This document shows, piece by piece, positions 1-64,000 of a stretch of 64,000 nt of DNA (positions within the stretch are counted from its first letter, which is position 1; the number at the start of each line of letters is the position of its first letter). Below the pieces are notes generated by a model. The model saw nothing but the letters and a program-made list of their open reading frames with translations. It was not told the DNA's origin and did not search any database. Made by a program: the position numbers and the translations under genes. Location of the stretch: assembly GCA_039200505.1 (NCBI GenBank), contig JBCCSJ010000002.1, forward strand, positions 2,462 through 66,461, in the 5' to 3' direction. This DNA comes from Planctomycetota bacterium (GTDB lineage Bacteria > Planctomycetota > Planctomycetia > Pirellulales > Pirellulaceae).

Positions 1-16
1 GCTAATCTTCGCCCGA

Positions 17-247
17 TTAATTTGGGCCACGAAGCAGGATAGCGAGATACGGAAACAAGAAGGACAGAATCGTCAGTACGACGAGGATCAAAATCCACTT
101 GGGAAACGGCTTTTGGAAATCACCGGAGCTAAGAAATTCTCGGCAATGAGGACACTGATCGATGCCGTCAAAAATTGATTGGCCACATCGAGGACAGTCT
201 ACTGCAAAATCTTCTTCTTCGTCCAAATCGTAATCGTCGTACGTCAT
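17..247 (-). CDS. small zinc-ribbon membrane protein (hypothetical)
   Basis: 76-aa ORF. Acidic N-terminus, CPRC-x10-CPHC four-Cys pattern, one C-terminal hydrophobic helix (WILILVVLTILSFLFPYLAIL). Confidence 0.5.
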   Translation of the reverse strand: MTYDDYDLDEEEDFAVDCPRCGQSIFDGIDQCPHCREFLSSGDFQKPFPKWILILVVLTILSFLFPYLAILLRGPN

Positions 248-314
248 TCAACACCACGGATTTCGTTTTTCGCGATTTGCGGACTATATGATAACCCGAC
301 TGGGAGGAATCGAG

Positions 315-1697
315 ATGCATTCATTCAAAAACACTATGGTTGCTGTGGCTTTGTTGGGGCTCTCATTTGTATTTTTCAATTATACCATTCGTCTCAAACC
401 TGTTGACGAATCACTTGACCCCCCTGAGTTAGAAATCGTAGAAGATTCGGGATTCGAATCGAACTCGGGTCGGGCAGAATTTCCACCAGTGGCTGAGTTT
501 CCAGCAGATAATTTTGAAACCGTAAATTCCAATTCACGGGAAATCGTCCCGCCGTTCGATTCTTCTAATTCCTTTGAAAAGAACAATTCGTTAGAAACCG
601 GCATCCAAAAAACAGCCCCACCGAGTTTTGGTGGCCAGATCGCAAGTGACAATTCGTTCTCTATTGAAAGCCCCCAGCCGGCAACGGCTCCGGAATCCAG
701 TTTTGAGAGCAGCAATTCATTTAACGATTTTGGTACCAACTCAATTTCCAAAAACCAGGCTCCGCCATCTTCCAAAACCAGCCTTGAAAGAGATCGGGGC
801 TTAATTGCCGCATTGGAAAAACAGGCTAACTCCAATAATCAATTTGTTGCTGACAGTTCCCCAACTAATGGAACGCCGAAGCTGAACGAATCTGATTCAT
901 CCTTCAACTCGATGGCAGGAAATTTTGGGGATTCTAAATCAAGAGACAACGGCCTTTCTCTGGCCGATGGATCCATGCCTCGTTCTCCTATCAGTTTTGA
1001 AGAATCTTGGCAGATCGTCAATTCAATGATCGATCAATCCCGGTTTCGTGAGGCCCTCGAATTGCTTAGTCAATTTTATCGAGATGATTCGGTTACCGGG
1101 CCCCAGCGACAACGGCTACAAGGCTGGCTTGATGCATTGGGCAGCAAAGTGATTTTTTCGATGGAGCACCACCTTTCGGGGGCTCCTTATATCACTCGTG
1201 AGGGCGAAACATTGCAAGACATCGCAAAATCCTGGGACGTGCCCGCCGAGCTGATTTATAACGTCAATCGAGACGCTTTGCATTCGCCCGATTTATTGCC
1301 ACCGGGGATTCGGCTGAAGAAAATTCAAGGACCATTTCGAATTGAGATCGATCGTGATAACAATGAAATGACTTTATTTTTGGGTGAGATGTATGCAACT
1401 CGATTCCCGGTCCGACTTGGTATTTCAGGAAACCCAGGTCCCGGTACTTACGAGGTGATGGTCAAGTCGGAAAATGGCCACAGTTGGCGTGACGCGACCG
1501 GACAGGAATTTCCGCCAGAAGCACCTGAAAATGGCTACGGCCCATTTTGGATGGGGCTAACGAGCAGCCTTTGTATTCATGCCATCGATGATTCGATCAG
1601 CAATGGCCACCGCGGTTGCATCGGGCTGCGACAAAAAGATGCCAAAGATATTTTTGGCACTCTGGTTCGAGGTTCAACGGTGAAGATTCTAAGATAA
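315..1697 (+). CDS. LysM domain-containing L,D-transpeptidase (YkuD family), membrane-anchored
   Basis: ORF 288-1697. ATG at 315 preferred because GGAGG lies at 303-307. Signal anchor MHSFKNTMVAVALLGLSFVFF, Ser/Asn-rich region with repeated SNSF/SSF motifs, LysM-like stretch (YITREGETLQDIAKSWDVPAELIYNVN), and a C-terminal YkuD signature with His...Cys (IHAIDD...NGHRGCIGL). Confidence 0.8.
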   Translation: MHSFKNTMVAVALLGLSFVFFNYTIRLKPVDESLDPPELEIVEDSGFESNSGRAEFPPVAEFPADNFETVNSNSREIVPPFDSSNSFEKNNSLETGIQKTAPPSFGGQIASDNSFSIESPQPATAPESSFESSNSFNDFGTNSISKNQAPPSSKTSLERDRGLIAALEKQANSNNQFVADSSPTNGTPKLNESDSSFNSMAGNFGDSKSRDNGLSLADGSMPRSPISFEESWQIVNSMIDQSRFREALELLSQFYRDDSVTGPQRQRLQGWLDALGSKVIFSMEHHLSGAPYITREGETLQDIAKSWDVPAELIYNVNRDALHSPDLLPPGIRLKKIQGPFRIEIDRDNNEMTLFLGEMYATRFPVRLGISGNPGPGTYEVMVKSENGHSWRDATGQEFPPEAPENGYGPFWMGLTSSLCIHAIDDSISNGHRGCIGLRQKDAKDIFGTLVRGSTVKILR

Positions 1698-1890
1698 GTT
1701 CAGAGCCTTACTGCTGCGTTTGGTTTGGAAGCCGAGGTTTCGTAAACGGTTGTTACCTATCCGTTACACTTTGGCGGATCATTCGTTGTATGATTCAATC
1801 GGGTGGATTTCGCTTGTTCTACAATGACTTTGCGTCGGCAAGTGACAAAAATCCGACCGAACCTGTTTTGAATCTCTGACGTGATGAAAG

Positions 1891-2598
1891 ATGATGACCT
1901 CGATCTTAACCATCGAAGATGATCCCTCGATTCGCCGCGGAATCGTAGATGCACTCACCTTCCATGGTTATTTTGTGATCGAAGCGGCCAACGGAAATGA
2001 TGGTTTGGAAAAAGCTACGACTGCCGAATACGATTTGTTGCTGCTTGACCTTGCACTGCCGGGAATTTCAGGACTTCAGATTCTGAAAGAACTACGCAAC
2101 TCCCGTCCAACGCAGCCAGTCATTATCTTGACCGCCAAGGGGGATGAAACCGATCGAGTTAACGGATTGAAATCGGGTGCTGATGATTACGTGGTCAAAC
2201 CATTCAGTGTAAAAGAGTTGATGGCCCGAGTCGAAGCGGTCCTTCGAAGAACTCCTGAGCGTCCTAGCACATTCAAAAAAATCACCTTTCCACAGGGTAC
2301 CGTCGATTTGGATCGGCACGAGATACGTTTTCAGGACGGAACTCGAGCTGAATTGTCGGAGAAAGAAACGGAGCTGATCGGGTACTTGGCAAATCACCGA
2401 GGAAGAGCCGTCAGCCGAGATGAACTACTGTCGAGCGTTTGGCGGCTAAGCCCCAAAGGGATTTCGACACGAACGATCGATATGCATATCGCAAGGTTGC
2501 GAGAAAAACTGAACGATACCAAGTTGAAGCCAACGATTTTGCTGACTGTTCGCGGCAAAGGTTATATGTGGGCTGAAAATCGGCAGGGTGATTCGTGA
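1891..2598 (+). CDS. OmpR-family response regulator (receiver + winged-helix DNA binding)
   Basis: Receiver motifs (ILTIEDDPSIRRG, LLLLDLALPG, VVKPF) followed by a trans_reg_C-like C-terminus (TRTIDMHIARLREKL...TVRGKGY). Confidence 0.9.
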   Translation: MMTSILTIEDDPSIRRGIVDALTFHGYFVIEAANGNDGLEKATTAEYDLLLLDLALPGISGLQILKELRNSRPTQPVIILTAKGDETDRVNGLKSGADDYVVKPFSVKELMARVEAVLRRTPERPSTFKKITFPQGTVDLDRHEIRFQDGTRAELSEKETELIGYLANHRGRAVSRDELLSSVWRLSPKGISTRTIDMHIARLREKLNDTKLKPTILLTVRGKGYMWAENRQGDS

Positions 2599-4586
2599 TC
2601 AAGCGCCCGTGGTTTATTTGGACTATTTTTTTGTTATGCGTCAGTGGTTTGCTGATCGCGATGGTGTGGCTGAGCTTTAAAACCATTCAATTGGATGCTC
2701 GTCGAGAAAATGATCGTCGAGAAAGTGAGCTTGCTCGACAAGAAGCCGAACTTCAGGAACGAATCGCTTCAGCGCTTTATCGGTTGGATCTGTTTTTATT
2801 GCCTGTTGTGGCACGAGAGGCAGGCAATCCCTACTATTTTTATAGTGCTTTTTACAAAGTACCTTCAATCAATCTACCTGATCCGAACTATTACGATTCT
2901 CAGATAACCTGGACTCCACCCCGACCTACTGATGTGCCGCCGTTTGCATCCCCGTTGCTGGCTCAAAAATCAGATTACGTCAAACTTCATTATCAGTTGA
3001 CTAAAGATGGAACAGTGTCATCCCCGAAATTGCCAGACAAGATTTGGCAGAACTTCGCAGCCGATTTTTATAATCTGCCAAAAAACCAATTCAGTGAAAC
3101 TGGGGCTCTGATCAAGGAAACCAGGGGCTTCTGTACGTTTGACGTTTTGGCCGAAAAGTTGGGGATCGGCGAGGATCTATTGCCTGATTCTGTGTCACAG
3201 ATGGCGAGCGTTTATGAGGTACCAGTCATCAATAAAATTGCTGAAAAAATAAAGGAGTCGAAACTGAAATCTTTGGCCGATAGCCAAAGCTGGCTTCAGA
3301 AACCCAGCGTCGACAAGATCACGATTCAAAAGAACCGAGGCGACCAACGGGTCAATGAGGACTTCAATCGCCGTCGGGACGCCACCCGCAACCTTGCCAT
3401 TCAGCAACAGAATACGCTTGGCAATTCTCTCCCGCCTCTTTTCAACAATTCGCCTGATTTTCAAACCAATGATCAGCAGATTGAGTACCGCAACAAAAAG
3501 AGTGAGGCAGTAACGGGGGCTATGCAGCCCTATTGGTTGAACGACCAATTGGTTCTGGCGCGCCAGATCCAGTTTCAAGACGAAGTTCGTTTTCAATGTT
3601 GTTGGTTGGATTGGCAGCAAATTGAAACGGCGATGCAGAATGAAATCCGTGATGTATTGCCCAATGTTGTCTTCCAGCCGATCCGTCTCGATTCAGATTT
3701 GAACTTGGGGACGGCACTAACGACGCTTCCGGTTCAGTTGGTTGTTGACAGTTCTACCATCTTGCCCACCCTTTCGCTTGACCGAGGACGAAAGCTGGAC
3801 GATCCATCGGGACTTAAGGTTGCATTACTATTCGCTTGGATCTTGATGGTGATTGCAGTGCTGGCTTCTGCTTTGATGTTGAACGGTGTGATGAAATTAA
3901 GTGAACGTCGAGCTTCGTTTGTGTCCGCGGTGACTCATGAATTGCGGACCCCGCTGACTACTTTTCGAATGTACGCCGAAATGTTGGCCGAAAAAATGGT
4001 CCCAGAACATCGCCAACAAGAATATGCAAATACCCTCAAAATTCAATCTGAACGACTGGCCCATCTGGTCGAAAACGTTTTGCAATACGCCAAGCTGGAA
4101 CGAAATCCTGCCAGCTTAGCCCCGGAAACATGTGCGATTGCCGATTTAGTGGATCGTTTTTCGACTCGTCTTAAAGATCGATGCGAAATTGATAGTCGTT
4201 CGCTGAGGATTGAAATTGAGGACTCGTTAAAACAAACAACCATCCGAACCCAGCCAGGTCATATCGAACAAATTTTGTTCAACTTGGTCGACAATGCCTG
4301 CAAATATGCCAGCCCGGCAGAAAAAGATGAGATCCTGATCCGTATCAGTCGAACTGGTTCGCGAGTTCAATTGATCGTGCGGGACTATGGCCCGGGCATT
4401 TTACCTGCTCAACGACGCCGCATCTTTCTTCCGTTTCATAAATCGGATTTAGAAGCGGCCAACACTGCCCCGGGAGTCGGTTTGGGGTTGGCCCTTTGTA
4501 AAAGAATGGCCCAAACTCTCGGGGGTAGTCTTCGCCAAGAAAACGGCGAACCAGGATCACGGTTTATACTTGAAATTCCAATTTGA
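2595..4586 (+). CDS. sensor histidine kinase with large extracytoplasmic domain
   Basis: GTG start overlaps the regulator stop by 4 nt (GTGA). N-terminal TM, ~400-aa loop, second TM, H-box SFVSAVTHELRTPLTT, N box NLVDNACKYA, G boxes RDYGPGI / GVGLGLALCKR. Confidence 0.9.
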   Translation: MIKRPWFIWTIFLLCVSGLLIAMVWLSFKTIQLDARRENDRRESELARQEAELQERIASALYRLDLFLLPVVAREAGNPYYFYSAFYKVPSINLPDPNYYDSQITWTPPRPTDVPPFASPLLAQKSDYVKLHYQLTKDGTVSSPKLPDKIWQNFAADFYNLPKNQFSETGALIKETRGFCTFDVLAEKLGIGEDLLPDSVSQMASVYEVPVINKIAEKIKESKLKSLADSQSWLQKPSVDKITIQKNRGDQRVNEDFNRRRDATRNLAIQQQNTLGNSLPPLFNNSPDFQTNDQQIEYRNKKSEAVTGAMQPYWLNDQLVLARQIQFQDEVRFQCCWLDWQQIETAMQNEIRDVLPNVVFQPIRLDSDLNLGTALTTLPVQLVVDSSTILPTLSLDRGRKLDDPSGLKVALLFAWILMVIAVLASALMLNGVMKLSERRASFVSAVTHELRTPLTTFRMYAEMLAEKMVPEHRQQEYANTLKIQSERLAHLVENVLQYAKLERNPASLAPETCAIADLVDRFSTRLKDRCEIDSRSLRIEIEDSLKQTTIRTQPGHIEQILFNLVDNACKYASPAEKDEILIRISRTGSRVQLIVRDYGPGILPAQRRRIFLPFHKSDLEAANTAPGVGLGLALCKRMAQTLGGSLRQENGEPGSRFILEIPI

Positions 4587-4592
4587 AAAAAA

Positions 4593-4614
4593 GGCGATCG
4601 TTCAAACGATCGCC
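4593..4614. terminator. bidirectional stem-loop between convergent genes
   Basis: GGCGATCG-ttcaaa-CGATCGCC is a perfect 8-bp GC-rich stem. An A-run (4586-4592) lies on the + strand, which gives a U-run after the hairpin for the minus-strand fasciclin transcript. It sits between the kinase stop (4586) and the fasciclin stop (4668). Confidence 0.6.
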
Positions 4615-4667
4615 AATGATATTTACTTGTTTCATTTTCAATCCTGGGCCGCAGGATAATTCAAGAA

Positions 4668-5618
4668 TTAGTGATGCCCCTTGCGTTGACTGGATGTCTT
4701 GATCTTGTCCTTCATGGGGGGCATGAGAACGGTGTCAACGATATGAATGATTCCATTCTTAGCCATCACGTCGTTACTGGTCACTGTCGATTGATTAATC
4801 TTGAGCTTGCCATCTTGGATTGAAATCTTGACCTTTTGTCCGTTGAGAGTTTTGGCTTGCATCGCATTCACTGCATCGGCAGCGGACACCTTACCTGAGA
4901 CGACATGGTACTTCAGGATGTCAACTAATTGATCGCGATTTTCTTTTTTGAGCAAACTTTCAATAGTCTTCTGCCCAAGTTTTTGGAATGCTTTGTCTGT
5001 CGGAGCAAAAACTGTGAAGAGTCCTTTGGTTTGAAGATTTTCAGCCAATCCGGCAGTGGTAGCAGCTTGAAGCAAGGTATTAAAGACTTTGGCTTGTTTG
5101 GCAACACCTACGATCGAGTCATCCTTTTCCGCAGGCAGCAAAACGGAATCGATTCCATGAATGAGTCCGTTGCTGCATCGGATGTTCCGATCCAAAATAT
5201 TGGAGTCATTGATTCGGACTTTCGAACCGTTGCGAGCAAACTTGACGGGTGTACCATTCAATGTTGACGCGGAAGTAATCGGGTGAGAAGGCTGGTTCTT
5301 GGGAACGGAAATCGTTTGCGGGATCACGTGGTATTTAAGAATCTGGGCCAGTTTTGATTTGTTTTCCGGCTTGGATAACGTCTCAAGAGTGCCCTTGGGA
5401 AGCTTGGAAAAGGCTTCATCGGTTGGGGCGAACACGGTGAAATGCCCCTTTCCTGATAATGCGTCGTCTAAATCTGCCGCAACCAGCAGGGAAACCAGCC
5501 GATTAAATTTTCCGGATCGGGCTGCTGTTTTTAAAATAGAATCCCGGGCTAGCAATTGAGTTGAGATGCACTGGGATACGACCATCGCCGTGAATAGTAA
5601 CAAAATGCTTTTTTTCAT
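4668..5618 (-). CDS. secreted fasciclin (2 x FAS1) domain protein
   Basis: Two FAS1 repeats (FTVFAPTDEAFSKLP...NGLIHGIDSVLLP and FTVFAPTDKAFQKLG...NGIIHIVDTVLMP). Signal peptide starts at MKKSILLLFTAMVV, so the start is set at ATG 5618 within ORF 4668-5669. Confidence 0.85.
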   Translation of the reverse strand: MKKSILLLFTAMVVSQCISTQLLARDSILKTAARSGKFNRLVSLLVAADLDDALSGKGHFTVFAPTDEAFSKLPKGTLETLSKPENKSKLAQILKYHVIPQTISVPKNQPSHPITSASTLNGTPVKFARNGSKVRINDSNILDRNIRCSNGLIHGIDSVLLPAEKDDSIVGVAKQAKVFNTLLQAATTAGLAENLQTKGLFTVFAPTDKAFQKLGQKTIESLLKKENRDQLVDILKYHVVSGKVSAADAVNAMQAKTLNGQKVKISIQDGKLKINQSTVTSNDVMAKNGIIHIVDTVLMPPMKDKIKTSSQRKGHH

Positions 5619-5820
5619 CAGATTGAATCCTTGTTTGAGTAGAAAGGTATGCCAACGTGACGGTTGCAACAGTCAGATTTCTATTCGATAAGAATCCAAT
5701 GACAGATTCAGACTGGTCCAAGAACATTTTGTTTATCGCGATCTAGTAGCAGATTTGAAAAAAAACCGTAAATGAAAAAACAATGGGTGAAAGATTTTTG
5801 AGCGCGGGACGTGTTCACGT

Positions 5821-6459
5821 GTGAGGACAATGATGAGCGATCCATTGAAAACACGAAATAGTCTGATCCTAAGGTTGCGCAACACGGACGATGCCGCAGC
5901 ATGGCAAGAGTTCCTTGAGATCTACCATCCGCTCATATTCCGGTTAGCCAGAAAATGCGGACTGCAAGAAGCAGATGCTCTCGATACAACCCAGGAAGTA
6001 TTGACCCGGATTGCCAAAGCGGTCAATCGTTGGGAACCCGGAGAAGAAAAAGGAAGTTTTCGTGGATGGCTAGGTCGGATAACGCGGAATCTTGTCATTG
6101 ACTTTATGAGGTCCAAAAAGCGGATCCCGCTGACTGGAAATGAGTCTTCGATTGGAAAAATGATTGAATCTAACCCAGTCATCGACGAAACCGATCAGGT
6201 TTACCAACTTGAGCAGCAAAAACAGATTTTTCTTTGGGCGGCCGAAAGCATTGAAAATACCTTTCAACCAAAATCGTGGAAAGCATTTTGGATGACGACG
6301 GTCGAGCAGAAAACAATCGACGATGTTTCCAAAGAACTGAATATGACACGGGGCGCTATTTATGTCGCTCGCAGTCGCGTCATGGCCAAATTGAAAAAGC
6401 AGGTTCAACGGCACCTCAATCTCGAAAGAAGCTTGCCACTGGAGAACAGCCATGAATGA
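5821..6459 (+). CDS. ECF-type RNA polymerase sigma factor
   Basis: Sigma-70 region 2 (FLEIYHPLIFRLARKCGLQEADALDTTQEVL...FRGWLGRITRNLVIDFMRS) and region 4 HTH (IDDVSKELNMTRGAIYVARSRVMAKLK). GTG at 5821, or ATG at 5830/5833, may be the true start. The stop overlaps the next gene (ATGAATGA). Confidence 0.85.
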   Translation: MRTMMSDPLKTRNSLILRLRNTDDAAAWQEFLEIYHPLIFRLARKCGLQEADALDTTQEVLTRIAKAVNRWEPGEEKGSFRGWLGRITRNLVIDFMRSKKRIPLTGNESSIGKMIESNPVIDETDQVYQLEQQKQIFLWAAESIENTFQPKSWKAFWMTTVEQKTIDDVSKELNMTRGAIYVARSRVMAKLKKQVQRHLNLERSLPLENSHE

Positions 6460-8104
6460 ACGCACTTGTCACGAACCCTATATCGAATCGTTACTGGACG
6501 AAAATTGCCCTCGCGCACTTCAAAAAGATTTAGAGCAGCATCTTGAGAACTGCCCGGAGTGCCGACAAAGACTTTTTGATCTGGCGGCTGACGATTATAT
6601 CTGGGCCGAAGCCACTAGCATGTTGTCCACGGTCGGTGACATTCGTTTGTCGGCAGAATCGGCTCAAAAGATTAAAGATACCACTTCTTTCCTGGTGTCG
6701 CGTCTGGATACGGATCCCGAACTGCCGGACCACTCTGCCCCAGTCGGTTATGACTGGACCAAAATTCTGGATCCACCGGCTCATCCCGAAGCAGTCGGTC
6801 GGATCGATCAATTTGAAATGGAGTCCAAGCTCGGTCAGGGAGGAATGGGAATTGTCCTCAAGGGGTTTGACAGAGAATTGAACCGGGCGGTTGCAATCAA
6901 AATCTTGGCCCCGCACCTTGCCGCCAACGGTACCGCTCGAAAACGATTTGCTCGGGAAGCACAAGCTGCTGCCGCAGTGGTCCACCCCAATGTCACCAGA
7001 ATTTATTCTGTCAAACAATCTCCTCAACGACCTTATATCGTGATGGAACTCGGACCGACCGAGTCTTTGCAAAATTTGGTCGACGAGCATGGCCCCTTGG
7101 ATGTCAAAAATGTGATTCGCATCGGTCTTCAGATCGCTTCGGGGCTTTCGGCCGCACACAAAATTGGACTGATTCACCGGGATATTAAACCGGGGAATAT
7201 CTTGGTCGAAAAAGATGTTTCGCGCGTCATGATCACTGATTTTGGTCTGGCCCGAGCCGTTGACGACGTCGGGATGACCCAGACCGGCTGGTTGACGGGA
7301 ACCCCCAACTACATGTCGCCCGAGCAAGCTCGAGGCGAGGAGTTGGACACTCGAAGTGACTTATTCAGCCTCGGAAGTTTGCTTTATTTTTTGGCAACCG
7401 GGCGAGAACCTTTCCGGGGCGAAAAAACTTACGCTGTCATTCAAAACATCATTCACGAGCATCCAGTCGACCCACGAAGCCTCAATTCAGAAGTGCCGAA
7501 ATACTTGGCGGACCTGATTCAGAAACTTCTCGAAAAGGATCCAGGTCATCGGTTCGAAGATGCGAACCATCTTTCCAATGTGCTTGAAAAGTATTTGGCC
7601 TATCTCGAACAACCGGGGCAAATGAAGCCCCCCAAACGGATCGTGTCGTCTCGAACGAAGCAAAAACAATGGATTGCCGCAGGGATCGCAAGTTTTGTTT
7701 TGGCGTCTACCGCGTCTTGGCTGTTGTTGTTTAAGCAACCGATTCAGCCGACCGAGAATCCTGACCAATTATCGACGAAAACAGAATCGAAGTTTCCGAC
7801 CGAAGCCGTTTCCATACTTGAGAATCCAGTTGAAGAACCAGAAAAATCGATCCTCGAACTAAATTCGATTTCAAATGAATATCAGTTTGACGACTTTGGG
7901 TACTTCCGAGAATTGGGCGAAATTAAATCCCGGATGAAGACGCTTGAATCGCAGCTTTTGGCACCGAATCAAAACATCCAAGGTCCAGGATTCGATAACC
8001 ATCTACCGACGATGCCCAATCTTGAATCAAGCGACGCCATTCGTTCTCTGGACGAAAAAGGTTTGAATTCGGACAACAAACTTCGTATCAAAAAATTCGA
8101 CTAA
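6452..8104 (+). CDS. anti-sigma (ZAS zinc-finger) domain fused to a transmembrane Ser/Thr protein kinase
   Basis: N-terminus has C6...H30-x3-C34-x2-C37 (HLENCPEC), the ZAS anti-sigma motif. Hanks kinase motifs: GQGGMGIV, VAIK, HRDIKPGNIL, DFG, SPE. One TM (WIAAGIASFVLASTASWLLLF) and a ~130-aa low-complexity exterior tail. Confidence 0.85.
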   Translation: MNERTCHEPYIESLLDENCPRALQKDLEQHLENCPECRQRLFDLAADDYIWAEATSMLSTVGDIRLSAESAQKIKDTTSFLVSRLDTDPELPDHSAPVGYDWTKILDPPAHPEAVGRIDQFEMESKLGQGGMGIVLKGFDRELNRAVAIKILAPHLAANGTARKRFAREAQAAAAVVHPNVTRIYSVKQSPQRPYIVMELGPTESLQNLVDEHGPLDVKNVIRIGLQIASGLSAAHKIGLIHRDIKPGNILVEKDVSRVMITDFGLARAVDDVGMTQTGWLTGTPNYMSPEQARGEELDTRSDLFSLGSLLYFLATGREPFRGEKTYAVIQNIIHEHPVDPRSLNSEVPKYLADLIQKLLEKDPGHRFEDANHLSNVLEKYLAYLEQPGQMKPPKRIVSSRTKQKQWIAAGIASFVLASTASWLLLFKQPIQPTENPDQLSTKTESKFPTEAVSILENPVEEPEKSILELNSISNEYQFDDFGYFRELGEIKSRMKTLESQLLAPNQNIQGPGFDNHLPTMPNLESSDAIRSLDEKGLNSDNKLRIKKFD

Positions 8105-8244
8105 CGTTTTGTTGGAAAAAACTGAGTGTTGTGTCAAACCGTGGCCCAAGGATTTTCCAGATTTTTGATACAAGACGAGATTTGCAAAAAACAGGTGTTC
8201 ATCAAATCAACTTTCAAATTCGTTTCCTTAAACCGAGTAGAAGC

Positions 8245-8901
8245 ATGAATCTAAAAATCTCAGCCATCTTATCCAAGTCCATTGTCGCTTTAGTGACGCT
8301 CTGCACCGCGACGGTTCTTCAAGCACAGTTTGAAAACGACATCTTGTCGACGCAACCTGCCGCAACAACGCTTAATGCTCTTGACTCCAATCGAGTCCAG
8401 ATATCGGGCTTGATGACGACGAGTTCTAATTTCTTTTTGCACGATCACGAAACTGCCACAAAGAATCGAGATCTGAATAATCAAATCACGGAAATCATCT
8501 CCAAAATCAAGTCGACCGAAGACGAATCAGAGAAGGCAAGTTTTAAGCCTGAACTCGAGGAGTTATTGGTCAAGCAGTACGACCTTTATCTTGAAACGCA
8601 CGAAAAACCGTTGATAGAACTTGAGGAACGATTGGCGAAGTTGCGGGAAGAATACAACAAACGTAAAAATGCGAAACAGGACCTGATTCAACTGCGGCTG
8701 GATACGATGTGGTACGACGCAATTGGAATGAACTGGCCAGGTGATCAAAATCCCAGATTGTTAAGGTTCAACAATTTAACGGGTACTGCTCGATTCCCAG
8801 GTGACGCAGGGGTTGCTCAGCCAGCCCGGTTCCTACCTAGAAAGCGTCCAGCCAATCCAAAACCACCGAAAAATGAACTTTCGGATGAATCTTTACGCTA
8901 G
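8245..8901 (+). CDS. secreted coiled-coil protein (hypothetical)
   Basis: ATG at 8245 gives the signal peptide MNLKISAILSKSIVALVTLCTATVLQAQ. Central Glu/Lys/Leu-rich helical region, basic Pro-rich C-terminus. Confidence 0.5.
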   Translation: MNLKISAILSKSIVALVTLCTATVLQAQFENDILSTQPAATTLNALDSNRVQISGLMTTSSNFFLHDHETATKNRDLNNQITEIISKIKSTEDESEKASFKPELEELLVKQYDLYLETHEKPLIELEERLAKLREEYNKRKNAKQDLIQLRLDTMWYDAIGMNWPGDQNPRLLRFNNLTGTARFPGDAGVAQPARFLPRKRPANPKPPKNELSDESLR

Positions 8902-8987
8902 GCGACCACACATTCCAGTTGGCTTGGTCAACGAATGCAAAACGAGTTAAACTGAGGCCTTTGATTCACGATCAAGGGTCTTTTTTC

Positions 8988-10874
8988 ATGTTCCGGATAT
9001 GTCTCGCCACCATTTTGTTGGTCCTACCGTTCATCAGCCAATCATTGGGCCAGTTACCGGCCGGCTCATTGGAACAACAATACCAAAAGCGTTCGGTCCG
9101 AATTCCGATGCGTGACGGCAAGACTTTGTTCACCGTCATTTATGAACCGCGAGATCAATCGCGGAGCTATCCGATTTTGATGAATCGGACTCCCTACAGT
9201 GTTCGACCCTACAACGATAATCAATTTCCAGGTCGCATCGGTCCATCAGCAACGATGGAAAACGAAGGTTACATTTTTGTCCGCCAGGACGTTCGCGGTC
9301 GCTGGATGTCAGAAGGTGATTTCGACAACATGCGACCAAATATCCCGGGGAATAACGATCAAATTGACGAAAGTTCGGATACCTATGATACTGTCGACTG
9401 GCTGATCAAGAACGTCGCTAACAATAACGGGAAGGTCGGGATTTGGGGAATCTCATACCCAGGATTTTATTCTGCAGCCTCCTTGCCGGATCATCATCCA
9501 GCATTGGTTGCCGCGTCACCCCAGGCACCTATTTCAGACTTCTTTTTTGATGATTTTCATCATCATGGGGCCTACCTGTTAAGTTATTTTACGGCGACTT
9601 CGACTTTTGGATATCAACATAGTGGTCCGACTTCGTCTCAGTGGTACAGTTCGATTCGCCCCAATTCAGATAATCCTTGGAAGTATTACCTTGAAGATCT
9701 AGGTCCGATGAGCCAGGCTGGCAAGCTGTTTGATGAGTCAAATTTTTTCTGGCAACAATTGGTAGAGCATCCGAATTACGACGAGTTTTGGCAAAAACGA
9801 AGTATTTTGCCTCATCTCAAAGGCATTCGAACGAATGTGCTGACGGTTGGCGGCTTGTTTGACGCTGAAGACCTGTACGGGCCTTTTAACATCTATCGCG
9901 AAATTGAAAAAAACAATCGGGATACATTCAACGCTATCATCATGGGTCCGTGGAGCCATGGGGATTGGGCTCGCCTGAACCCCTATGCCGTCGTTGGAAA
10001 GGTAGCTTTTGGGAAAGACGTTTCCAAATTTTATCAGGAACAAGTTGAAGCTCCGTTTTTCAGACATTTCTTAAAAGGCGAAGGATCCGCACCTGATTTT
10101 GAGGCCTTGATGTACGACACCGGAATTCGGGCTTGGCGAAAGTTTTCAAAATGGCCCCCAGCGGATGCGAAAACTGTCAAACACTATCTGGGTGCGGACC
10201 AGAGCCTTTCAACAGATCCGCCAACAGATGGTGGTGTGGATGAATCAAGTTTCGTGAGCGATCCAGCCAATCCGGTACCTCATCGTGCGATGGAAGATCT
10301 GGAAATTCGTTTTACACCCAGGCCTTACATGTCTGATGATCAACGATTTGCATCAGAACGAGACGATGTATTGGTGTTTCAAACCGAACCCCTCGTCGAA
10401 CCCGTTTTGATTACCGGTGATATCTTGGCCAAGCTTAAGGTTTCAACCAGTTCCGACGCCGCTGATTGGGTCGTCAAGTTGATCGACGTTTATCCAGCTG
10501 ATCATCCTTTCGTGGAAGGCTCCAGCCCTGACATGATTTTTGGAGGTGGGCATATGATGATTCGCAGTGAAGTCATTCGGGGGCGGTTCCGAAACAGCTA
10601 TGAAAAACCGGAACCTTTCGTTCCAGGAAAAATTGCTGAAGTGAATTTGCCGCTTCAAGATGTCTGCCACACGTTTAAGGCGGGGCACCGCATCATGATT
10701 CACGTTCAAAGCACTTGGTTTCCGTTGATCGACCGAAATCCACAGAAATACGTCGACAATATCTTTAAGGCGAAAGCAGAGGACTTTGTGAAAGCAACTC
10801 ACAAAGTTTATCATCGACCCGGTGCTGAAAGCTGGATCGAACTTAAGCATTTCCCGATTCCGGAAAACAATTGA
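8988..10874 (+). CDS. CocE/NonD-family hydrolase (S15 X-Pro dipeptidyl-peptidase-like), secreted
   Basis: Signal peptide MFRICLATILLVLPFISQSLG from ATG 8988. Nucleophile elbow GISYPGFY (GxSYxG). The N-terminal alpha/beta-hydrolase plus C-terminal beta-sandwich length (~630 aa) is typical of the family. Confidence 0.75.
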   Translation: MFRICLATILLVLPFISQSLGQLPAGSLEQQYQKRSVRIPMRDGKTLFTVIYEPRDQSRSYPILMNRTPYSVRPYNDNQFPGRIGPSATMENEGYIFVRQDVRGRWMSEGDFDNMRPNIPGNNDQIDESSDTYDTVDWLIKNVANNNGKVGIWGISYPGFYSAASLPDHHPALVAASPQAPISDFFFDDFHHHGAYLLSYFTATSTFGYQHSGPTSSQWYSSIRPNSDNPWKYYLEDLGPMSQAGKLFDESNFFWQQLVEHPNYDEFWQKRSILPHLKGIRTNVLTVGGLFDAEDLYGPFNIYREIEKNNRDTFNAIIMGPWSHGDWARLNPYAVVGKVAFGKDVSKFYQEQVEAPFFRHFLKGEGSAPDFEALMYDTGIRAWRKFSKWPPADAKTVKHYLGADQSLSTDPPTDGGVDESSFVSDPANPVPHRAMEDLEIRFTPRPYMSDDQRFASERDDVLVFQTEPLVEPVLITGDILAKLKVSTSSDAADWVVKLIDVYPADHPFVEGSSPDMIFGGGHMMIRSEVIRGRFRNSYEKPEPFVPGKIAEVNLPLQDVCHTFKAGHRIMIHVQSTWFPLIDRNPQKYVDNIFKAKAEDFVKATHKVYHRPGAESWIELKHFPIPENN

Positions 10875-10964
10875 TCCGTTGTCGGTCAAGTGTTCTCGTT
10901 GGCTCGAAAGTGGCATCAGGACGGTTGTCGAAACTGGAATGGTAGTCTTCGCAGTGAATCGAAC

Positions 10965-11012
10965 CGGGCGAATCAATAGTCGGGCGAATCAATAATCGGA
11001 CGAATCAAAAAA
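10965..11012. repeat. three tandem 16-bp direct repeats abutting a start codon
   Basis: cgggcgaatcaatagt / cgggcgaatcaataat / cggacgaatcaaaaaa are contiguous and end 2 nt before GTG 11015. A weaker half copy (gtgaatcgaac) lies just upstream. Confidence 0.8.
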
Positions 11013-11014
11013 AC

Positions 11015-12010
11015 GTGATAAGTCGGCTGACAATTCGAGGGTGCGGCCTGGCTGGCGTTTTATTGGGTTGGCGATTGTGGCAGCGTGGAGTCACGTTTCG
11101 GCTCGAAGGGCGTAAGGATGTTGGAGCGTCGAAAGCTGCCGCCGGTTTGGTAAATCCTGTTACAGGCAAAGGGATGAATACCAGTTGGCGGTTGTCAGAA
11201 TTTTTACCGGAAATGAAAGCCTTTTACGGTGAAATCGGTGCCTTGTTGGGGCAAAACTATTTTTACGAGAAACCAGTCCTGCGTATTTTTTCCGATGAAA
11301 AAGAGCGACAAAAATTTCTCAAGAAGAGGGTTCAATTGAAGCCATGGATTGCCAAAGTTCATCCGATTTTGCCTCACATGAAGCATGGGCAATGGGGTGG
11401 AGTTCAATGGCATAGTGGTGGTTGGCTGAATGTTCGAGCGTTCGTCGAGGATTCGCTTGAATTTTTTGAAAGGGAGTGTCCCGGGTTTACCGAACCGAAT
11501 GCAACAGTTTACTGCGAAGGTGCCAAGGGGTTGCAATCCGGACCGTTTTCATTTTTGCCTCAGCGACTTGCCAAAGGACAGATCGTAGAAGTTACCGTAC
11601 CTGGTTGGAATGAAAATGCGATTTTGAATCGAAACGGCTGGTGCATTCCGATCGGAGGTGATCGCTATCGAGTTGGAGCGACTTACGAGTGGGATGATCT
11701 CGATGATGAGCCATCAGAACAGGGGCGATTGGAATTGGAACAACGCGTGGCCCAATTCACTGATATCGCGTTCACTGTTGTGAAACAGGTGGCCGGAGTA
11801 AGACCGATTATCCGAACGAGCCAACCGGTTATTGGCAGGCATCCCGAAATAAACGACGCGTTTGTGTTGAATGGATTGGGATCCAAGGGTTGCCTTTACG
11901 GACCCAAGGTTGCCCGAGAGTTAGTCAGTCACTTGTTGGATAATCAGGAATTGGATCCCGACCTGGATATCAAGTTTTTGATGGATCGAAGATCCCAACC
12001 CGAAACGTAA
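11015..12010 (+). CDS. FAD-dependent oxidoreductase (DAO/glycine-oxidase-like superfamily)
   Basis: N-terminal dinucleotide-binding motif (TIRGCGLAGVLLGWRL), ~330 aa, and a C-terminal GLGSKG motif typical of DAO-type flavoproteins. The last codons and the stop lie inside the first unit of the downstream repeat. Confidence 0.6.
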   Translation: MISRLTIRGCGLAGVLLGWRLWQRGVTFRLEGRKDVGASKAAAGLVNPVTGKGMNTSWRLSEFLPEMKAFYGEIGALLGQNYFYEKPVLRIFSDEKERQKFLKKRVQLKPWIAKVHPILPHMKHGQWGGVQWHSGGWLNVRAFVEDSLEFFERECPGFTEPNATVYCEGAKGLQSGPFSFLPQRLAKGQIVEVTVPGWNENAILNRNGWCIPIGGDRYRVGATYEWDDLDDEPSEQGRLELEQRVAQFTDIAFTVVKQVAGVRPIIRTSQPVIGRHPEINDAFVLNGLGSKGCLYGPKVARELVSHLLDNQELDPDLDIKFLMDRRSQPET

Positions 12011-12540
12011 GTGAGGGACTTGGAGGCAAGGTTTAAATTCGTCAAGTAATTTGTTATACCTCGCTAACGCATCGGGTAGTGAAACTTGAAGAAAAAGAAA
12101 ACATTGGCGTCAGGCAAAGTTTGACCTTCAAGTGTTGATGCCTTGTTTGGATCCCGCTCGGCAAGCGGGACGTACAGCACGCACCGTTTTGATCTCGCTC
12201 GTTAAGCAAGACAGTAGGCACCTTTTGCCGAAAGGTGCTTTGAACACAAATCCTAACCCGAAACGTAAGTGAGGGACTTGGACACAAGGCTTTACTTAAT
12301 CAAGTAATTTGCTATTCCTCGCTAACGCATCGGGTTGTGAAACTTGAAGAAAACAACGGTGTCAAGCAAAGCGACTGGTAACCACTGGTAACCGGTAGAT
12401 GACTCGTTCGGGTCCCGATCGGCAAGCGGGACGTACAACAGTAAGCACCTTTTGCCGAAAGGTGCTTCCGATCTGCCGATCAATGGAACACAAATCCTAA
12501 CCCGAAACGTAAGTGAGGGACCTGGACGCAAGCAATAACC
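11997..12540. repeat. tandem composite repeat (2 full units of 258 and 244 bp plus a partial third), each unit carrying two hairpins
   Basis: Unit heads AACCCGAAACGTAAGTGAGGGAC at 11997, 12255 and 12499. Conserved blocks: CAAGTAATTTG.TAT.CCTCGCTAACGCATCGGGT.GTGAAACTTGAAGAAAA; hairpin TCCCGCT-CGGCA-AGCGGGA (12152-12170; second copy 12413-12431); hairpin GCACCTTT-TGCCG-AAAGGTGC (12218-12238; 12445-12465). Confidence 0.9.
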
Positions 12541-12573
12541 CTGATTATCGGTTGCCCGACGGATCAAACCTGA

Positions 12574-13092
12574 TTAAGGCGCGTTCTTTTTGAGTTTTCT
12601 TTGTAGCGTTCGTCTTGGAATGTCCAGTCGTCGGGCAGCTTCGGAGATATTTCCTTTAGAGTCTGCCAAAACACGTTGGATATGTTCCCACTGGGCTTCG
12701 GCAAGCGAGGGCGGCTTGATTTCAGGTGTCGGTGTTCCGGGCTGGTCGTTGAACGCGGCTAAGACTTGGTCAGCATCGGCAGGTTTGGGTACGTAGTCGA
12801 CCGCTCCAATTTTGACTGCTTCGACGGCGTTAGTGATGCTCCCGTATCCGGTCAAAATCACGCATCGAGTGTCCGGCGAAACTTCCCGCAGATCGGAGAG
12901 AAGTTCCATGCCATTCTTTCCGGGCATTTTTAAATCTAGCACTGCTCGATTGGGCTGGTGAATCTTGGCCAATTCGATCGCTTGGTCGTAACCTTCGGCA
13001 ACAAACACCCGAAAACCTCTTCGTATGAATGACTTTTCAAGTCGATTTCTTAAAACGTCGTCATCATCGACAACAAGAATGGTTTCATGCAT
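12574..13092 (-). CDS. regA: RegA/ActR/PrrA-type response regulator (receiver + short Fis-type HTH)
   Basis: 172 aa. Receiver (ILVVDDDDVLRNRL, AVLDLKMPG, YVPKP) and the C-terminal HTH GNISEAARRLDIPRRTLQRKLKK characteristic of RegA/ActR. Confidence 0.85.
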   Translation of the reverse strand: MHETILVVDDDDVLRNRLEKSFIRRGFRVFVAEGYDQAIELAKIHQPNRAVLDLKMPGKNGMELLSDLREVSPDTRCVILTGYGSITNAVEAVKIGAVDYVPKPADADQVLAAFNDQPGTPTPEIKPPSLAEAQWEHIQRVLADSKGNISEAARRLDIPRRTLQRKLKKNAP

Positions 13093-13296
13093 GGGGCTTG
13101 CTTTCGCAGTTTAATCGTCGACCAGATCATCGCGAATTAGACAGAATCCCAAACGATTAGTTCTGTCTTAATTTGGTCGGTGTTCCAAAGATACCACAAC
13201 GTTATTCTAGCCGCTAACTGGGCGGCGGTTGAGTGTTTCGTGGTATTAATTCGGAATCGTTGATTCATTATTGGCGTTTCAATTGGAAAGGTTGCA

Positions 13297-14667
13297 CTAT
13301 TTGGGAAGTCGGACTGTGACTTTGGTTCCTTTGCAAATGGTCGATTCGATTTCGACACTTCCTCCAAGTCGCCGCACAACATTCTTGGCTAGAAAAACAC
13401 CCAATCCCATCCCTTTACCAGGTTCTTTGGTTGTGAAGAACGGCTCAGAAACTCGTCGAAGCTGGGCTGCTGACATTCCTTCGCCTCGATCGCGGATGAT
13501 CCAATTCCATGATGAGTCGGTCTCTTCTATTAGGACTTGTATCTTGTTACCTTTGGGATCGGAATCGATGCCGTTTTGAACCAAACCGCGAATCGCTTGG
13601 CTTAATCCATCGAGTGGAACTTTGAGCTTATGGGAGGATGCTGATTCCGGATGCTTGATTTCTAGTCGATCCGGTTCTTGGATCCCATCAATGATGGCAT
13701 TGGTGATTTCTTCGATGGTGACGATTTCGAGCGATTCCCCGATCGCCTGTCCGGCGTGACTGGCCATGCGATCGATGATGGCTCGGCAGCGATCAAGTTG
13801 GCTTCGAATCAGGTGAACGTCTTCGGCAATATCTTCGGCACCGGGAAAATCGGGTTGATGTTTTTCGAATGCATGCTCGACGTCTCTGGCAACAACGGCG
13901 ATCGTGCTTAACGGGGTCGCTAACTCGTGTGCTGTACCGGCTGCCAAGGTACCGAGAGCTTCGATTTTGTCCGTATTGGCTTGCAGATCTTGAGCTCGGC
14001 GGACTTCTTGTTGCTGAATTTCTAAGGCGTCGGTCAGTCGGGTAATAAAGTAGACGATAACGCTCGAACAGGTCGCGAACGCAAACAGCGTCCCAACGTG
14101 TTGAATAGAAACGTCTTGACGAGTGCGAATGGCAAACAGTCCAGCATCCAGGTCATCCACCTGATGATGTTCAAACATCAATCCGAAAAAACAGAATAGC
14201 CCCAGTAGATTGATGGACCATGCCCAGCGGCGATTGAGCATCAATGCTGACAGGCTTAGATTGACGAAAAAGAACAGGGAAAAAGGGTTGTTCGGTCCGC
14301 CTGAAGAAAATAGCAAAGCGGTCAATGACAGCATGTCCATGATCAGAACGAGCCCAAGAATCAAATTCCAAGGGAGAGGGGAAATCTCGGCTTGAAGGTC
14401 TTGGTCGATCTGACGCCAACGACGAAACCAGATCGTTAAAAAAAGGTTTGAGATCACGGTTAAGCCAATCACAATACCCATCGGCCAAATCATAGGAATT
14501 TCGATTTGGAATACGAATTCTGAACCCAAAATTGTTCCAACTTGCCCCACAACTGCGACCCAACGAAGTTTTAAAAGCCACGATGCGTTAAGAAAATTTT
14601 GATTGGACAGATTGACCGAGGGCTTGTTGTCGGAGGCAAGATTGTCGACGGGGGATTTGATATTCAT
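13297..14667 (-). CDS. regB: RegB/PrrB/ActS-type redox-sensing histidine kinase
   Basis: Six predicted TM helices. GGPNNPF matches the RegB GGxxNPF quinone-site heptapeptide. H-box LGTLAAGTAHELATPLSTI. A Cys flanked by Arg (SQLDRCRAII) lies between the H-box and the ATPase. G boxes RDRGEGM / GMGLGVFLAKN. Confidence 0.85.
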   Translation of the reverse strand: MNIKSPVDNLASDNKPSVNLSNQNFLNASWLLKLRWVAVVGQVGTILGSEFVFQIEIPMIWPMGIVIGLTVISNLFLTIWFRRWRQIDQDLQAEISPLPWNLILGLVLIMDMLSLTALLFSSGGPNNPFSLFFFVNLSLSALMLNRRWAWSINLLGLFCFFGLMFEHHQVDDLDAGLFAIRTRQDVSIQHVGTLFAFATCSSVIVYFITRLTDALEIQQQEVRRAQDLQANTDKIEALGTLAAGTAHELATPLSTIAVVARDVEHAFEKHQPDFPGAEDIAEDVHLIRSQLDRCRAIIDRMASHAGQAIGESLEIVTIEEITNAIIDGIQEPDRLEIKHPESASSHKLKVPLDGLSQAIRGLVQNGIDSDPKGNKIQVLIEETDSSWNWIIRDRGEGMSAAQLRRVSEPFFTTKEPGKGMGLGVFLAKNVVRRLGGSVEIESTICKGTKVTVRLPK

Positions 14668-14829
14668 GGCTAAAGTTTATCGTCAGGCCGATTCCCAACA
14701 CCAGCTGTGATCGAAAGCTTGAAATAGTCAGCAACAACCGTGTTACTGCACTCAGCCAATAGCTGAACGAAACTTGCTTATTTAGTACGATATTTTACTT
14801 CACTTGCCATTTGTTGAATCGATTATCCG

Positions 14830-15456
14830 ATGACGATACGACAGCAGTCCAAAGAAGAAGAACAGTCACCCATTCTCAGCCATCGAGGACTGACGATTAT
14901 GCTGTTCTTGATGTGCGTTATTCCGGTCGGCACGATATTTTTGCTTTGGAATTACATGCCTCAGGTTCACGAAGGCCAGCTGGAAGCCAACGTCATTGCC
15001 GTCGGATTACCAGAAACCGAATTTTACCAAGGTGACTATAAAAAACGCCCCGAAGTGGAATCCGGGTCCATCATTGTCCAAAACAAAAGCAACGTGGATT
15101 GGACTCATTTGAATATTCAGGTCAACGGTCACTATAGTATTTATGACATCGAAAAGATTCCCGCTGGTGGGGAAAAAGAGTATCTCTTGAGTAAATTTTT
15201 GAACCGGACTGGGGCTCGTTTCAGTTTGCGATACAACGAGTTGGCCCGGGTGCGAATTTATGCAAGACGTCCAACCAAGGATCGTGCCACTTACGCGCAA
15301 ACATTTGACACATACGGGGATTACAGCCCCAAGTTTTTCCCGGTGATTATTCTGCTTTTGACCTTTCTGGTTTTATTGACACTGGCATCTCTGATGTTTC
15401 GCCGAATGTGGTTGGCCAGTGAAAAAGAGTCAGCTCAAATGGCATCTCAGGTTTAA
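14830..15456 (+). CDS. hypothetical membrane protein (2 TM)
   Basis: 208-aa ORF with an N-terminal TM (IMLFLMCVIPVGTIFLLW) and a C-terminal TM (FFPVIILLLTFLVLLTLASLMF). No recognisable domain. Confidence 0.5.
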   Translation: MTIRQQSKEEEQSPILSHRGLTIMLFLMCVIPVGTIFLLWNYMPQVHEGQLEANVIAVGLPETEFYQGDYKKRPEVESGSIIVQNKSNVDWTHLNIQVNGHYSIYDIEKIPAGGEKEYLLSKFLNRTGARFSLRYNELARVRIYARRPTKDRATYAQTFDTYGDYSPKFFPVIILLLTFLVLLTLASLMFRRMWLASEKESAQMASQV

Positions 15457-15658
15457 CAGTTTCGCAGGAAAAGAATTCTGGTCGTTTTTTGGCGTCTTTA
15501 CCATCAGCCCGGTTCTGATGAGCTAGGCATTGGTAGTGGATCTGGTCTCACAATTTCTCACGTAGTCTTTTGTTGGGAAAATTGGAGACTTGCCGAGACC
15601 GAACCAGTTTGAAATAATTTTGTAGATCTTTTTTCCAAGCCTCAATGCGAGGGACTCC

Positions 15659-16561
15659 ATGGCCGAAATCCTGGTCGTTGAAGACTCTTCAGTGGATCGT
15701 ACTCTAATAGGATCCTTGTTGGCCCGGCATCCGGACTGGCAACTCAAGTACGCGAACGATGGGCAGGAAGCCATCAACATCTTGGACGTTCCGGCAGATC
15801 ATCATGGTCTTCCAGATGTCATTTTGACCGATTTGCAGATGCCCCGAGTGGATGGGCTGGAACTGGTGAGTTGGATTCGCGACCATCATCCACAGATTCC
15901 GGTTGTTCTTGTGACTTCGTTTGGATCTGAAAAAATTGCGGTAGAGGCATTGCGAGCGGGCGCGACGACTTATTCGCCCAAGTCACTTTTGAAAACCGAC
16001 TTGGTGCGTACCGTTCGTCAAGTCATGCAAATGTCCCAGAGGATGAAATACACTCACGACACGCACTTTATTCCTGCACCCAAACAGGTAGCGTTTGTTT
16101 TAGAAAATGATTCGCTGCTGATTGGTCCCACAATCGAACATTTGCAGAACAACTTGCCAAGTTGGTCGGACAAGGATCGACTGCAGTTTGGGATGGCGAT
16201 GGACGAAGCGTTGACTAACGCGATGCATCATGGAAACCTCGAGGTGGATTCGAGTCTTCGGGAAGTCGAAGATGAGCAAATGTATTATGAGTTGATCCGC
16301 AAACGGCGGGATATTTCTCCTTTCTGTCACCGTCGAGTTCGCATTGAAGCAGAATTTTCGGATCAACATATATGTGTTCAGATTTCTGATGATGGACTGG
16401 GGTTCAACCCAAAGAGCATCCCCGATCCGACGTCGGACGAAAATTTGCACAAATTAAGCGGCCGCGGGTTGTTTCTGATTCGAGCCTTCATGGATTCAGT
16501 GGCTCACAATTTGATGGGCAATCAGATTACGATGACAAAACTTCGCAAGGTTGAGGCTTAA
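15659..16561 (+). CDS. response-regulator receiver fused to an RsbW/SpoIIAB-type (HATPase_c_2) Ser-kinase-like ATPase
   Basis: Canonical receiver (ILVVEDSSVDR, VILTDLQMP, VVLVTS, YSPKS). The C-terminal half carries an anti-sigma-kinase-type N box (DEALTNAMHHGN) and G boxes (SDDGLGF, GRGLFLIRAFMD). No HisKA H-box. Confidence 0.7.
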   Translation: MAEILVVEDSSVDRTLIGSLLARHPDWQLKYANDGQEAINILDVPADHHGLPDVILTDLQMPRVDGLELVSWIRDHHPQIPVVLVTSFGSEKIAVEALRAGATTYSPKSLLKTDLVRTVRQVMQMSQRMKYTHDTHFIPAPKQVAFVLENDSLLIGPTIEHLQNNLPSWSDKDRLQFGMAMDEALTNAMHHGNLEVDSSLREVEDEQMYYELIRKRRDISPFCHRRVRIEAEFSDQHICVQISDDGLGFNPKSIPDPTSDENLHKLSGRGLFLIRAFMDSVAHNLMGNQITMTKLRKVEA

Positions 16562-16823
16562 TAAGGTTTCAGGCCTTGTTGTGGTGCTGGTTTTCGGTCT
16601 GAACTCCACAGTGGATTTGCATGGCCATCATTTGGTGCTGAAATCCAAGACCAATGCCGTTCGTGCCAGTGAAAAGGTAGTAGCGGAAAAGCTTTGGTTT
16701 TTAACCTTCCTCACAAGTAGATCGACGCTCCGATTCGAAATAAGCCAACGTGGGAGAACGGTTCTTTTGGCGCATCAACCGACTCTCTATTGGCTCGTTT
16801 CGATTTCGAATCTTACTCTATTC

Positions 16824-17759
16824 TCAGAAGTCTCCTAAAGTTTCACCGCCACGACGGGAACCGAGACCTTGCCAAATTTCGAGGTTGATATTTTCGTCGA
16901 AGAATCGAGTCGAACCGTCGCCCATGAATCCATTCACACCCCCAGGATGAAAGCTATTAAAGGCAATCTCTCTGGCGACATTATTCATTTCACTAAAGTT
17001 GTTGGGTGGATAAAAAGTCGACCCGAGTACTTCCGAGAAATCGCTTCCCAATCCGCTATCGAAGTTTGGATGATAGAAAAGAAACCGGTCGCTGATCGAT
17101 GTACCTTGGTTCGGATCCAGGCCATATTCTGCTTCTGAAATGTAAAGCGTATTCGACTGGCCATCTAGGTTGTGCCGAAAATTAAGCCCCGGTCGAACGT
17201 CGGCAGTACGGTGTTCTACTGCCAGGAACATTCCGTTGGAAGTTGCCATTCCCATCCCGGTTCGGTTGTCGGATTCGGCGTCACCTCCGGCGCAGGCAAG
17301 GTAGTGATTGATGGCACGCCCCTCGATGCCATTGATGTTGCGACCTTCCGTTTCAGGGCTTGGGTTGGTCGGGCAGCGAAACGTGGGGACTGGGGTTTGT
17401 GCCAGGGCAACAAGTTGGACGCTTCGGTCGTCGGTTCCTGCCCACCACCCATCATCACTCCATGGTTTGGCCGATACCTGGTAAAGATTATTCGAATCCA
17501 TGTAGGGCAGAATGTCGAGCGTCCAAGAATGTCCCCAGCCTGCTCGGGCACCCGGTGGAAGATATTCGTAGGTATCGTGGTGGTTGTGTGCTGCCAGGCC
17601 AAGCTGTTTTAAGTTGTTTAGGCACGTTGTTCTTCGGGCGGCCTCACGGACCTGTTGAACCGCGGGAAGTAGCATTCCGATCAAGATCCCAATGATGGCA
17701 ATAACGACTAATAATTCGACAAGGGTAAACGCAGAACGGAATGAATTGCGATTTTTCAT
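16824..17759 (-). CDS. DUF1559 (H-X9-DG) protein with type IV pilin-like N-terminal methylation motif
   Basis: ATG at 17759 gives MKNRNSFRSAFTLVELLVVIAIIGILIGMLLPAVQQVREAARR (prepilin cleavage/methylation site). C-terminal HPGGVNGFMGDG matches H-X9-DG. This is a hallmark planctomycete family. Confidence 0.9.
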   Translation of the reverse strand: MKNRNSFRSAFTLVELLVVIAIIGILIGMLLPAVQQVREAARRTTCLNNLKQLGLAAHNHHDTYEYLPPGARAGWGHSWTLDILPYMDSNNLYQVSAKPWSDDGWWAGTDDRSVQLVALAQTPVPTFRCPTNPSPETEGRNINGIEGRAINHYLACAGGDAESDNRTGMGMATSNGMFLAVEHRTADVRPGLNFRHNLDGQSNTLYISEAEYGLDPNQGTSISDRFLFYHPNFDSGLGSDFSEVLGSTFYPPNNFSEMNNVAREIAFNSFHPGGVNGFMGDGSTRFFDENINLEIWQGLGSRRGGETLGDF

Positions 17760-17823
17760 TTTGATTTCTTTCAGTTTAGTTCGTGTGATTGGAGAAGTTT
17801 TCAACGACCGATGTTGGAATGTC

Positions 17824-18075
17824 CTAACGTTCGTCATGCATGATTCCTTCCTGCCCGGCAGGTAGATCTGCTGTGTTTGCGGCTGGCGGATCTTCCAAGG
17901 ACGGTGGTTCCGAACTCCCGCAGCCTACGAATCCGAGGAATATCAAACAGAAAAAGAGAACAAACAGTCTGTTAACTGAAAAATTCTGGGTGACAAGATT
18001 TGCGGATTTTTTCTGTTTAGAAACGAGGGCAAGGTTTTGTCGTTGCTCTTTTTTGCATCGTTTTGTAGTTTCCAT
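17824..18075 (-). CDS. small putative lipoprotein
   Basis: 83-aa ORF 64 nt upstream of the DUF1559 gene. Basic N-terminus, hydrophobic stretch ending in a lipobox-like LGFVGCG. The exact start is uncertain. Confidence 0.45.
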   Translation of the reverse strand: METTKRCKKEQRQNLALVSKQKKSANLVTQNFSVNRLFVLFFCLIFLGFVGCGSSEPPSLEDPPAANTADLPAGQEGIMHDER

Positions 18076-18592
18076 AGGGGGCTCGCATTCGTTGGGGGCA
18101 ATACAGCGATTGGTAGGTGGGCTGCCGTCAAAACGATTTACGTTCTAAAAATAAAAACCTAAGTTTGAATCTGAAGTTTTTTCTGCAGATCGCAGTTTGA
18201 TCCCCATTTGGGATTTCTAGGGGGACACTGGGGACATAAGAAAGAGTTTTCTTGACTCACGTTGGATGGTTGCCTACTCTTAAGCCGAAGGTTGACTTAA
18301 CGACCCAACCTTTCTCTTCACCCTCCCCTCCGTCGATTCGACATTCAATCCTTGGCGATTGAACTTTCCTGCCCAATCATCTTTTCATCCGCCATTTAAT
18401 CGGGGCACCAAAGTTTTAACGAACTTTTATTGACCCGACGATCGAAACGAGACCAGGTTTCCATCTGGGCTTTTATTCGTTTGTTTGCAGCCAACAGTAC
18501 TGGAATTTGGCGAAGTTCCGTTCAGAAGAAATCGCGTCATTGCGATAGCAAATCACTGTCCTTTTTTGGAAATGCGTTGGAGAAATATCTAA

Positions 18593-19177
18593 ATGAGCAC
18601 TGCATTTAATTGCCGCAGTTTGCTGCATCGATTGAAACGAAATATTCAGGATCAGGATGCTTGGAACGAATTTGTCAGCCGCTATCGAGCCAGTATTTTT
18701 CGCTGGTGTTTGGACCGCAATCTCGGTGAAGCGGATGCGCAAGATGTGACTCAGGAAATTTTCATTCGTCTGATTCGCAGCATTCAAACGTTCGAATACG
18801 ACCCTCAAAAATCGTTCCCTGCTTGGCTGAGGAGAATCACTGAGAATGCGATCATTGATTTTGTTCGAAGTCGAACCCGAAAGCTCTACTATCAAACTCT
18901 TTGCATCAGTGCTTTGACGAATGAACCGGTAGCTGGCGACTCCCACAGTGAACTGGCCGATCAATTTGATCTTGAGAAGCTTGAAGCGGCAAAAATTCGT
19001 ATCCAAAAAAGAGTAACGAAACGTCGTTGGCTTAGTTGGGATTTGATGACTCAGACCAGCATGACCGGCAAACAAGTCGCTCAACACTTGGGAGTTTCCG
19101 AAGCGACTGTGCACGCCAACAAAAATCAGGTTCAGAATTTAATCCGATCCGAATTACGTTTGATGGTTGAATGCTAA
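18593..19177 (+). CDS. ECF-type RNA polymerase sigma factor (no adjacent anti-sigma gene)
   Basis: Region 2 (FVSRYRASIFRWCLDRNLGEADAQDVTQEIFIRL...FPAWLRRITENAIIDFVRS) and region 4 HTH (TGKQVAQHLGVSEATVHANKNQV). Confidence 0.8.
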   Translation: MSTAFNCRSLLHRLKRNIQDQDAWNEFVSRYRASIFRWCLDRNLGEADAQDVTQEIFIRLIRSIQTFEYDPQKSFPAWLRRITENAIIDFVRSRTRKLYYQTLCISALTNEPVAGDSHSELADQFDLEKLEAAKIRIQKRVTKRRWLSWDLMTQTSMTGKQVAQHLGVSEATVHANKNQVQNLIRSELRLMVEC

Positions 19178-19220
19178 GTCAATCCAATTTCGAATGAGTA
19201 TGTGCAGTGCTGTGGGACTT

Positions 19221-20516
19221 TCATTGACTTTGGACCATGGCTCGCATGAACTCGATATAGCGGTCCCAATCCCAATCGGTAATGTTGTGTCTGCCTTTTC
19301 GGAGGTGATAGGAGACTGGCCCGATCGTGTGAGTTCCAGGTTCAGGAAATTCCGATAATTTCAATTCGGGGTAGCCGAGGTTGGAATAGAGTTGACTTGC
19401 CGATTTTGCTGACAGGAATTCACCTCTGGGATCGGCCCAGCGATCTTCGGACGCACTGGCAATGTAAATGGGCCGTCGAGCAATCAGGGAAAGCAATTGG
19501 TGTTGGTCCAACGGCAACGCATCTTCATTGCGGTTGTATTGTTTAAAGTTCTCACAAAACCAGTGCGGAAATGATTGATTGATCCGCCCCACGGTTTCTC
19601 CAAACCTGCGGCGACTTAGAGCAGCACCTCCACAGCCTGAATTGTTGGATATCGCTCCAGCAAACCGAGTGTCCGATGCTGCGGCCCAGAGAGACGTTTT
19701 TCCCAGTCGAGAATGGCCGATCACCACGACTCGATTTGGATCGACTTGGGGAACTTTCTGGATTAGGCCGTCAAGCAATCGGGACAATCCCCAGGCCCAG
19801 GCAGCAATGGTGCCCCAACGGTCGGGGTGATCCGGGCCGGGACGAAATTGAGGGAAAAGCGAGTGAACTCCGTTCTGGAATTGGTCGTCAAAGTCGGGGT
19901 CGATATCACCGCAGTAACAGGTCGCAACGCCCAATCCATTTTCGATCAGTTTTTCGATTGGCCAGCGTGATGCTGCTGTGCCTCGGCCTTTGTCGGTTGC
20001 TTTGTTTTGACTGACCCCCTTTTCAGCAGAGTTGCGTGACCAGGCCGAAGTGATGGCAATTTGTGGATCCTTCGAAACGGTATGATTTCCGAAGAAGTTC
20101 AAGCCGAGAAATAACGGAACCGGACGGTTGGGTTCAGCCGGAGTGTAAACCAAAAGGTCGATCGTATGGTTGGCGGCGTCTGTTTCAAGTTTGATACGAA
20201 TTTGTTGCCGGAGGGCTTTGCCTGCTAAACCGGGGCCTGATTCGACGATAGAATAAGAAGTGCGGTAAGCAAGATGGGTTGGCGGGAGTCCGTAAACTTG
20301 CTGTTGGAACAAACTTAAAAGTTCGGTTCTTCGATCCGCCCATTCCGAAATCGGGTCTTGGGAGGATGGTTTGAAGATGGGTGGCAAATCAAATTCTGGA
20401 ACTTTTGATTCGTCGTAGTTGGGGACAAACTTTTTTTGAGCGTGCACCTGAGCAGCCCCTGTCGAAATGATGGTCAAAAGTAAACAAATAGTCCGAACCA
20501 GATGGATGATATACAT
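19221..20516 (-). CDS. CE15-like glucuronoyl esterase / alpha-beta hydrolase, secreted
   Basis: Signal peptide from ATG 20516 (MYIIHLVRTICLLLTIISTGAAQVHA). Nucleophile motif GHSRLGK followed by SNNSGCGGAALSRRRFGE, the pattern seen in bacterial 4-O-methyl-glucuronoyl methylesterases. Confidence 0.65.
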   Translation of the reverse strand: MYIIHLVRTICLLLTIISTGAAQVHAQKKFVPNYDESKVPEFDLPPIFKPSSQDPISEWADRRTELLSLFQQQVYGLPPTHLAYRTSYSIVESGPGLAGKALRQQIRIKLETDAANHTIDLLVYTPAEPNRPVPLFLGLNFFGNHTVSKDPQIAITSAWSRNSAEKGVSQNKATDKGRGTAASRWPIEKLIENGLGVATCYCGDIDPDFDDQFQNGVHSLFPQFRPGPDHPDRWGTIAAWAWGLSRLLDGLIQKVPQVDPNRVVVIGHSRLGKTSLWAAASDTRFAGAISNNSGCGGAALSRRRFGETVGRINQSFPHWFCENFKQYNRNEDALPLDQHQLLSLIARRPIYIASASEDRWADPRGEFLSAKSASQLYSNLGYPELKLSEFPEPGTHTIGPVSYHLRKGRHNITDWDWDRYIEFMRAMVQSQ

Positions 20517-20791
20517 GGTCGCATTTTGGGTTGAACAGAGATTCGCCAGTGATCCAATCAAAATGATGATAGAAACAAGGCGTCCGTTTTTGTGTTGATG
20601 TTGATTAGAAAAAACGATGAAAAAAGGTGATGGGGCCTGTTGGTAACTTCACCTCGTCGAGATGATTCTGGCCAAAATTAGCTTGCCTTTACTGTATCCT
20701 CTTCGGGCGGCTTTCGCGAAAGCGGGTCCACCGATCTTCGCTAACCTGTGATGACGTTCGGCAGGTTTGAGGTTGTCGCAAAGAAACCGGA

Positions 20792-21406
20792 ATGTGGACG
20801 GCGATTTTGCTCTTTTTTGGCATCCCCGTCAGCGCTTATACTGCTTCGTTTGCCGAAGGACGCTCTGTTTTCCTGTTAGCGATGCTCCATCATATTTACC
20901 TGTTTTTGACACTGGCTACCAGTTGGTTACTTTGGTCGGGCCACTTTGACAACTACTTTATCCTGGCTTTGGGACTGTTGTCGGTGTTGTTGTGTTTGTG
21001 GGTATGTCGACGAATGAGAATCGTGGATGAAGAAACGATACCCGTGATGTTGGCGATTCGAGGATTATTGACTTACGTCCCCTATCTGATTCGGGAGATA
21101 GTGGTTTCTAATCTTGAAGTGACCAAGATTATTCTGTCTCGCAAGATGCCGCTTCAACGAAACATGATCGAAGTCGAAGCCGGACAGAAAACGGAATTGG
21201 GCAAAGTCATTTTCGCAAATTCAATTACTTTGACCCCCGGGACTGTTTCGGTAAGCACTCAAAAGGATCGAATCCTGGTTCATGCACTCTCGTTTGCAGG
21301 CGCCGAAGAGGACTTGTCGGGAGACATGGATCGTCGAGTCAGAAAGCTTGAAAATAAACCGAAGAATCCTGTATCGGATTCAATTCAACAGGAGACCAAG
21401 AACTGA
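20792..21406 (+). CDS. mrpE: Mrp/Mnh cation:proton antiporter subunit E
   Basis: Two N-terminal TM helices and the MnhE-like core (LIREIVVSNLEVTKIIL...ITLTPGTVSV). An internal ATG at 20882 is an alternative start. First gene of an overlapping operon. Confidence 0.75.
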   Translation: MWTAILLFFGIPVSAYTASFAEGRSVFLLAMLHHIYLFLTLATSWLLWSGHFDNYFILALGLLSVLLCLWVCRRMRIVDEETIPVMLAIRGLLTYVPYLIREIVVSNLEVTKIILSRKMPLQRNMIEVEAGQKTELGKVIFANSITLTPGTVSVSTQKDRILVHALSFAGAEEDLSGDMDRRVRKLENKPKNPVSDSIQQETKN

Positions 21407-21735
21407 TGCTGGTTCACGGAGCACTGATCGTGACTGCGGTATCGATCCTGATAACAATGACGTTGGCATTTGTCCGGGCTCGTTTGGGGCCAACGATTTT
21501 TGACCGCGTTTTGGCATTGAATATGTTTGGAACCAAAACGGTGTTATTGATTTGCGTAGTGGGCTTCTTGCCAGTTTTCGATCGTACCGACTTTTTGGAC
21601 CTCGCACTTCTTTATAGTTTGATGAACTTTATCGGAATGGTCGCCCTATTAAGATTTTCCGAGTACGGCAGCTTTCGAGTCGAAAACCGAACCCATGAAG
21701 GACATGGTAAAACCGGAATCGGGGGTGGGGCGTGA
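21406..21735 (+). CDS. mrpF: Mrp antiporter subunit F
   Basis: 109 aa, 3 TM, MnhF-type motif RARLGPTIFDRVLALN. Start abuts the mrpE stop. Confidence 0.75.
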   Translation: MLVHGALIVTAVSILITMTLAFVRARLGPTIFDRVLALNMFGTKTVLLICVVGFLPVFDRTDFLDLALLYSLMNFIGMVALLRFSEYGSFRVENRTHEGHGKTGIGGGA

Positions 21736-22076
21736 TCGTACTCGAGTTGATCGCTTGTTTGTTTGTTTTAACGGGCTCTTTTTTTTCAATTGTTGGTGGT
21801 ATCGGAATTGTTCGTCTGCCAGAGTTTTATTCTCGCCTGCATGGTGGCGGGATTACCGACACTCTTGGTGCGGGTTTGATTGTCATTGGTTTGATGATGC
21901 TGGGGCTGGCAAGGTGGGAACTGCTAACGTCAGCCAAACTGGCTATCATTCTGTTTTTCTTGTCGGTTACCAGTCCGGCGTCGTGTCATGCGTTAGCGAA
22001 ATCTGCATTGGTCCAAGGGCTGAAACCTGAACTTGAAATCAATACCCTCGATTCCAACAGGAAGTCGAAGGTGTAG
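21732..22076 (+). CDS. mrpG: Mrp antiporter subunit G
   Basis: 114 aa. MnhG signature GGIGIVRLPEFYSRLHGGGITDTLG. 4-nt overlap with mrpF. Confidence 0.8.
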   Translation: MIVLELIACLFVLTGSFFSIVGGIGIVRLPEFYSRLHGGGITDTLGAGLIVIGLMMLGLARWELLTSAKLAIILFFLSVTSPASCHALAKSALVQGLKPELEINTLDSNRKSKV

Positions 22077-22078
22077 GC

Positions 22079-22693
22079 ATGATCGATTTTATTGTGATCC
22101 CGATCCTGACGCTGCTTGCTTTAACCGCGTTGACGGTGGCCAGAATTAAAAACCTGTGGGCGGCTGTGATGTTCACAGGGATCTACAGTTTTCTTGGGGC
22201 CAGTTGGATGTTAATTCTTGACGCCCCAGATGTCGCATTCACCGAAGCTGCGGTGGGTGCCGGTGTGTCAACAATTTTGATGCTGGCGACGTTGGCGTTG
22301 ACTCCTCGTAAACGACATAAAGATGGGCATTTGGAGAGTGCTGATTTTGAAGAAAAACCACCCAAGCGATCTCCTTTTTGGGCCTTGAGTGTGGTTCTGA
22401 TTACTGGATGCGCTCTGGTTTATGGAACACTCGATATGCCTGCTTTTGGAGACCCAAACGCACCGATTCAAGTCTATCCGGATCCCTCTTTTGTCGAAAA
22501 ATCCCAGCCTGATATGCACGGTTTGCCCAACGTGGTGACTGCCGTCTTGGCAAGCTACCGAGGGTACGACACTCTAGGTGAAACCGCCGTCATTTTTACT
22601 GCAGGAATCGCAGTTTTGTTGATTTTGCGAAAATCGACTGCAGAAGACGAAGCGTTTATTTCGTCGATGAGCAAGGGGGAAAAGGGTGAATAA
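22079..22693 (+). CDS. MrpA C-terminal-like subunit (DUF4040/MbhD-like plus MnhB-like segment)
   Basis: LILDAPDVAFTEAAVGAGVSTILMLA matches the DUF4040/MbhD motif. The C-terminal VVTAVLASYRGYDTLGETAVIFTAG resembles the MnhB N-terminal motif. Confidence 0.7.
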   Translation: MIDFIVIPILTLLALTALTVARIKNLWAAVMFTGIYSFLGASWMLILDAPDVAFTEAAVGAGVSTILMLATLALTPRKRHKDGHLESADFEEKPPKRSPFWALSVVLITGCALVYGTLDMPAFGDPNAPIQVYPDPSFVEKSQPDMHGLPNVVTAVLASYRGYDTLGETAVIFTAGIAVLLILRKSTAEDEAFISSMSKGEKGE

Positions 22694-23156
22694 CTTTCCG
22701 ATCATTCGAGTGATCTCGAAAATCTTGATTCCCTACATTTTACTGTTCGCACTTTACGTTCAGTTTCATGGTGATTTTGGTCCCGGTGGTGGATTTCAGG
22801 CAGGTGTGATTTTTGCCGCCGCTTTGATTTTGTATGGCCTAGTGTTTGGGTTACCGAGCGTCTACGAAGTGGCTCCGCCTAAGGTGGTTGAAAAGCTGAT
22901 CGCCCTTGGGTTGGTGATTTATGCCGGTACGGGTGTCGCATGCATGGTATTGCAGGGTAATTTCCTGGATTACAACCAACTTAAACATAACACCTTGACG
23001 GATTTACCCGCCTACATCGGTGAAGGGACCTTTCATTTTCTTCCGTCTGACCAACACCTCGGAATCTTTCTGGTTGAACTGGGAGTTGGAATCACAGTCA
23101 CCGCTGTCATGACCATGATTTTTTATTCGTTCGCAGGACGCGAGGTGGTGGAATGA
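22686..23156 (+). CDS. mrpB: Mrp antiporter subunit B-like (MnhB/MbhE-like)
   Basis: 156 aa, 4 TM. HGDFGPGGGFQAGVIFAAALILY is the MnhB-family PGGGFQ motif. 8-nt overlap with the upstream gene. Confidence 0.75.
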   Translation: MNNFPIIRVISKILIPYILLFALYVQFHGDFGPGGGFQAGVIFAAALILYGLVFGLPSVYEVAPPKVVEKLIALGLVIYAGTGVACMVLQGNFLDYNQLKHNTLTDLPAYIGEGTFHFLPSDQHLGIFLVELGVGITVTAVMTMIFYSFAGREVVE

Positions 23157-23818
23157 GCTTGGATCAGGCTCTTGGGCTGTATAACTATTGGATTGTTATA
23201 TTCTTGATGATGACAGGGTTTTATATCGTCATCTCAAGTCAAAATTTAATCAAAACGATTATCGGGCTCAATATCTTTCAAACTTCCGTTTTTCTGTTGT
23301 ATATCACGATGGGGAAAGTTGCAGGCGGAACGGCTCCGATTATTCAAGGAGGGCATGGCGACCACGGGCACGGGCATGATCAATCTCACGATGCCAATCA
23401 TTCCCATCATGTCGTCGATCACGTTGATTCCGGTCAGCTACAAACAGGATCCGAATCTTTCGGCGAAAAAGCGAACGCGGAGTTGGGCATGGGCCATGAA
23501 CACGACCATTCGGCGACGATGCAAGAAGTTGCAGCGGGCCAAACCGCTGAAACGGGTGAACTGATTCAGGAAGCAGGTGAAGTTGTCGGATATGCCGACA
23601 ATGATGCGGCAGCGGTGGCAGGCGAATTGCTTCCGACTGGACCAGTGGAAACGATTGAAAAGATCTACTCCAACCCTCTTCCCAGTGTGTTGATGTTGAC
23701 GGCGATTGTGGTGGGAATTGCGACCACCGCCTTGGCTTTGGCTTTGATTGTCCGGATTCGAGAAGAGTACGGGACGATTGAAGAAGACGAAATTCTTGAG
23801 TTGGATAAAGCCGCGTGA
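23153..23818 (+). CDS. mrpC: Mrp antiporter subunit C (NuoK-like) carrying a ~100-aa His/Asp/Glu-rich insertion
   Basis: N-terminal two TM with NLIKTIIGLNIFQTSVFLLYI, and a C-terminal TM with NPLPSVLMLTAIVVGIATTALALAL. Together these are the NuoK/MnhC core, but they are split by residues ~66-170 (GGHGDHGHGHDQSHDANHSHHVVDH...GHEHDH...). Confidence 0.8.
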   Translation: MSLDQALGLYNYWIVIFLMMTGFYIVISSQNLIKTIIGLNIFQTSVFLLYITMGKVAGGTAPIIQGGHGDHGHGHDQSHDANHSHHVVDHVDSGQLQTGSESFGEKANAELGMGHEHDHSATMQEVAAGQTAETGELIQEAGEVVGYADNDAAAVAGELLPTGPVETIEKIYSNPLPSVLMLTAIVVGIATTALALALIVRIREEYGTIEEDEILELDKAA

Positions 23819-25314
23819 TTCAAGAACAATTGCCCATTCTATTGATTATTCTTCCGTTGCTGGCGGCGCCCCTGTTGGTGCTAATTGGCAATCGGAGACT
23901 CTGTTATCTGGTTTCATTGATTGTGGCGTGGCTGGTTTTTTTGATATCGAACGCTTTGCTGGTCGGCGTCATTCAAACGGGTCCAATTCGATACGAGATG
24001 GGTGGCTGGCCTTCTCCGTATGGCATTGAATATGTTGTCGACTATTTAAGTGCGTTTGTGATGCTATTCGTTTCTGGATTGGGTGCAATTGTGTTGACCT
24101 ATGCTCCAGCCAGTATTCAGCAAGAGATCCCACTTTCGAAACACTACCTGTTTTTTGCCACTTTCTTGCTATGCATGACGGGGCTGCTTGGTATGTGCAT
24201 CACGGGTGACCTGTTCAACGTTTTTGTTTTTCTTGAAATCAGTTCGCTAGCCAGTTACGCGCTGATCAGTCTGGGAAAAACTCGAAGGGCACCTTTGGCG
24301 GCGGTTCACTACTTGATTTTAGGGACGATCGGGGCGACATTTTTTCTGATCGGGATTGGGCTGCTTTATCAGATGACCGGGACGCTCAACATGGCCGACA
24401 TCGCGGCTCGGTTAGAACCCAACATCGGCAACCGAACGTCTTTGGTCGCATTTGCATTTATGACGGTCGGGCTATGCATCAAGATGGCGGTTTTTCCGCT
24501 GCACACCTGGCTTCCCAATGCCTACACCTACGCTCCTTCGGCGGTAACGAGCTTTATCGCAGCAACGGCAACCAAGGTATCGGTCTATGCGTTCATTCGA
24601 CTGGTCTTTCGGATTTTTTCACCTAGTTTCGCGTTTGAAACACTACCCCTGGATCAAGCTTTGATGATTTTCTCGTTGGTTGGGATCTTTGTGGCTTCGA
24701 CAGCGGCAGTTTTTCAATCCAACATCAAACGGTTGTTGGCTTTTTCGAGTGTGGCCCAAATCGGATATATGCTGTTGGGAATCAGCATGGCGAACGTCAA
24801 CGGTTTGTCGGCCGGAATTGCTCACATGTTCAATCATGCCTTGATTAAGGGAGGGTTGTTCATGGTCGTCGGTTGTTTTGCACTGCGGCTTGGATCTCTC
24901 AAGATTGAGGACATGAAGGGCGCGGGCAAGACGATGCCTTGGACTTCGTTTGCCTGGGTAGTAGGTGGGCTTGGATTGATCGGTGTTCCACTAACTGCCG
25001 GGTTTGTCAGTAAATGGTTATTGCTGACGGCGGCGATGGATAACAACTGGTTTCATGTCGCAGTTCTGATGTTGTTAAGTTCACTTTTGGCTGTGGTTTA
25101 CGTCTGGCGGGTCGTTGAGACGCTCTATTTTGAGGAACCTTCCGCGAAGGCGCGGATCGCGAAAGAGGCGCCTGTTTCGATGTTGATACCTACTTACATC
25201 GTCATCGGAGCAACATTGCTGTTTGGATGTTGGACCGTTTATTCAGCTGAACTGGCTCGGCTGGCGGCTGAGTCGTTGTTAATCGCTGCCGATTCGGGGG
25301 TGATGACACGATGA
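23815..25314 (+). CDS. mrpD: Mrp subunit D-like, NuoN/NuoM-type proton-conducting membrane subunit (1 of 3)
   Basis: 499 aa, ~14 TM, antiporter-like core (FPLHTWLPNAYTYAPSAVTSFIAATATKVSVY; AFSSVAQIGYMLLG; HMFNHALIKGGLFM). 4-nt overlap on both sides. Confidence 0.85.
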   Translation: MIQEQLPILLIILPLLAAPLLVLIGNRRLCYLVSLIVAWLVFLISNALLVGVIQTGPIRYEMGGWPSPYGIEYVVDYLSAFVMLFVSGLGAIVLTYAPASIQQEIPLSKHYLFFATFLLCMTGLLGMCITGDLFNVFVFLEISSLASYALISLGKTRRAPLAAVHYLILGTIGATFFLIGIGLLYQMTGTLNMADIAARLEPNIGNRTSLVAFAFMTVGLCIKMAVFPLHTWLPNAYTYAPSAVTSFIAATATKVSVYAFIRLVFRIFSPSFAFETLPLDQALMIFSLVGIFVASTAAVFQSNIKRLLAFSSVAQIGYMLLGISMANVNGLSAGIAHMFNHALIKGGLFMVVGCFALRLGSLKIEDMKGAGKTMPWTSFAWVVGGLGLIGVPLTAGFVSKWLLLTAAMDNNWFHVAVLMLLSSLLAVVYVWRVVETLYFEEPSAKARIAKEAPVSMLIPTYIVIGATLLFGCWTVYSAELARLAAESLLIAADSGVMTR

Positions 25315-26804
25315 CCCCTGAAATGATGATCTGGGTTTCTTTGTTGATGCCATTGGTGGCATTTGTGTTGGTTTGGCTGTTCGGAAATCAGCCCAACATT
25401 AGAGAAGCTTGCTCGATTGCGACATCCAATATTCTGTTTGGAATCACCTGTGTCCTGGCCAATCATGTTTTTGCCGGAAACCGACCGGAATGGAATCTGG
25501 GTACGATGATGCCTGGGTTTGATATTTCGTTTCAGGTGGAACCATTGGGGATGGTGTTTGCGTTGGTTGCGTCAGGTCTTTGGATTCTGACTACCATCTA
25601 CGCGATTGGCTATATGCGCGGTCACAATGAGACCAATCAGACTCGTTTTTTCAGCTGTTTTGCGGTTGCGATTTTTGCCGCGTTGAGTGCTGCCTATGCC
25701 AAGAATCTATTTACGTTGTTCGTCGCCTATGAAGTGATGACCATTTCGACTTATCCGTTAGTGACCCATCACGGAAATGAAAAAGCAAAACAGGGCGGCC
25801 GAGTCTATTTAGGCATCTTACTTTCAACATCGGTTGCGTTTTTTATGCTTGCCGTTGCCTGGACCTGGAATGTCGCTGGTACACTCGATTTCAAACCGGG
25901 AGGGATTCTGACCGCGGCTCAGCTATCTGGAAAAATTACCAATTTTCAACTTGCCGTTTTGTTGGGGTTGTTCGTTTACGGGATCGGCAAAGCGGCTTTG
26001 ATGCCATTTCACCGCTGGCTACCGGCTGCCATGGTTGCTCCAACGCCAGTCAGTGCCCTGTTGCACGCAGTGGCCGTCGTCAAGGTTGGCGTTTTTTCGG
26101 TGCTGAAAGTGGTAGTCTATATTTTCGGAATTGACCTGATTCAATTGACCCAAGTCGGTGAATTGGGGCAATACGGGATGAGCAGTTGGCTCTGCTATAT
26201 CGCCGGGGCGACGATTTTGCTCGCTTCGTTGGTAGCAATGACCAAAGACAATTTAAAAGCTCGGCTTGCCTATTCGACGATCAGTCAACTCGCCTATATC
26301 ACCTTGGCTGCTGGGCTTGCAACACCCGATAGCGTGATCGGTGGCGGGATGCACATCGTGATGCACGCCGTCGGTAAAATCACTTTGTTTTTTTGTGCGG
26401 GGGCGATCTATGTCGGAGCACACAAAACGGATATCAGTGACATGCGAGGGCTGGGCCGGGCGATGCCTTTGACGTTTGGTGCCTTTTTCATCGCCAGTTT
26501 GAGCATCATTGGAGTCCCGCCGTGCGGGGGATCGTGGAGCAAATGGTTTTTGGCGATCGCCACCGTGGATGAGGGACATTTGTGGCTGACTGCAACGTTG
26601 ATGATCAGTTCCTTGCTGAACATCGCCTACCTGATTCCCATTTCTGTTCGAGCTTTTATGACGCCAGCAAGGATGGAACCGATGAAATTTAAAGAAGCAC
26701 CCATGATGTGCGTCGTTCCGTTATGCATCACGGCAGTGGGTAGTGTTGCCTTGTTCTTTTTCGCCGAAGGCATCTGGAGTGCACTTCTGCCTATCGTTCA
26801 GTAA
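25311..26804 (+). CDS. Mrp subunit D-like, NuoM/NuoN-type membrane subunit (2 of 3)
   Basis: 497 aa. Motifs MPFHRWLPAAMVAPTPVSALLHAVAVVKVGVF, AYSTISQLAYITL, HAVGKITLFFCAG. Confidence 0.85.
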   Translation: MTPEMMIWVSLLMPLVAFVLVWLFGNQPNIREACSIATSNILFGITCVLANHVFAGNRPEWNLGTMMPGFDISFQVEPLGMVFALVASGLWILTTIYAIGYMRGHNETNQTRFFSCFAVAIFAALSAAYAKNLFTLFVAYEVMTISTYPLVTHHGNEKAKQGGRVYLGILLSTSVAFFMLAVAWTWNVAGTLDFKPGGILTAAQLSGKITNFQLAVLLGLFVYGIGKAALMPFHRWLPAAMVAPTPVSALLHAVAVVKVGVFSVLKVVVYIFGIDLIQLTQVGELGQYGMSSWLCYIAGATILLASLVAMTKDNLKARLAYSTISQLAYITLAAGLATPDSVIGGGMHIVMHAVGKITLFFCAGAIYVGAHKTDISDMRGLGRAMPLTFGAFFIASLSIIGVPPCGGSWSKWFLAIATVDEGHLWLTATLMISSLLNIAYLIPISVRAFMTPARMEPMKFKEAPMMCVVPLCITAVGSVALFFFAEGIWSALLPIVQ

Positions 26805-26821
26805 TTTTAATTGTCCGAGTC

Positions 26822-27115
26822 ATGGATCCGCAGCAAACCAAAAAAGAAGCGACAGAACTAAGCTGGGCTGAACGAAATGTCAAATGGATCGGCACCGGTC
26901 TGATCGTCGCATGCGTTCTGACGGTCGTGGTTCAGTTGTTATGCGGTCCCGTTCTGCCAGCGATGTTTGACGAAAAACATAAAGCTCATTTTGAAGTCGA
27001 AAACTTTCCAGGGTTTCAGGCGATCTTTGGATTTGCTGCTTTTGTCATCATTGTCTACCTCGGGAAATTGCTGCGATTGTTCGTGATGAGGGAGGAAAAC
27101 TATTATGATTCCTAG
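26822..27115 (+). CDS. small 2-TM membrane protein embedded in the mrp operon (unknown subunit)
   Basis: 97-aa ORF, two hydrophobic helices. It starts 18 nt after the previous stop, and its 3' end overlaps the next gene by 11 nt. Confidence 0.55.
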   Translation: MDPQQTKKEATELSWAERNVKWIGTGLIVACVLTVVVQLLCGPVLPAMFDEKHKAHFEVENFPGFQAIFGFAAFVIIVYLGKLLRLFVMREENYYDS

Positions 27116-28826
27116 TCTTCCTCCCGGCGTCTTGATGATGTTTGGGGCGATACTGCTCCCGTTGTTGGGCAAAAAGTTTAGCGCGATCGGGGCCTTGGTG
27201 CTTTCGTCGATCAGCCTGATCCTGTTCTGGACACTGCCGGCGGATCATGTGATCCCAATGTCATTTTTTGGGCAGGAGTTGATCCTGGCCAGGATCGACA
27301 AATTGAGCTGGATTTTCTGCTTGGTGTTTCACTTGGCAGCAATCATGGCATCCGTTTACGCTTTGCACGTCAAAGATACCAAACAACACGTTGCGGCGAT
27401 GCTCTATGCGGGCAGCTCAATTATGGCTTCGTGTGCGGGCGACATGATTACCCTGTTTGTTTGCTGGGAATTAACGGCGGTTTCCAGCGTATTCCTGATC
27501 TGGGCTAGCAATTCGGAAAAAGCTTATCGGTCCGGTATGCGATACCTGATCATTCAAGTGATTTCCGGGGTGCTGTTACTTTCAGGAGCGATCATTCGTT
27601 TTCGGTCGACCGGTGATCTTGGATTCCATTCATTCATCGATGGGGATCCGTCATCCTTTTTTACACTCAGTTTGGGATCGAAACTGATTCTGATTGCCTT
27701 TGGAATTAAGGCAGCATTTCCGTTGCTTCATAATTGGCTTCAAGACGCGTATCCAAAATCAACGCCAACAGGGACAGTTTTCTTAAGTGCATTTACAACC
27801 AAGTTGGCAATCTATTCTCTCGCCCGAGGCTTTGCGGGATTGGAGGAATTAGTCTGGATCGGTTGTGCGATGACACTGTTCCCGATCGTTTTCGCAGTAA
27901 TCGAGAATGATCTTCGCAGAGTGCTGGCCTATAGCCTGAATAACCAGCTTGGATTTATGGTGGTCGGAATCGGGATCGGATCGGACTTGGCAATTAACGG
28001 GACGGCGGCTCACGCTTTTTGCCATATTATCTACAAGGCATTGTTGTTCATGTCGATGGGAGCGGTTTTAAAGCAGGTCGGTACGACGAAGGCCACGGAG
28101 CTAGGCGGACTTCATAAAACAATGCCGTGGACAACCTTGTTTTGCATAATCGGGGCAGGCGCGATTTCCGGTTTTCCACTGTTAAGTGGTTTTATTAGCA
28201 AATCGATGATCATTTCGGCCGCCGCTTATGAACATAGGTTTGTCGTCTGGTTTATTCTGTTGATTGCGTCGGCAGGAGTGATGGAACACTCTGGAATCAA
28301 GATTCCTTTCTTTGCCTTCTTTGCTCACGATTCCGGGAAACGTCCTAAAGAAGCGCCGCTGAATATGTTGATTGCGATGGGAATGGGAGCTTTCTTGTGT
28401 GTGGGCCTGGGGGTCGCCTATCCTTTGCTGTACAAGAACCTGCCCTACGAACTTCACCACGAATACGTCCCCTACACGCTTGCTCATGTTGTGATGCAGT
28501 TGCAACTGTTGCTGTTCGCAGGTCTGGCATTCCTGTTTCTGATGAAGATGGGATTGTATCCCGAAGAGAAAAGATCGACTAATCTCGATTTTGATTGGGT
28601 TTACCGGAAATTGTTTCCCAACGCGATAAGCCAAATTGGTCGCGGAATCCGGTGGATGGATCAAACGTTAAGAGCCTGCGTCTTATGGTTGTTAACGTGG
28701 TTTGTGCGGATCTGCGAAAAGAATTTCAATGAAACTGGAAATCTTGGCACGACTTGGTCCACCAGCCTGATGGCATTTTGGGCAGCGATCCTGTTAGGTC
28801 TTTGCCTGATGCTCTACTATCTTTGA
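27105..28826 (+). CDS. MrpA N-terminal-like / NuoL-type membrane subunit (3 of 3)
   Basis: 573 aa. Antiporter core (FPLLHNWLQDAYPKSTPTGTVFLSAFTTKLAIY; AYSLNNQLGFMVVG; HAFCHIIYKALLFMSMG) plus extra C-terminal helices. Confidence 0.8.
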   Translation: MIPSLPPGVLMMFGAILLPLLGKKFSAIGALVLSSISLILFWTLPADHVIPMSFFGQELILARIDKLSWIFCLVFHLAAIMASVYALHVKDTKQHVAAMLYAGSSIMASCAGDMITLFVCWELTAVSSVFLIWASNSEKAYRSGMRYLIIQVISGVLLLSGAIIRFRSTGDLGFHSFIDGDPSSFFTLSLGSKLILIAFGIKAAFPLLHNWLQDAYPKSTPTGTVFLSAFTTKLAIYSLARGFAGLEELVWIGCAMTLFPIVFAVIENDLRRVLAYSLNNQLGFMVVGIGIGSDLAINGTAAHAFCHIIYKALLFMSMGAVLKQVGTTKATELGGLHKTMPWTTLFCIIGAGAISGFPLLSGFISKSMIISAAAYEHRFVVWFILLIASAGVMEHSGIKIPFFAFFAHDSGKRPKEAPLNMLIAMGMGAFLCVGLGVAYPLLYKNLPYELHHEYVPYTLAHVVMQLQLLLFAGLAFLFLMKMGLYPEEKRSTNLDFDWVYRKLFPNAISQIGRGIRWMDQTLRACVLWLLTWFVRICEKNFNETGNLGTTWSTSLMAFWAAILLGLCLMLYYL

Positions 28827-28916
28827 CGCAGTTATTCGCTGGGCAGGCCCCGTCTGAGACGAATAAACAAACTCACGGCTGAGTGAGCCTGGTATTGTTT
28901 TTGCAAAGTAGATTGT

Positions 28917-28941
28917 CTCTCCGAGGCGAACGCTCGGAGAG
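28917..28941. repeat. 9-bp-stem hairpin downstream of the mrp operon
   Basis: CTCTCCGAG-gcgaacg-CTCGGAGAG lies 91 nt after the mrp stop, between convergent genes. No adjoining T-run. Confidence 0.55.
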
Positions 28942-29003
28942 CGATGCACTATGCCAACCCGTGGCATTTCATCCTTAGCAGATGTTGCAGATTTTTGCGT
29001 TGA

Positions 29004-29051
29004 GCTCCTCTCGGCAAGAGGAGCCTACAGTCCATCCCGTTTGCTGAGCGG
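29004..29051. repeat. variant copy of the CGGCA-loop palindromic element, with an inverted partner
   Basis: GCTCCTCT-CGGCA-AGAGGAGC (29004-29024), followed by CCGTTTGCTGAGCGG (29037-51), which is approximately the reverse complement of the family core CCGCTCGGCAAGCGG. Confidence 0.7.
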
Positions 29052-29200
29052 TTCGACTTTTGCCCATCAGTTCGCCTCTCACAGCAAAAAATCACAAACG
29101 CTCTGAAGCAATGAAGCCAAAACACTTCGGCCGGTACCAATGCAATACGAAGTCATTCAACTTTGAAACATGGCTTTCGCACCGATCATCTCTGGTCGAT

Positions 29201-30034
29201 TTAAATCGGTTTGGCTGGTTTTTTAATCTCAGCCACTTCAAGGGACCTCACATTGTTGGCGAGTTGCTGGTGGATATCAACGATCAGAAAAACAAGATCT
29301 TTCAAATCGTCTAATTCAGTATCTGAAATCAAAATTACAGTTTCACTTTGCCCGTTTCTAAATGCGATTTTAAAACGGAGCCTGTTTATTTGAGCAATCC
29401 AGCTTTTCTGGTTCACGTGGAAAGGCGGCAAATAGTCTCTGGTCTGAAAAAAATGAGGCTCACGTTCAGATTGAGTGCCCTTCGATTTGCTACCTGTTTT
29501 TTTTACTGTCCTTATGTAGCGTTTGGCAGCCGCAGGGTCGAATGGAAAAACTGAAAAGATCCGTTCGATTAACTGAGGGCAAATCATGAAATCCAGCGAA
29601 TCTCGATAGCGGTTGGATGTTACGATAAAATATTTGTTAAAATCAGGGTCCTTGGTTTCTACTTTTTCTCCTCGGATCCAGGCGTTAGCGGCAGCGCTAA
29701 ACGTTCGCGGTGTTATTGTAAATTTGAATCGGGGATCGAAACCGTCGGCAATTAGGTTGAGTCGTCTCGTTTTGACGATGTGCGATCCGTGAATATCAAA
29801 AACAGAAGTTGGCTGCAGGCTGATGCGAACTCTTTTCCCTTCGATATCGGCAACGATCTGGGGATGTTGACCTTCGTCGGTTAAAACGTAGTGGCCGTTA
29901 AGGGATTGGGCTGCGTCAAGAAGTTGGGAGCGAATCCTATTTTGATTGGAAACGTGGTTGTGGTACGCAAATCCGATCAGTGCGGTTACGGCTGTGATAA
30001 CGATTAATAAGACGACGACTAGAAAAGTATCCAT
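29201..30034 (-). CDS. hypothetical N-terminally anchored protein
   Basis: 277-aa ORF with a single N-terminal TM (FLVVVLLIVITAVTALIGFAY). No recognisable motif. Confidence 0.5.
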   Translation of the reverse strand: MDTFLVVVLLIVITAVTALIGFAYHNHVSNQNRIRSQLLDAAQSLNGHYVLTDEGQHPQIVADIEGKRVRISLQPTSVFDIHGSHIVKTRRLNLIADGFDPRFKFTITPRTFSAAANAWIRGEKVETKDPDFNKYFIVTSNRYRDSLDFMICPQLIERIFSVFPFDPAAAKRYIRTVKKTGSKSKGTQSEREPHFFQTRDYLPPFHVNQKSWIAQINRLRFKIAFRNGQSETVILISDTELDDLKDLVFLIVDIHQQLANNVRSLEVAEIKKPAKPI

Positions 30035-30270
30035 TCAAAGTTTCACTTTTGTTCGTGTCTGAGACTTGGGCGTGGTTAATTCTAACCTGCATTGGGCTTT
30101 GAGCGTCCAATCTGTTCGTCAAGTTGATCCAGATATTGGTCCCAAAGCCGATTTTTGTTGTTTGGTTTTCGCGTGAACAACACCTTGTGGTGGCAAATTG
30201 ATCCGAAATAAAATGGAAGTCGGGACGGAGTCTGTAATTGAAGTTACCCGCACGGTTATGAGAGCCAGTC

Positions 30271-31794
30271 TTGGAATTATTCTTTTTCGAATACAAACAG
30301 ATCGAGGCTTCTACTTGGGCGTATTTATCGTCTCTGCTATTGATTGCATTGTTCTTTAAATTCAACCGATTCTGGAGCGTTCGCAATCTTGATCTTCTAT
30401 TGATCATCTTATTGGCTCCGGGGCTGTTACTGATCGATAGCGGACAAGCTTTCGTCCAGCAGCAAAAGGGGCAGACTCGGTCGCAGGCAGAAGGGATCGA
30501 GGACGTAACTCAGACGGCAGTTGGTATTTTGCCAAAGGTTTCTCAGTTTGAAAATTTGGATGACCGAAGTACGGGCAATCCGTCATCGTTTTCTGAACCG
30601 GGCAGCCTTACTCGTCAGCAAATTGCTGGTCAAAAGTTGCAACGATTTGGTTACTACTGGCTTTTTAGTGCCGGGATTTTTTTGCTGATTAGGATGCTGA
30701 TTGATCCTGCTTTGACCAGACGTCCCATGTTGGAACCCAATCTGACCGTCGGGGGGTTAGTCTTTCTTGGTGTCAGTTTGATGTCTTTTTTGATGGCAAA
30801 TATCGCTACTTCGCAACCAACTCCTGATGATCTTCAGGGAGCCAAAGACGCGGTTAAATTGATCAAGCGTGAGCAGGCAAGCTCTAACGACATGGAAAAA
30901 CTTAAAAGACGCGGCCCTGGTTATCGCCTTTTCAATCTGCTACCGATTATCCCGTCTTTTGAGAGTGGTGACGAAATCTTGAGAACCAACGTGGAACAAG
31001 AATCGGATTCACTAGGCAGGTACGTGATCGCTGCTAGATCGTTGGCCATCGTGAGCCAATTGTTGATCGTTTTTGGGTTGGTTTTATTCTGCCATTATTA
31101 CTACGAAAATTTTTATGTTGGGGTTGGGATCGGAACGATTTACTTATTGCTGCCCTACACCGCACTTTATACCGGACACGTTTCGCACGCGCTTCCAGCG
31201 GCCCTGTTGGTTTGGTCATTGTTTTTTTTCCGAACGCCAGTTGCTGCGGGAGTATTGATGGGACTGGCAACGGGAGTTTCTTATTATCCAGTATTTTTGA
31301 TTCCTCTTTGGGCCAGTTTTTACTGGGACCGCGGTGTCAAACGGTTTAGTGTCAGTTTTCTTGTCTCTATTTTGCTATGCGTGGGAGGGCTGGCATTTAC
31401 GTCAGTCGACGTTGCCGATTTTATGCAGCAGGTGCGTGCGATGTTTGGATTTTGGCAGCCGCTGCTTGAAGGCCTTGACGGTGTTTGGGCATTAGGATGG
31501 AGTCAATGGTGGAGGCTTCCGATCTTGGTGACTTTTGTTTTGTTCAGTATCTCGTTCGTTTTCTGGCCTACGGAAAAAAATATTGGAACTTTGGTAGCCT
31601 ATACCGGAGCCGTGATGATTGCCGTTCAGTTCTGGCATGGTTTCGGTGGAGGTTTGTATGTGGCGTGGTATATGCCCATGGTTTTGTTAACATTTTTCCG
31701 ACCAAATCTGCTTGGGCGGGTTGCGACTCAGGAATTACGGGAACAGAACCGCAAGCGGAAAGAAACCGCTGAGGATATTCTGGTTCAGGATTAG
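30271..31794 (+). CDS. polytopic integral membrane protein (unknown function, ~12 TM)
   Basis: 507-aa ORF (TTG start in the track; true start uncertain). Many hydrophobic helices with one ~100-aa and one ~80-aa hydrophilic loop. No motif I can name. Confidence 0.55.
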   Translation: MELFFFEYKQIEASTWAYLSSLLLIALFFKFNRFWSVRNLDLLLIILLAPGLLLIDSGQAFVQQQKGQTRSQAEGIEDVTQTAVGILPKVSQFENLDDRSTGNPSSFSEPGSLTRQQIAGQKLQRFGYYWLFSAGIFLLIRMLIDPALTRRPMLEPNLTVGGLVFLGVSLMSFLMANIATSQPTPDDLQGAKDAVKLIKREQASSNDMEKLKRRGPGYRLFNLLPIIPSFESGDEILRTNVEQESDSLGRYVIAARSLAIVSQLLIVFGLVLFCHYYYENFYVGVGIGTIYLLLPYTALYTGHVSHALPAALLVWSLFFFRTPVAAGVLMGLATGVSYYPVFLIPLWASFYWDRGVKRFSVSFLVSILLCVGGLAFTSVDVADFMQQVRAMFGFWQPLLEGLDGVWALGWSQWWRLPILVTFVLFSISFVFWPTEKNIGTLVAYTGAVMIAVQFWHGFGGGLYVAWYMPMVLLTFFRPNLLGRVATQELREQNRKRKETAEDILVQD

Positions 31795-32135
31795 TTGGAT
31801 CTTGGTTGACAAACTCAGCCCGCAATCACTTTTCAGCGGCCTACTGGACAAAATTTTGCTGCCCGTCTTCGTCTTCTTGCAAACTTAGATGTGTGAAGGC
31901 TTGATTTTGGAGACAAGCGTATCTGGGACCGTCATTTTGTACCGATTGTAACGACTGTGATGGTTTTAAGGCCGTCTAATCCTCTGCTGGGCAAAAAACG
32001 TCAGGTCATCGGATTGAGTCGACGAATTTGAAGCAATCAGCAGATTCAAATTAGTAAGGGAAGCGTAGATGAAGTTTCTTCGTCGACAGGTCGTTTCCGA
32101 TGGGGACAGGCAGCGTTCATCGCTGACGAAATAAA

Positions 32136-33365
32136 ATGGAATCGAAGCAACGATTTACCAGAACTTTGTTACTAGCAACGATTATTGTTGGCGGTATTTG
32201 GGTTTTGCTCAATAAAGATCAAATTCAAAATCCCGCTGACTTGATAGAAGTTGCCGTCAGTCAGATCGGTTCGACTTCTCAACACGTAGTCACCGCGATC
32301 CAGGGTAATGGGCGGGTTGGATCGGGGACAGGCAACGGATTGGGGCCCAGTGGTGAGATGGGTGAGATGGGGGCAGGCAACGCGATCAGGCCAAACCGCC
32401 GAGTAAGTTCAGCAACCATCGATCAGGCCGGGTTCAAGACTAATATTGGTCAGCAATATGTCACAAACGTTATCAGAATCGCCTCTTTTAATGTGCAACC
32501 AAATGCCATTTCTCAAAGTCCATTCTCGCAAAATCTGACCGCAGAGATTTGCCGCGGTTTCGATGCGATTGCGTTGCAGAATATTTCGACGAGCGATTCA
32601 GCCTGGCTGCCAAACTTGGTTGCTAGGATGAATGAATTGGAAACTATGGGTGCACAGCGACCAGGCCAAAAGGCAACCAAGAACATTCCGAATTACCGAT
32701 TCGTTTCAGATCAGGCTTACAACAATTCCAAAGATACGATTGCTGCGATCATCTACAATCAAACGACTTTGGAAATGGATGAAAGCCGGTGGTATACCGT
32801 TGCTGACCCAGAAGGCATCCTTAACCGCAGCCCGATTGTGGGCTGGTTCCGTACGCGTGGGCCTGACTCGAGTCGAGCATTCACTTTTAGCTTGGTGAAT
32901 CTGTCGCTTCATCCATCCCGACCCGAACAGGAATTGGCTCATCTGGGAGATCTTTTTCGGGCGATCCGCAATGACGGCCGGGGCGAAGATGACGTTTTGA
33001 TTGTCGGCGATTTTAATACGGGCGACCGAGGTTTGAAAACAGTCAGTCAACGACACGGTTTGACATGGGTAGTTTCGAACCGTTCCACGACGACACGTAA
33101 TCAAGCTCAATCTGACAATTTAGTATTCAGCCAAATTGCGACCGAAGAATTCACAGGGAGCGGAGGTGTTTTTGATTTTCTGAGGCATTACAACCTTCGC
33201 CTCGTCGATGCTTTAATGGTGTCAGAGCATCTTCCTGTGTGGGCAGAGTTCTCTATTTTCGAGGGCAAAGCAGCCAGTCGCTTGGTACCGGTTCGACGAA
33301 AGGCTCGTTCTGAGAATTCCGAACCAAAACAGGTCCAGGTTCCAGAGACCAGTTTCGTCCATTAA
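32136..33365 (+). CDS. membrane-anchored endonuclease/exonuclease/phosphatase (EEP, DNase I-like) family protein
   Basis: N-terminal TM (TLLLATIIVGGIWVLL) and a Gly-rich linker. EEP motifs IRIASFNVQ, DAIALQNI, VLIVGDFN and a C-terminal SEHLPVWAEF (catalytic His). Confidence 0.7.
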   Translation: MESKQRFTRTLLLATIIVGGIWVLLNKDQIQNPADLIEVAVSQIGSTSQHVVTAIQGNGRVGSGTGNGLGPSGEMGEMGAGNAIRPNRRVSSATIDQAGFKTNIGQQYVTNVIRIASFNVQPNAISQSPFSQNLTAEICRGFDAIALQNISTSDSAWLPNLVARMNELETMGAQRPGQKATKNIPNYRFVSDQAYNNSKDTIAAIIYNQTTLEMDESRWYTVADPEGILNRSPIVGWFRTRGPDSSRAFTFSLVNLSLHPSRPEQELAHLGDLFRAIRNDGRGEDDVLIVGDFNTGDRGLKTVSQRHGLTWVVSNRSTTTRNQAQSDNLVFSQIATEEFTGSGGVFDFLRHYNLRLVDALMVSEHLPVWAEFSIFEGKAASRLVPVRRKARSENSEPKQVQVPETSFVH

Positions 33366-33465
33366 AACGTTGAGCAACCTCATCTAATAAAGATTCAAAT
33401 CGACGCTGAGCTGTCAACGACCAAACGGCTATCAACACACCCAAAATAACGGTTGCAATAAATCG

Positions 33466-34200
33466 TTATGTGCAAAGTTGGCTTCTTAGTTCGGCTTCGT
33501 CAATATGGTTGGAAAACCAGCAAGACAAATTTTCTTGTCCCACTCGAAGGCTGCTTTTCATTCGTTGTAGCGAACCGACACCGATGCACCGGAGTGGAGC
33601 GGGTTGAACGTCATCGGACAAGCCATTTGAGTCTTTGGCAATCACGATGTCAGGTTGGTTTTGCTGTTGCAGAAAATCTATCAATTTTCTCCCCGAATCG
33701 ATTGAAATGATTCGGTACCCCTGTGCAGCAAGCTTGGCAATGATTCGACTTTCGGGTTCAAACTCCAACATGAGAGCCGTTTTTGATTGAACACGATATC
33801 TGGATGGCGCTTCACAGACCACCGATTCTTGGGCGGCACCAACGTCGGGCATCTGGCAGAATTTTTCCAAGTCGTCGAGACACTCCAACGCATTTTGAAG
33901 GGCATCTTCAGCATGTCCGTTCAATTGTTGCCGCAGCTGGTTTTGGGCAAGATGGATCGCCAAGTTTGCCGCATCGATTCGTTTTTGAATTTCGATTTGA
34001 TGCTGAGCAGAAATTCCCGGTTTTTCGGGTCGACTCATTGGATCTACCTTGCCAAGCAACTCGCCTCTTAGAATACGGATGTCTTCGGGAGCGTCGATTC
34101 CGATTCGGGCTGAATTCTTTCCGATTTCGACGACCTCCAGAGTGATTCCAAGACCTGGAAACAGGATTTCTTCACCGACACGACGAGATAAAACAAGCAT
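33466..34200 (-). CDS. CsrA/RsmA-domain protein with a ~190-aa C-terminal extension
   Basis: ATG at 34200 gives MLVLSRRVGEEILFPGLGITLEVVEIGKNSARIGIDAPEDIRILRGELL, a near position-for-position match to the CsrA consensus. The same frame continues for 244 aa in total: a helical linker, then an alpha/beta region. Confidence 0.8.
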   Translation of the reverse strand: MLVLSRRVGEEILFPGLGITLEVVEIGKNSARIGIDAPEDIRILRGELLGKVDPMSRPEKPGISAQHQIEIQKRIDAANLAIHLAQNQLRQQLNGHAEDALQNALECLDDLEKFCQMPDVGAAQESVVCEAPSRYRVQSKTALMLEFEPESRIIAKLAAQGYRIISIDSGRKLIDFLQQQNQPDIVIAKDSNGLSDDVQPAPLRCIGVGSLQRMKSSLRVGQENLSCWFSNHIDEAELRSQLCT

Positions 34201-34355
34201 TTCAAGACTCCTTTCAAGAGTTTTCGATTGCCCCAAGATAGGCAATTCGGATTTCACAAACTGATCTTTGGGCATCCAAGCCCCCGTCAATGAAATCTTT
34301 TCCAGCTAACGACCTTAGACAGTCTCTCGATCAACGATGATCTGTCAACCCTGTT

Positions 34356-34375
34356 TACTGTATTTGTTTACAGTA
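34356..34375. promoter_or_regulatory. 20-bp palindromic operator candidate (CTGT-N8-ACAG, SOS-box-like)
   Basis: TACTGTA-TTTGTT-TACAGTA has perfect 7-bp inverted arms. It lies in the 297-bp divergent intergenic region between the CsrA-fusion gene (start 34200) and the GDH gene (start 34498). Confidence 0.45.
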
Positions 34376-34497
34376 TCATTCAATCCTTCCCCACTTCGGT
34401 TAAAATTGAGCGTTGATCTTGCTGATTTGCGTGAGTCGAATCCAAACATTTGTGTCAACTTTTGGAATGCTTAGAAAAATTTAGGGAAGCTTGATTA

Positions 34498-37356
34498 ATG
34501 GAGAAGACTGGGCAAAGAACGCGTCGGATCGTGGAAGAGTTGCGTGCAGATATTGATTTTGAGCTAGATGATGTTATCTCAAAAATCGTTGGGAGTTTAC
34601 CCGAAGACTACTTCACGAATCTTTCTCGTGAAAATCAGTTGACCCAGCTAAAAGCTTTGTTGGCGATGGGAATTTGTCAACTCGATCACGAGATCATGCT
34701 CCGAAGCGAGGATGGTCGCCACGTTAGTGTGATCGCTCGTCAAAATTATCCTGGTTTGTTGGCTGGAATTTTAAGGCGTTTGCCACGGGAACGTTCTTTA
34801 ATCGGAGCCAAGATTTTCACTTCCACCGAACACGATTTCATTATTGATGTTTTTGAGTTTGAGACTGAAGAAGTGGTTACCGGTACTGAAACGATCGCCG
34901 ATCAAGAGTTGCAGGCTTCGATCGAAAAAGTCAGCCAGTTAACAGGGGCCCAGGAAACCAAAATTCGAGAGTTCGTTAGCCACTACCGAACGAACAGTCC
35001 GATATTGCGAACACCAAAGCTAATTTCCGAACACTATTTGGCATTTAATGCTATGCGGCATTCCAACGACATAGCGATTCGTTGGAGTGATTTGGATGGG
35101 GGCAGAATGCATGTCACAGTTTCCACTGGAAGCACCCGTCCACGTGAAATTTTCGAGCGAGCTTCCACATTTTTTGCCGGCAAGTCGATCGACATCGACC
35201 AAGCGTTTTTGCATGACATTCCAAGAAACGAGTATTCCCGATCGGCGATTGCGAGTTTCATCGTCGTTGGTGAAGTCAACAATCAGGCTTTTCGTCCGGA
35301 ATTGGTCGAGGAACTCAAACTCTTCCTTCGATTGGACGAAGACATCCTTTCGAAATATGGATTTGCAGATCATTTTGATTCTCGCGAAAATGCCGAACTG
35401 GTTTCGGCCGTCGCCCGTTTGGTCGGACACTTGATGAAGTTTGCCGGGTCCAATGTGCCGTTTCAACAGGTGAATGGACTCGCTCGAAAGCACATTCATG
35501 CATTCGAAAAGTGTATCGATGCCATCAAGTCGATTGGATCTGGAAAGTCATTCGATAGAACCAAGGATCTGGTCTCGCTGGAATATCTGAACAATCCAGT
35601 TGAAAGAAAAGTCCTTTCCACACTCAATTCGATCATTCGGTCGTTGACGGCATCTAACATATCGGTGGCGGATCGACGGACCATTACGATGCGTTTTGAC
35701 CAGCAATTATTCGACGAATTCGATGTTAACGAAAAACCGTTTGCTGTTTACTACTGTTTGGGGCAAGGTTTCGATGGATTTCATGTGCGTTTCCGCGATG
35801 TGGCTCGGGGCGGGATGCGTTTGGTTAGGACTCGCAACGATGAACATTATCTTGTGGAATCCGTTCGAGTGCTCGAAGAAGCTTACCGTCTGGCCGCAGC
35901 TCAACAGCTAAAGAACAAAGATATCGCTGAGGGTGGTGCCAAGGCTACTATTATCCTCAAACCGGAGATTGATCCTGAAAGAGCCGGACGGGATTTTGTC
36001 GACGGACTTATGGACGTTGTTTTGTTGGATTCTATTGAAGGTGCTTCCGAAGAATTGTTGTATCTAGGGCCAGACGAAAATGTAACGCCACGCCTGATCG
36101 AGTGGATTGTCAAACGGAGTCGCATGCGTGGTTATCCTTATCCCGAATCTCTGATCAGTTCCAAACCGAAGGCTGGTATCAACCATAAAGAATTCGGAGT
36201 CACCAGCGAGGGTGTAACCGTATTTTTAAAGCGAGCACTAAAGTATGCGGGTATCGATCCAGCTCAGTCGCCATTTTCAGTCAAATTGACGGGTGGCCCA
36301 GATGGCGATGTTGCAGGGAACGAAATTAAGATTTTGTTTCGAGAGTATGGTCAATCTGTCAAAGTTGTGGGGGTTGCGGATGGAATGGGTTCAGCGATTG
36401 ATCCCGTCGGTTTGAATCAGATGGAACTGCTACGGCTGTGTCATGAAGAACGACCCATTTGCGATTTTGATTCGTCCAAGCTTTCGGCCGAAGGGAAAGT
36501 GTTGGGGCTCAATACGCCGGACGGACTGGCTCAACGAAACGACCTTCAATTCTCACTCAAATCCGATGTGTTCATTCCAGCCGGCGGCAGGCCATCAACG
36601 ATCAATGAAAGCAATTGGGAATCCTTCTTCGCTTCCGACGGTAGCCCAGCGGCCAGAATTGTAGTCGAAGGAGCCAATCTGTTTATTGACGATTTGGCTC
36701 GTCGTCGACTTTCAGATCGAGGAGTAATCGTCGTTAAAGATAGTTCGGCCAACAAGTGCGGAGTGATCTGCAGCAGCCTTGAAATCGTAGCCGGAATGCT
36801 GCTAACTGAGGAAGAATTTCTTGAAATCAAAGATGAATTTGTCGCCGATGTTTTGGAGTTATTACGGGAATTGGCAGAAATTGAGGCCAATTGTTTGTTT
36901 AACGAATTGCCTCGGGCTCCTTCGTCGTCACTGCCTGAATTGAGCGTGATGATCAGCCAAAAAATTCTGCAAATAGGTGATCTCATTTTTGCAGAGATTG
37001 ACCACTGGTCCAGTGCCGATCAGGATCGAGCGCGTTCCCTGACGCTTCGGTATTTGCCCGATGCTCTGATCGATAAATTAGGAACCGAATTGATTGATGA
37101 TATTCCAAGGGTCTATCGAAACCAGTTGGTTGCTTCGATTTTGGCAAGCCGCGTTGTTTATCGAGAAGGTTATCAAAATCTTGAAAATATGCAGCCATCG
37201 GATTTGGGTCGTTTGGCATTGGATTACTTGAGACTTGATAGTGAGACGATTCGGCTGATCGATGAAATCGATTCCGCTGGTATCCGAGAGGCAAGATCTA
37301 TTCGCGAAATTTTAAGACATTCAGGTACCCGGGCCTTAAGAGAGTTAGGTCATTAG
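34498..37356 (+). CDS. large NAD-specific glutamate dehydrogenase (~105 kDa class)
   Basis: 952 aa. The central GDH catalytic core has RFRDVARGGMRLV, AQQLKNKDIAEGGAKATII (catalytic Lys/GGxK), GPDENVT, and the Rossmann motif LTGGPDGDVAGNE. Long N- and C-terminal helical extensions are typical of large GDHs. Confidence 0.8.
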   Translation: MEKTGQRTRRIVEELRADIDFELDDVISKIVGSLPEDYFTNLSRENQLTQLKALLAMGICQLDHEIMLRSEDGRHVSVIARQNYPGLLAGILRRLPRERSLIGAKIFTSTEHDFIIDVFEFETEEVVTGTETIADQELQASIEKVSQLTGAQETKIREFVSHYRTNSPILRTPKLISEHYLAFNAMRHSNDIAIRWSDLDGGRMHVTVSTGSTRPREIFERASTFFAGKSIDIDQAFLHDIPRNEYSRSAIASFIVVGEVNNQAFRPELVEELKLFLRLDEDILSKYGFADHFDSRENAELVSAVARLVGHLMKFAGSNVPFQQVNGLARKHIHAFEKCIDAIKSIGSGKSFDRTKDLVSLEYLNNPVERKVLSTLNSIIRSLTASNISVADRRTITMRFDQQLFDEFDVNEKPFAVYYCLGQGFDGFHVRFRDVARGGMRLVRTRNDEHYLVESVRVLEEAYRLAAAQQLKNKDIAEGGAKATIILKPEIDPERAGRDFVDGLMDVVLLDSIEGASEELLYLGPDENVTPRLIEWIVKRSRMRGYPYPESLISSKPKAGINHKEFGVTSEGVTVFLKRALKYAGIDPAQSPFSVKLTGGPDGDVAGNEIKILFREYGQSVKVVGVADGMGSAIDPVGLNQMELLRLCHEERPICDFDSSKLSAEGKVLGLNTPDGLAQRNDLQFSLKSDVFIPAGGRPSTINESNWESFFASDGSPAARIVVEGANLFIDDLARRRLSDRGVIVVKDSSANKCGVICSSLEIVAGMLLTEEEFLEIKDEFVADVLELLRELAEIEANCLFNELPRAPSSSLPELSVMISQKILQIGDLIFAEIDHWSSADQDRARSLTLRYLPDALIDKLGTELIDDIPRVYRNQLVASILASRVVYREGYQNLENMQPSDLGRLALDYLRLDSETIRLIDEIDSAGIREARSIREILRHSGTRALRELGH

Positions 37357-37696
37357 ATCGTTGGATTCCATAAGTGGATGGTAGGTCGGCGATACTTGGT
37401 ATTTTGCAAACTTTGTCGTGCCGAACCTAACATGCATTGGGAGGCGAATTTTCTTGCCTGAAGTCTTTGCTGCACTTGAGGCACGTTTGTTTTTACCAAA
37501 GTGCTTTGGTTTTACGTTCAGTTTTCTGCCGCCGTGTTGACAAATGGTAAAATAGTTGGATATCGAACCGTGATGCTTAAATTGATAATAAAAGGCTGAA
37601 CTTGAAACCAGCGAATGTTTCGGACAGCCTCAAAACGATTTTGTTTTAAAATGGAAAAGAGTCCAAGTCGCTTCCTTTAGTTGTTTCCTATTGTCC

Positions 37697-38860
37697 ATGA
37701 ACATTTACTGCATCCATTGTGGTAAAAAATTTTCCATTACCAAGCAGCAACTTGGCAAGCGTGGAAAATGCCCTCATTGCAAATCGACGGTCATCATGCC
37801 GAGGTCGAAACTGCAATATGGGAGCAAAGAACGACAGCTTACTCCTCCCAACCGTGCAATGGAGAACTCTTTTTCCGGGATCAGTGCTATTGCAATCCAC
37901 TTGCTGGCGTTGGTGGCATTGGCGTTAATCCCTTGGGGAAATTTTGCTACCGGCGAAGGGGGTGAAGGCGATCAAATTATGATCGGCCAATTGTCAAAAC
38001 AACAACTCGTTGAAACTCCTAACGAACAATTGCAGTCTATCGAAGTCGAAAATCCAGTGGACACGACGAACTCGGAATTTTTGGAAAATGATTTGGTTTC
38101 GCCTGATGCAATCAACCCGTTGTCCGACATGCAGCTAAATATTGGTTCGATTAGCGGTGGCGCGAGGAAGGCGATTGAAATTCAATCTTTCAACCAGATG
38201 TCCGTGCTGGCCAGTGGATCAGAAGCTTTCGGAAAAATGATCAATCGCCTCAAAAAAGACGGGCTCGACATCGTCATCGTATTTGACAGTACCGGAAGTA
38301 TGCAGGGAGAGATCGATCAAGTTAAAACCAAGATCGGTAGAATTGGAAACGCCTTGCAAAGGCTGATCCCCGAAATGACTCGCATAGGAATCTGCACTTA
38401 TCGGGACAATGGAGATCAATACGTTGTGAAGGGATTGCCGCTAACCGCCGAAATTGGGCTAGTCACAACTTACCTCGAAACGATCAACGCCAGCGGAGGG
38501 GGGGATCGGCCCGAAGCGGTCGACGAAGGCCTTGCCTGGGCAATCCAGAAAAACAATTTCCGTAGAAGTGCCCGAAAAGTCATCCTGCTTTTTGGCGACG
38601 CCCCTCCTCGGGAAAGCAAGATTCTGATTTGCGAAAAATTGGCTTCAGATTTTCGAAACAAGTATCGCGGCGTGGTCAGTACTGTCACCTGTCGCAGCGA
38701 ACAATGTCTTCCGTCTTTCGAAAGCATCGCGGAACTCGGCGGGGGTGAAGCCTTTCTTACCAGCAACGAGCGTGAAATCATGAAACAATTGATGGTCTTG
38801 GTATTCGGCTCCCAACATCGAAGTAAAGTTCTTGAAGCATTCAATTTGATGAATGAGTGA
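37697..38860 (+). CDS. zinc-ribbon / TM / von Willebrand factor A domain protein
   Basis: ATG 37697 (the track starts at TTG 37691). CIHCG-x16-CPHC zinc ribbon, one TM (AIAIHLLALVALALIPW), and a vWA domain with MIDAS DxSxS (IVIVFDSTGSM) and later GGGDRPEAV. Confidence 0.75.
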   Translation: MNIYCIHCGKKFSITKQQLGKRGKCPHCKSTVIMPRSKLQYGSKERQLTPPNRAMENSFSGISAIAIHLLALVALALIPWGNFATGEGGEGDQIMIGQLSKQQLVETPNEQLQSIEVENPVDTTNSEFLENDLVSPDAINPLSDMQLNIGSISGGARKAIEIQSFNQMSVLASGSEAFGKMINRLKKDGLDIVIVFDSTGSMQGEIDQVKTKIGRIGNALQRLIPEMTRIGICTYRDNGDQYVVKGLPLTAEIGLVTTYLETINASGGGDRPEAVDEGLAWAIQKNNFRRSARKVILLFGDAPPRESKILICEKLASDFRNKYRGVVSTVTCRSEQCLPSFESIAELGGGEAFLTSNEREIMKQLMVLVFGSQHRSKVLEAFNLMNE

Positions 38861-38880
38861 TCTTCTGCCCGGGTCTTTCT

Positions 38881-39110
38881 TGAGCCGGTCGGCAAAGCCT
38901 CGGTTCCGATTCAGTACGTTCCGCTTGCCGAGCGGAACCTCGCCTAAACTAGCTCAGCCATCTTGGCAGCGCGAACAAAGCCGACACCATCAGGTGTGGT
39001 CTTTAGAGGATTTAGAAATTTAATATTGACGGCAAAATCTTGCAGAATCTTTGAGCCGATCGGCAAAACCGCGGTTCCGATTTAGTACGTTCCGCTTGCC
39101 GAGCGGGATC
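38881..39110. repeat. two copies (171 bp apart) of a ~58-bp palindromic element, in opposite orientation to the 12-kb copies
   Basis: TGAGCCGGTCGGCAAAGCCTCGGTTCCGATTCAGTACGTTCCGCTTGCCGAGCGGAAC (38881-38938) versus TGAGCCGATCGGCAAAACCGCGGTTCCGATTTAGTACGTTCCGCTTGCCGAGCGGGATC (39052-39110). Hairpins GTTCCGCT-TGCCG-AGCGGAAC. Confidence 0.9.
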
Positions 39111-39118
39111 GTTTTTTC
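39091..39118 (+). terminator. possible intrinsic terminator formed by the second repeat copy
   Basis: The stem-loop TCCGCT-TGCCG-AGCGGGA is followed immediately by TCGTTTTTTCC. It lies downstream of the vWA gene and upstream of cysD. Confidence 0.45.
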
Positions 39119-39552
39119 CAGTAAATCGCGATCACCAACAAATGCAAAACCTTCCGAACCGAAAGACTTCAAACTTCCCGCAACCACGGCTCCGGAAAAT
39201 TTGAAATGAGAGCTTTAGGGCATGCAGGCCGAATCGGTAGTTTGGGGTGTTTCTACCGAGCCCCGTCGGTCAAGCATCTGCCGCCGAACTTTTCGAAATA
39301 CTTCCGGCACGATGACCCATATCCGAACAATATTTGATTGACTTTGTTTTTTAGGTTTGTGGTTCAAACTCGTCAGCAAGGCGGACCAACCGCACCTTAG
39401 CCGCTGATACGGCGCAATGAGTTTGTTGGAATTCGAGTCGCATTCGACAGAGGGTTTTCTCTTTTGTTTAACAAGAATCCTTGGCTTTACCGATACCCCT
39501 ATACATTGTCTAGGCATTCCCAGCTAACTACCATATTAAGCTTGTTGAAATC

Positions 39553-40506
39553 ATGAATTCATTTCGAATCGCATCCTTTAATTCAACTGAAGACAAAAAA
39601 TTGAATTCCTACCAGCTTACTCACCTCAAGCAGCTTGAAGCCGAGAGTATTCACATCATTCGGGAGGTCGTCGCCGAATTTCAGAATCCGGTCATGCTCT
39701 ACTCTATTGGAAAAGATTCATCGGTGATGGTTCACTTGGCGCTCAAGGCCTTTTATCCTGCCAAGCCTCCATTTCCGCTTCTTCATGTAGATACGACTTG
39801 GAAATTTCAAGAAATGTATCACTTTCGAGATGTCTACACCAAAAACGAGTTGGGGCTTGAGGTCCTTCGCCACGTCAACGAAGACGGACTGAAGCTCAAA
39901 CTGGATCCGCTTGAAAACAGTGGAAAGCATACGGAAGTCATGAAGACCGATAGTCTGAAGATGGCGTTGGACAAGTACAAATTTGATGCCGCCTTCGGAG
40001 GGGCTCGTCGGGACGAAGAGAAATCACGATCCAAAGAAAGAGTTTTTTCGTTCCGAAATAAAAGTCACGGTTGGGACCCAAAAAATCAACGCCCTGAATT
40101 GTGGTCGCTGTACAACGCTAAAATTAACAAAGGCGAAAGTATCCGCGTATTCCCAATTTCAAATTGGACTGAATTGGATGTTTGGCAGTACATCCACCTG
40201 GAAAAGATTCCAATCGTGCCGCTTTACTATGCCGCCATGCGACCTGTGATCGAAAGAGACGGAGTGATGATCATGGTTGACGACGACCGATTGACTCTCA
40301 AGCCTGGCGAAGTACCCCAGCAAAAAATGGTTCGATTCCGTACACTTGGATGTTATCCGCTGACGGGGGCTGTGGAATCCGAAGCCGACACGCTGCCCAA
40401 GATCATTCAAGAGATGTTGTTGACCACCACTTCGGAACGCAAAGACCGAGTGATCGATAAAGATCCTGACGGGATGCAGGAAAAAAAGGAAAAAGGCTAT
40501 TTTTAA
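39553..40506 (+). CDS. cysD: sulfate adenylyltransferase subunit 2
   Basis: [24 protein letters not shown]-loop-type [16 protein letters not shown], and a C-terminal [10 protein letters not shown]...KKEKGYF, all typical of CysD. Confidence 0.95.
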
Positions 40507-40606
40507 TCGGCAGCTGTTAGTCGCTTTTTCCATCTTCAAGTCTGCTAACAAAAACAATTGATTTTCGAGCTCAAAATCTGTTGAGCATTAGAAACAAGGG
40601 AATGCA

Positions 40607-42523
40607 ATGTCTCACCAATCCGAGTTAATCCGCGAAGACATCGACGCTTATTTGAAGCAGCACGAACAGAAAGAACTGCTTCGATTTTTGACGTGCGGTA
40701 GCGTAGACGATGGAAAAAGTACGCTGATCGGCCGATTGTTTTACGATTCAAAAATGATCTACGAAGATCAACTTGCCGAACTCGAAGCGAAATCGGCGAC
40801 CCACGGAACAACTGGTGGAGATTTCGATCCCGCCCTGTACATGGATTCTTTGAAAGAAGAGATTCAGCAAGGAATTACGATTGACGTCGCTTACCGGTAT
40901 TTTTCGACGCCGAAGCGGAAATTCATCATCGCAGATACGCCGGGTCACGTGCAGTACACCCGAAACATGGCCACCGGTGCATCGACTGCGGATTTAGCGG
41001 TGATTTTGGTGGACGCTCGGGAAGGCCATGGAGTGATGGAGCAGACTAAACGACACAGCTTTATCGCATCGCTATTAGGGATCAAACATGTGATCCTGGC
41101 CGTCAATAAAATGGACTGCGTGGATTACAGCGAAGTCCGATTTAACGAAATCATCGATGACTATCGGAAATTTGTCCAACGCCTTGAAATTCCGGACTTG
41201 CATTTCGTGCCGATCTCAGCCCTCAAGGGTGACAACGTCGTAGACAGAAGCGACAACATGACTTGGTACCAAGGTTCCACGTTGATGAACTTGCTGGAAA
41301 CAGTCGAAATTAGCTCGGATCGAAATTTGAAGGACTTTCGGTTCCCGGTTCAGATTGTGCTGCGACCGGATTTAAACTTCCGCGGTTTTGCGGGGACCAT
41401 TTCCTCGGGCATCGTTCGAGTGGGCGATGAAATTATCACGCTGCCTTCGCGGAAATCGAGCAAGGTCAAAGAGATTGTGACCTACGACGGCAAACTCAAT
41501 GAAGCGTGCGCTCCGATGTCGATTACGCTCACGCTGGAAGATGAAATCGATATCAGCCGCGGCGATATTATCGTCCGACCCGGCAATGTACCTAAACAGG
41601 AAGATAAATTCGACGCCATGTTGGTCTGGATGTCGGAGTCGCCAATGGTTCCTGGTCAACAATACTTGATTAAGCACACGACCCGAACCATCCCAGGGAC
41701 CATTTCGACGCTCCGGTACCAGATCGACGTCAACACGATGAAAAGTAACCCGTCGCCAACCCTTGAATTGAATCAGATCGGAAGAGTCGACATTCGGTTA
41801 GATCGAGCGATTTCGTTTGATCGGTATCGACGAAACAAGCAGACCGGTGCGTTTATCGTGATCGACAGAATTACAAACGTCACTGTTGCTGCTGGAATGA
41901 TTCTTGATCAACGAACTTCCGACGATCGAAACGACGCTTGGGACACTCCCAGTAGCCGAACGTTAGAGCAAGAGATTTCCAACGTAACGAGTGATGAGCG
42001 GATTGCACGCTATGGACAAAAGCCAGTGACTATTCTGTTGACTGGACTTCCGGGGTCGGGAAAAACTACGACAGCATACGGGTTGGAACGAAGACTGTTC
42101 GACATGGGGCGAAGTGCGACCGTGTTGGACGGACAAAACATTCGAGCCGGTTTATCACGAGATCTCCGGTTCACAAGCGAAGATCGGTCTGAAAATGTTC
42201 GTCGTGCTACCGAGGTCGCGCGATTGATGAATAAAACAGGTCTGATTTGTATCTTGGCTTTGGTAGCTCCGGAAGAGGAAGTCCGTCTTCGTGCGGCTGA
42301 GGCGGTCGGTAAAGATTTTCTGGTCGTTCACCTGTCGGCTCCGCCAGAACTTTGTGCTCAGCGAAATCAGTCGGGGGAAACGGAAGATCCGGAACTTAAA
42401 TCGACGGTCGTTTATGAACTGCCCCAGAATGCGGACTTGATCTTAGACACCCAGCATCTTTCTCCAAATGCTTGCATCGAACAAGTGGTTCAATTGATCA
42501 CCGACCGAGGGTATCTTGCTTAG
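40607..42523 (+). CDS. cysNC: sulfate adenylyltransferase subunit 1 (GTPase) fused to an APS-kinase-like domain
   Basis: GTPase G1 [10 protein letters not shown]3 DTPGH, G4 NKMD, and EF-Tu-like beta-barrel domains. C-terminal ~180 aa has the P-loop [11 protein letters not shown] and [27 protein letters not shown] (CysC-like). Confidence 0.9.
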
Positions 42524-42569
42524 CCTTTTCCGTCGCTCGTGGTAAACGTCTGACGGATATCTCTGTCGA

Positions 42570-43055
42570 TCATTGGCCAATCGAGGGATCGTTGTCGGGG
42601 AGGCCGATTGAATTGATTCGAATCGCCACGAGGATTCCGATCAAAGTCGGTGGTATGAAGGTTGTGAAAACGACCCAAGTCAAACCGGTAGACATCCACA
42701 GAAGCCCATTATTTCTAATCAAGAAATACCAAAGTAACGATATCGAGGTCACTAGTACCAAACCGCAACCAGAGTATCTGATGCCTTTCCTCAGGTTATA
42801 CTTGATTATTGTGGCGCAGATTGGAAACAAAACAAAAGAGTTGATTAGACCCAAAGGTAACGCGAGAAGAATTGGTGCAATGATATAAATCCCAAGCGCG
42901 GCAGGGTTGTCGATTGGTGGAGATAATGACAAGACTAAAAATAAGAACGCAATTGACCACATGATAAAAGCAAGGGAAGTCGTCCAGATGCATCTGTAGC
43001 GTGCCGCGAGTATCGCTCGCTTGTGAGTTGGGCTAAGTCTTGAGAATCTTCTCAT
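42570..43055 (-). CDS. hypothetical 4-TM membrane protein
   Basis: 161-aa ORF with four clear hydrophobic helices. The competing + strand ORF 42472-42888 has no features. Confidence 0.45.
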   Translation of the reverse strand: MRRFSRLSPTHKRAILAARYRCIWTTSLAFIMWSIAFLFLVLSLSPPIDNPAALGIYIIAPILLALPLGLINSFVLFPICATIIKYNLRKGIRYSGCGLVLVTSISLLWYFLIRNNGLLWMSTGLTWVVFTTFIPPTLIGILVAIRINSIGLPDNDPSIGQ

Positions 43056-43094
43056 ATCAACTAAGTGTAATTAATCGGTGAGAATGAAACTGAA

Positions 43095-43475
43095 TCAGTG
43101 CCAATCTAAAAAATAAACGAAAAGCATCACAATTAGGGCAAACACCCCAGTCACAACGAGTAATCCCGCAATTGAAAATTGGTGAAAAAATTGCCATTTT
43201 TTTGTTAGGGCCCAGGCGATGCAGCATCCGATCAATGCACCGATAAAGCCCCAGTAGATGATGTGTGAAGACATCCAATGAAGGCTGGATTCGAAAGTTT
43301 GACCTGTCCTGTGAGATTTTGGTATGAGAAATCCGGCAAAACAACTGACCATACCGAGTAAGAGCATGGATCGATTTCTGGCGGCATAGGAAACTAACGA
43401 AACCAGAACGACGAGTCCCAAAGTTGCGATAGCCCACAGAGCGAATTCAATTTCGCTGTAATCATATATTCTCAT
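43095..43475 (-). CDS. hypothetical 4-TM membrane protein
   Basis: 126-aa ORF with four hydrophobic helices. The alternative frame 43057-43437 is Arg/Cys-rich and not protein-like. Confidence 0.45.
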   Translation of the reverse strand: MRIYDYSEIEFALWAIATLGLVVLVSLVSYAARNRSMLLLGMVSCFAGFLIPKSHRTGQTFESSLHWMSSHIIYWGFIGALIGCCIAWALTKKWQFFHQFSIAGLLVVTGVFALIVMLFVYFLDWH

Positions 43476-43714
43476 TGCCCATTTCCTGCATTTTTTTGTT
43501 GTAATAAATCCTCGCCAAGACAGATAAAAACTCGAGGTTTGTCGACCCTGAGGCGAATCTTGGTAGCACTTCTTTCAGGTGGAAATTCCGGCTGAAGCCT
43601 GAACGGACAGCTTAAAATAGGGAGCCACGATTGTAAGTCCGGTCAACATTTGCCAGAGTATCGTAAATCGAATTTGATTAACAATCTGACGGACCTCAGT
43701 GGACGGATAGACGG

Positions 43715-44161
43715 ATGAAGTTTGACCAGATCGATAAAGCGATTGCTGGATGGATGCAAAAGTATGGAGTCGTCACCCTTCGCATCGGTCTGGCGATCAT
43801 TTTCATCTGGTTCGGAATTCTAAAACCGCTCGGCATGAGTCCGGCAGAAGAACTGGTCAAACGGACGGTTTACTGGCTTCCTCAAGATCTATTCTTCCCA
43901 ATTCTCGGCTGGTGGGAAGTGCTCATCGGTTTGTTCATGCTTTACAGGCCAACGATCCGATTTGCAATTTTACTCCTGTTTCTGCAAATGCCAGGAACCG
44001 CTCTGCCTCTGATCCTGTTACCCGACGTCTGTTTTACCAGCATCCCTTTTGGTTTAACTTTGGAAGGTCAGTACATCATTAAAAATCTTGTGCTGATTGC
44101 TGCAGCTCTGGTAATCGGAGGAACCGTGCAGCGTAAGTCAACCAACGAGAAAATACTTTGA
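43715..44161 (+). CDS. DUF417/YkgB-like (DoxX-related) small membrane protein
   Basis: 148 aa, 4 TM. LRIGLAIIFIWFGILKP near the N-terminus and GQYIIKNLVLIAAALVIGG near the C-terminus resemble the DUF417 pattern. Confidence 0.5.
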   Translation: MKFDQIDKAIAGWMQKYGVVTLRIGLAIIFIWFGILKPLGMSPAEELVKRTVYWLPQDLFFPILGWWEVLIGLFMLYRPTIRFAILLLFLQMPGTALPLILLPDVCFTSIPFGLTLEGQYIIKNLVLIAAALVIGGTVQRKSTNEKIL

Positions 44162-44432
44162 GCGATGCTCGAGCTTGCAGTGATTGAAGTTGATTGAGCC
44201 AATTTCTGGAGGGGATGGATCATTCCAAGGCGTCAGGTAGGTGTGTAACCTATGTCGCGAATCTCAATACTGCACCTGAAGATCCTCTGGAGTCATCCGC
44301 AAGCGTGGGGGCTAGATAGACCGTTGCAGTTGGCTGAAGCCGTTTCATCAATCCCTCAGGTGTGCCTGCTTGCGTGCGTTGAAAACTGAGTGAAAAAAAA
44401 CGTCCGCCCATGTACAATTCTCAATCTGGACC

Positions 44433-45506
44433 TTGAATTGGGAATTGGAAGCCAACGTGTTAATTGCCGAGTATCCTCCGTTTCGTCCTTTGACTGGAAT
44501 GAAGTCTCCACACCTTCAAACGGTGGGTGCGTTCTTCCTGCGCGGTAAACGAATCAAGTATCGGGCGGTCAAGTATTCGGTTAATCTTTGGGACGGTGAT
44601 CAGCTTGTCATTCACGACGATCAGCCTGTCGAATGGATCACTGGAGATCGAATCGCGATTCTTTTTCACGGGCTGTGCGGCTGCCATGGATCGCCCTATA
44701 TGGTCCGTCTGACCGACAAGCTGAAAAAGCATGGGATCCGAGTGATTCGCGTCGACATGCGAGGTTTTGGCGACAGCAAACTGGTTTCGAAATCGCATTT
44801 ACATGGCGGAAATTATCGAGATGTTGTCTCGGTAATCAACTTTGTCAGGCAACTGAGTCCGATATCTAAAATCTCTCTAGTCGGATTTTCAGTTGGAGGG
44901 AATATTATTCTCAGGACGATTGGGATGTGGGGAGACCAACACCCGATAGAGGTAGATTCTGCTATCGCGGTTTCGCCGCCGGTCGATCTATTAATGTGCG
45001 CGACGAACATTCGGCAGTTCGGCAATCGGATTTATGAAAAATATTTCATGACCAGGATGAACGCCCATTTGTCGGAACGCCGCCGAAAGGTAAAGGGTTT
45101 AGTGGATTCGGGCGTCAGTCCGCTACCGGATCGTTTAATCCATTTCGACGATCGGTTTACGGCCCCTTGCTGGGGCTATTCGGGAGTGCTTGACTATTAC
45201 GCCGATGCGATGGCAGGCCCTGTCTTGGACCAAGTCGCCATCCCAACCATCATCTTGACTGCGGAAGACGATCCGATCGTTCCCTTCGAAATGTATTCGA
45301 ATTTTCCAATGTCGAATTTCATTGAAATGGCCGTGACTCGCCATGGAGGTCATCTGGGATTTTTAGCCAATAGTCGGGACCCCGACCCACATTGGATGGA
45401 CTGGCGAATCTGCAAATGGGTGACTGAGATGGATCATCAATTTTTCGAAGGTCGCTCAAATAGTGATGCGAAAGGGAGCAAGCTGTTTTCGGGTGTAACG
45501 ACCTGA
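44433..45506 (+). CDS. alpha/beta hydrolase, YheT/ABHD1-3-like
   Basis: N-terminal F.P......SPHLQT motif, HGLCGCHGSPY, nucleophile elbow GFSVGGN, later D and H (TRHGGHLGF). Start is TTG 44433 or GTG 44457. Confidence 0.75.
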   Translation: MNWELEANVLIAEYPPFRPLTGMKSPHLQTVGAFFLRGKRIKYRAVKYSVNLWDGDQLVIHDDQPVEWITGDRIAILFHGLCGCHGSPYMVRLTDKLKKHGIRVIRVDMRGFGDSKLVSKSHLHGGNYRDVVSVINFVRQLSPISKISLVGFSVGGNIILRTIGMWGDQHPIEVDSAIAVSPPVDLLMCATNIRQFGNRIYEKYFMTRMNAHLSERRRKVKGLVDSGVSPLPDRLIHFDDRFTAPCWGYSGVLDYYADAMAGPVLDQVAIPTIILTAEDDPIVPFEMYSNFPMSNFIEMAVTRHGGHLGFLANSRDPDPHWMDWRICKWVTEMDHQFFEGRSNSDAKGSKLFSGVTT

Positions 45507-45570
45507 GATTGCTTGGTGAGGTTTGATGCCATGCCGGGACCGGGAGGTAAGATTGCATTATGCTTGAAAT

Positions 45571-45765
45571 GTTCCGCTCGGCAAGCGGAACGCACTCATA
45601 GCCCGAAAGGCTTTCCATAACCTAGCCCAGGTCCAGCCGGAAATGCCCCGGCTACCAGTGATAACCCAACACCAAGCCATGACAAATCGAAGGTCGAAAC
45701 AACTCAATCGCGGTTTTCACTACGTCACCATTTCGTAACGCGATGTTCCGCTCGGCAAGCGGAAC
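45571..45765. repeat. two identical copies (174 bp apart) of the palindromic element core
   Basis: ATGTTCCGCTCGGCAAGCGGAAC at 45569-45591 and 45743-45765. Hairpin GTTCCGCT-CGGCA-AGCGGAAC. Located between the convergent hydrolase and exosortase genes. Confidence 0.9.
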
Positions 45766-45772
45766 TTAGGAA

Positions 45773-47734
45773 TTACGATTGGTGGTTGCGGGCAAGAGTG
45801 AGACCGGCAGCGTTGGCCTGTTCACTAGGACGCTTTTCAACCGCATTGGCTGCGTCAGAGGAGTTCGCTGGGCCGGTGTTGGCCTGTCTTCTTTCGATGA
45901 ATTTCTCGCGAATGTCTTCACGAATTTCAAGATATCGCATGTTGACTTCGAGTTTGACACCGTCGCTTAACTCGTTAAAAGTGGTCACGAAAATCTGGTT
46001 TTGAAAGGCTTCGCCTTGAAATAGAGACGCTCGAATTCGGTTCGAAAGACGATTTCTTGCACGGATAAAAAAGGAGTTCACCGTTCCCCACTCGGTCGGC
46101 GGTTGCATTGGGTTTCCAAAGGAGTCAAACAGGCTAAACAGTAGATAACCTTTTTCTCCAGTGTTGCGTTCAAATCGGGCCTCGATATAAGCCCAATCAG
46201 ATTCATCCGGCTGAGAATCGAGTATCTGAGAAGGTTGGATAACTTTCCTTTCGACCAATTTCCATCCAACGTTTTTGTAACACGTGGTCAATTCATGCCA
46301 ACCTGGGAACGGTTGGTCTACCGAAAAGTGGGTGGAAACAGACGGTGATTGGAATCTCCACGTGTCGGATCTTTGTCCCAAGTCGCTTCCTCGGGTTCGA
46401 TCGGTAGTTTCATGGTCGAGCCGTTCCCAGTCTTCGTAAGTTTTTGCCAAGTCTTCACGAACGAAATCGACGGTCGGGTCCGAGTCAAAAAATCGGACCA
46501 GCATTTTTTGTTCGGCGTTCAGCGAAGCTCTTACATCCGATAGTTGCCAAAGCCCCATGGCAGTCATCAAAATTCCTATCGCCCAGATTACCGCCAGACC
46601 TGCCTTGGAAGGATTCTGCGAACGTCTTCGATGACCTGGCGATTCCGAATCGGAAGACTCCCCTGCAAGAACGGAGTTCCAAAATCGGTTGACCATCCGA
46701 ACCATCGCGCTGCTGCCCTGCGTGGCTCCTGAATCCACGGGACCAAAAAGGAAGAATATAAATTGGTCAGTGCTGAATAAAAGTAAAATCCCCAGCGTCA
46801 AAACGACATAACCCAGGATGTCGTGGGAAATGCCGTGTGATAGATCAATCTTCAAAATATATTCGGACAACGGGATGACCATGATTCGTATGGTATTCAT
46901 GAATATCGCCCAAAAAACGGCTGACATGATCAACAGGGCAGCTCGAAACCCTACGAATGCATAAAAAATTAAACCGATCATCAGCCCAAATAAAAGTTGA
47001 TTGACCGCCCCGGGGGGTATGACAAAAGCATGCAAAATATAACAAACCATCGCCATCAATAAGCCGACGAACCACCCCAGAATGCCCGGCATTTGGATAC
47101 GGCGGCTCATGACAATGAAGACTACCGCGACCAGCAACAACGTAAAAAACGATTGCACACCGCTGCATGCCTGTTCGATACCGTATTCTTGAACACCGGG
47201 AACCTTGATCAGGGTACCATCCATATGGTGTCCCAGCCCCAGCAGGTCCAACATGCGACTCGTGTAAACCGCACTGTACTGTTGAAGTCGAGTGATAAGG
47301 GTAAAGTCCAGTTGATTGGGAAGAATCAGATAGACATACAAAGGCAACGAACAAGGCCACAAAGTTCCTTCGGCATCTTTGTCGTTTGTGGAAGCCAAAA
47401 GGCTGCTGATCAGCAACATAAAGCTGAGGGCCGAAAACCAGGGCTCTACAAAAAGTAGGCTGAAAAATGCCGAAGCCAATCCCAAAAACAAGAGGAAAAA
47501 ACTGGTGACTGACTGTCGAAATGCAGGCTGGATTTCAAAAGGCCATCTCAGCATCGCTAGTCCTGCCGTGGCCACGATTGCAAACCCAAACGGCTGATAA
47601 TGAGGTCTGTCCAAAAGGCCTCGAAAATAGAGCAGCAACATTGGCAACTGAGCCAAGACTGCCAGTCCATAGGGAAGCAAGATTTTCCAGGGAACAATCT
47701 CGTTGGCAGCGGGTTGGGGTTTCGATGATGCCAT
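45773..47734 (-). CDS. exosortase fused to a C-terminal EpsI-like domain
   Basis: Polytopic N-terminal half with the exosortase Cys-Arg-His signature in order: IEQACSGVQSFFTLLLVAV, FMNTIRIMVIP, SHDILGYVV. Then a TM (LAVIWAIGILMTAMGLW) and a ~260-aa soluble domain of EpsI-like size and position. Confidence 0.8.
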   Translation of the reverse strand: MASSKPQPAANEIVPWKILLPYGLAVLAQLPMLLLYFRGLLDRPHYQPFGFAIVATAGLAMLRWPFEIQPAFRQSVTSFFLLFLGLASAFFSLLFVEPWFSALSFMLLISSLLASTNDKDAEGTLWPCSLPLYVYLILPNQLDFTLITRLQQYSAVYTSRMLDLLGLGHHMDGTLIKVPGVQEYGIEQACSGVQSFFTLLLVAVVFIVMSRRIQMPGILGWFVGLLMAMVCYILHAFVIPPGAVNQLLFGLMIGLIFYAFVGFRAALLIMSAVFWAIFMNTIRIMVIPLSEYILKIDLSHGISHDILGYVVLTLGILLLFSTDQFIFFLFGPVDSGATQGSSAMVRMVNRFWNSVLAGESSDSESPGHRRRSQNPSKAGLAVIWAIGILMTAMGLWQLSDVRASLNAEQKMLVRFFDSDPTVDFVREDLAKTYEDWERLDHETTDRTRGSDLGQRSDTWRFQSPSVSTHFSVDQPFPGWHELTTCYKNVGWKLVERKVIQPSQILDSQPDESDWAYIEARFERNTGEKGYLLFSLFDSFGNPMQPPTEWGTVNSFFIRARNRLSNRIRASLFQGEAFQNQIFVTTFNELSDGVKLEVNMRYLEIREDIREKFIERRQANTGPANSSDAANAVEKRPSEQANAAGLTLARNHQS

Positions 47735-47781
47735 GGATTCGAGAGGGGAATAGAACGAAGTTGATTTAGGTGATCGTATCG

Positions 47782-48768
47782 TTACGGGAGCACAATTTCA
47801 TTCGACCAAGGTAGGTGTTCTTTGTGCCAATTGACGCAGGCTTCCAATCCATCATCCAGCGTGACGACCGGTTTCCAATTTAACAGGGTGTCAGCTTTTG
47901 AGATGTCGGCCCAAGTAGTTTTAATATCTGCGATGTGAAATGGTTTGTTTTCGATCTTCGCTTTTTTGCCTAGCAAATCTTCTAATTTGGCAATGATCGT
48001 GTTCAATGAAATGGGTTGGTTGCCGCCTCCCAGATTGATGATTTCGTAACCGGTCGGTTTGAGAGCTGCAATTGTTCCCCGGGCGATGTCATCGACAAAT
48101 GTAAAGTCTCGAGACTGGGAACCGTCTCCGAAAAGCGTGATCGGAGTCCCCTCATCGATCCACTTAATGAAGCGGAAGATACACATGTCTGGACGACCGG
48201 CAGGTCCGTAAACGGTAAAATATCGGACGATGGAGATATCGAGGTCATACAGGTGGTGATGAGAGTGAGCCATCATTTCTGCCGATTTTTTGGACGCCGC
48301 ATAGGGTGAAATCGGAGTATTGACGGCGAGCGTTTCCACAAATGGCATCTCCTGTCCCGCATAAAGCGACGACGTGGAAGCAAGTACGTACTTTTTGATG
48401 CCTCGCTGCTGCATCTCTTCGAGCAAGTACAGGTTGGCCATCGCGTTGGTGGTCATGTAAACCGTTGGGTTTTCCATGCTGTAGCGTACCCCAGCACGAG
48501 CAGCCAGGTTGATGATCGCATCGAACGAATGCTCTTCAAACATCTTGCGAACGACTTCCCGGTTTTCCAGATCCTCACGGTAGAACGTGAAGTTGTCAAA
48601 GCCTTCCAGTTTTGCAAGCCGATGTTCTTTCAGGGAGACGTCGTAGTAATCATTGACGTTATCAATTCCGACAACTTGGTGTCCGTCCTCGAGTAAAAAA
48701 TGAGCCACTCGGTTGGCGATAAAACCGGCACATCCTGTAACCAGATACGTTTGGTTATCTTCTGGCAT
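47782..48768 (-). CDS. NAD-dependent sugar-nucleotide epimerase (UDP-glucuronate 4-epimerase-like SDR)
   Basis: YLVTGCAGFIANRVAHFLLEDGHQVVGIDNVNDYYDVSLKEHRL, SPYAASKKSAE (YxxxK), RYFTVYGPAGRPDMCIFRF. Confidence 0.8.
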   Translation of the reverse strand: MPEDNQTYLVTGCAGFIANRVAHFLLEDGHQVVGIDNVNDYYDVSLKEHRLAKLEGFDNFTFYREDLENREVVRKMFEEHSFDAIINLAARAGVRYSMENPTVYMTTNAMANLYLLEEMQQRGIKKYVLASTSSLYAGQEMPFVETLAVNTPISPYAASKKSAEMMAHSHHHLYDLDISIVRYFTVYGPAGRPDMCIFRFIKWIDEGTPITLFGDGSQSRDFTFVDDIARGTIAALKPTGYEIINLGGGNQPISLNTIIAKLEDLLGKKAKIENKPFHIADIKTTWADISKADTLLNWKPVVTLDDGLEACVNWHKEHLPWSNEIVLP

Positions 48769-48881
48769 CGTATTCTTTCAAAAGAAATGGGTCAGGGCTG
48801 GCGAACTCCAACCGCCATCTCGGTTTTAGTTCAACCATTTGTTTTTTTCTAGCGGCTGTGGAAACGCAACTCAGTTCAATC

Positions 48882-50222
48882 TCACGCTTTAAAGATTTTT
48901 TCGCGTCCGTCGGTAACATTTTTAGTAGCGTTGCGAGTATCGATCACCAATGAGGCGTGTTTGACAATTTCATCCCATTGGAATGCCGTGTGATCTGTCG
49001 CAATCAAAACACAATCCAAAGACGAAATGTATTCTGGAGTCGCCTCTTCTGATTTTAAGTCAGGAACGTTGAAGTGACGCATCTTGGGCAGAACGGGAAT
49101 GTGAGGATCGACGTAGCTCAGGTCAGCTCCCCGTTCTTCGAGCAATTCCATCAGTTTGAAAGACGGGCTTTCTCGAGGGTCATCAACATCTTTTTTATAG
49201 GCCACTCCAAAGATGCCGATTTTGCTGCCGCGAATCGGTTTTCCCGACTGATTCAAGGCCTCGGCCAGTTTATGAATGACGTAAAGTGGCATGCTGGTGT
49301 TTATTTCGCCAGCCAATTCAATGAACTTGGTGGGGATTTCGTGTTTCCTGGCAACCCAGCTTAAATAGAACGGGTCGATCGGGATGCAGTGACCACCCAG
49401 GCCGGGCCCAGGGTAGAACGCCTGAAATCCGAAAGGTTTGGTTTTGGCCGCTTCGATAACTTCCCAGACGTCGATTCCAATTTTTTGGAACAAGACTTTC
49501 AATTCATTGACCATCGCAATGTTGATACTGCGGTAGGTGTTTTCCAGGATCTTGCAAGCTTCGGCTACTTCGCATGAGTTAACGGGAATGACCTTGGTGA
49601 TTGCTTTTTCATAAAACTTGCTTGCGATCCGAAGGCTTTCCGGTTCCAGGCCTCCAACCACTTTGGGAATGGTGCCGGCGGTGAAGTTTGGATTTCCAGG
49701 GTCTTCACGTTCCGGGCTATACGCAAGAAAAAAGTCCTTACCGGCTTTCAGCCCAGAAGCAGATAGAATCGGAAGAAGCACATCTTTGGTGGTGCCTGGA
49801 TAGGTAGTGCTTTCCAGCACAACCATCTGGCCAGGTCTGAGAACTTTCGCAATCGAAGCCGCGGTTGCTTCCACGTATTTAAGGTCTGGGTCTCGACTAT
49901 CCGAAAGCGGAGTCGGGACGCAAATCAAGATCACATCGGCTTCGACCAGTCGACCCATGTCCGTGGTCGCTTCGAATTTGTCCTGTTCTAGCCAGCCCCC
50001 GATTGTTGAAGAGTGAATGTGGGCGATGTAGCTTTCGCCTTGATTCAAAGCGTCCGTTTTCTTCTGGTCGACATCGAATCCAATCGCTGAAAAACCAGCC
50101 GCGATATAGGCATCAATTAAAGGTAAGCCGACGTAACCGAGCCCGATGACTCCGACTTTGGCGGTGCAATTTTCAATAGATTCAAACAAGGAGTCTGCAA
50201 TGCTGGCGGCGGCTTCGCTCAT
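48882..50222 (-). CDS. UDP-N-acetyl-hexosamine 6-dehydrogenase (nucleotide-sugar dehydrogenase family, WbpA/WecC-like)
   Basis: N-terminal Rossmann KVGVIGLGYVGLPL, ESTTYPGTT, catalytic GLGGHCIPIDP, C-terminal UDP-binding domain. Confidence 0.85.
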   Translation of the reverse strand: MSEAAASIADSLFESIENCTAKVGVIGLGYVGLPLIDAYIAAGFSAIGFDVDQKKTDALNQGESYIAHIHSSTIGGWLEQDKFEATTDMGRLVEADVILICVPTPLSDSRDPDLKYVEATAASIAKVLRPGQMVVLESTTYPGTTKDVLLPILSASGLKAGKDFFLAYSPEREDPGNPNFTAGTIPKVVGGLEPESLRIASKFYEKAITKVIPVNSCEVAEACKILENTYRSINIAMVNELKVLFQKIGIDVWEVIEAAKTKPFGFQAFYPGPGLGGHCIPIDPFYLSWVARKHEIPTKFIELAGEINTSMPLYVIHKLAEALNQSGKPIRGSKIGIFGVAYKKDVDDPRESPSFKLMELLEERGADLSYVDPHIPVLPKMRHFNVPDLKSEEATPEYISSLDCVLIATDHTAFQWDEIVKHASLVIDTRNATKNVTDGREKIFKA

Positions 50223-50281
50223 GGTATTCGTTTTTAGGACAGAAAGGTGAGAAAGATGAAATATTTTGGGAGGCTTCTATC

Positions 50282-51475
50282 TTAATTCAACCCGATCGTG
50301 GCTGAACCGGTACTGCCATGATTCGACAGGGAATGGGGTTTCACTTCTTGTTTGGTGGTGGCTGTTTGGCTTGTTTGGTTTGCAAGGATTTCAGCGATTC
50401 GTTCAGCAGCATGACCATCCCACAGGTCGGGGCACTTCCCTTTTTTATACGTGCCGTCAATGATTCGATTGAGGTGCTTTTTGAGTTTTTCAGAATCGCT
50501 TCCGACTAAGGTGCTCGTCCCCTCGGTGACGGTTATCGGCCGTTCGGTGTTAGACCTGAGAGTCAGACAAGGTACTCCGAGTGCAGTTGACTCTTCTTGA
50601 AGTCCTCCTGAATCGGTCACAATGACTTTGGCCTGGGACGTCAGGCAAAGGAAATCGTTATACCCCAGCGGCCCAGTACAACAAATATTTTCGCTTCGAT
50701 CCAAAATATCTGCAAATCCAAACTCGTCCAGCCGTGTACGGGTTCGAGGGTGAATTGGAAAAACCAATGGCAGGCGGACTGAGATCTCGTTCAAGACGTC
50801 AAGAAGACTACGAAGCACGGCTGGATGATCGACGTTGGAGGGGCGATGAAGCGTAACCACTCCAAAGGTGCCCGGTACCAGTCCGTTGTCATTTAAAATT
50901 GTGTTTTGTTGCGCGATTTGGACTTGGTGAAGAAGCGTGTCGATCATGACATTTCCCACCAAGTGAATGTTTTCTTGGGCGTGTCCTTCTTTGCGAAGAT
51001 TTTCAACCCCTGACGGTTCGGACACCAATAGCATGTCGCAAATCGCGTCAGTTAAAACGCGATTGATCTCTTCGGGCATCGTTCTGTCAAAACTTCTTAA
51101 TCCTGCTTCGACATGAGCGACCGGGATACACAGTTTCGTGGCGGCAACGGCTGCCGCCATGGTGGAATTGACATCTCCGACAACTAGCATTCGATCAAAC
51201 GGGTTCCCTTGATTATGGGCATCCAGCAAAACTTTTTCCACAGCCACCAAAATGTCCGAAGTCTGTTTTGCATGGGAACCGGATCCTACACCAAGCGATA
51301 TGTTAGGTCGGCTAATGCCCAGTTCTTGAAAAAAAACATCCGACAACTGGGCGTCGTAATGTTGGCCAGTGTGAATCAATGTTGGTTCGAGGTTCGAATA
51401 AGGTTTCATCGCGCGAAGAATCGGCGCGATTTTCATGAAATTGGGCCGTGCTCCAACGATGCAGGCGATTCTCAT
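50282..51475 (-). CDS. wecB: UDP-N-acetylglucosamine 2-epimerase (non-hydrolysing)
   Basis: MRIACIVGARPNFMKIAPI, HTGQHYD, HVEAGLRSFD, VTDSGGLQEE. ATG 51475 overlaps the upstream stop as ATGA; an ATG at 51490 is the alternative start. Confidence 0.9.
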   Translation of the reverse strand: MRIACIVGARPNFMKIAPILRAMKPYSNLEPTLIHTGQHYDAQLSDVFFQELGISRPNISLGVGSGSHAKQTSDILVAVEKVLLDAHNQGNPFDRMLVVGDVNSTMAAAVAATKLCIPVAHVEAGLRSFDRTMPEEINRVLTDAICDMLLVSEPSGVENLRKEGHAQENIHLVGNVMIDTLLHQVQIAQQNTILNDNGLVPGTFGVVTLHRPSNVDHPAVLRSLLDVLNEISVRLPLVFPIHPRTRTRLDEFGFADILDRSENICCTGPLGYNDFLCLTSQAKVIVTDSGGLQEESTALGVPCLTLRSNTERPITVTEGTSTLVGSDSEKLKKHLNRIIDGTYKKGKCPDLWDGHAAERIAEILANQTSQTATTKQEVKPHSLSNHGSTGSATIGLN

Positions 51476-53331
51476 TTGTTTATATTCCATCGAAGTTTTT
51501 GAAAATCACCGGAAGGGTCGTTCACCTGAATCTCCAGCGTCGAGGAGTCGATTGGAACAACTTCTACCGAGCATTTCGATTCGGGCCGAGGTGATTGAAA
51601 TCGGAAAAGCCATCCTCCAGCCTGAATCACGTTTGGGTCTAAAACGTACTCCAGGGTTGTGGTCGGTTCCCGTTTCCCGAATCCAGAACAGTACCAACCT
51701 TTTACTATTTTTACTTCAAGAACCCCAAAAAACGATACGTCAAAGACTTGTTCGTCTACGGTCAGGCGATAACGCCAGTTTTCCAGCCTTGAAAGGGTAC
51801 TTTCCGGTGCCAAATGCAAAAAACCATGAGTTGTCCGGGTGGTTCGAGCGATCGTATCGACACACATCCAATACTCGCCAGATCGGACTGCAATCAGTCG
51901 GCCAGTTTCAGCAATCCCCAGATGCCGAAACCCGTCATGGAATCCGCTAGCCCAGTCGAATCCATTGTCATGCCCACGATCTGTTCGGACAACTTGGCCG
52001 CGTCGGCCCATTCGGAATTTGGACCAGGTATCGTGCTGGTTGCTTTCATCGACCATAACGACATTGTGAGCAAATGATGAACGGCAATAAGCTCTCATCG
52101 AGTCGTCATCATAATTGTACAGCCCGCTGTCAACAATGATTCGGGACGAATCGACACTTGCCTCGATACCCAGCAAGTCACAATGACCATGAGCAGGAAG
52201 CCACGATGCGGACGATTGCCCTCGATCAAAAATCAGGAACTGATTGCCTTTTCGATGAATCCAATACGGACAATCTTCGGCGTCGATGGAGCCAGGTTCC
52301 AGACCGTTCGCCATCGCAAGATCGAATACGCTTTGGACGGACGGAGCCTCACCGAAACAGGAGTCTCCCAGAAGTGGGATTTCTCCATCGGGATGAACAA
52401 TCAATTCCAGGAACCCCAGCATCCGGTCCGATGGCGTGGTTAAAATTCTGAAAATTTCAGAATCGACATCTCGACTGACCAGCATCATTTCCAGAAAATT
52501 TGCCAGCACCTGACAATGGTACATCGGGCAGGTTTCAAAATGCTCACCCCAGGCTAAAATCTGTTCGCTAATTTGAGAAGACAACACTTGTTTGGTCTTA
52601 GCCAGCCAATGGTCGCCAGATTTGAAAAAACATCCCGCCAGGCAAATCGCTCTTATATTCTCTATCAGATGATTGCCTCTAAGATCCCATTCGAGGTTGG
52701 CTGATAAAAACTCGGTTTGTTCGGAACAGCTGTTCAGCATCCGATTTTTTAATTCATCACTCAATGGGAGGCTCGACATCAGCGAAATCCAGACAGGTAT
52801 TCTTCGCGAGATGGAGTAGGGATGCCATGCGGATTGGTGGCCGGCCCGATCTTCCATCGGGAACCGCTCCAGCCAGTCAACAATCTGTTTTTCGACCAAA
52901 CCAATGTGGTCAGAATCGAGAGCGAGCAGATATTCGTGATAGTGAAACTGAAATTGCCAGAGCAACGATTGGTCGCTGAGTTTGGCGATAGATTCAGTTC
53001 GATTCAATAATTGAATCTTGCCACTTTGCAGATTCTGGACGGTCGAATCTGAATCGAAGTTGCAGGCAGATCTTTTGATTTTCGCAAGTTGGTCAAAAGC
53101 GGCAGAATTCGTCGTCCGAATTTCCAGACTCTTGTGATCTGTCAGATTGGGAATCGAATATCGTTTTCCCGTAACTATCTGTTTGAGCAAACCCAGGGTG
53201 CGACGCAAAATCTGGGAAGTCCGGTAAAACTTGAGAATGTGCCACCAACGATTCAGTCTTATATAGGTCTTGTTTCCCTGCCGGTTGGCAGCCTGAGCTC
53301 GAATTTCAAGATCGTCGGAAGGGAGATTCAA
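51472..53331 (-). CDS. heparinase II/III-family (alginate-lyase-like) protein
   Basis: 619 aa. N-terminal helical toroid-like half, and a C-terminal half with HGHCDLLG...DSGLYNYDDD...SFAHNVVMVD, the pattern of heparinase II/III C-terminal domains. Confidence 0.7.
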   Translation of the reverse strand: MNLPSDDLEIRAQAANRQGNKTYIRLNRWWHILKFYRTSQILRRTLGLLKQIVTGKRYSIPNLTDHKSLEIRTTNSAAFDQLAKIKRSACNFDSDSTVQNLQSGKIQLLNRTESIAKLSDQSLLWQFQFHYHEYLLALDSDHIGLVEKQIVDWLERFPMEDRAGHQSAWHPYSISRRIPVWISLMSSLPLSDELKNRMLNSCSEQTEFLSANLEWDLRGNHLIENIRAICLAGCFFKSGDHWLAKTKQVLSSQISEQILAWGEHFETCPMYHCQVLANFLEMMLVSRDVDSEIFRILTTPSDRMLGFLELIVHPDGEIPLLGDSCFGEAPSVQSVFDLAMANGLEPGSIDAEDCPYWIHRKGNQFLIFDRGQSSASWLPAHGHCDLLGIEASVDSSRIIVDSGLYNYDDDSMRAYCRSSFAHNVVMVDESNQHDTWSKFRMGRRGQVVRTDRGHDNGFDWASGFHDGFRHLGIAETGRLIAVRSGEYWMCVDTIARTTRTTHGFLHLAPESTLSRLENWRYRLTVDEQVFDVSFFGVLEVKIVKGWYCSGFGKREPTTTLEYVLDPNVIQAGGWLFRFQSPRPESKCSVEVVPIDSSTLEIQVNDPSGDFQKLRWNINK

Positions 53332-53352
53332 GGAATAAAAAGGTGTGAAGGG

Positions 53353-54654
53353 TTAGGCGCGAACTTCGGATTGAGCAACCGAAGAACTAGGCTGGGGAAA
53401 TTTGGGAATCGGTTGGCGCTGAACGACCGCTTGCATGATTTGCAAATAGCGACCGGCCAGGATGTCTCGAGTGTAATTCTTGGACACGAAAGTTCGACCT
53501 GATCGAGAAAGCTGTTCCATTTTTTCCGGGTGGTCAGCTAAATCGCAAACGCAATTTGCCAAATCGTAAGGATTCCCAGGTCGCATATCGACGCCAGACC
53601 CGCTTGCGCGAACGATCTCTCGTGCTTCGCCGTCGACGCCCATCACGATCGGTCGGGCCATCGCCATCGATTCGAAAATCTTAGACGGGATGACTGTAGT
53701 GAACAGGTCGCATTGTTTCAAATGAATTAAGGTTGCGTCTGAGCTGGAAAGCACGTCTGAAATTTTTTCCTTGGGAAGCCTGCCGGTAAAAACGATCCAT
53801 TCAGAAACCCCTTTTTCGTCGGCCTCTTTTTCAAGTCTTTTGCGATTGGCCCCATCTCCGACTAGGCAGAACCGTATGTCTTGCCTTCCCTTCTCTTTTA
53901 ACAAAACAGCGGCTTCGACAACCACCCGCAAGTCGTGAGCCATGCCGATGGTTCCGACGTAGGAGCATAGGAATTTATCTTTAAGATCCCACTGACTGAA
54001 CAACGCCGAATTGGGAGGCCGGGGCACGAAGCGATTCAGATCGACTCCGTTGGTAACCACAGAGATTTCGTTTTTTCGCGTGGGAACTTTTTTAAGAACT
54101 GCGTCTTTATATCCGGTGCCGACAGCGACGATATGAGTCGCTGATTTGTACATCCATTTTTCGAGGACTTCCAAAATGCGAGTCATGAGCCCGCGTCGCA
54201 TGGCTCCGACAGCGATAATGGATTCCGGCCAGATATCTCGAATCTCCAAAACCAATGGGCACCACTTTAAACAAGAGGCCACAATACCGGCCCAACCACA
54301 GAAAAACTGTGGGCTAGTTGAGACCACCAAATTTGGCCGACGGCAGAAAAATAGAAAAGCAAAAATGGCTGAAATGAAGTAACTGGTATAGTTCAGGATT
54401 CGGCGAATCGCACCGGAATTGGGAGCGATCATCGTCCAAACCCGAATGACGTTGATCCCGTCAATGGTTTCTTTTTGCGGCCACAAGCGGTTCTGGTAGC
54501 CGTCGTAAACTATTCCGTTGGGTACGTTTGGCACGCATGTGATCACCGTCACGTCGACGCCCTGTTCAGCCCATCGAACGCAATGTTCGTAGGTTCGATT
54601 GGCCGGAGCGTTGCTTTCTGGCGAAAAATAGTGTGTAAAAAAAACGATACGCAC
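53353..54654 (-). CDS. glycosyltransferase family 4 (WcaI/WbuB-like)
   Basis: MRIVFFTHYFSPESNAPANRTYE N-terminus typical of WbuB/WcaI. C-terminal GT-B with the E-x7-E region (PSKIFESMAMARPIV). Confidence 0.85.
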   Translation of the reverse strand: MRIVFFTHYFSPESNAPANRTYEHCVRWAEQGVDVTVITCVPNVPNGIVYDGYQNRLWPQKETIDGINVIRVWTMIAPNSGAIRRILNYTSYFISAIFAFLFFCRRPNLVVSTSPQFFCGWAGIVASCLKWCPLVLEIRDIWPESIIAVGAMRRGLMTRILEVLEKWMYKSATHIVAVGTGYKDAVLKKVPTRKNEISVVTNGVDLNRFVPRPPNSALFSQWDLKDKFLCSYVGTIGMAHDLRVVVEAAVLLKEKGRQDIRFCLVGDGANRKRLEKEADEKGVSEWIVFTGRLPKEKISDVLSSSDATLIHLKQCDLFTTVIPSKIFESMAMARPIVMGVDGEAREIVRASGSGVDMRPGNPYDLANCVCDLADHPEKMEQLSRSGRTFVSKNYTRDILAGRYLQIMQAVVQRQPIPKFPQPSSSVAQSEVRA

Positions 54655-55047
54655 GAAAGTGTTTGTCAGGGTCGACTACGGAAAAACTACCTATTTCATT
54701 GCAACGGAAATTACTGCTCACTCGGATTCCCGACTTCAACAAACGGGAAGTCAACGAATCGGTTCCCAATCCCCAAAACCATTGTAACTTTCGGCAATCC
54801 GGGCGGGAAACCCGCAGACTTTGAGTTGGGCAAACAGGATTTTAATTTTGACGTCCAAAACGCAAAAATCTTTCTGAAAGAATCGGCAGTTTTTGTTTGA
54901 TTGGCAAGAAGGAATGGCTGGAATCCAGTTGCCCGGCAACCCACTGAGCGGTCGTGGCCGTTATCCGCGAAACGTCGAAAAATTCTCTTGCACACCGACC
55001 TTGAGTGATTCGGCGAATTTTTTCCACTTGGCTAGGCAGCAATTTCT

Positions 55048-56970
55048 TCATTCCAAAAAAGAATCATGCCACGATTGAAACATCAGGAACCTCCAAAAGA
55101 TGGCTCCCCAAGTGATGCTGTCACCAGCCACAAATTCCGTCCACGCGGTCTGAATTTTTCTTGATTCAAAAAAGCCGTCTCGCTGGATTTTGTCTGGAGA
55201 GAGCAAGTCTATCATCAACGGCTTGATTTCATTTTTTAGCCATTGGTCGTATGGGATGGCAAAACCTTGTTTGGGTCTTTCAAAATACTGTCTTGGAATG
55301 TGTTTTTCGAGGATCGATGTTAAAGCCCATTTCGGGCGATGAAAGCGAGAGAATTTTTCCAAGCCCTTCATGGCCAAAGGCACGATCCGAAAATCTAGAA
55401 TAGGGTTTCTAGTTTCCAGACTCACTGCCATGCTGGCCCGGTCCACTTTGGTCAAAATATCTTCAGGTAAGTAATAATGAAGGTCGTGAGTCGACATTTG
55501 AACCTGGTGATTCCCAAAAGGAAGCCAGTGAGTTGGTTGGATCTCTGCAGAATTTTGAAACGAAGGGTCTAGCAACGAGTCTGCCAGTGAATAAGCGGAA
55601 TTATTCAAACCGTAATAATCGTGAAACCGATGAACGTTCCTCCGTTCCAATTCGCGCCTGAAAGTCTTCCGTCCTCCTAATCGGCCTGTCTTTCGCCTTG
55701 TGGAACGAACAGCGTATTGGCTAAGCCATTCGGGGCAAATCCGATTACCAATATTGAGACCCCAGGTCAACGACCTACCTGCCAATGTCGACTTTTGAAC
55801 CCATCCGCGAGCGACGTTGGCATAACGAGTGTATCCGCCAAAAAGTTCATCCCCGCCATCGCCCGATAATGCCACAGTGACAGATTGCCGCGCGAATTGA
55901 CTCACGAGAAACGTCGGTAACTGCGATGGATCGGCAAAAGGTTCTGTATAGATTTTGGGCATTCGCTCGACAAGAGCCAGAGCGTCTGAGCCGGTTAAGT
56001 ATTTCTCATGGTGGTCTGTATCAAGATGCTTAGCGATCTTTCTGGCGTACACTGCTTCATCAAAGTCGCTCTCTTGAAACCCGATCGTAAACGTTTTGAT
56101 TCGCTTCGAGGCGACTTGAGACATCAAAGCACAAACCAGCGATGAATCGATGCCGCCGGATAAAAAAGCTCCCAATGGAACGTCAGCTACCATCCGAAGT
56201 TTCACCGAATCTGTCAGCAGTTTTTCGATGATATAAACGAATTCGGATTCATGGTCGGGTACTTCGTTGGCATCTGCCAAACGTGGTTCCCAATATCGGG
56301 TCATGACAGGTTTAATTTCGTTTGACCTACAATCCAACTCCAGCCAATGCCCTGCTTCCAGTTTTTTGACGTTTCGGAAAATGGATCTTGGCGACGCGAT
56401 ATACCCAAATTTCATCAGTTCTTCGACGGCGACTGGGCAGACCGATTCACATAGTCCAGCGATCTTTTTTAACGGTTTTAGTTCCGAAGCAAATCCAAAT
56501 ACGTTTTCGTGATGCCCGTAGTAGATCGGTTTTTTACCAAACCGGTCTCGGACGAGCGTAAGTTTGTTTTGCTGGTTATCATAGATCGCAACCGCGAACA
56601 TTCCGTTGAATCGTTCGATCGATTTAGCAATGCCCCAACGATCCAAAGCTGCCGCCACAACCGCCGTGTCGCTGGAACTGGTGAGCGGCGGGCTTCCTAG
56701 TTCTTTGTAAATCTGGCGAAAATTGTAGATCTCGCCATTGAATGTCAACGCGTATCGACCACTGGAAGAAATGTAAGGCTGTCGTCCCGAACTGCTGGTG
56801 TCCAAGATTGAAAGTCTGCGGTGCCCAAGGGTCACCTGACGATCATCCGAAATCCAATGCCCGCCATCATCGGGCCCCCGGTGTCGGATGCAGCTTAACA
56901 TTGACTCGATCAACCGGGCGGTCTGGTTGATCCGGCCAGAAGGATCAAAAAATCCTGCGATGCCACACAT
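55048..56970 (-). CDS. asparagine synthase (glutamine-hydrolysing) family amidotransferase
   Basis: N-terminal Ntn Cys (MCGIAGFFD), HRGPDD, and a synthetase-domain PP-loop (GAFLSGGIDSS). Confidence 0.9.
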   Translation of the reverse strand: MCGIAGFFDPSGRINQTARLIESMLSCIRHRGPDDGGHWISDDRQVTLGHRRLSILDTSSSGRQPYISSSGRYALTFNGEIYNFRQIYKELGSPPLTSSSDTAVVAAALDRWGIAKSIERFNGMFAVAIYDNQQNKLTLVRDRFGKKPIYYGHHENVFGFASELKPLKKIAGLCESVCPVAVEELMKFGYIASPRSIFRNVKKLEAGHWLELDCRSNEIKPVMTRYWEPRLADANEVPDHESEFVYIIEKLLTDSVKLRMVADVPLGAFLSGGIDSSLVCALMSQVASKRIKTFTIGFQESDFDEAVYARKIAKHLDTDHHEKYLTGSDALALVERMPKIYTEPFADPSQLPTFLVSQFARQSVTVALSGDGGDELFGGYTRYANVARGWVQKSTLAGRSLTWGLNIGNRICPEWLSQYAVRSTRRKTGRLGGRKTFRRELERRNVHRFHDYYGLNNSAYSLADSLLDPSFQNSAEIQPTHWLPFGNHQVQMSTHDLHYYLPEDILTKVDRASMAVSLETRNPILDFRIVPLAMKGLEKFSRFHRPKWALTSILEKHIPRQYFERPKQGFAIPYDQWLKNEIKPLMIDLLSPDKIQRDGFFESRKIQTAWTEFVAGDSITWGAIFWRFLMFQSWHDSFLE

Positions 56971-56975
56971 GCTAT

Positions 56976-58322
56976 TCAGTAGGCGTAGCCGGTTGGTTGG
57001 TTTCGAGCCTGTTTCATTTGATGGGTGGCAAAATAATCGACCGCCATCGCCAGTCCCAGAGCAAACATAAAATTACGATGAATCAAGGCACCGTGGCCAG
57101 CCATGCCATCTAACATTAGACTGAGCACTATTCCAAGGATAATGACCCTGCAATAACGATGTTGGTGTTGAAGACCTCGATAAATCATGGCGGCCAAACC
57201 AGTTATAAAACAGAACAAGCCGAGCAGCCCGGTTTCTCCAAGAATTTTCAGGAACAGGTTGTGGGGGCCGCTCCCGGATCTGGGCATGCGGTTCAATTTG
57301 CCCAAGCCTTGCCCGTAGATGGGGCTTTTAAGCCATTCTTCCAATCCCTCGCGGGCCAGGACACTACGCCCGTTCGTCGTCTTGGAATCGACCCGACCTT
57401 CTAAAAGGTCGCTAAATAATTGCAGTCGAATCGAAAGCGCACTTCCCTTTCTTTCACTTGCCATCCTGGAGTCAATCAGGAATTTCATGCCAACAAGTGC
57501 TACCAAAACTAAAAATAGGGCAATAAATACCCGAACAATTTTTTTCGGTGGAAAAACGAAAAGAGACAGCGATGTCGAAACTAGAAAGAGAGCGATAAAC
57601 GAACCTCGCGAAAACGTGTAAAAACAGGCCGGCACGGCAATCCCAAGCGAGATGGCCAGCCACCGATTTTTTCCCGTGTACGCTGTCAACGCGTAACCAA
57701 TAGAAACGAATAAGCAACACTGAGTTCCTGCCTCATTGGGGTTGCCAAAAAATCCTGACGCACGACTGTCGCGAGCTGCATTGGACATCAAATCGTTCCA
57801 CTCCGGACTGATGACACCAATGAATATGGACGCAGATGAAATTCCAAAAATCACAAAACTGGCAAACAACAGCCATCGCATCCCAAATGTTTGGGCAATT
57901 CGCCCACATATCAGCATCGCCGATCCGTAAACAAAAATACTGGCACTGATCAAATAGGTTTCTCGGGCCCAATTGATAGGATCAAAATTGGTCGTCAGTC
58001 CAATCCAACCAAAAAGCATCATAACGAGCAGCATGGCAAAATTTAATTTTGCTGTCGAACTGACCTTCGAAATTCGGGGGCCAGGAACGAGGTAGATTCC
58101 CAACAAACCAAATGCAAGAATCATCGGCGAAAGGAACTGAGGCATGTCGTAGATGTTGGTCGCGACGGCATTCAGGTTGCAGACCGTTATCAAACCAAGA
58201 AAAACGAAACAGGCATTTAGAATCCACGATTTTTTGAGTTTCCGTTGTTGAGGTTGGACGTAACCAGTCGGAATCGCCGCGGGGTAGTTGAGATAATTGG
58301 CTGGGATTTTTTGGTGATTCAT
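56976..58322 (-). CDS. O-antigen ligase/polymerase (Wzy-like) family membrane protein
   Basis: 448 aa, ~11 TM, with a large loop containing SRGSFIAL... and GPHNLFLKILGETG (Wzy_C-like). Confidence 0.7.
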   Translation of the reverse strand: MNHQKIPANYLNYPAAIPTGYVQPQQRKLKKSWILNACFVFLGLITVCNLNAVATNIYDMPQFLSPMILAFGLLGIYLVPGPRISKVSSTAKLNFAMLLVMMLFGWIGLTTNFDPINWARETYLISASIFVYGSAMLICGRIAQTFGMRWLLFASFVIFGISSASIFIGVISPEWNDLMSNAARDSRASGFFGNPNEAGTQCCLFVSIGYALTAYTGKNRWLAISLGIAVPACFYTFSRGSFIALFLVSTSLSLFVFPPKKIVRVFIALFLVLVALVGMKFLIDSRMASERKGSALSIRLQLFSDLLEGRVDSKTTNGRSVLAREGLEEWLKSPIYGQGLGKLNRMPRSGSGPHNLFLKILGETGLLGLFCFITGLAAMIYRGLQHQHRYCRVIILGIVLSLMLDGMAGHGALIHRNFMFALGLAMAVDYFATHQMKQARNQPTGYAY

Positions 58323-58368
58323 TTCAATGGATATCGTTCGGTATCAAACTAAATCCGAGATAATTGAT

Positions 58369-59616
58369 TTATGAAATAATCGCAGATTTCAAAAGGTTGT
58401 CCAGTTTGATTCCAAGAGCATTCCAGGAATACGCGTCAGATTGGAATTCAAATGAATGCCCATCAGCAATACGTTGAATACTGTTGGCTATTTTATCGAT
58501 CTGGTCTCCTCGGCATATGAATCCAGAATCGGTTTGGTGGACGATGTCGGCCGCTTCTCCATCTGGTGCTATCAGCAGGATCGGCTTTTTGAGACCCAAA
58601 CAGTCAAAAAGCTTCGCGGTTACGATTCCACGGACTTCGTCGTTGGATTGACCCTCTACAGATACGATGACGGTAAGGCAATCAGAATTTGCCAATTCTT
58701 CCAGTGCCTGTTGACGAGGGACAAGCGGGGTTACGTTGACATGACTTTCGATTTTGAATTCTTTTGCCTTATTTTTGACCGTTTCCCACCAGGTCCCAAA
58801 ATAATCGAATTTCCATTGGCTTGTTATTCGCTTTTCCGAGTCGAGCTTCGCAAGGGCCGCAAAAATCGGATCGATGATGGCAAGCGGTGGGTAAAAGGTA
58901 CCAGCATAGATCATTCGAAAAGGTTCGGACTTGCGATCGGGAAATTGAATTCGATCGAATTGATCGGAACTATATCCGTTGGTCAGTGAGTAACACTTAT
59001 TGGGATCATCAACTCGTTCAGCCAATAATTTTACCAGGTAATCTGATACCGTTGTGACCACACTGGCTTGGTTCAGCCAATCCAATTCCTGTTTGATAAA
59101 ATCTGAGTTCTGAGAAAGGTACATTCCATGGGCATTGCCAATGATTAGATCGCGATAATCTAGTACGAATGGAATTTTAAATTCTTGGGCAATTTCGGCG
59201 ACAATTCCACCAGTAAAAAAGGGGCTCATCGTGGTCATTAAAATGTCGCTGTCAGCTGCGTGCTCACGCAGTGCTTTTAGTGCGGATCGAGTCCAATAGG
59301 AGGTAGGTTCCAGTTTTTTGATGTTTCGAATCGACTTCTGAAACAATTTTGAAATTACTTTCAGAGGGATGCCTTGACGATCCATCGGCCCTTCCGGACC
59401 CAAAAGGGACCAACCTGAATCCACCCGAACCACTTCGACGCCTGGGAAGGGTTCTGCTTCGTTGCCACCCCAAAACTTTAGAGTAGGCGTGATGACAGTG
59501 ACGTGCCAACCCAGATTGGCCAACTGTTGCGCTATGTTTTCGGCTCTTACTCCACCGATGGCCGAAGAAGGTGGATAGTAGTAAGCGACCAATACGATTC
59601 TCGGCTTACCGGTCAT
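58369..59616 (-). CDS. glycosyltransferase (GT-B fold, GT4-like)
   Basis: N-terminal IVLVAYYYPPSSAIGGVRA. GT-B two-domain length. The C-terminal half ends in a conserved acidic pattern. Confidence 0.7.
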   Translation of the reverse strand: MTGKPRIVLVAYYYPPSSAIGGVRAENIAQQLANLGWHVTVITPTLKFWGGNEAEPFPGVEVVRVDSGWSLLGPEGPMDRQGIPLKVISKLFQKSIRNIKKLEPTSYWTRSALKALREHAADSDILMTTMSPFFTGGIVAEIAQEFKIPFVLDYRDLIIGNAHGMYLSQNSDFIKQELDWLNQASVVTTVSDYLVKLLAERVDDPNKCYSLTNGYSSDQFDRIQFPDRKSEPFRMIYAGTFYPPLAIIDPIFAALAKLDSEKRITSQWKFDYFGTWWETVKNKAKEFKIESHVNVTPLVPRQQALEELANSDCLTVIVSVEGQSNDEVRGIVTAKLFDCLGLKKPILLIAPDGEAADIVHQTDSGFICRGDQIDKIANSIQRIADGHSFEFQSDAYSWNALGIKLDNLLKSAIIS

Positions 59617-59672
59617 ATTCTGTCTGCGGAAAAATTTGGGGGCTTTGTTGTTGAGTTACCAATGGCTGAAAT

Positions 59673-60263
59673 TCAATTCAAATCGTCTTGTTCGCCCGGA
59701 TGGTCTTTTAGGGATTCAGAAAGCGAATCGTTTGGATCAAGGTGTCGAATAATTTTGGCGGGAACCCCGGCGATAACAACATTATCTTTAAACGATTTGG
59801 TAACCACTGCGTTGGCACCTACGGTAACGTTGTTGCCCAATGTGACACCCGGCATGATGGCGACGCCGTGCCCAAGCCAGCAGTTTTTGCCGATGGTAAC
59901 ATCTGCCTTGATATACTTGGATCGGTCAAACATGTCGTGGTTCGCCGTTCGAATACAAATATTTCTCGCAAAAATTGTTTCTTCGCCAATTGTCAGATAG
60001 CCTCCTTCAAAAGCTGAAATGTTGGAACACCCGGATACGGCCATGCAAAATTTAGCCGACTGCCCCAGTTTCATGTACCGTGTTCCCGAAACATACGAGG
60101 TAAAATGAACTTGGAACGGGGCCTCTGAATTAAGTCCAACAATACGTTGAATGAACCAGTTGATAAAAAAATAAGAGGGTGGAATTCGAGCAGTCACGGG
60201 TTGGCCAAGCATATTCCAAAACCGCCGAAATAGAGCTTTACCGACTTTAGCCCAAAACATCAT
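59673..60263 (-). CDS. hexapeptide-repeat (LbH) sugar O-acetyltransferase (WcaF/maltose acetyltransferase-like)
   Basis: IRTANHDMF...VTIGKNCWLGHGVAIMPGVTLGNNVTVGANAVVTKSF.DNVVIAGVPAKII. ATG 60263 overlaps the flippase stop as ATGA. The track start at 60302 is TTG. Confidence 0.8.
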   Translation of the reverse strand: MMFWAKVGKALFRRFWNMLGQPVTARIPPSYFFINWFIQRIVGLNSEAPFQVHFTSYVSGTRYMKLGQSAKFCMAVSGCSNISAFEGGYLTIGEETIFARNICIRTANHDMFDRSKYIKADVTIGKNCWLGHGVAIMPGVTLGNNVTVGANAVVTKSFKDNVVIAGVPAKIIRHLDPNDSLSESLKDHPGEQDDLN

Positions 60264-61726
60264 CTTGCACTTCCCCAATTCAATCGTTTCAGCTTTTGCC
60301 AAACCTTAGTCGCCGAATAAAGTCTCCCGTTCCAGTACCACAAAAGGAAACATGCGAAAATCGCTACGATCAACCCGAATTCAAGATGGATATTATCAAC
60401 GCAATAGGTGATCAGTAACGACGTTAAGGTAATGGGTAAAATGTGCAATGTAATCTGCCCCATCTCTTTCAAAGGCAATATTTCCCACCATTTTTTGTTC
60501 AAGTTCTTGGATAGTTGATAGATGTTGATAGGAACATTCCAGATGTAAATCGTCGTTACCGTGGCAACAACTGCACCCCAGGGATTAAAATAAATTACGA
60601 GAATGGAACTGAAGATTGCGTTCAGGATCAGGCCTATCATGCTGGTAATGAACAGGAATCGGTTGAGGCCCAACGAGATCAGCAACGACCCGAAAACCAC
60701 GGTTCGAATTGGAAGTAGTAAAAGGTAGATACGAAATGGAATCACGGAATCTCTGAATTCGCTCGTATATAAGTATTCGATACATGTGGCCGATGTGATC
60801 AGCAGAAAAAACATGATCGGCAGCAAAATCAGCGAGGACTTCGATCCAACAGAACGGAATAACTGAAGTGCGTCGTCGTGTCGGCCATCCACAACCGATT
60901 TTCGCATTTCAGCAAGGGTCACCGATGTAATGGCACCGGTGACGATTCCAATTAAGGGGATTTCCATCGCTCCTAAAACGTAGACCGCGAACTCGTCGGG
61001 AGAGCATAAAACCGAAACGATCAATTGATCAAGCCGATTTGAAAGTGTTGCCAGCATTCCGCCTGCTGCAATCGGTACCGTAAAAAATAGAAGCTCTTTG
61101 ACGGCAGAAAGATTTGGTCTGATATCGCCACTTGGAACCGACCCATACATCAGACCGATCCCCGTCAGCCCCATCACAACGCTTGCTGCCACGTTTCCGA
61201 CCAGAGGTGCATCAGCGGTTTGCCAAAAAACGAGCGGGATCAAGGTCGCGAACCCCACCAATAACTGTCGGATCACACCGAAAACAGACGCCAGCAAAAC
61301 GCGGTCTCTGGCAACCAAAACGCTTTCGGTTGCCGATGCCGGAATCGTGACGATCGCGTAGGGAATCATCCAGAGCAGCATCCGGGCGACTTGCGGATTC
61401 GAAAAACCTCGAGCCAGAATTTCGTTTCCGCCAAAACCGATGAAAATTCCAAATAGAATTCCCATCGCCGATAACGCAAAAACTCCATCGGACACCCGTC
61501 CTCGGACTCTTTCGGTTTCCGACGGGAGAAAGTAGTACATCCCTTGCCCTACCCCCAGGCTGAGGATCGGACCGATCGCTAAATAGGCGAGGAACGTCTG
61601 TCGATAGGCAGCCAAATCCTCTTTCAAAAGAACTCGGGCCATAATCACGACGACGAGCAGTTGGATGACTTTCGCCAATCCATTGCCAGCCGACAATGCG
61701 ATGACTTTTAATTTTCGCTGAGACAC
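60260..61726 (-). CDS. Wzx-type polysaccharide flippase (MOP superfamily)
   Basis: 488 aa, ~14 TM, with the basic N-terminus and TM spacing typical of polysaccharide biosynthesis (Wzx) proteins. Confidence 0.75.
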   Translation of the reverse strand: MSQRKLKVIALSAGNGLAKVIQLLVVVIMARVLLKEDLAAYRQTFLAYLAIGPILSLGVGQGMYYFLPSETERVRGRVSDGVFALSAMGILFGIFIGFGGNEILARGFSNPQVARMLLWMIPYAIVTIPASATESVLVARDRVLLASVFGVIRQLLVGFATLIPLVFWQTADAPLVGNVAASVVMGLTGIGLMYGSVPSGDIRPNLSAVKELLFFTVPIAAGGMLATLSNRLDQLIVSVLCSPDEFAVYVLGAMEIPLIGIVTGAITSVTLAEMRKSVVDGRHDDALQLFRSVGSKSSLILLPIMFFLLITSATCIEYLYTSEFRDSVIPFRIYLLLLPIRTVVFGSLLISLGLNRFLFITSMIGLILNAIFSSILVIYFNPWGAVVATVTTIYIWNVPINIYQLSKNLNKKWWEILPLKEMGQITLHILPITLTSLLITYCVDNIHLEFGLIVAIFACFLLWYWNGRLYSATKVWQKLKRLNWGSAR

Positions 61727-61846
61727 CCGTTCAAGAAATTTGGCTCAATGAAACGGAGATCGGATACTTTACCTGATGAAATCACGAACGGTTTTCACCC
61801 GCTTTAATATCGTTTACCGTAATCGCGAATCGTTTGATGACAGAAG

Positions 61847-62983
61847 TTAAGCATCCAGGCCTTGACGTTCCAAACGATACTGTCCCGAAAGAATTCGTTT
61901 CCACCAGTCCTGATTTTTAAGATACCAGCGGACTGTCTTTCGAAATCCGCCTTCGATGCCTTCTTTAGGTTCCCATCCAAGTTCATCTCGAATTTTTGTC
62001 GCATCGATCGCGTACCTCAAATCATGCCCGGGTCGATCGGTGACGAAAGTAATCAGGTCTTCGTATCGTTTGATATCCGGATGATCGGATGCAGCGATCG
62101 CTTCGTTTTTCGAAATCGGCATTTCGTCATCCAGGATGTTACAAATCATTTTTACCAATTCCAGATTCGATCGTTCGTTGTTCCCTCCGATGTTGTACGT
62201 TTCGCCTATCGCACCTCGGGTCAGCACCGTGTAAAGCGCATCGGCATGATCTTCGACGTAAAGCCAGTCTCGGACGTTTTCTCCTTTTCCGTAAACAGGG
62301 ATCGATTGCCCACTGATCGCTTTTAGGATGACGACGGGCACAAGTTTTTCAGGAAACTGATAGGGACCATAATTGTTAGAACAATTGGTGACCAAAACCG
62401 GAAGTTGGTAGGTGTCCACCCAGGCTCGGGCAAGATGATCGGATGCTGCTTTACTGGCCGAATAGGGTGAATGCGGATCGTAAGGAGTGCTCTCGGAAAA
62501 AGCTGGATCCTGCATGCCAAGAGATCCGTAGACTTCGTCGGTTGAAATATGGTGAAAACGAAATAGCTGCTTTTTATCCTCAGATAGGCTTTCGAAAAGC
62601 ACCTTCGCACTCATCAAAAGATGAAACGTTCCGACGATGTTGGTCTGGATAAATTGTCCTGGTCCATCAATCGACCGATCAACATGCGATTCGGCGGCAA
62701 GGTGCATCACGGCATCAGGCTGATGTTTTTCAAATAGGTTCGCAACGGCCAAACTATCGACGATATCGACCTGCTCAAAATGGTATCGAGGATTCGATTC
62801 GATATCCGAAAGCGATTCGCTGTTACCGGCGTACGTCAATTTGTCGACATTGACAACTACGTCTTCTGAGTGATTGAGGATGTGGCGAACCAAGTTGGAC
62901 CCAATAAAGCCGGATCCACCGGTCAATAAAATTTTACGGACGCTCAAAGCTTTAACCTTTGCTGACTTGACTGACTGAGACAA
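61847..62983 (-). CDS. rfbB: dTDP-glucose 4,6-dehydratase
   Basis: [56 protein letters not shown]. The track start (TTG 62983) overlaps the upstream gene by 32 nt. TTG 62947 ([11 protein letters not shown]) is the more likely start. Confidence 0.9.
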
Positions 62984-64000
62984 CTTCCTCGAGAGCTTGG
63001 ACGACCAAATCTATGGTAGTTACGTCTAGATAAGGATGGAACGGAAGTGCCAAAATTCGACGCGAAACTTTTTCCGAATGTGGCATGGGCGGGCCATCCA
63101 GGTTCGCACAGGCCTGTAAAAGATTGGCAGGCGTTCGATAGTAAACGACCGAAGGAATCCCTCTGGATTTTAAGTGATTTGCGATCTCATCTCTTTGTGG
63201 AGATTGAATGATGAACTGAGCCCACGCCGATCGGCCATTCTTGGGCGTCGCCTGAAATCGTATTTTCATATCAGGAGATTCGATCGTCTCGTTGACTTTC
63301 TGGATCCTTTCACGGTATTCCGTCGCAACCTGCTGGCGAGTTTCAAACTCTTCGGGATAAATTTTCAATTTCTCGATCAAGATGGCAGCCTGAATCGTAT
63401 CAAGCCTGGCGTTGAGCCCCAAACGAACGTTGTCGTATTTATCAGCCCCTTTTCCATGCACCCGGATTGAGCGAACCATTTTAGCCAACGAGTCATCGTT
63501 AGTAAAAACTGCGCCACCGTCTCCATAACAACCTAATGGTTTAGCCGGAAAAAAACTGGTGGTCCCAATTGTGGCGTGATTGGGGCATTTTCGAACTTCT
63601 AATTCGGGCCCGAATGTTTCGGCCCCAAATGCCTGGGCTCCGTCCTGAATGACGAAAAGGTTTTCGCGGTTGGCAATTTCATTGATTCGATCGTAATCTG
63701 CCGGAAGCCCAAAAAGATCGACGGCAATCACTCCGCGGGGGACCAACCCTTGTTGCCGACTGCGATGAATCGCATTTTGAATTTCTTGAGGTTCGATATT
63801 GCAAGTGTCAGGGTCGATATCTGCAAATATCGGCGTGGCGCCTCGAAGCATGATCGCTTCGACTGTTGCAAAAAACGTAAAAGGTGTCGTAATGACCGCG
63901 TCGCCTGGTCCCACTTCAAAAGCCATCAATGCCATCGACAGTGCGTCAGTTCCATTGGATACAACGACACAGTGCCTCGATCCCACGTACTCAGCTAAAT
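62952..64000 (-). CDS. DegT/DnrJ/EryC1/StrS-family PLP sugar aminotransferase (5' end cut by window edge)
   Basis: The frame stays open to nt 64000 (..[24 protein letters not shown] matches the family N-terminal motif). It also has [15 protein letters not shown], and SFFPAKPLG (PLP-Lys). Confidence 0.9.

Follow-up and report, generated by a model that had tools for sequence, protein, structure and literature searches.

A 244-residue protein encoded in a Planctomycetota genome joins an RNA-binding CsrA domain to a two-helix hairpin and to an aspartate-less C-terminal domain derived from a response-regulator receiver. As we best read the evidence, it is a CsrA paralogue that works independently of phosphorylation and whose ancestor was a CsrA-output response regulator. 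The explanation as a whole, a specialised CsrA paralogue with the history and gating mechanism proposed below, appears to us reasonably probable. The stretch of DNA analysed (64,000 nucleotides, hereafter the window) contains a single such gene, and the family to which it belongs has about 116 unique members, which are from Planctomycetota wherever an organism name is available.

The open reading frame of 244 aa reported in the preliminary description of this DNA exists and is uninterrupted; it lies on the minus strand, with its ATG at 34200 and its stop codon at 33466–33468 (Table 1). The same protein, identical in sequence, is contained in P0001 of a Planctomycetota MAG. We regard the ATG at 34200 as the true start because the N-terminus MLVLSRR is common to all of the approximately 116 family members and because a conserved Shine-Dalgarno sequence lies upstream: GAAAGGA is found at the same distance from the ATG in all 13 loci examined from the clade of this protein, in 4 of 8 canonical loci, and in 1 of 3 loci of the short class (the classes are defined below). 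The longer models of 269 and 274 aa (NCBI P0001; TTG at 34290) are probably over-extended, with the deposited start of the fusion gene probably misplaced by 25 codons in the upstream direction. Judged from its sequence, the GGA-containing motif GAAAGGAG is a candidate CsrA autoregulatory site of the fusion gene itself.

Table 1. Features of the fusion gene and of its surroundings, in window coordinates
Feature	Position	Strand	Basis or remark
CsrA-hairpin-pseudo-receiver CDS, complete	33466..34200	minus	244 codons + TAA stop, uninterrupted (ORF, translation)
Shine-Dalgarno / GGA-containing motif GAAAGGAG	34208..34215	minus	7 nt upstream of ATG (sequence)
CsrA RNA-binding domain, residues 1–52	34045..34200	minus	Pfam PF02599, PDB alignments, Foldseek
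Two-helix hairpin, residues 65–116, with near-invariant block LDAANLAIHLAQNQLRQ	33853..34008	minus	AF2, alignments
Linker, residues 117–138	33787–33852	minus	
Linear motif V128-x-E130-x4-Y135 in linker	33796..33819	minus	Alignment A3, ~150-aa relatives
Aspartate-less reduced receiver-derived domain, residues 139–244	33469..33786	minus	HHalign, degenerate-only profile, AF2
409-aa gene, convergent with fusion gene	32136–33365		Weak EEP similarity (E=1.5e-3, below cutoff)
NAD-GDH, 952 aa, divergent from fusion gene	34498–37356		
HisKA-HATPase_c kinase, orphan-looking	13297–14667		Nearest kinase of the window, ~19 kb from fusion gene

The orientation of the two neighbouring genes is as originally described, convergent with the 409-aa gene and divergent from NAD-GDH; the similarity of the former to EEP, the identity then given to it, is weak and falls below the cutoff. 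The reported absence of fliW and flagellar genes nearby also held, with no match to the FliW or flagellar families among the 30 window ORFs scanned. No fliW was found beside the short CsrA of a related locus (L074) either. A tblastn search found no second CsrA in the window, and there were no Rfam matches across its whole length. A simple scan detected neither a sigma-70-like promoter nor a terminator flanking the fusion gene; the same kind of scan gave a single terminator-like site, at chance level, inside the coding sequence. In the clade of the present protein the recurrent neighbours are the convergent 409-aa gene, a gene for a 507-aa membrane protein, and an Mrp operon. They recur in the closest ~10 loci only, which we judged to be clade synteny, and the idea of a conserved operon partner was rejected. 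No candidate partner gene was found near the fusion gene; the convergent 409-aa gene is the only conserved neighbour there, and its synteny does not extend beyond close relatives.

The N-terminal part had been described as a CsrA domain of about 55 residues, and this identity is firmly supported. Pfam PF02599 matched residues 1–52 with E=5.2e-15 and 55.6 bits (cutoff 27), the same residues align with solved CsrA/RsmA/RsmE chains (E~2e-5), and Foldseek superposed the monomer model on CsrA chains with a probability of 1.00 and TM scores of 0.65–0.70 normalised to the CsrA chain. Mutagenesis of E. coli CsrA has defined the RNA-contact residues as L2, L4, R6, R7, the V40/V42 equivalents, and the R44 equivalent, and R45 of the present protein corresponds to R44. 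The protein keeps L2, L4, R6, R7, I41, I43, R45, and E47 together with the RIGIDAP core, and the invariant columns of the family are M1, L2, R6, P15, G34, A37, P38, R45, and E47. Its scores against the NCBIfam csrA equivalogs TIGR00202 and NF002469 are below the cutoffs (47.4 versus 70.1 bits and 42 versus 73 bits, respectively), and by these profile scores it is a member of the CsrA family but not an orthologous 'carbon storage regulator'. In addition, the MAG of a close homologue (L001) encodes an ordinary 70-aa CsrA alongside the same fusion. We therefore regard the present protein as a probable specialised paralogue and not as the global translational regulator that it had been taken for.

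The family is composed of three classes. In the canonical branch the receiver residues are intact (E-D-D/N, D57, S/T87, and K109-P) and the hairpin carries an H-box-like histidine; in the degenerate branch, which includes the present protein, the His, Asp, and Lys are all gone; and the members of a class of ~150 aa consist of CsrA and the hairpin without the C-domain. The D57, T87, and K109 columns were tabulated across 69 and 116 members. In about 59 of the 116 members, Asp, Lys, and hairpin His are all absent. The hairpin His is present in 38 of the 42 members possessing both Asp and Lys, but among the 69 degenerate members that carry a C-domain it occurs in only about 2. The present protein is homologous to members of the canonical branch over its full length, at 24–31% identity. 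When residues 60–244 were used to search 1.84 billion representatives, 65 matches were obtained, among which there was no free-standing module: an N-terminal CsrA domain is present on 38 of the 39 new matches, and the sole CsrA-less match is a 107-aa fragment of the C-domain. The relatives with canonical receivers are annotated 'response regulator', and the label 'carbon storage regulator' on Planctomycete proteins of 250–290 aa masks the receiver-derived domain.

The C-terminal region had been proposed to resemble a CheY-like receiver and to be a pseudo-receiver at best. Receiver ancestry was supported by profile comparisons. HHalign connected the C-domains of the degenerate branch with those of the canonical branch (99.2%, E=1.9e-19, 117 columns), and a profile built from 11 degenerate sequences and zero canonical members still matched solved receivers with E values of 5e-6 to 2e-3, including 3gt7 (5e-6), DivK (7e-5), and 3a0r_B (over positions 7–106). 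The CheY-like fold, in contrast, was not recovered. With either the full-length model or the isolated C-domain, Foldseek gave no CheY-like match in the PDB; the significant matches were to CsrA only, and the best match for the C-domain (E=0.075, non-significant) was to PBP/LysR-type subdomains. Confirmation of the receiver at the level of the fold was accordingly dropped, and it is the profile evidence on which the assignment of ancestry rests. In the AlphaFold2 (AF2) model, the C-domain has the topology beta1-alpha1-beta2-alpha2-beta3, a variable loop, beta4-beta5, and alpha5, with alpha3 and alpha4 absent. Since the second half of the domain was modelled with low confidence, the departure from the (beta-alpha)5 fold is a result at the level of prediction. 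According to the model, only the beta1-alpha1-beta2-alpha2-beta3 half of the receiver is clearly retained, and helices alpha3 and alpha4 have probably been lost.

The catalytic residues are missing as well, in agreement with the non-canonical acidic pocket and lysine position noted earlier. The acidic-pocket columns read E145/F146/E147, with F146/E147 in the D12/D13 columns, and the D57, T87, and K109 columns are occupied by K189, G209, and N231, respectively. One residue past the D57 column there is an aspartate, D190, which is not conserved. A domain that is receiver-derived and lacks the catalytic residues is a pseudo-receiver, and we designate the C-domain as such. The PF00072 search that had been suggested for this region gave no match to the present protein even at E<=10, while the same model does match 11 of 26 relatives.

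Between these two domains, the preliminary description had placed a coiled linker. A helical segment is indeed predicted: an AF2 model built with a 69-sequence alignment places two helices (residues 65–90 and 94–116) as a hairpin with pLDDT values of 93–96. The role of a mere linker does not fit, because the hairpin is the best-conserved of the added parts and also occurs in the ~150-aa relatives, where the C-domain is absent. The block LDAANLAIHLAQNQLRQ is near-invariant across proteins that are only ~35–45% identical, the hairpin has 17 near-invariant residues in a row, and A77 and N79–Q88 are invariant in alignment A3. Conservation of the hairpin is 0.66 in the degenerate branch, higher than the 0.44 of the canonical branch. 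HHalign aligned the hairpins of the two branches at 96.7%, and by this comparison the hairpin of the present protein and the H-box-like canonical hairpin are homologous, but the former has no His, with I67 in that column. The true linker is the following segment, in which residues 120–135 are predicted to be disordered (pLDDT <50). It nevertheless contains the V-x-E-x4-Y motif, where E130 and Y135 are invariant and V128 is near-invariant (alignment A3), and the motif is also present in the ~150-aa relatives. The mutual placement of CsrA, hairpin, and C-domain is not fixed by the full-length model, whose pTM is only 0.44.

The loss of the phosphorylation residues is accompanied by a difference in the genomic neighbourhood. 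A hybrid histidine kinase adjoins 11 of 23 canonical loci and lies within the flank of 14 of the 23, and in the clade of the present protein no kinase was found within 8 kb (0 of 15 loci). Adjacency in 11 of 23 canonical loci versus 0 of 21 degenerate plus short-class loci gives a Fisher p of 2.2e-4, although the counts for the joint loss of His, Asp, Lys, and kinase are not independent because they possibly reflect a single evolutionary event in one clade. All eight neighbouring kinases tested are PAS-HisKA-HATPase_c-REC hybrids. The canonical hairpin His aligns on the phospho-His of these neighbouring kinases (HHalign 81%, E=1.2e-5, 19 columns; reversed control, 0.2%), with the hairpin motif H-x-L-R-N-x-L falling on HELRNPL of the adjacent kinases. 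Other searches with the canonical hairpins gave less: Pfam HisKA produced sub-threshold matches in 2 of 15 members, and the hairpin profile gave only generic, repeat-inflated TPR-like 'G-x-x-x-E-A' matches in the PDB. We therefore treat a DHp/H-box domain in the canonical branch as a lead suggested by the alignments. For the hairpin of the degenerate branch, HHalign found no similarity to real DHp domains (0.15%), and a DHp or HPt identity was rejected on this ground and on the absence of the His.

All three parts of the protein are under purifying selection in the degenerate branch, with dN/dS values of 0.02–0.10 for CsrA, 0.06–0.18 for the hairpin, and 0.10–0.16 for the C-domain. The C-domain is conserved less well in the degenerate branch (0.43) than in its canonical counterpart (0.59), and the loop that stands in place of alpha3 ranges in length between 0 and ~45 residues. 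W228, G161, P183, and L157 are invariant or near-invariant in both branches. A C-domain that is simply a decaying relic is contradicted by its dN/dS values and was kept only as a rival explanation.

Four alternatives were weighed against the preferred reading. The long ORF might be an artefact, with a 60-aa csrA running into a separate downstream gene because a frameshift or stop was overlooked, a possibility that the preliminary description had itself raised. The unusual length alone speaks for it. Independent assemblies of several origins contain more than 60 full-length collinear homologues, so that the fusion is not an assembly artefact; selection acts in frame on all three parts, and the search with residues 60–244 found no free-standing module, its only CsrA-less match being the C-domain fragment mentioned above. 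The probability of an artefact is accordingly negligible. Alternatively, the protein might still be a working response regulator, in which D190 is phosphorylated by an unlinked kinase such as the orphan-looking HisKA-HATPase_c kinase of the window and thereby switches CsrA. D190 directly follows predicted beta3 (residues 185–189 in the AF2 model), the usual place of the acceptor Asp, E145 and E147 supply acidic residues in the pocket region, and the kinase is encoded ~19 kb away. These points are outweighed by the lack of conservation of K189/D190, a column that reads T, E, L, M, Q, A, and similar residues within the clade, by the replacement of the T87 and K109 equivalents with G209 and N231, by the missing helix alpha3, by the failure of PF00072 to match, and by the absence of a kinase within 8 kb of any of the 15 clade loci. 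We consider a working response regulator very improbable.

The other two alternatives concern what the extension does. It could be functionally inert baggage on a protein that acts as an ordinary CsrA dimer, as the lower conservation of the C-domain relative to the canonical branch, the complete loss of this domain in some lineages, and the variable length of the alpha3-replacing loop would allow. The dN/dS values of both hairpin and C-domain, the near-invariance of the hairpin block among proteins of about 35–45% identity, and the four residues conserved in both branches argue against inertness. Furthermore, a redundant dead-weight copy is unlikely to last across dozens of lineages, because related genomes have a plain CsrA. 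Inert baggage is hence an improbable explanation. The extension could instead be a constitutive oligomerisation scaffold, in which the hairpins hold CsrA dimers together as tetramers or larger assemblies, thereby changing RNA-binding valency and target choice with no need for an input signal. Such a scaffold would agree with a hairpin that is modelled very confidently, is conserved on all faces, and is kept by the ~150-aa class, which has no C-domain, and with the finding of no linked partner gene for the clade. It accounts less well for the conserved polar helix residues N79, H83, Q86, N87, Q88, R90, and Q91, which exceed the usual needs of helix packing, and for the V-x-E-x4-Y motif in the disordered linker, which suggests a docking peptide. 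A purely constitutive scaffold therefore seems to us rather unlikely.

In the preferred reading of a phosphorylation-independent paralogue, the ancestor would have been a phosphorylation-controlled CsrA, and the His, Asp, and Lys residues and the link to a kinase would have disappeared jointly in the lineage of the present protein. That the protein is independent of phosphorylation is in our view highly likely. CsrA proteins grip GGA motifs in mRNA leaders. The CsrA domains of the fusion would assemble into the intertwined dimer typical of CsrA and recognise GGA-type sites, which plausibly include the conserved GAAAGGAG over the ribosome-binding site of the gene itself; binding of GGA-type RNA by the protein is likely. 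Dimerisation may join the two hairpins as a four-helix bundle, to which we assign an even chance. The bundle and the pseudo-receiver would then constitute a built-in, phosphorylation-independent platform. That this platform governs how accessible the two RNA-binding faces are, or how far apart they lie, is a tentative and somewhat doubtful proposal. The most likely agent would be a partner protein or ligand acting in trans, and by analogy such control would resemble the action of AmiC on AmiR or the antagonism of ordinary CsrA by FliW or CesT.

The two branches may also be considered jointly. In the canonical branch, a hybrid kinase would relay phosphate via the H-box His of the hairpin to the fused receiver and switch RNA binding, completing a His-Asp-His-Asp relay that ends on a translational regulator in one polypeptide. 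In the present protein, the hairpin and pseudo-receiver would gate CsrA through a partner or ligand whose docking site comprises the extremely conserved helix together with the V-x-E-x4-Y motif. The combined proposal, in which the family represents a third, built-in form of CsrA control with a phosphorelay switch in one branch and partner or ligand gating in the other, is speculative and in our view doubtful.

Few global post-transcriptional regulators are as well studied as CsrA, and all the established forms of its control known to us operate in trans, by means of sponge sRNAs, FliW, or CesT. The family bears on a direct wiring of CsrA to signalling because its other branch keeps a working receiver beside sensor kinases. 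If CsrA is covalently wired to two-component parts, translation would come under direct phosphorelay control, without a transcription factor or sRNA as intermediate. The family also offers a natural comparison set, consisting of phospho-competent proteins with an adjoining kinase, phospho-dead proteins such as the present one, and hairpin-only proteins, which could be used to assign roles to the added parts. In addition, pseudo-receivers are poorly understood, and the present protein provides a very degenerate case that escapes the standard domain models.

Compared with canonical CsrA/RsmA/RsmE, which are intertwined homodimers of ~55–75 aa with a five-stranded beta fold, the present protein shares the RNA-contact residues, the GxxxRIGIxAP core, and the predicted strand fold. 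It is four times longer, has a family-specific F14-P15 insertion, bears the hairpin and the receiver-derived domain where the canonical proteins end in a short C-terminal tail, and has no fliW or flagellar linkage, and related genomes hold a separate ordinary CsrA. The architecture itself is not unprecedented, since the response-regulator census of Galperin (2006), as cited in PMC2222644, counts CsrA as a rare, RNA-binding output domain and since relatives are annotated 'response regulator'. By this citation, the CsrA-receiver architecture was already catalogued in 2006. Among the CsrA-output response regulators, those of Gimesia aquarii (P0071) and Rhodopirellula sp. SWK7 (P0074) carry the annotation 'response regulator', have the same CsrA-hairpin-receiver order, and belong to the same phylum, but the present protein has lost the catalytic receiver residues, the hairpin His, and the kinase neighbour. 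No functional study of CsrA-receiver fusions was found in the literature searched.

Pseudo-receivers are defined as computationally recognisable receivers (PMC4395418; PMC12632262). Like the pseudo-receiver or ALR domains (Maule et al. 2015, PMC4395418; PMC12632262), the present C-domain is devoid of the phospho-acceptor Asp and the other catalytic residues, and it is presumably regulated, or acts, without phosphorylation. A combination of CsrA with a pseudo-receiver is not mentioned in the 2025 review (PMC12632262). Compared with the usual pseudo-receivers, the C-domain is more degenerate, escapes PF00072, and appears to have neither alpha3 nor alpha4. With regard to the hairpin, DHp and HisKA hairpins provide the comparison, together with those of the phosphotransferases Spo0B and ChpT. 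The canonical branch resembles them in its two-helix hairpin, which presumably sits on an obligate dimer, and in a His that aligns on the phospho-His, whereas the branch of the present protein has neither the His nor detectable similarity.

The AmiR-type ANTAR regulator combines a pseudo-receiver, a coiled coil, and an RNA-binding output, and is controlled by its partner AmiC. Such regulators are listed among the RNA-binding response regulators (PMC12471899). The analogy lies in the way of working: a dimeric RNA-binding regulator with a non-phosphorylatable receiver, a helical segment, and partner-mediated control. The RNA-binding domains are unrelated (ANTAR versus CsrA) and the domain order is reversed; the output of AmiR is antitermination, in contrast to occlusion of the ribosome-binding site for CsrA, and no AmiC-like partner was identified here. 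Protein antagonists of CsrA are FliW in Bacillus and Campylobacter and CesT in EPEC, and the solved antagonist complexes 5dmb and 5z38 are among the matches from the PDB searches. The shared concept is the control of CsrA by protein contact rather than by sRNA sponges. FliW and CesT are unrelated in sequence and act in trans, whereas the candidate control module of the present protein is covalently attached to the CsrA domain.

The uninterrupted 244-aa reading frame reported in the preliminary description is real and lies on the minus strand. Longer readings are possible from the TTG at 34290 (274 aa) and the ATG at 34275 (269 aa), the latter being the deposited NCBI model of the identical protein (P0001), which opens 25 codons before the conserved N-terminus MLVLSRR. 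All ~116 unique relatives start with this sequence or a close variant of it, the ATG at 34200 is closely preceded by a Shine-Dalgarno sequence, and GAAAGGA lies at the same distance from the ATG in 13/13 query-clade loci. On these grounds the ATG at 34200 was taken as the true start, and that of P0001 is probably mis-called. GAAAGGA(G/A), in many cases as GGAAAGGA with its two GGA cores, was observed 6–9 nt 5' of the MLVLSRR start. This leader motif was found in all 13 query-clade loci and in 18 of the 24 loci sampled overall (the window, L001–L012, L047, L013, L018, L023, L026, and L017 are cited for it), and the proteins behind it share a mutual identity of just ~35–45%. The motif may be a CsrA autoregulatory site over the gene's own Shine-Dalgarno sequence.

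The N-terminal CsrA domain was borne out by the HMM search: residues 1–52 match the Pfam CsrA model (E=5.2e-15, 55.6 bits, cutoff 27) and can be aligned with solved CsrA, RsmA, and RsmE chains, on which the AlphaFold model superposes (Foldseek probability 1.00, target-normalised TM 0.65–0.70). In E. coli CsrA, RNA binding depends critically on L2, L4, R6, R7, V40, V42, and R44; their equivalents here, L2, L4, R6, R7, I41, I43, and R45, are kept or conservatively swapped, and L2, R6, G34, A37, P38, R45, and E47 are invariant family-wide. Since the query falls short of the NCBIfam csrA equivalog cutoffs, these matches indicate a CsrA family member and not the orthologous carbon storage regulator. 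In the MAG of a close homologue (L001), an ordinary CsrA of 70 aa (L074) is encoded as well, which makes the fusion a paralogue rather than the sole CsrA of the cell. The window contains no second CsrA and gave zero Rfam matches.

The relatives form three classes. In the canonical class (~42 of 116 unique sequences), E-D-D/N, D57, S/T87, and K109-P are intact and Pfam PF00072 matches; the degenerate class (~59 of 116), in which these receiver residues are lost, includes the query; and the short class consists of CsrA, the hairpin, and V-x-E-x4-Y with no receiver-derived domain. Two canonical paralogues stand a few kb apart in one genome (L037:6652-7470 and 7992-8774), and a second such close pair was seen in another (L048:1442-2206 and 7875-8771).

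The C-terminal region had been described as CheY-like with non-canonical catalytic residues. A C-terminal profile of the degenerate branch only aligned with that of the canonical relatives (HHalign 99.2%, E=1.9e-19, 117 columns). Nearly all top PDB matches of an independent profile, built from 11 sequences from degenerate-branch loci and zero canonical members, were solved receivers (3gt7, 5e-6; DivK, 7e-5), and 3a0r_B was also matched over positions 7–106. These profile comparisons firmly support homology to receivers. The Pfam receiver model (PF00072) did not match the query even at E<=10. At the standard catalytic positions the query has F146/E147 for D12/D13, K189 for D57, G209 for T87, and N231 for K109. 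The predicted topology is beta1-alpha1-beta2-alpha2-beta3, a variable low-confidence loop, beta4-beta5, and alpha5, without alpha3 and alpha4, and no Foldseek match to a CheY-like fold was obtained for either model (best E=0.075). The description thus held for ancestry and residues but not at the level of fold. The homology, the lost catalytic positions, and the helices missing from the prediction together point to a reduced, aspartate-less receiver remnant.

The segment regarded as a helical linker is indeed predicted to be helical, with two helices (65–90 and 94–116; pLDDT 93–96) in an AlphaFold2 model from a 69-sequence alignment. The label of linker did not stand: the query branch, with an overall identity of just ~35–45%, shows little or no variation in the block LDAANLAIHLAQNQLRQ, which the ~150-aa relatives without the C-terminal domain retain too, so the segment is more than a mere linker. 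The stretch after the hairpin is predicted to be disordered (pLDDT <50 for residues 120–135). Its V-x-E-x4-Y motif, kept in the same ~150-aa relatives and not found in the canonical branch, looks like a docking peptide for some partner.

The canonical hairpin carries a conserved H-x-L-R-N-x-L-N motif, whose histidine is present in 38/42 sequences with Asp57 and Lys109 vs ~2/69 degenerate members with the C-domain. One copy in each paralogue pair has no such histidine (Q in L037_6652, N in L048_1442). When the motif was compared with the neighbouring kinases' own DHp domains, this residue aligned on the phospho-accepting histidine of HELRNPL (HHalign 81%, E=1.2e-5, 19 columns; reversed control, 0.2%; query-branch hairpin, 0.15%). 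Because the broader PDB-profile and Pfam searches gave no clear DHp support, a DHp-like nature of the canonical hairpin counts as a lead only. Eight neighbours of canonical genes were tested, and all proved to be hybrid histidine kinases (PAS...HisKA-HATPase_c-REC), two with N-terminal CheB-CheR; those in L013 and L026 unite CheB methylesterase, CheR methyltransferase, PAS, HisKA, HATPase_c, and receiver modules in a single chain. Of 23 canonical loci, 11 have a kinase directly adjacent and 14 have one within the flank, vs 0/15 degenerate and 0/6 short-class loci (adjacency, canonical vs other loci, Fisher's exact test p=2.2e-4). As each branch is a clade, one evolutionary event may underlie these counts.

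The gene converges with the 409-aa gene and diverges from the glutamate dehydrogenase gene as described, but the EEP similarity of the former is only weak, its match being below cutoff. No flagellar or fliW gene occurs among the 30 window ORFs scanned, in agreement with the preliminary description. The arrangement of the fusion gene, the 409-aa gene, the 507-aa membrane protein, and the antiporter operon is common to only the ~10 closest loci and is therefore read as clade synteny. Bac_GDH-type enzymes usually have ~1600 aa; here catalytic-domain models alone match. The receiver–HATPase_c_2 protein and the nearby histidine kinase may constitute a partner-switching module under two-component control. 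The exopolysaccharide cluster includes UDP-sugar epimerases and a dehydrogenase, glycosyltransferases, a heparinase II/III-like protein, an asparagine synthase, a Wzy-like ligase, and a flippase.

Features of the query gene, its surroundings in the window, and loci of relatives
Feature	Position	Strand	Remarks
Query CDS	ATG at 34200, TAA stop at 33466-33468	-	ORF reading, 244 aa
Shine-Dalgarno GAAAGGAG	34208-34215	-	7 nt 5' of ATG at 34200
Extra upstream stretch of longer models	34201-34290	-	includes the 25 extra codons of P0001
V-x-E-x4-Y (V128, E130, Y135)	33796-33819, residues 128-135	-	invariant; in linker predicted disordered
Convergent 409-aa gene	32136-33365	+	weak EEP similarity, PF03372 E=1.5e-3, below cutoff
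507-aa multi-pass membrane protein	30271-31794	+	no Pfam family; upstream of convergent gene
Mrp/MBH-type multisubunit antiporter operon	20792-28826	+	MnhE, MbhD/E, NuoK-like, three Proton_antipo_M subunits
NAD-specific glutamate dehydrogenase, Bac_GDH type	34498-37356	+	952 aa; diverges from query gene
Histidine kinase, HisKA-HATPase_c	13297-14667	-	nearest kinase, ~19 kb from query gene
Receiver fused to RsbW-like HATPase_c_2 serine-kinase/anti-sigma domain	15659-16561	+	near the histidine kinase
Large exosortase (EpsH) and exopolysaccharide cluster	45773-63986	-	composition in the text
Kinase megaproteins adjoining canonical genes	L013:8026-12504, L026:8794-12645	-	1283-1492 aa
Short class	L011, L016, L017, L019, L027, L032; P0050-P0066		136-192 aa; CsrA + hairpin, V-x-E-x4-Y in most

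One rival, an assembly artefact, is contradicted by the recurrence of the fusion among relatives. A word-indexed search gave 82 relatives, and residues 60–244 searched alone (exhaustive HMMER over 1.84 billion representatives) gave 65 proteins of 107–358 aa. An N-terminal CsrA is present in 38 of the 39 newly found proteins, the remaining one looking like a fragment, so the module of hairpin plus C-domain is confined to CsrA fusions. The taxonomic survey (one genome per species) found long forms solely in Planctomycetota, namely Pirellulaceae, Mariniblastus, Thermoguttaceae, Bythopirellula, and 'Planctomycetaceae' MAGs. The extension thus has homologues and, in its hairpin, confident predicted structure.

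A functionally inert extension is the next rival. Conservation of the C-domain is 0.43 in the query branch vs 0.59 in the canonical branch, and that of the hairpin is 0.66 vs 0.44. Decay of the query-branch C-domain was first suggested by its lower conservation and by the short class; it is countered by pairwise dN/dS among close relatives (CsrA, 0.02–0.10; hairpin, 0.06–0.18; C-domain, 0.10–0.16; one low-count pair, 0.33), values that argue for purifying selection on all three parts. Residual phosphorylation could occur at D190, one residue past the D57 column and right after predicted beta3; this caveat is peculiar to the query, and the catalytic columns are unconserved across its clade. A purely structural oligomerisation scaffold is a further rival; the conserved hairpin would fit it, whereas the docking-like motif would suggest a partner.

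The CsrA–receiver architecture is already catalogued: the Galperin 2006 census, according to its citation in PMC2222644, counts CsrA among rare response-regulator output domains that bind RNA, and NCBI and UniRef label canonical members 'response regulator'. All that Zere et al. 2015 (PMC4682653) offer is the inference that FliW may serve to control CsrA in Planctomycetes, and CsrA goes unmentioned in a 2025 review of pseudo-receivers. Since no functional or structural study of CsrA-hairpin-receiver fusions was found in the literature searched, the query is a variant of a known but uncharacterised architecture. Several features appear to be undescribed in that literature: the existence of a phospho-dead branch, a conserved hairpin whose H-box-like histidine is limited to the phospho-competent branch, the link of the canonical branch to hybrid kinases, and the hairpin-only class. 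The query is unsurprising as a database entry and offers a clear testable route to whether signalling domains control CsrA in cis.

In the query, an intact CsrA domain is followed by a conserved hairpin and a receiver-derived domain without phospho-chemistry; no kinase is linked, and all parts are under purifying selection. We presume that its ancestor was a phosphorylation-controlled CsrA-output response regulator, of which the query would be a now phosphorylation-independent descendant. The CsrA dimer would bind GGA-type sites, possibly its own GAAAGGAG ribosome-binding site, and its two hairpins would assemble a four-helix bundle, which could form, with the pseudo-receiver, a platform modulating RNA access or valency, most likely via a partner. 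Such control would be comparable to that of AmiR, a pseudo-receiver antiterminator, by AmiC, and to the antagonism of CsrA by FliW or CesT.
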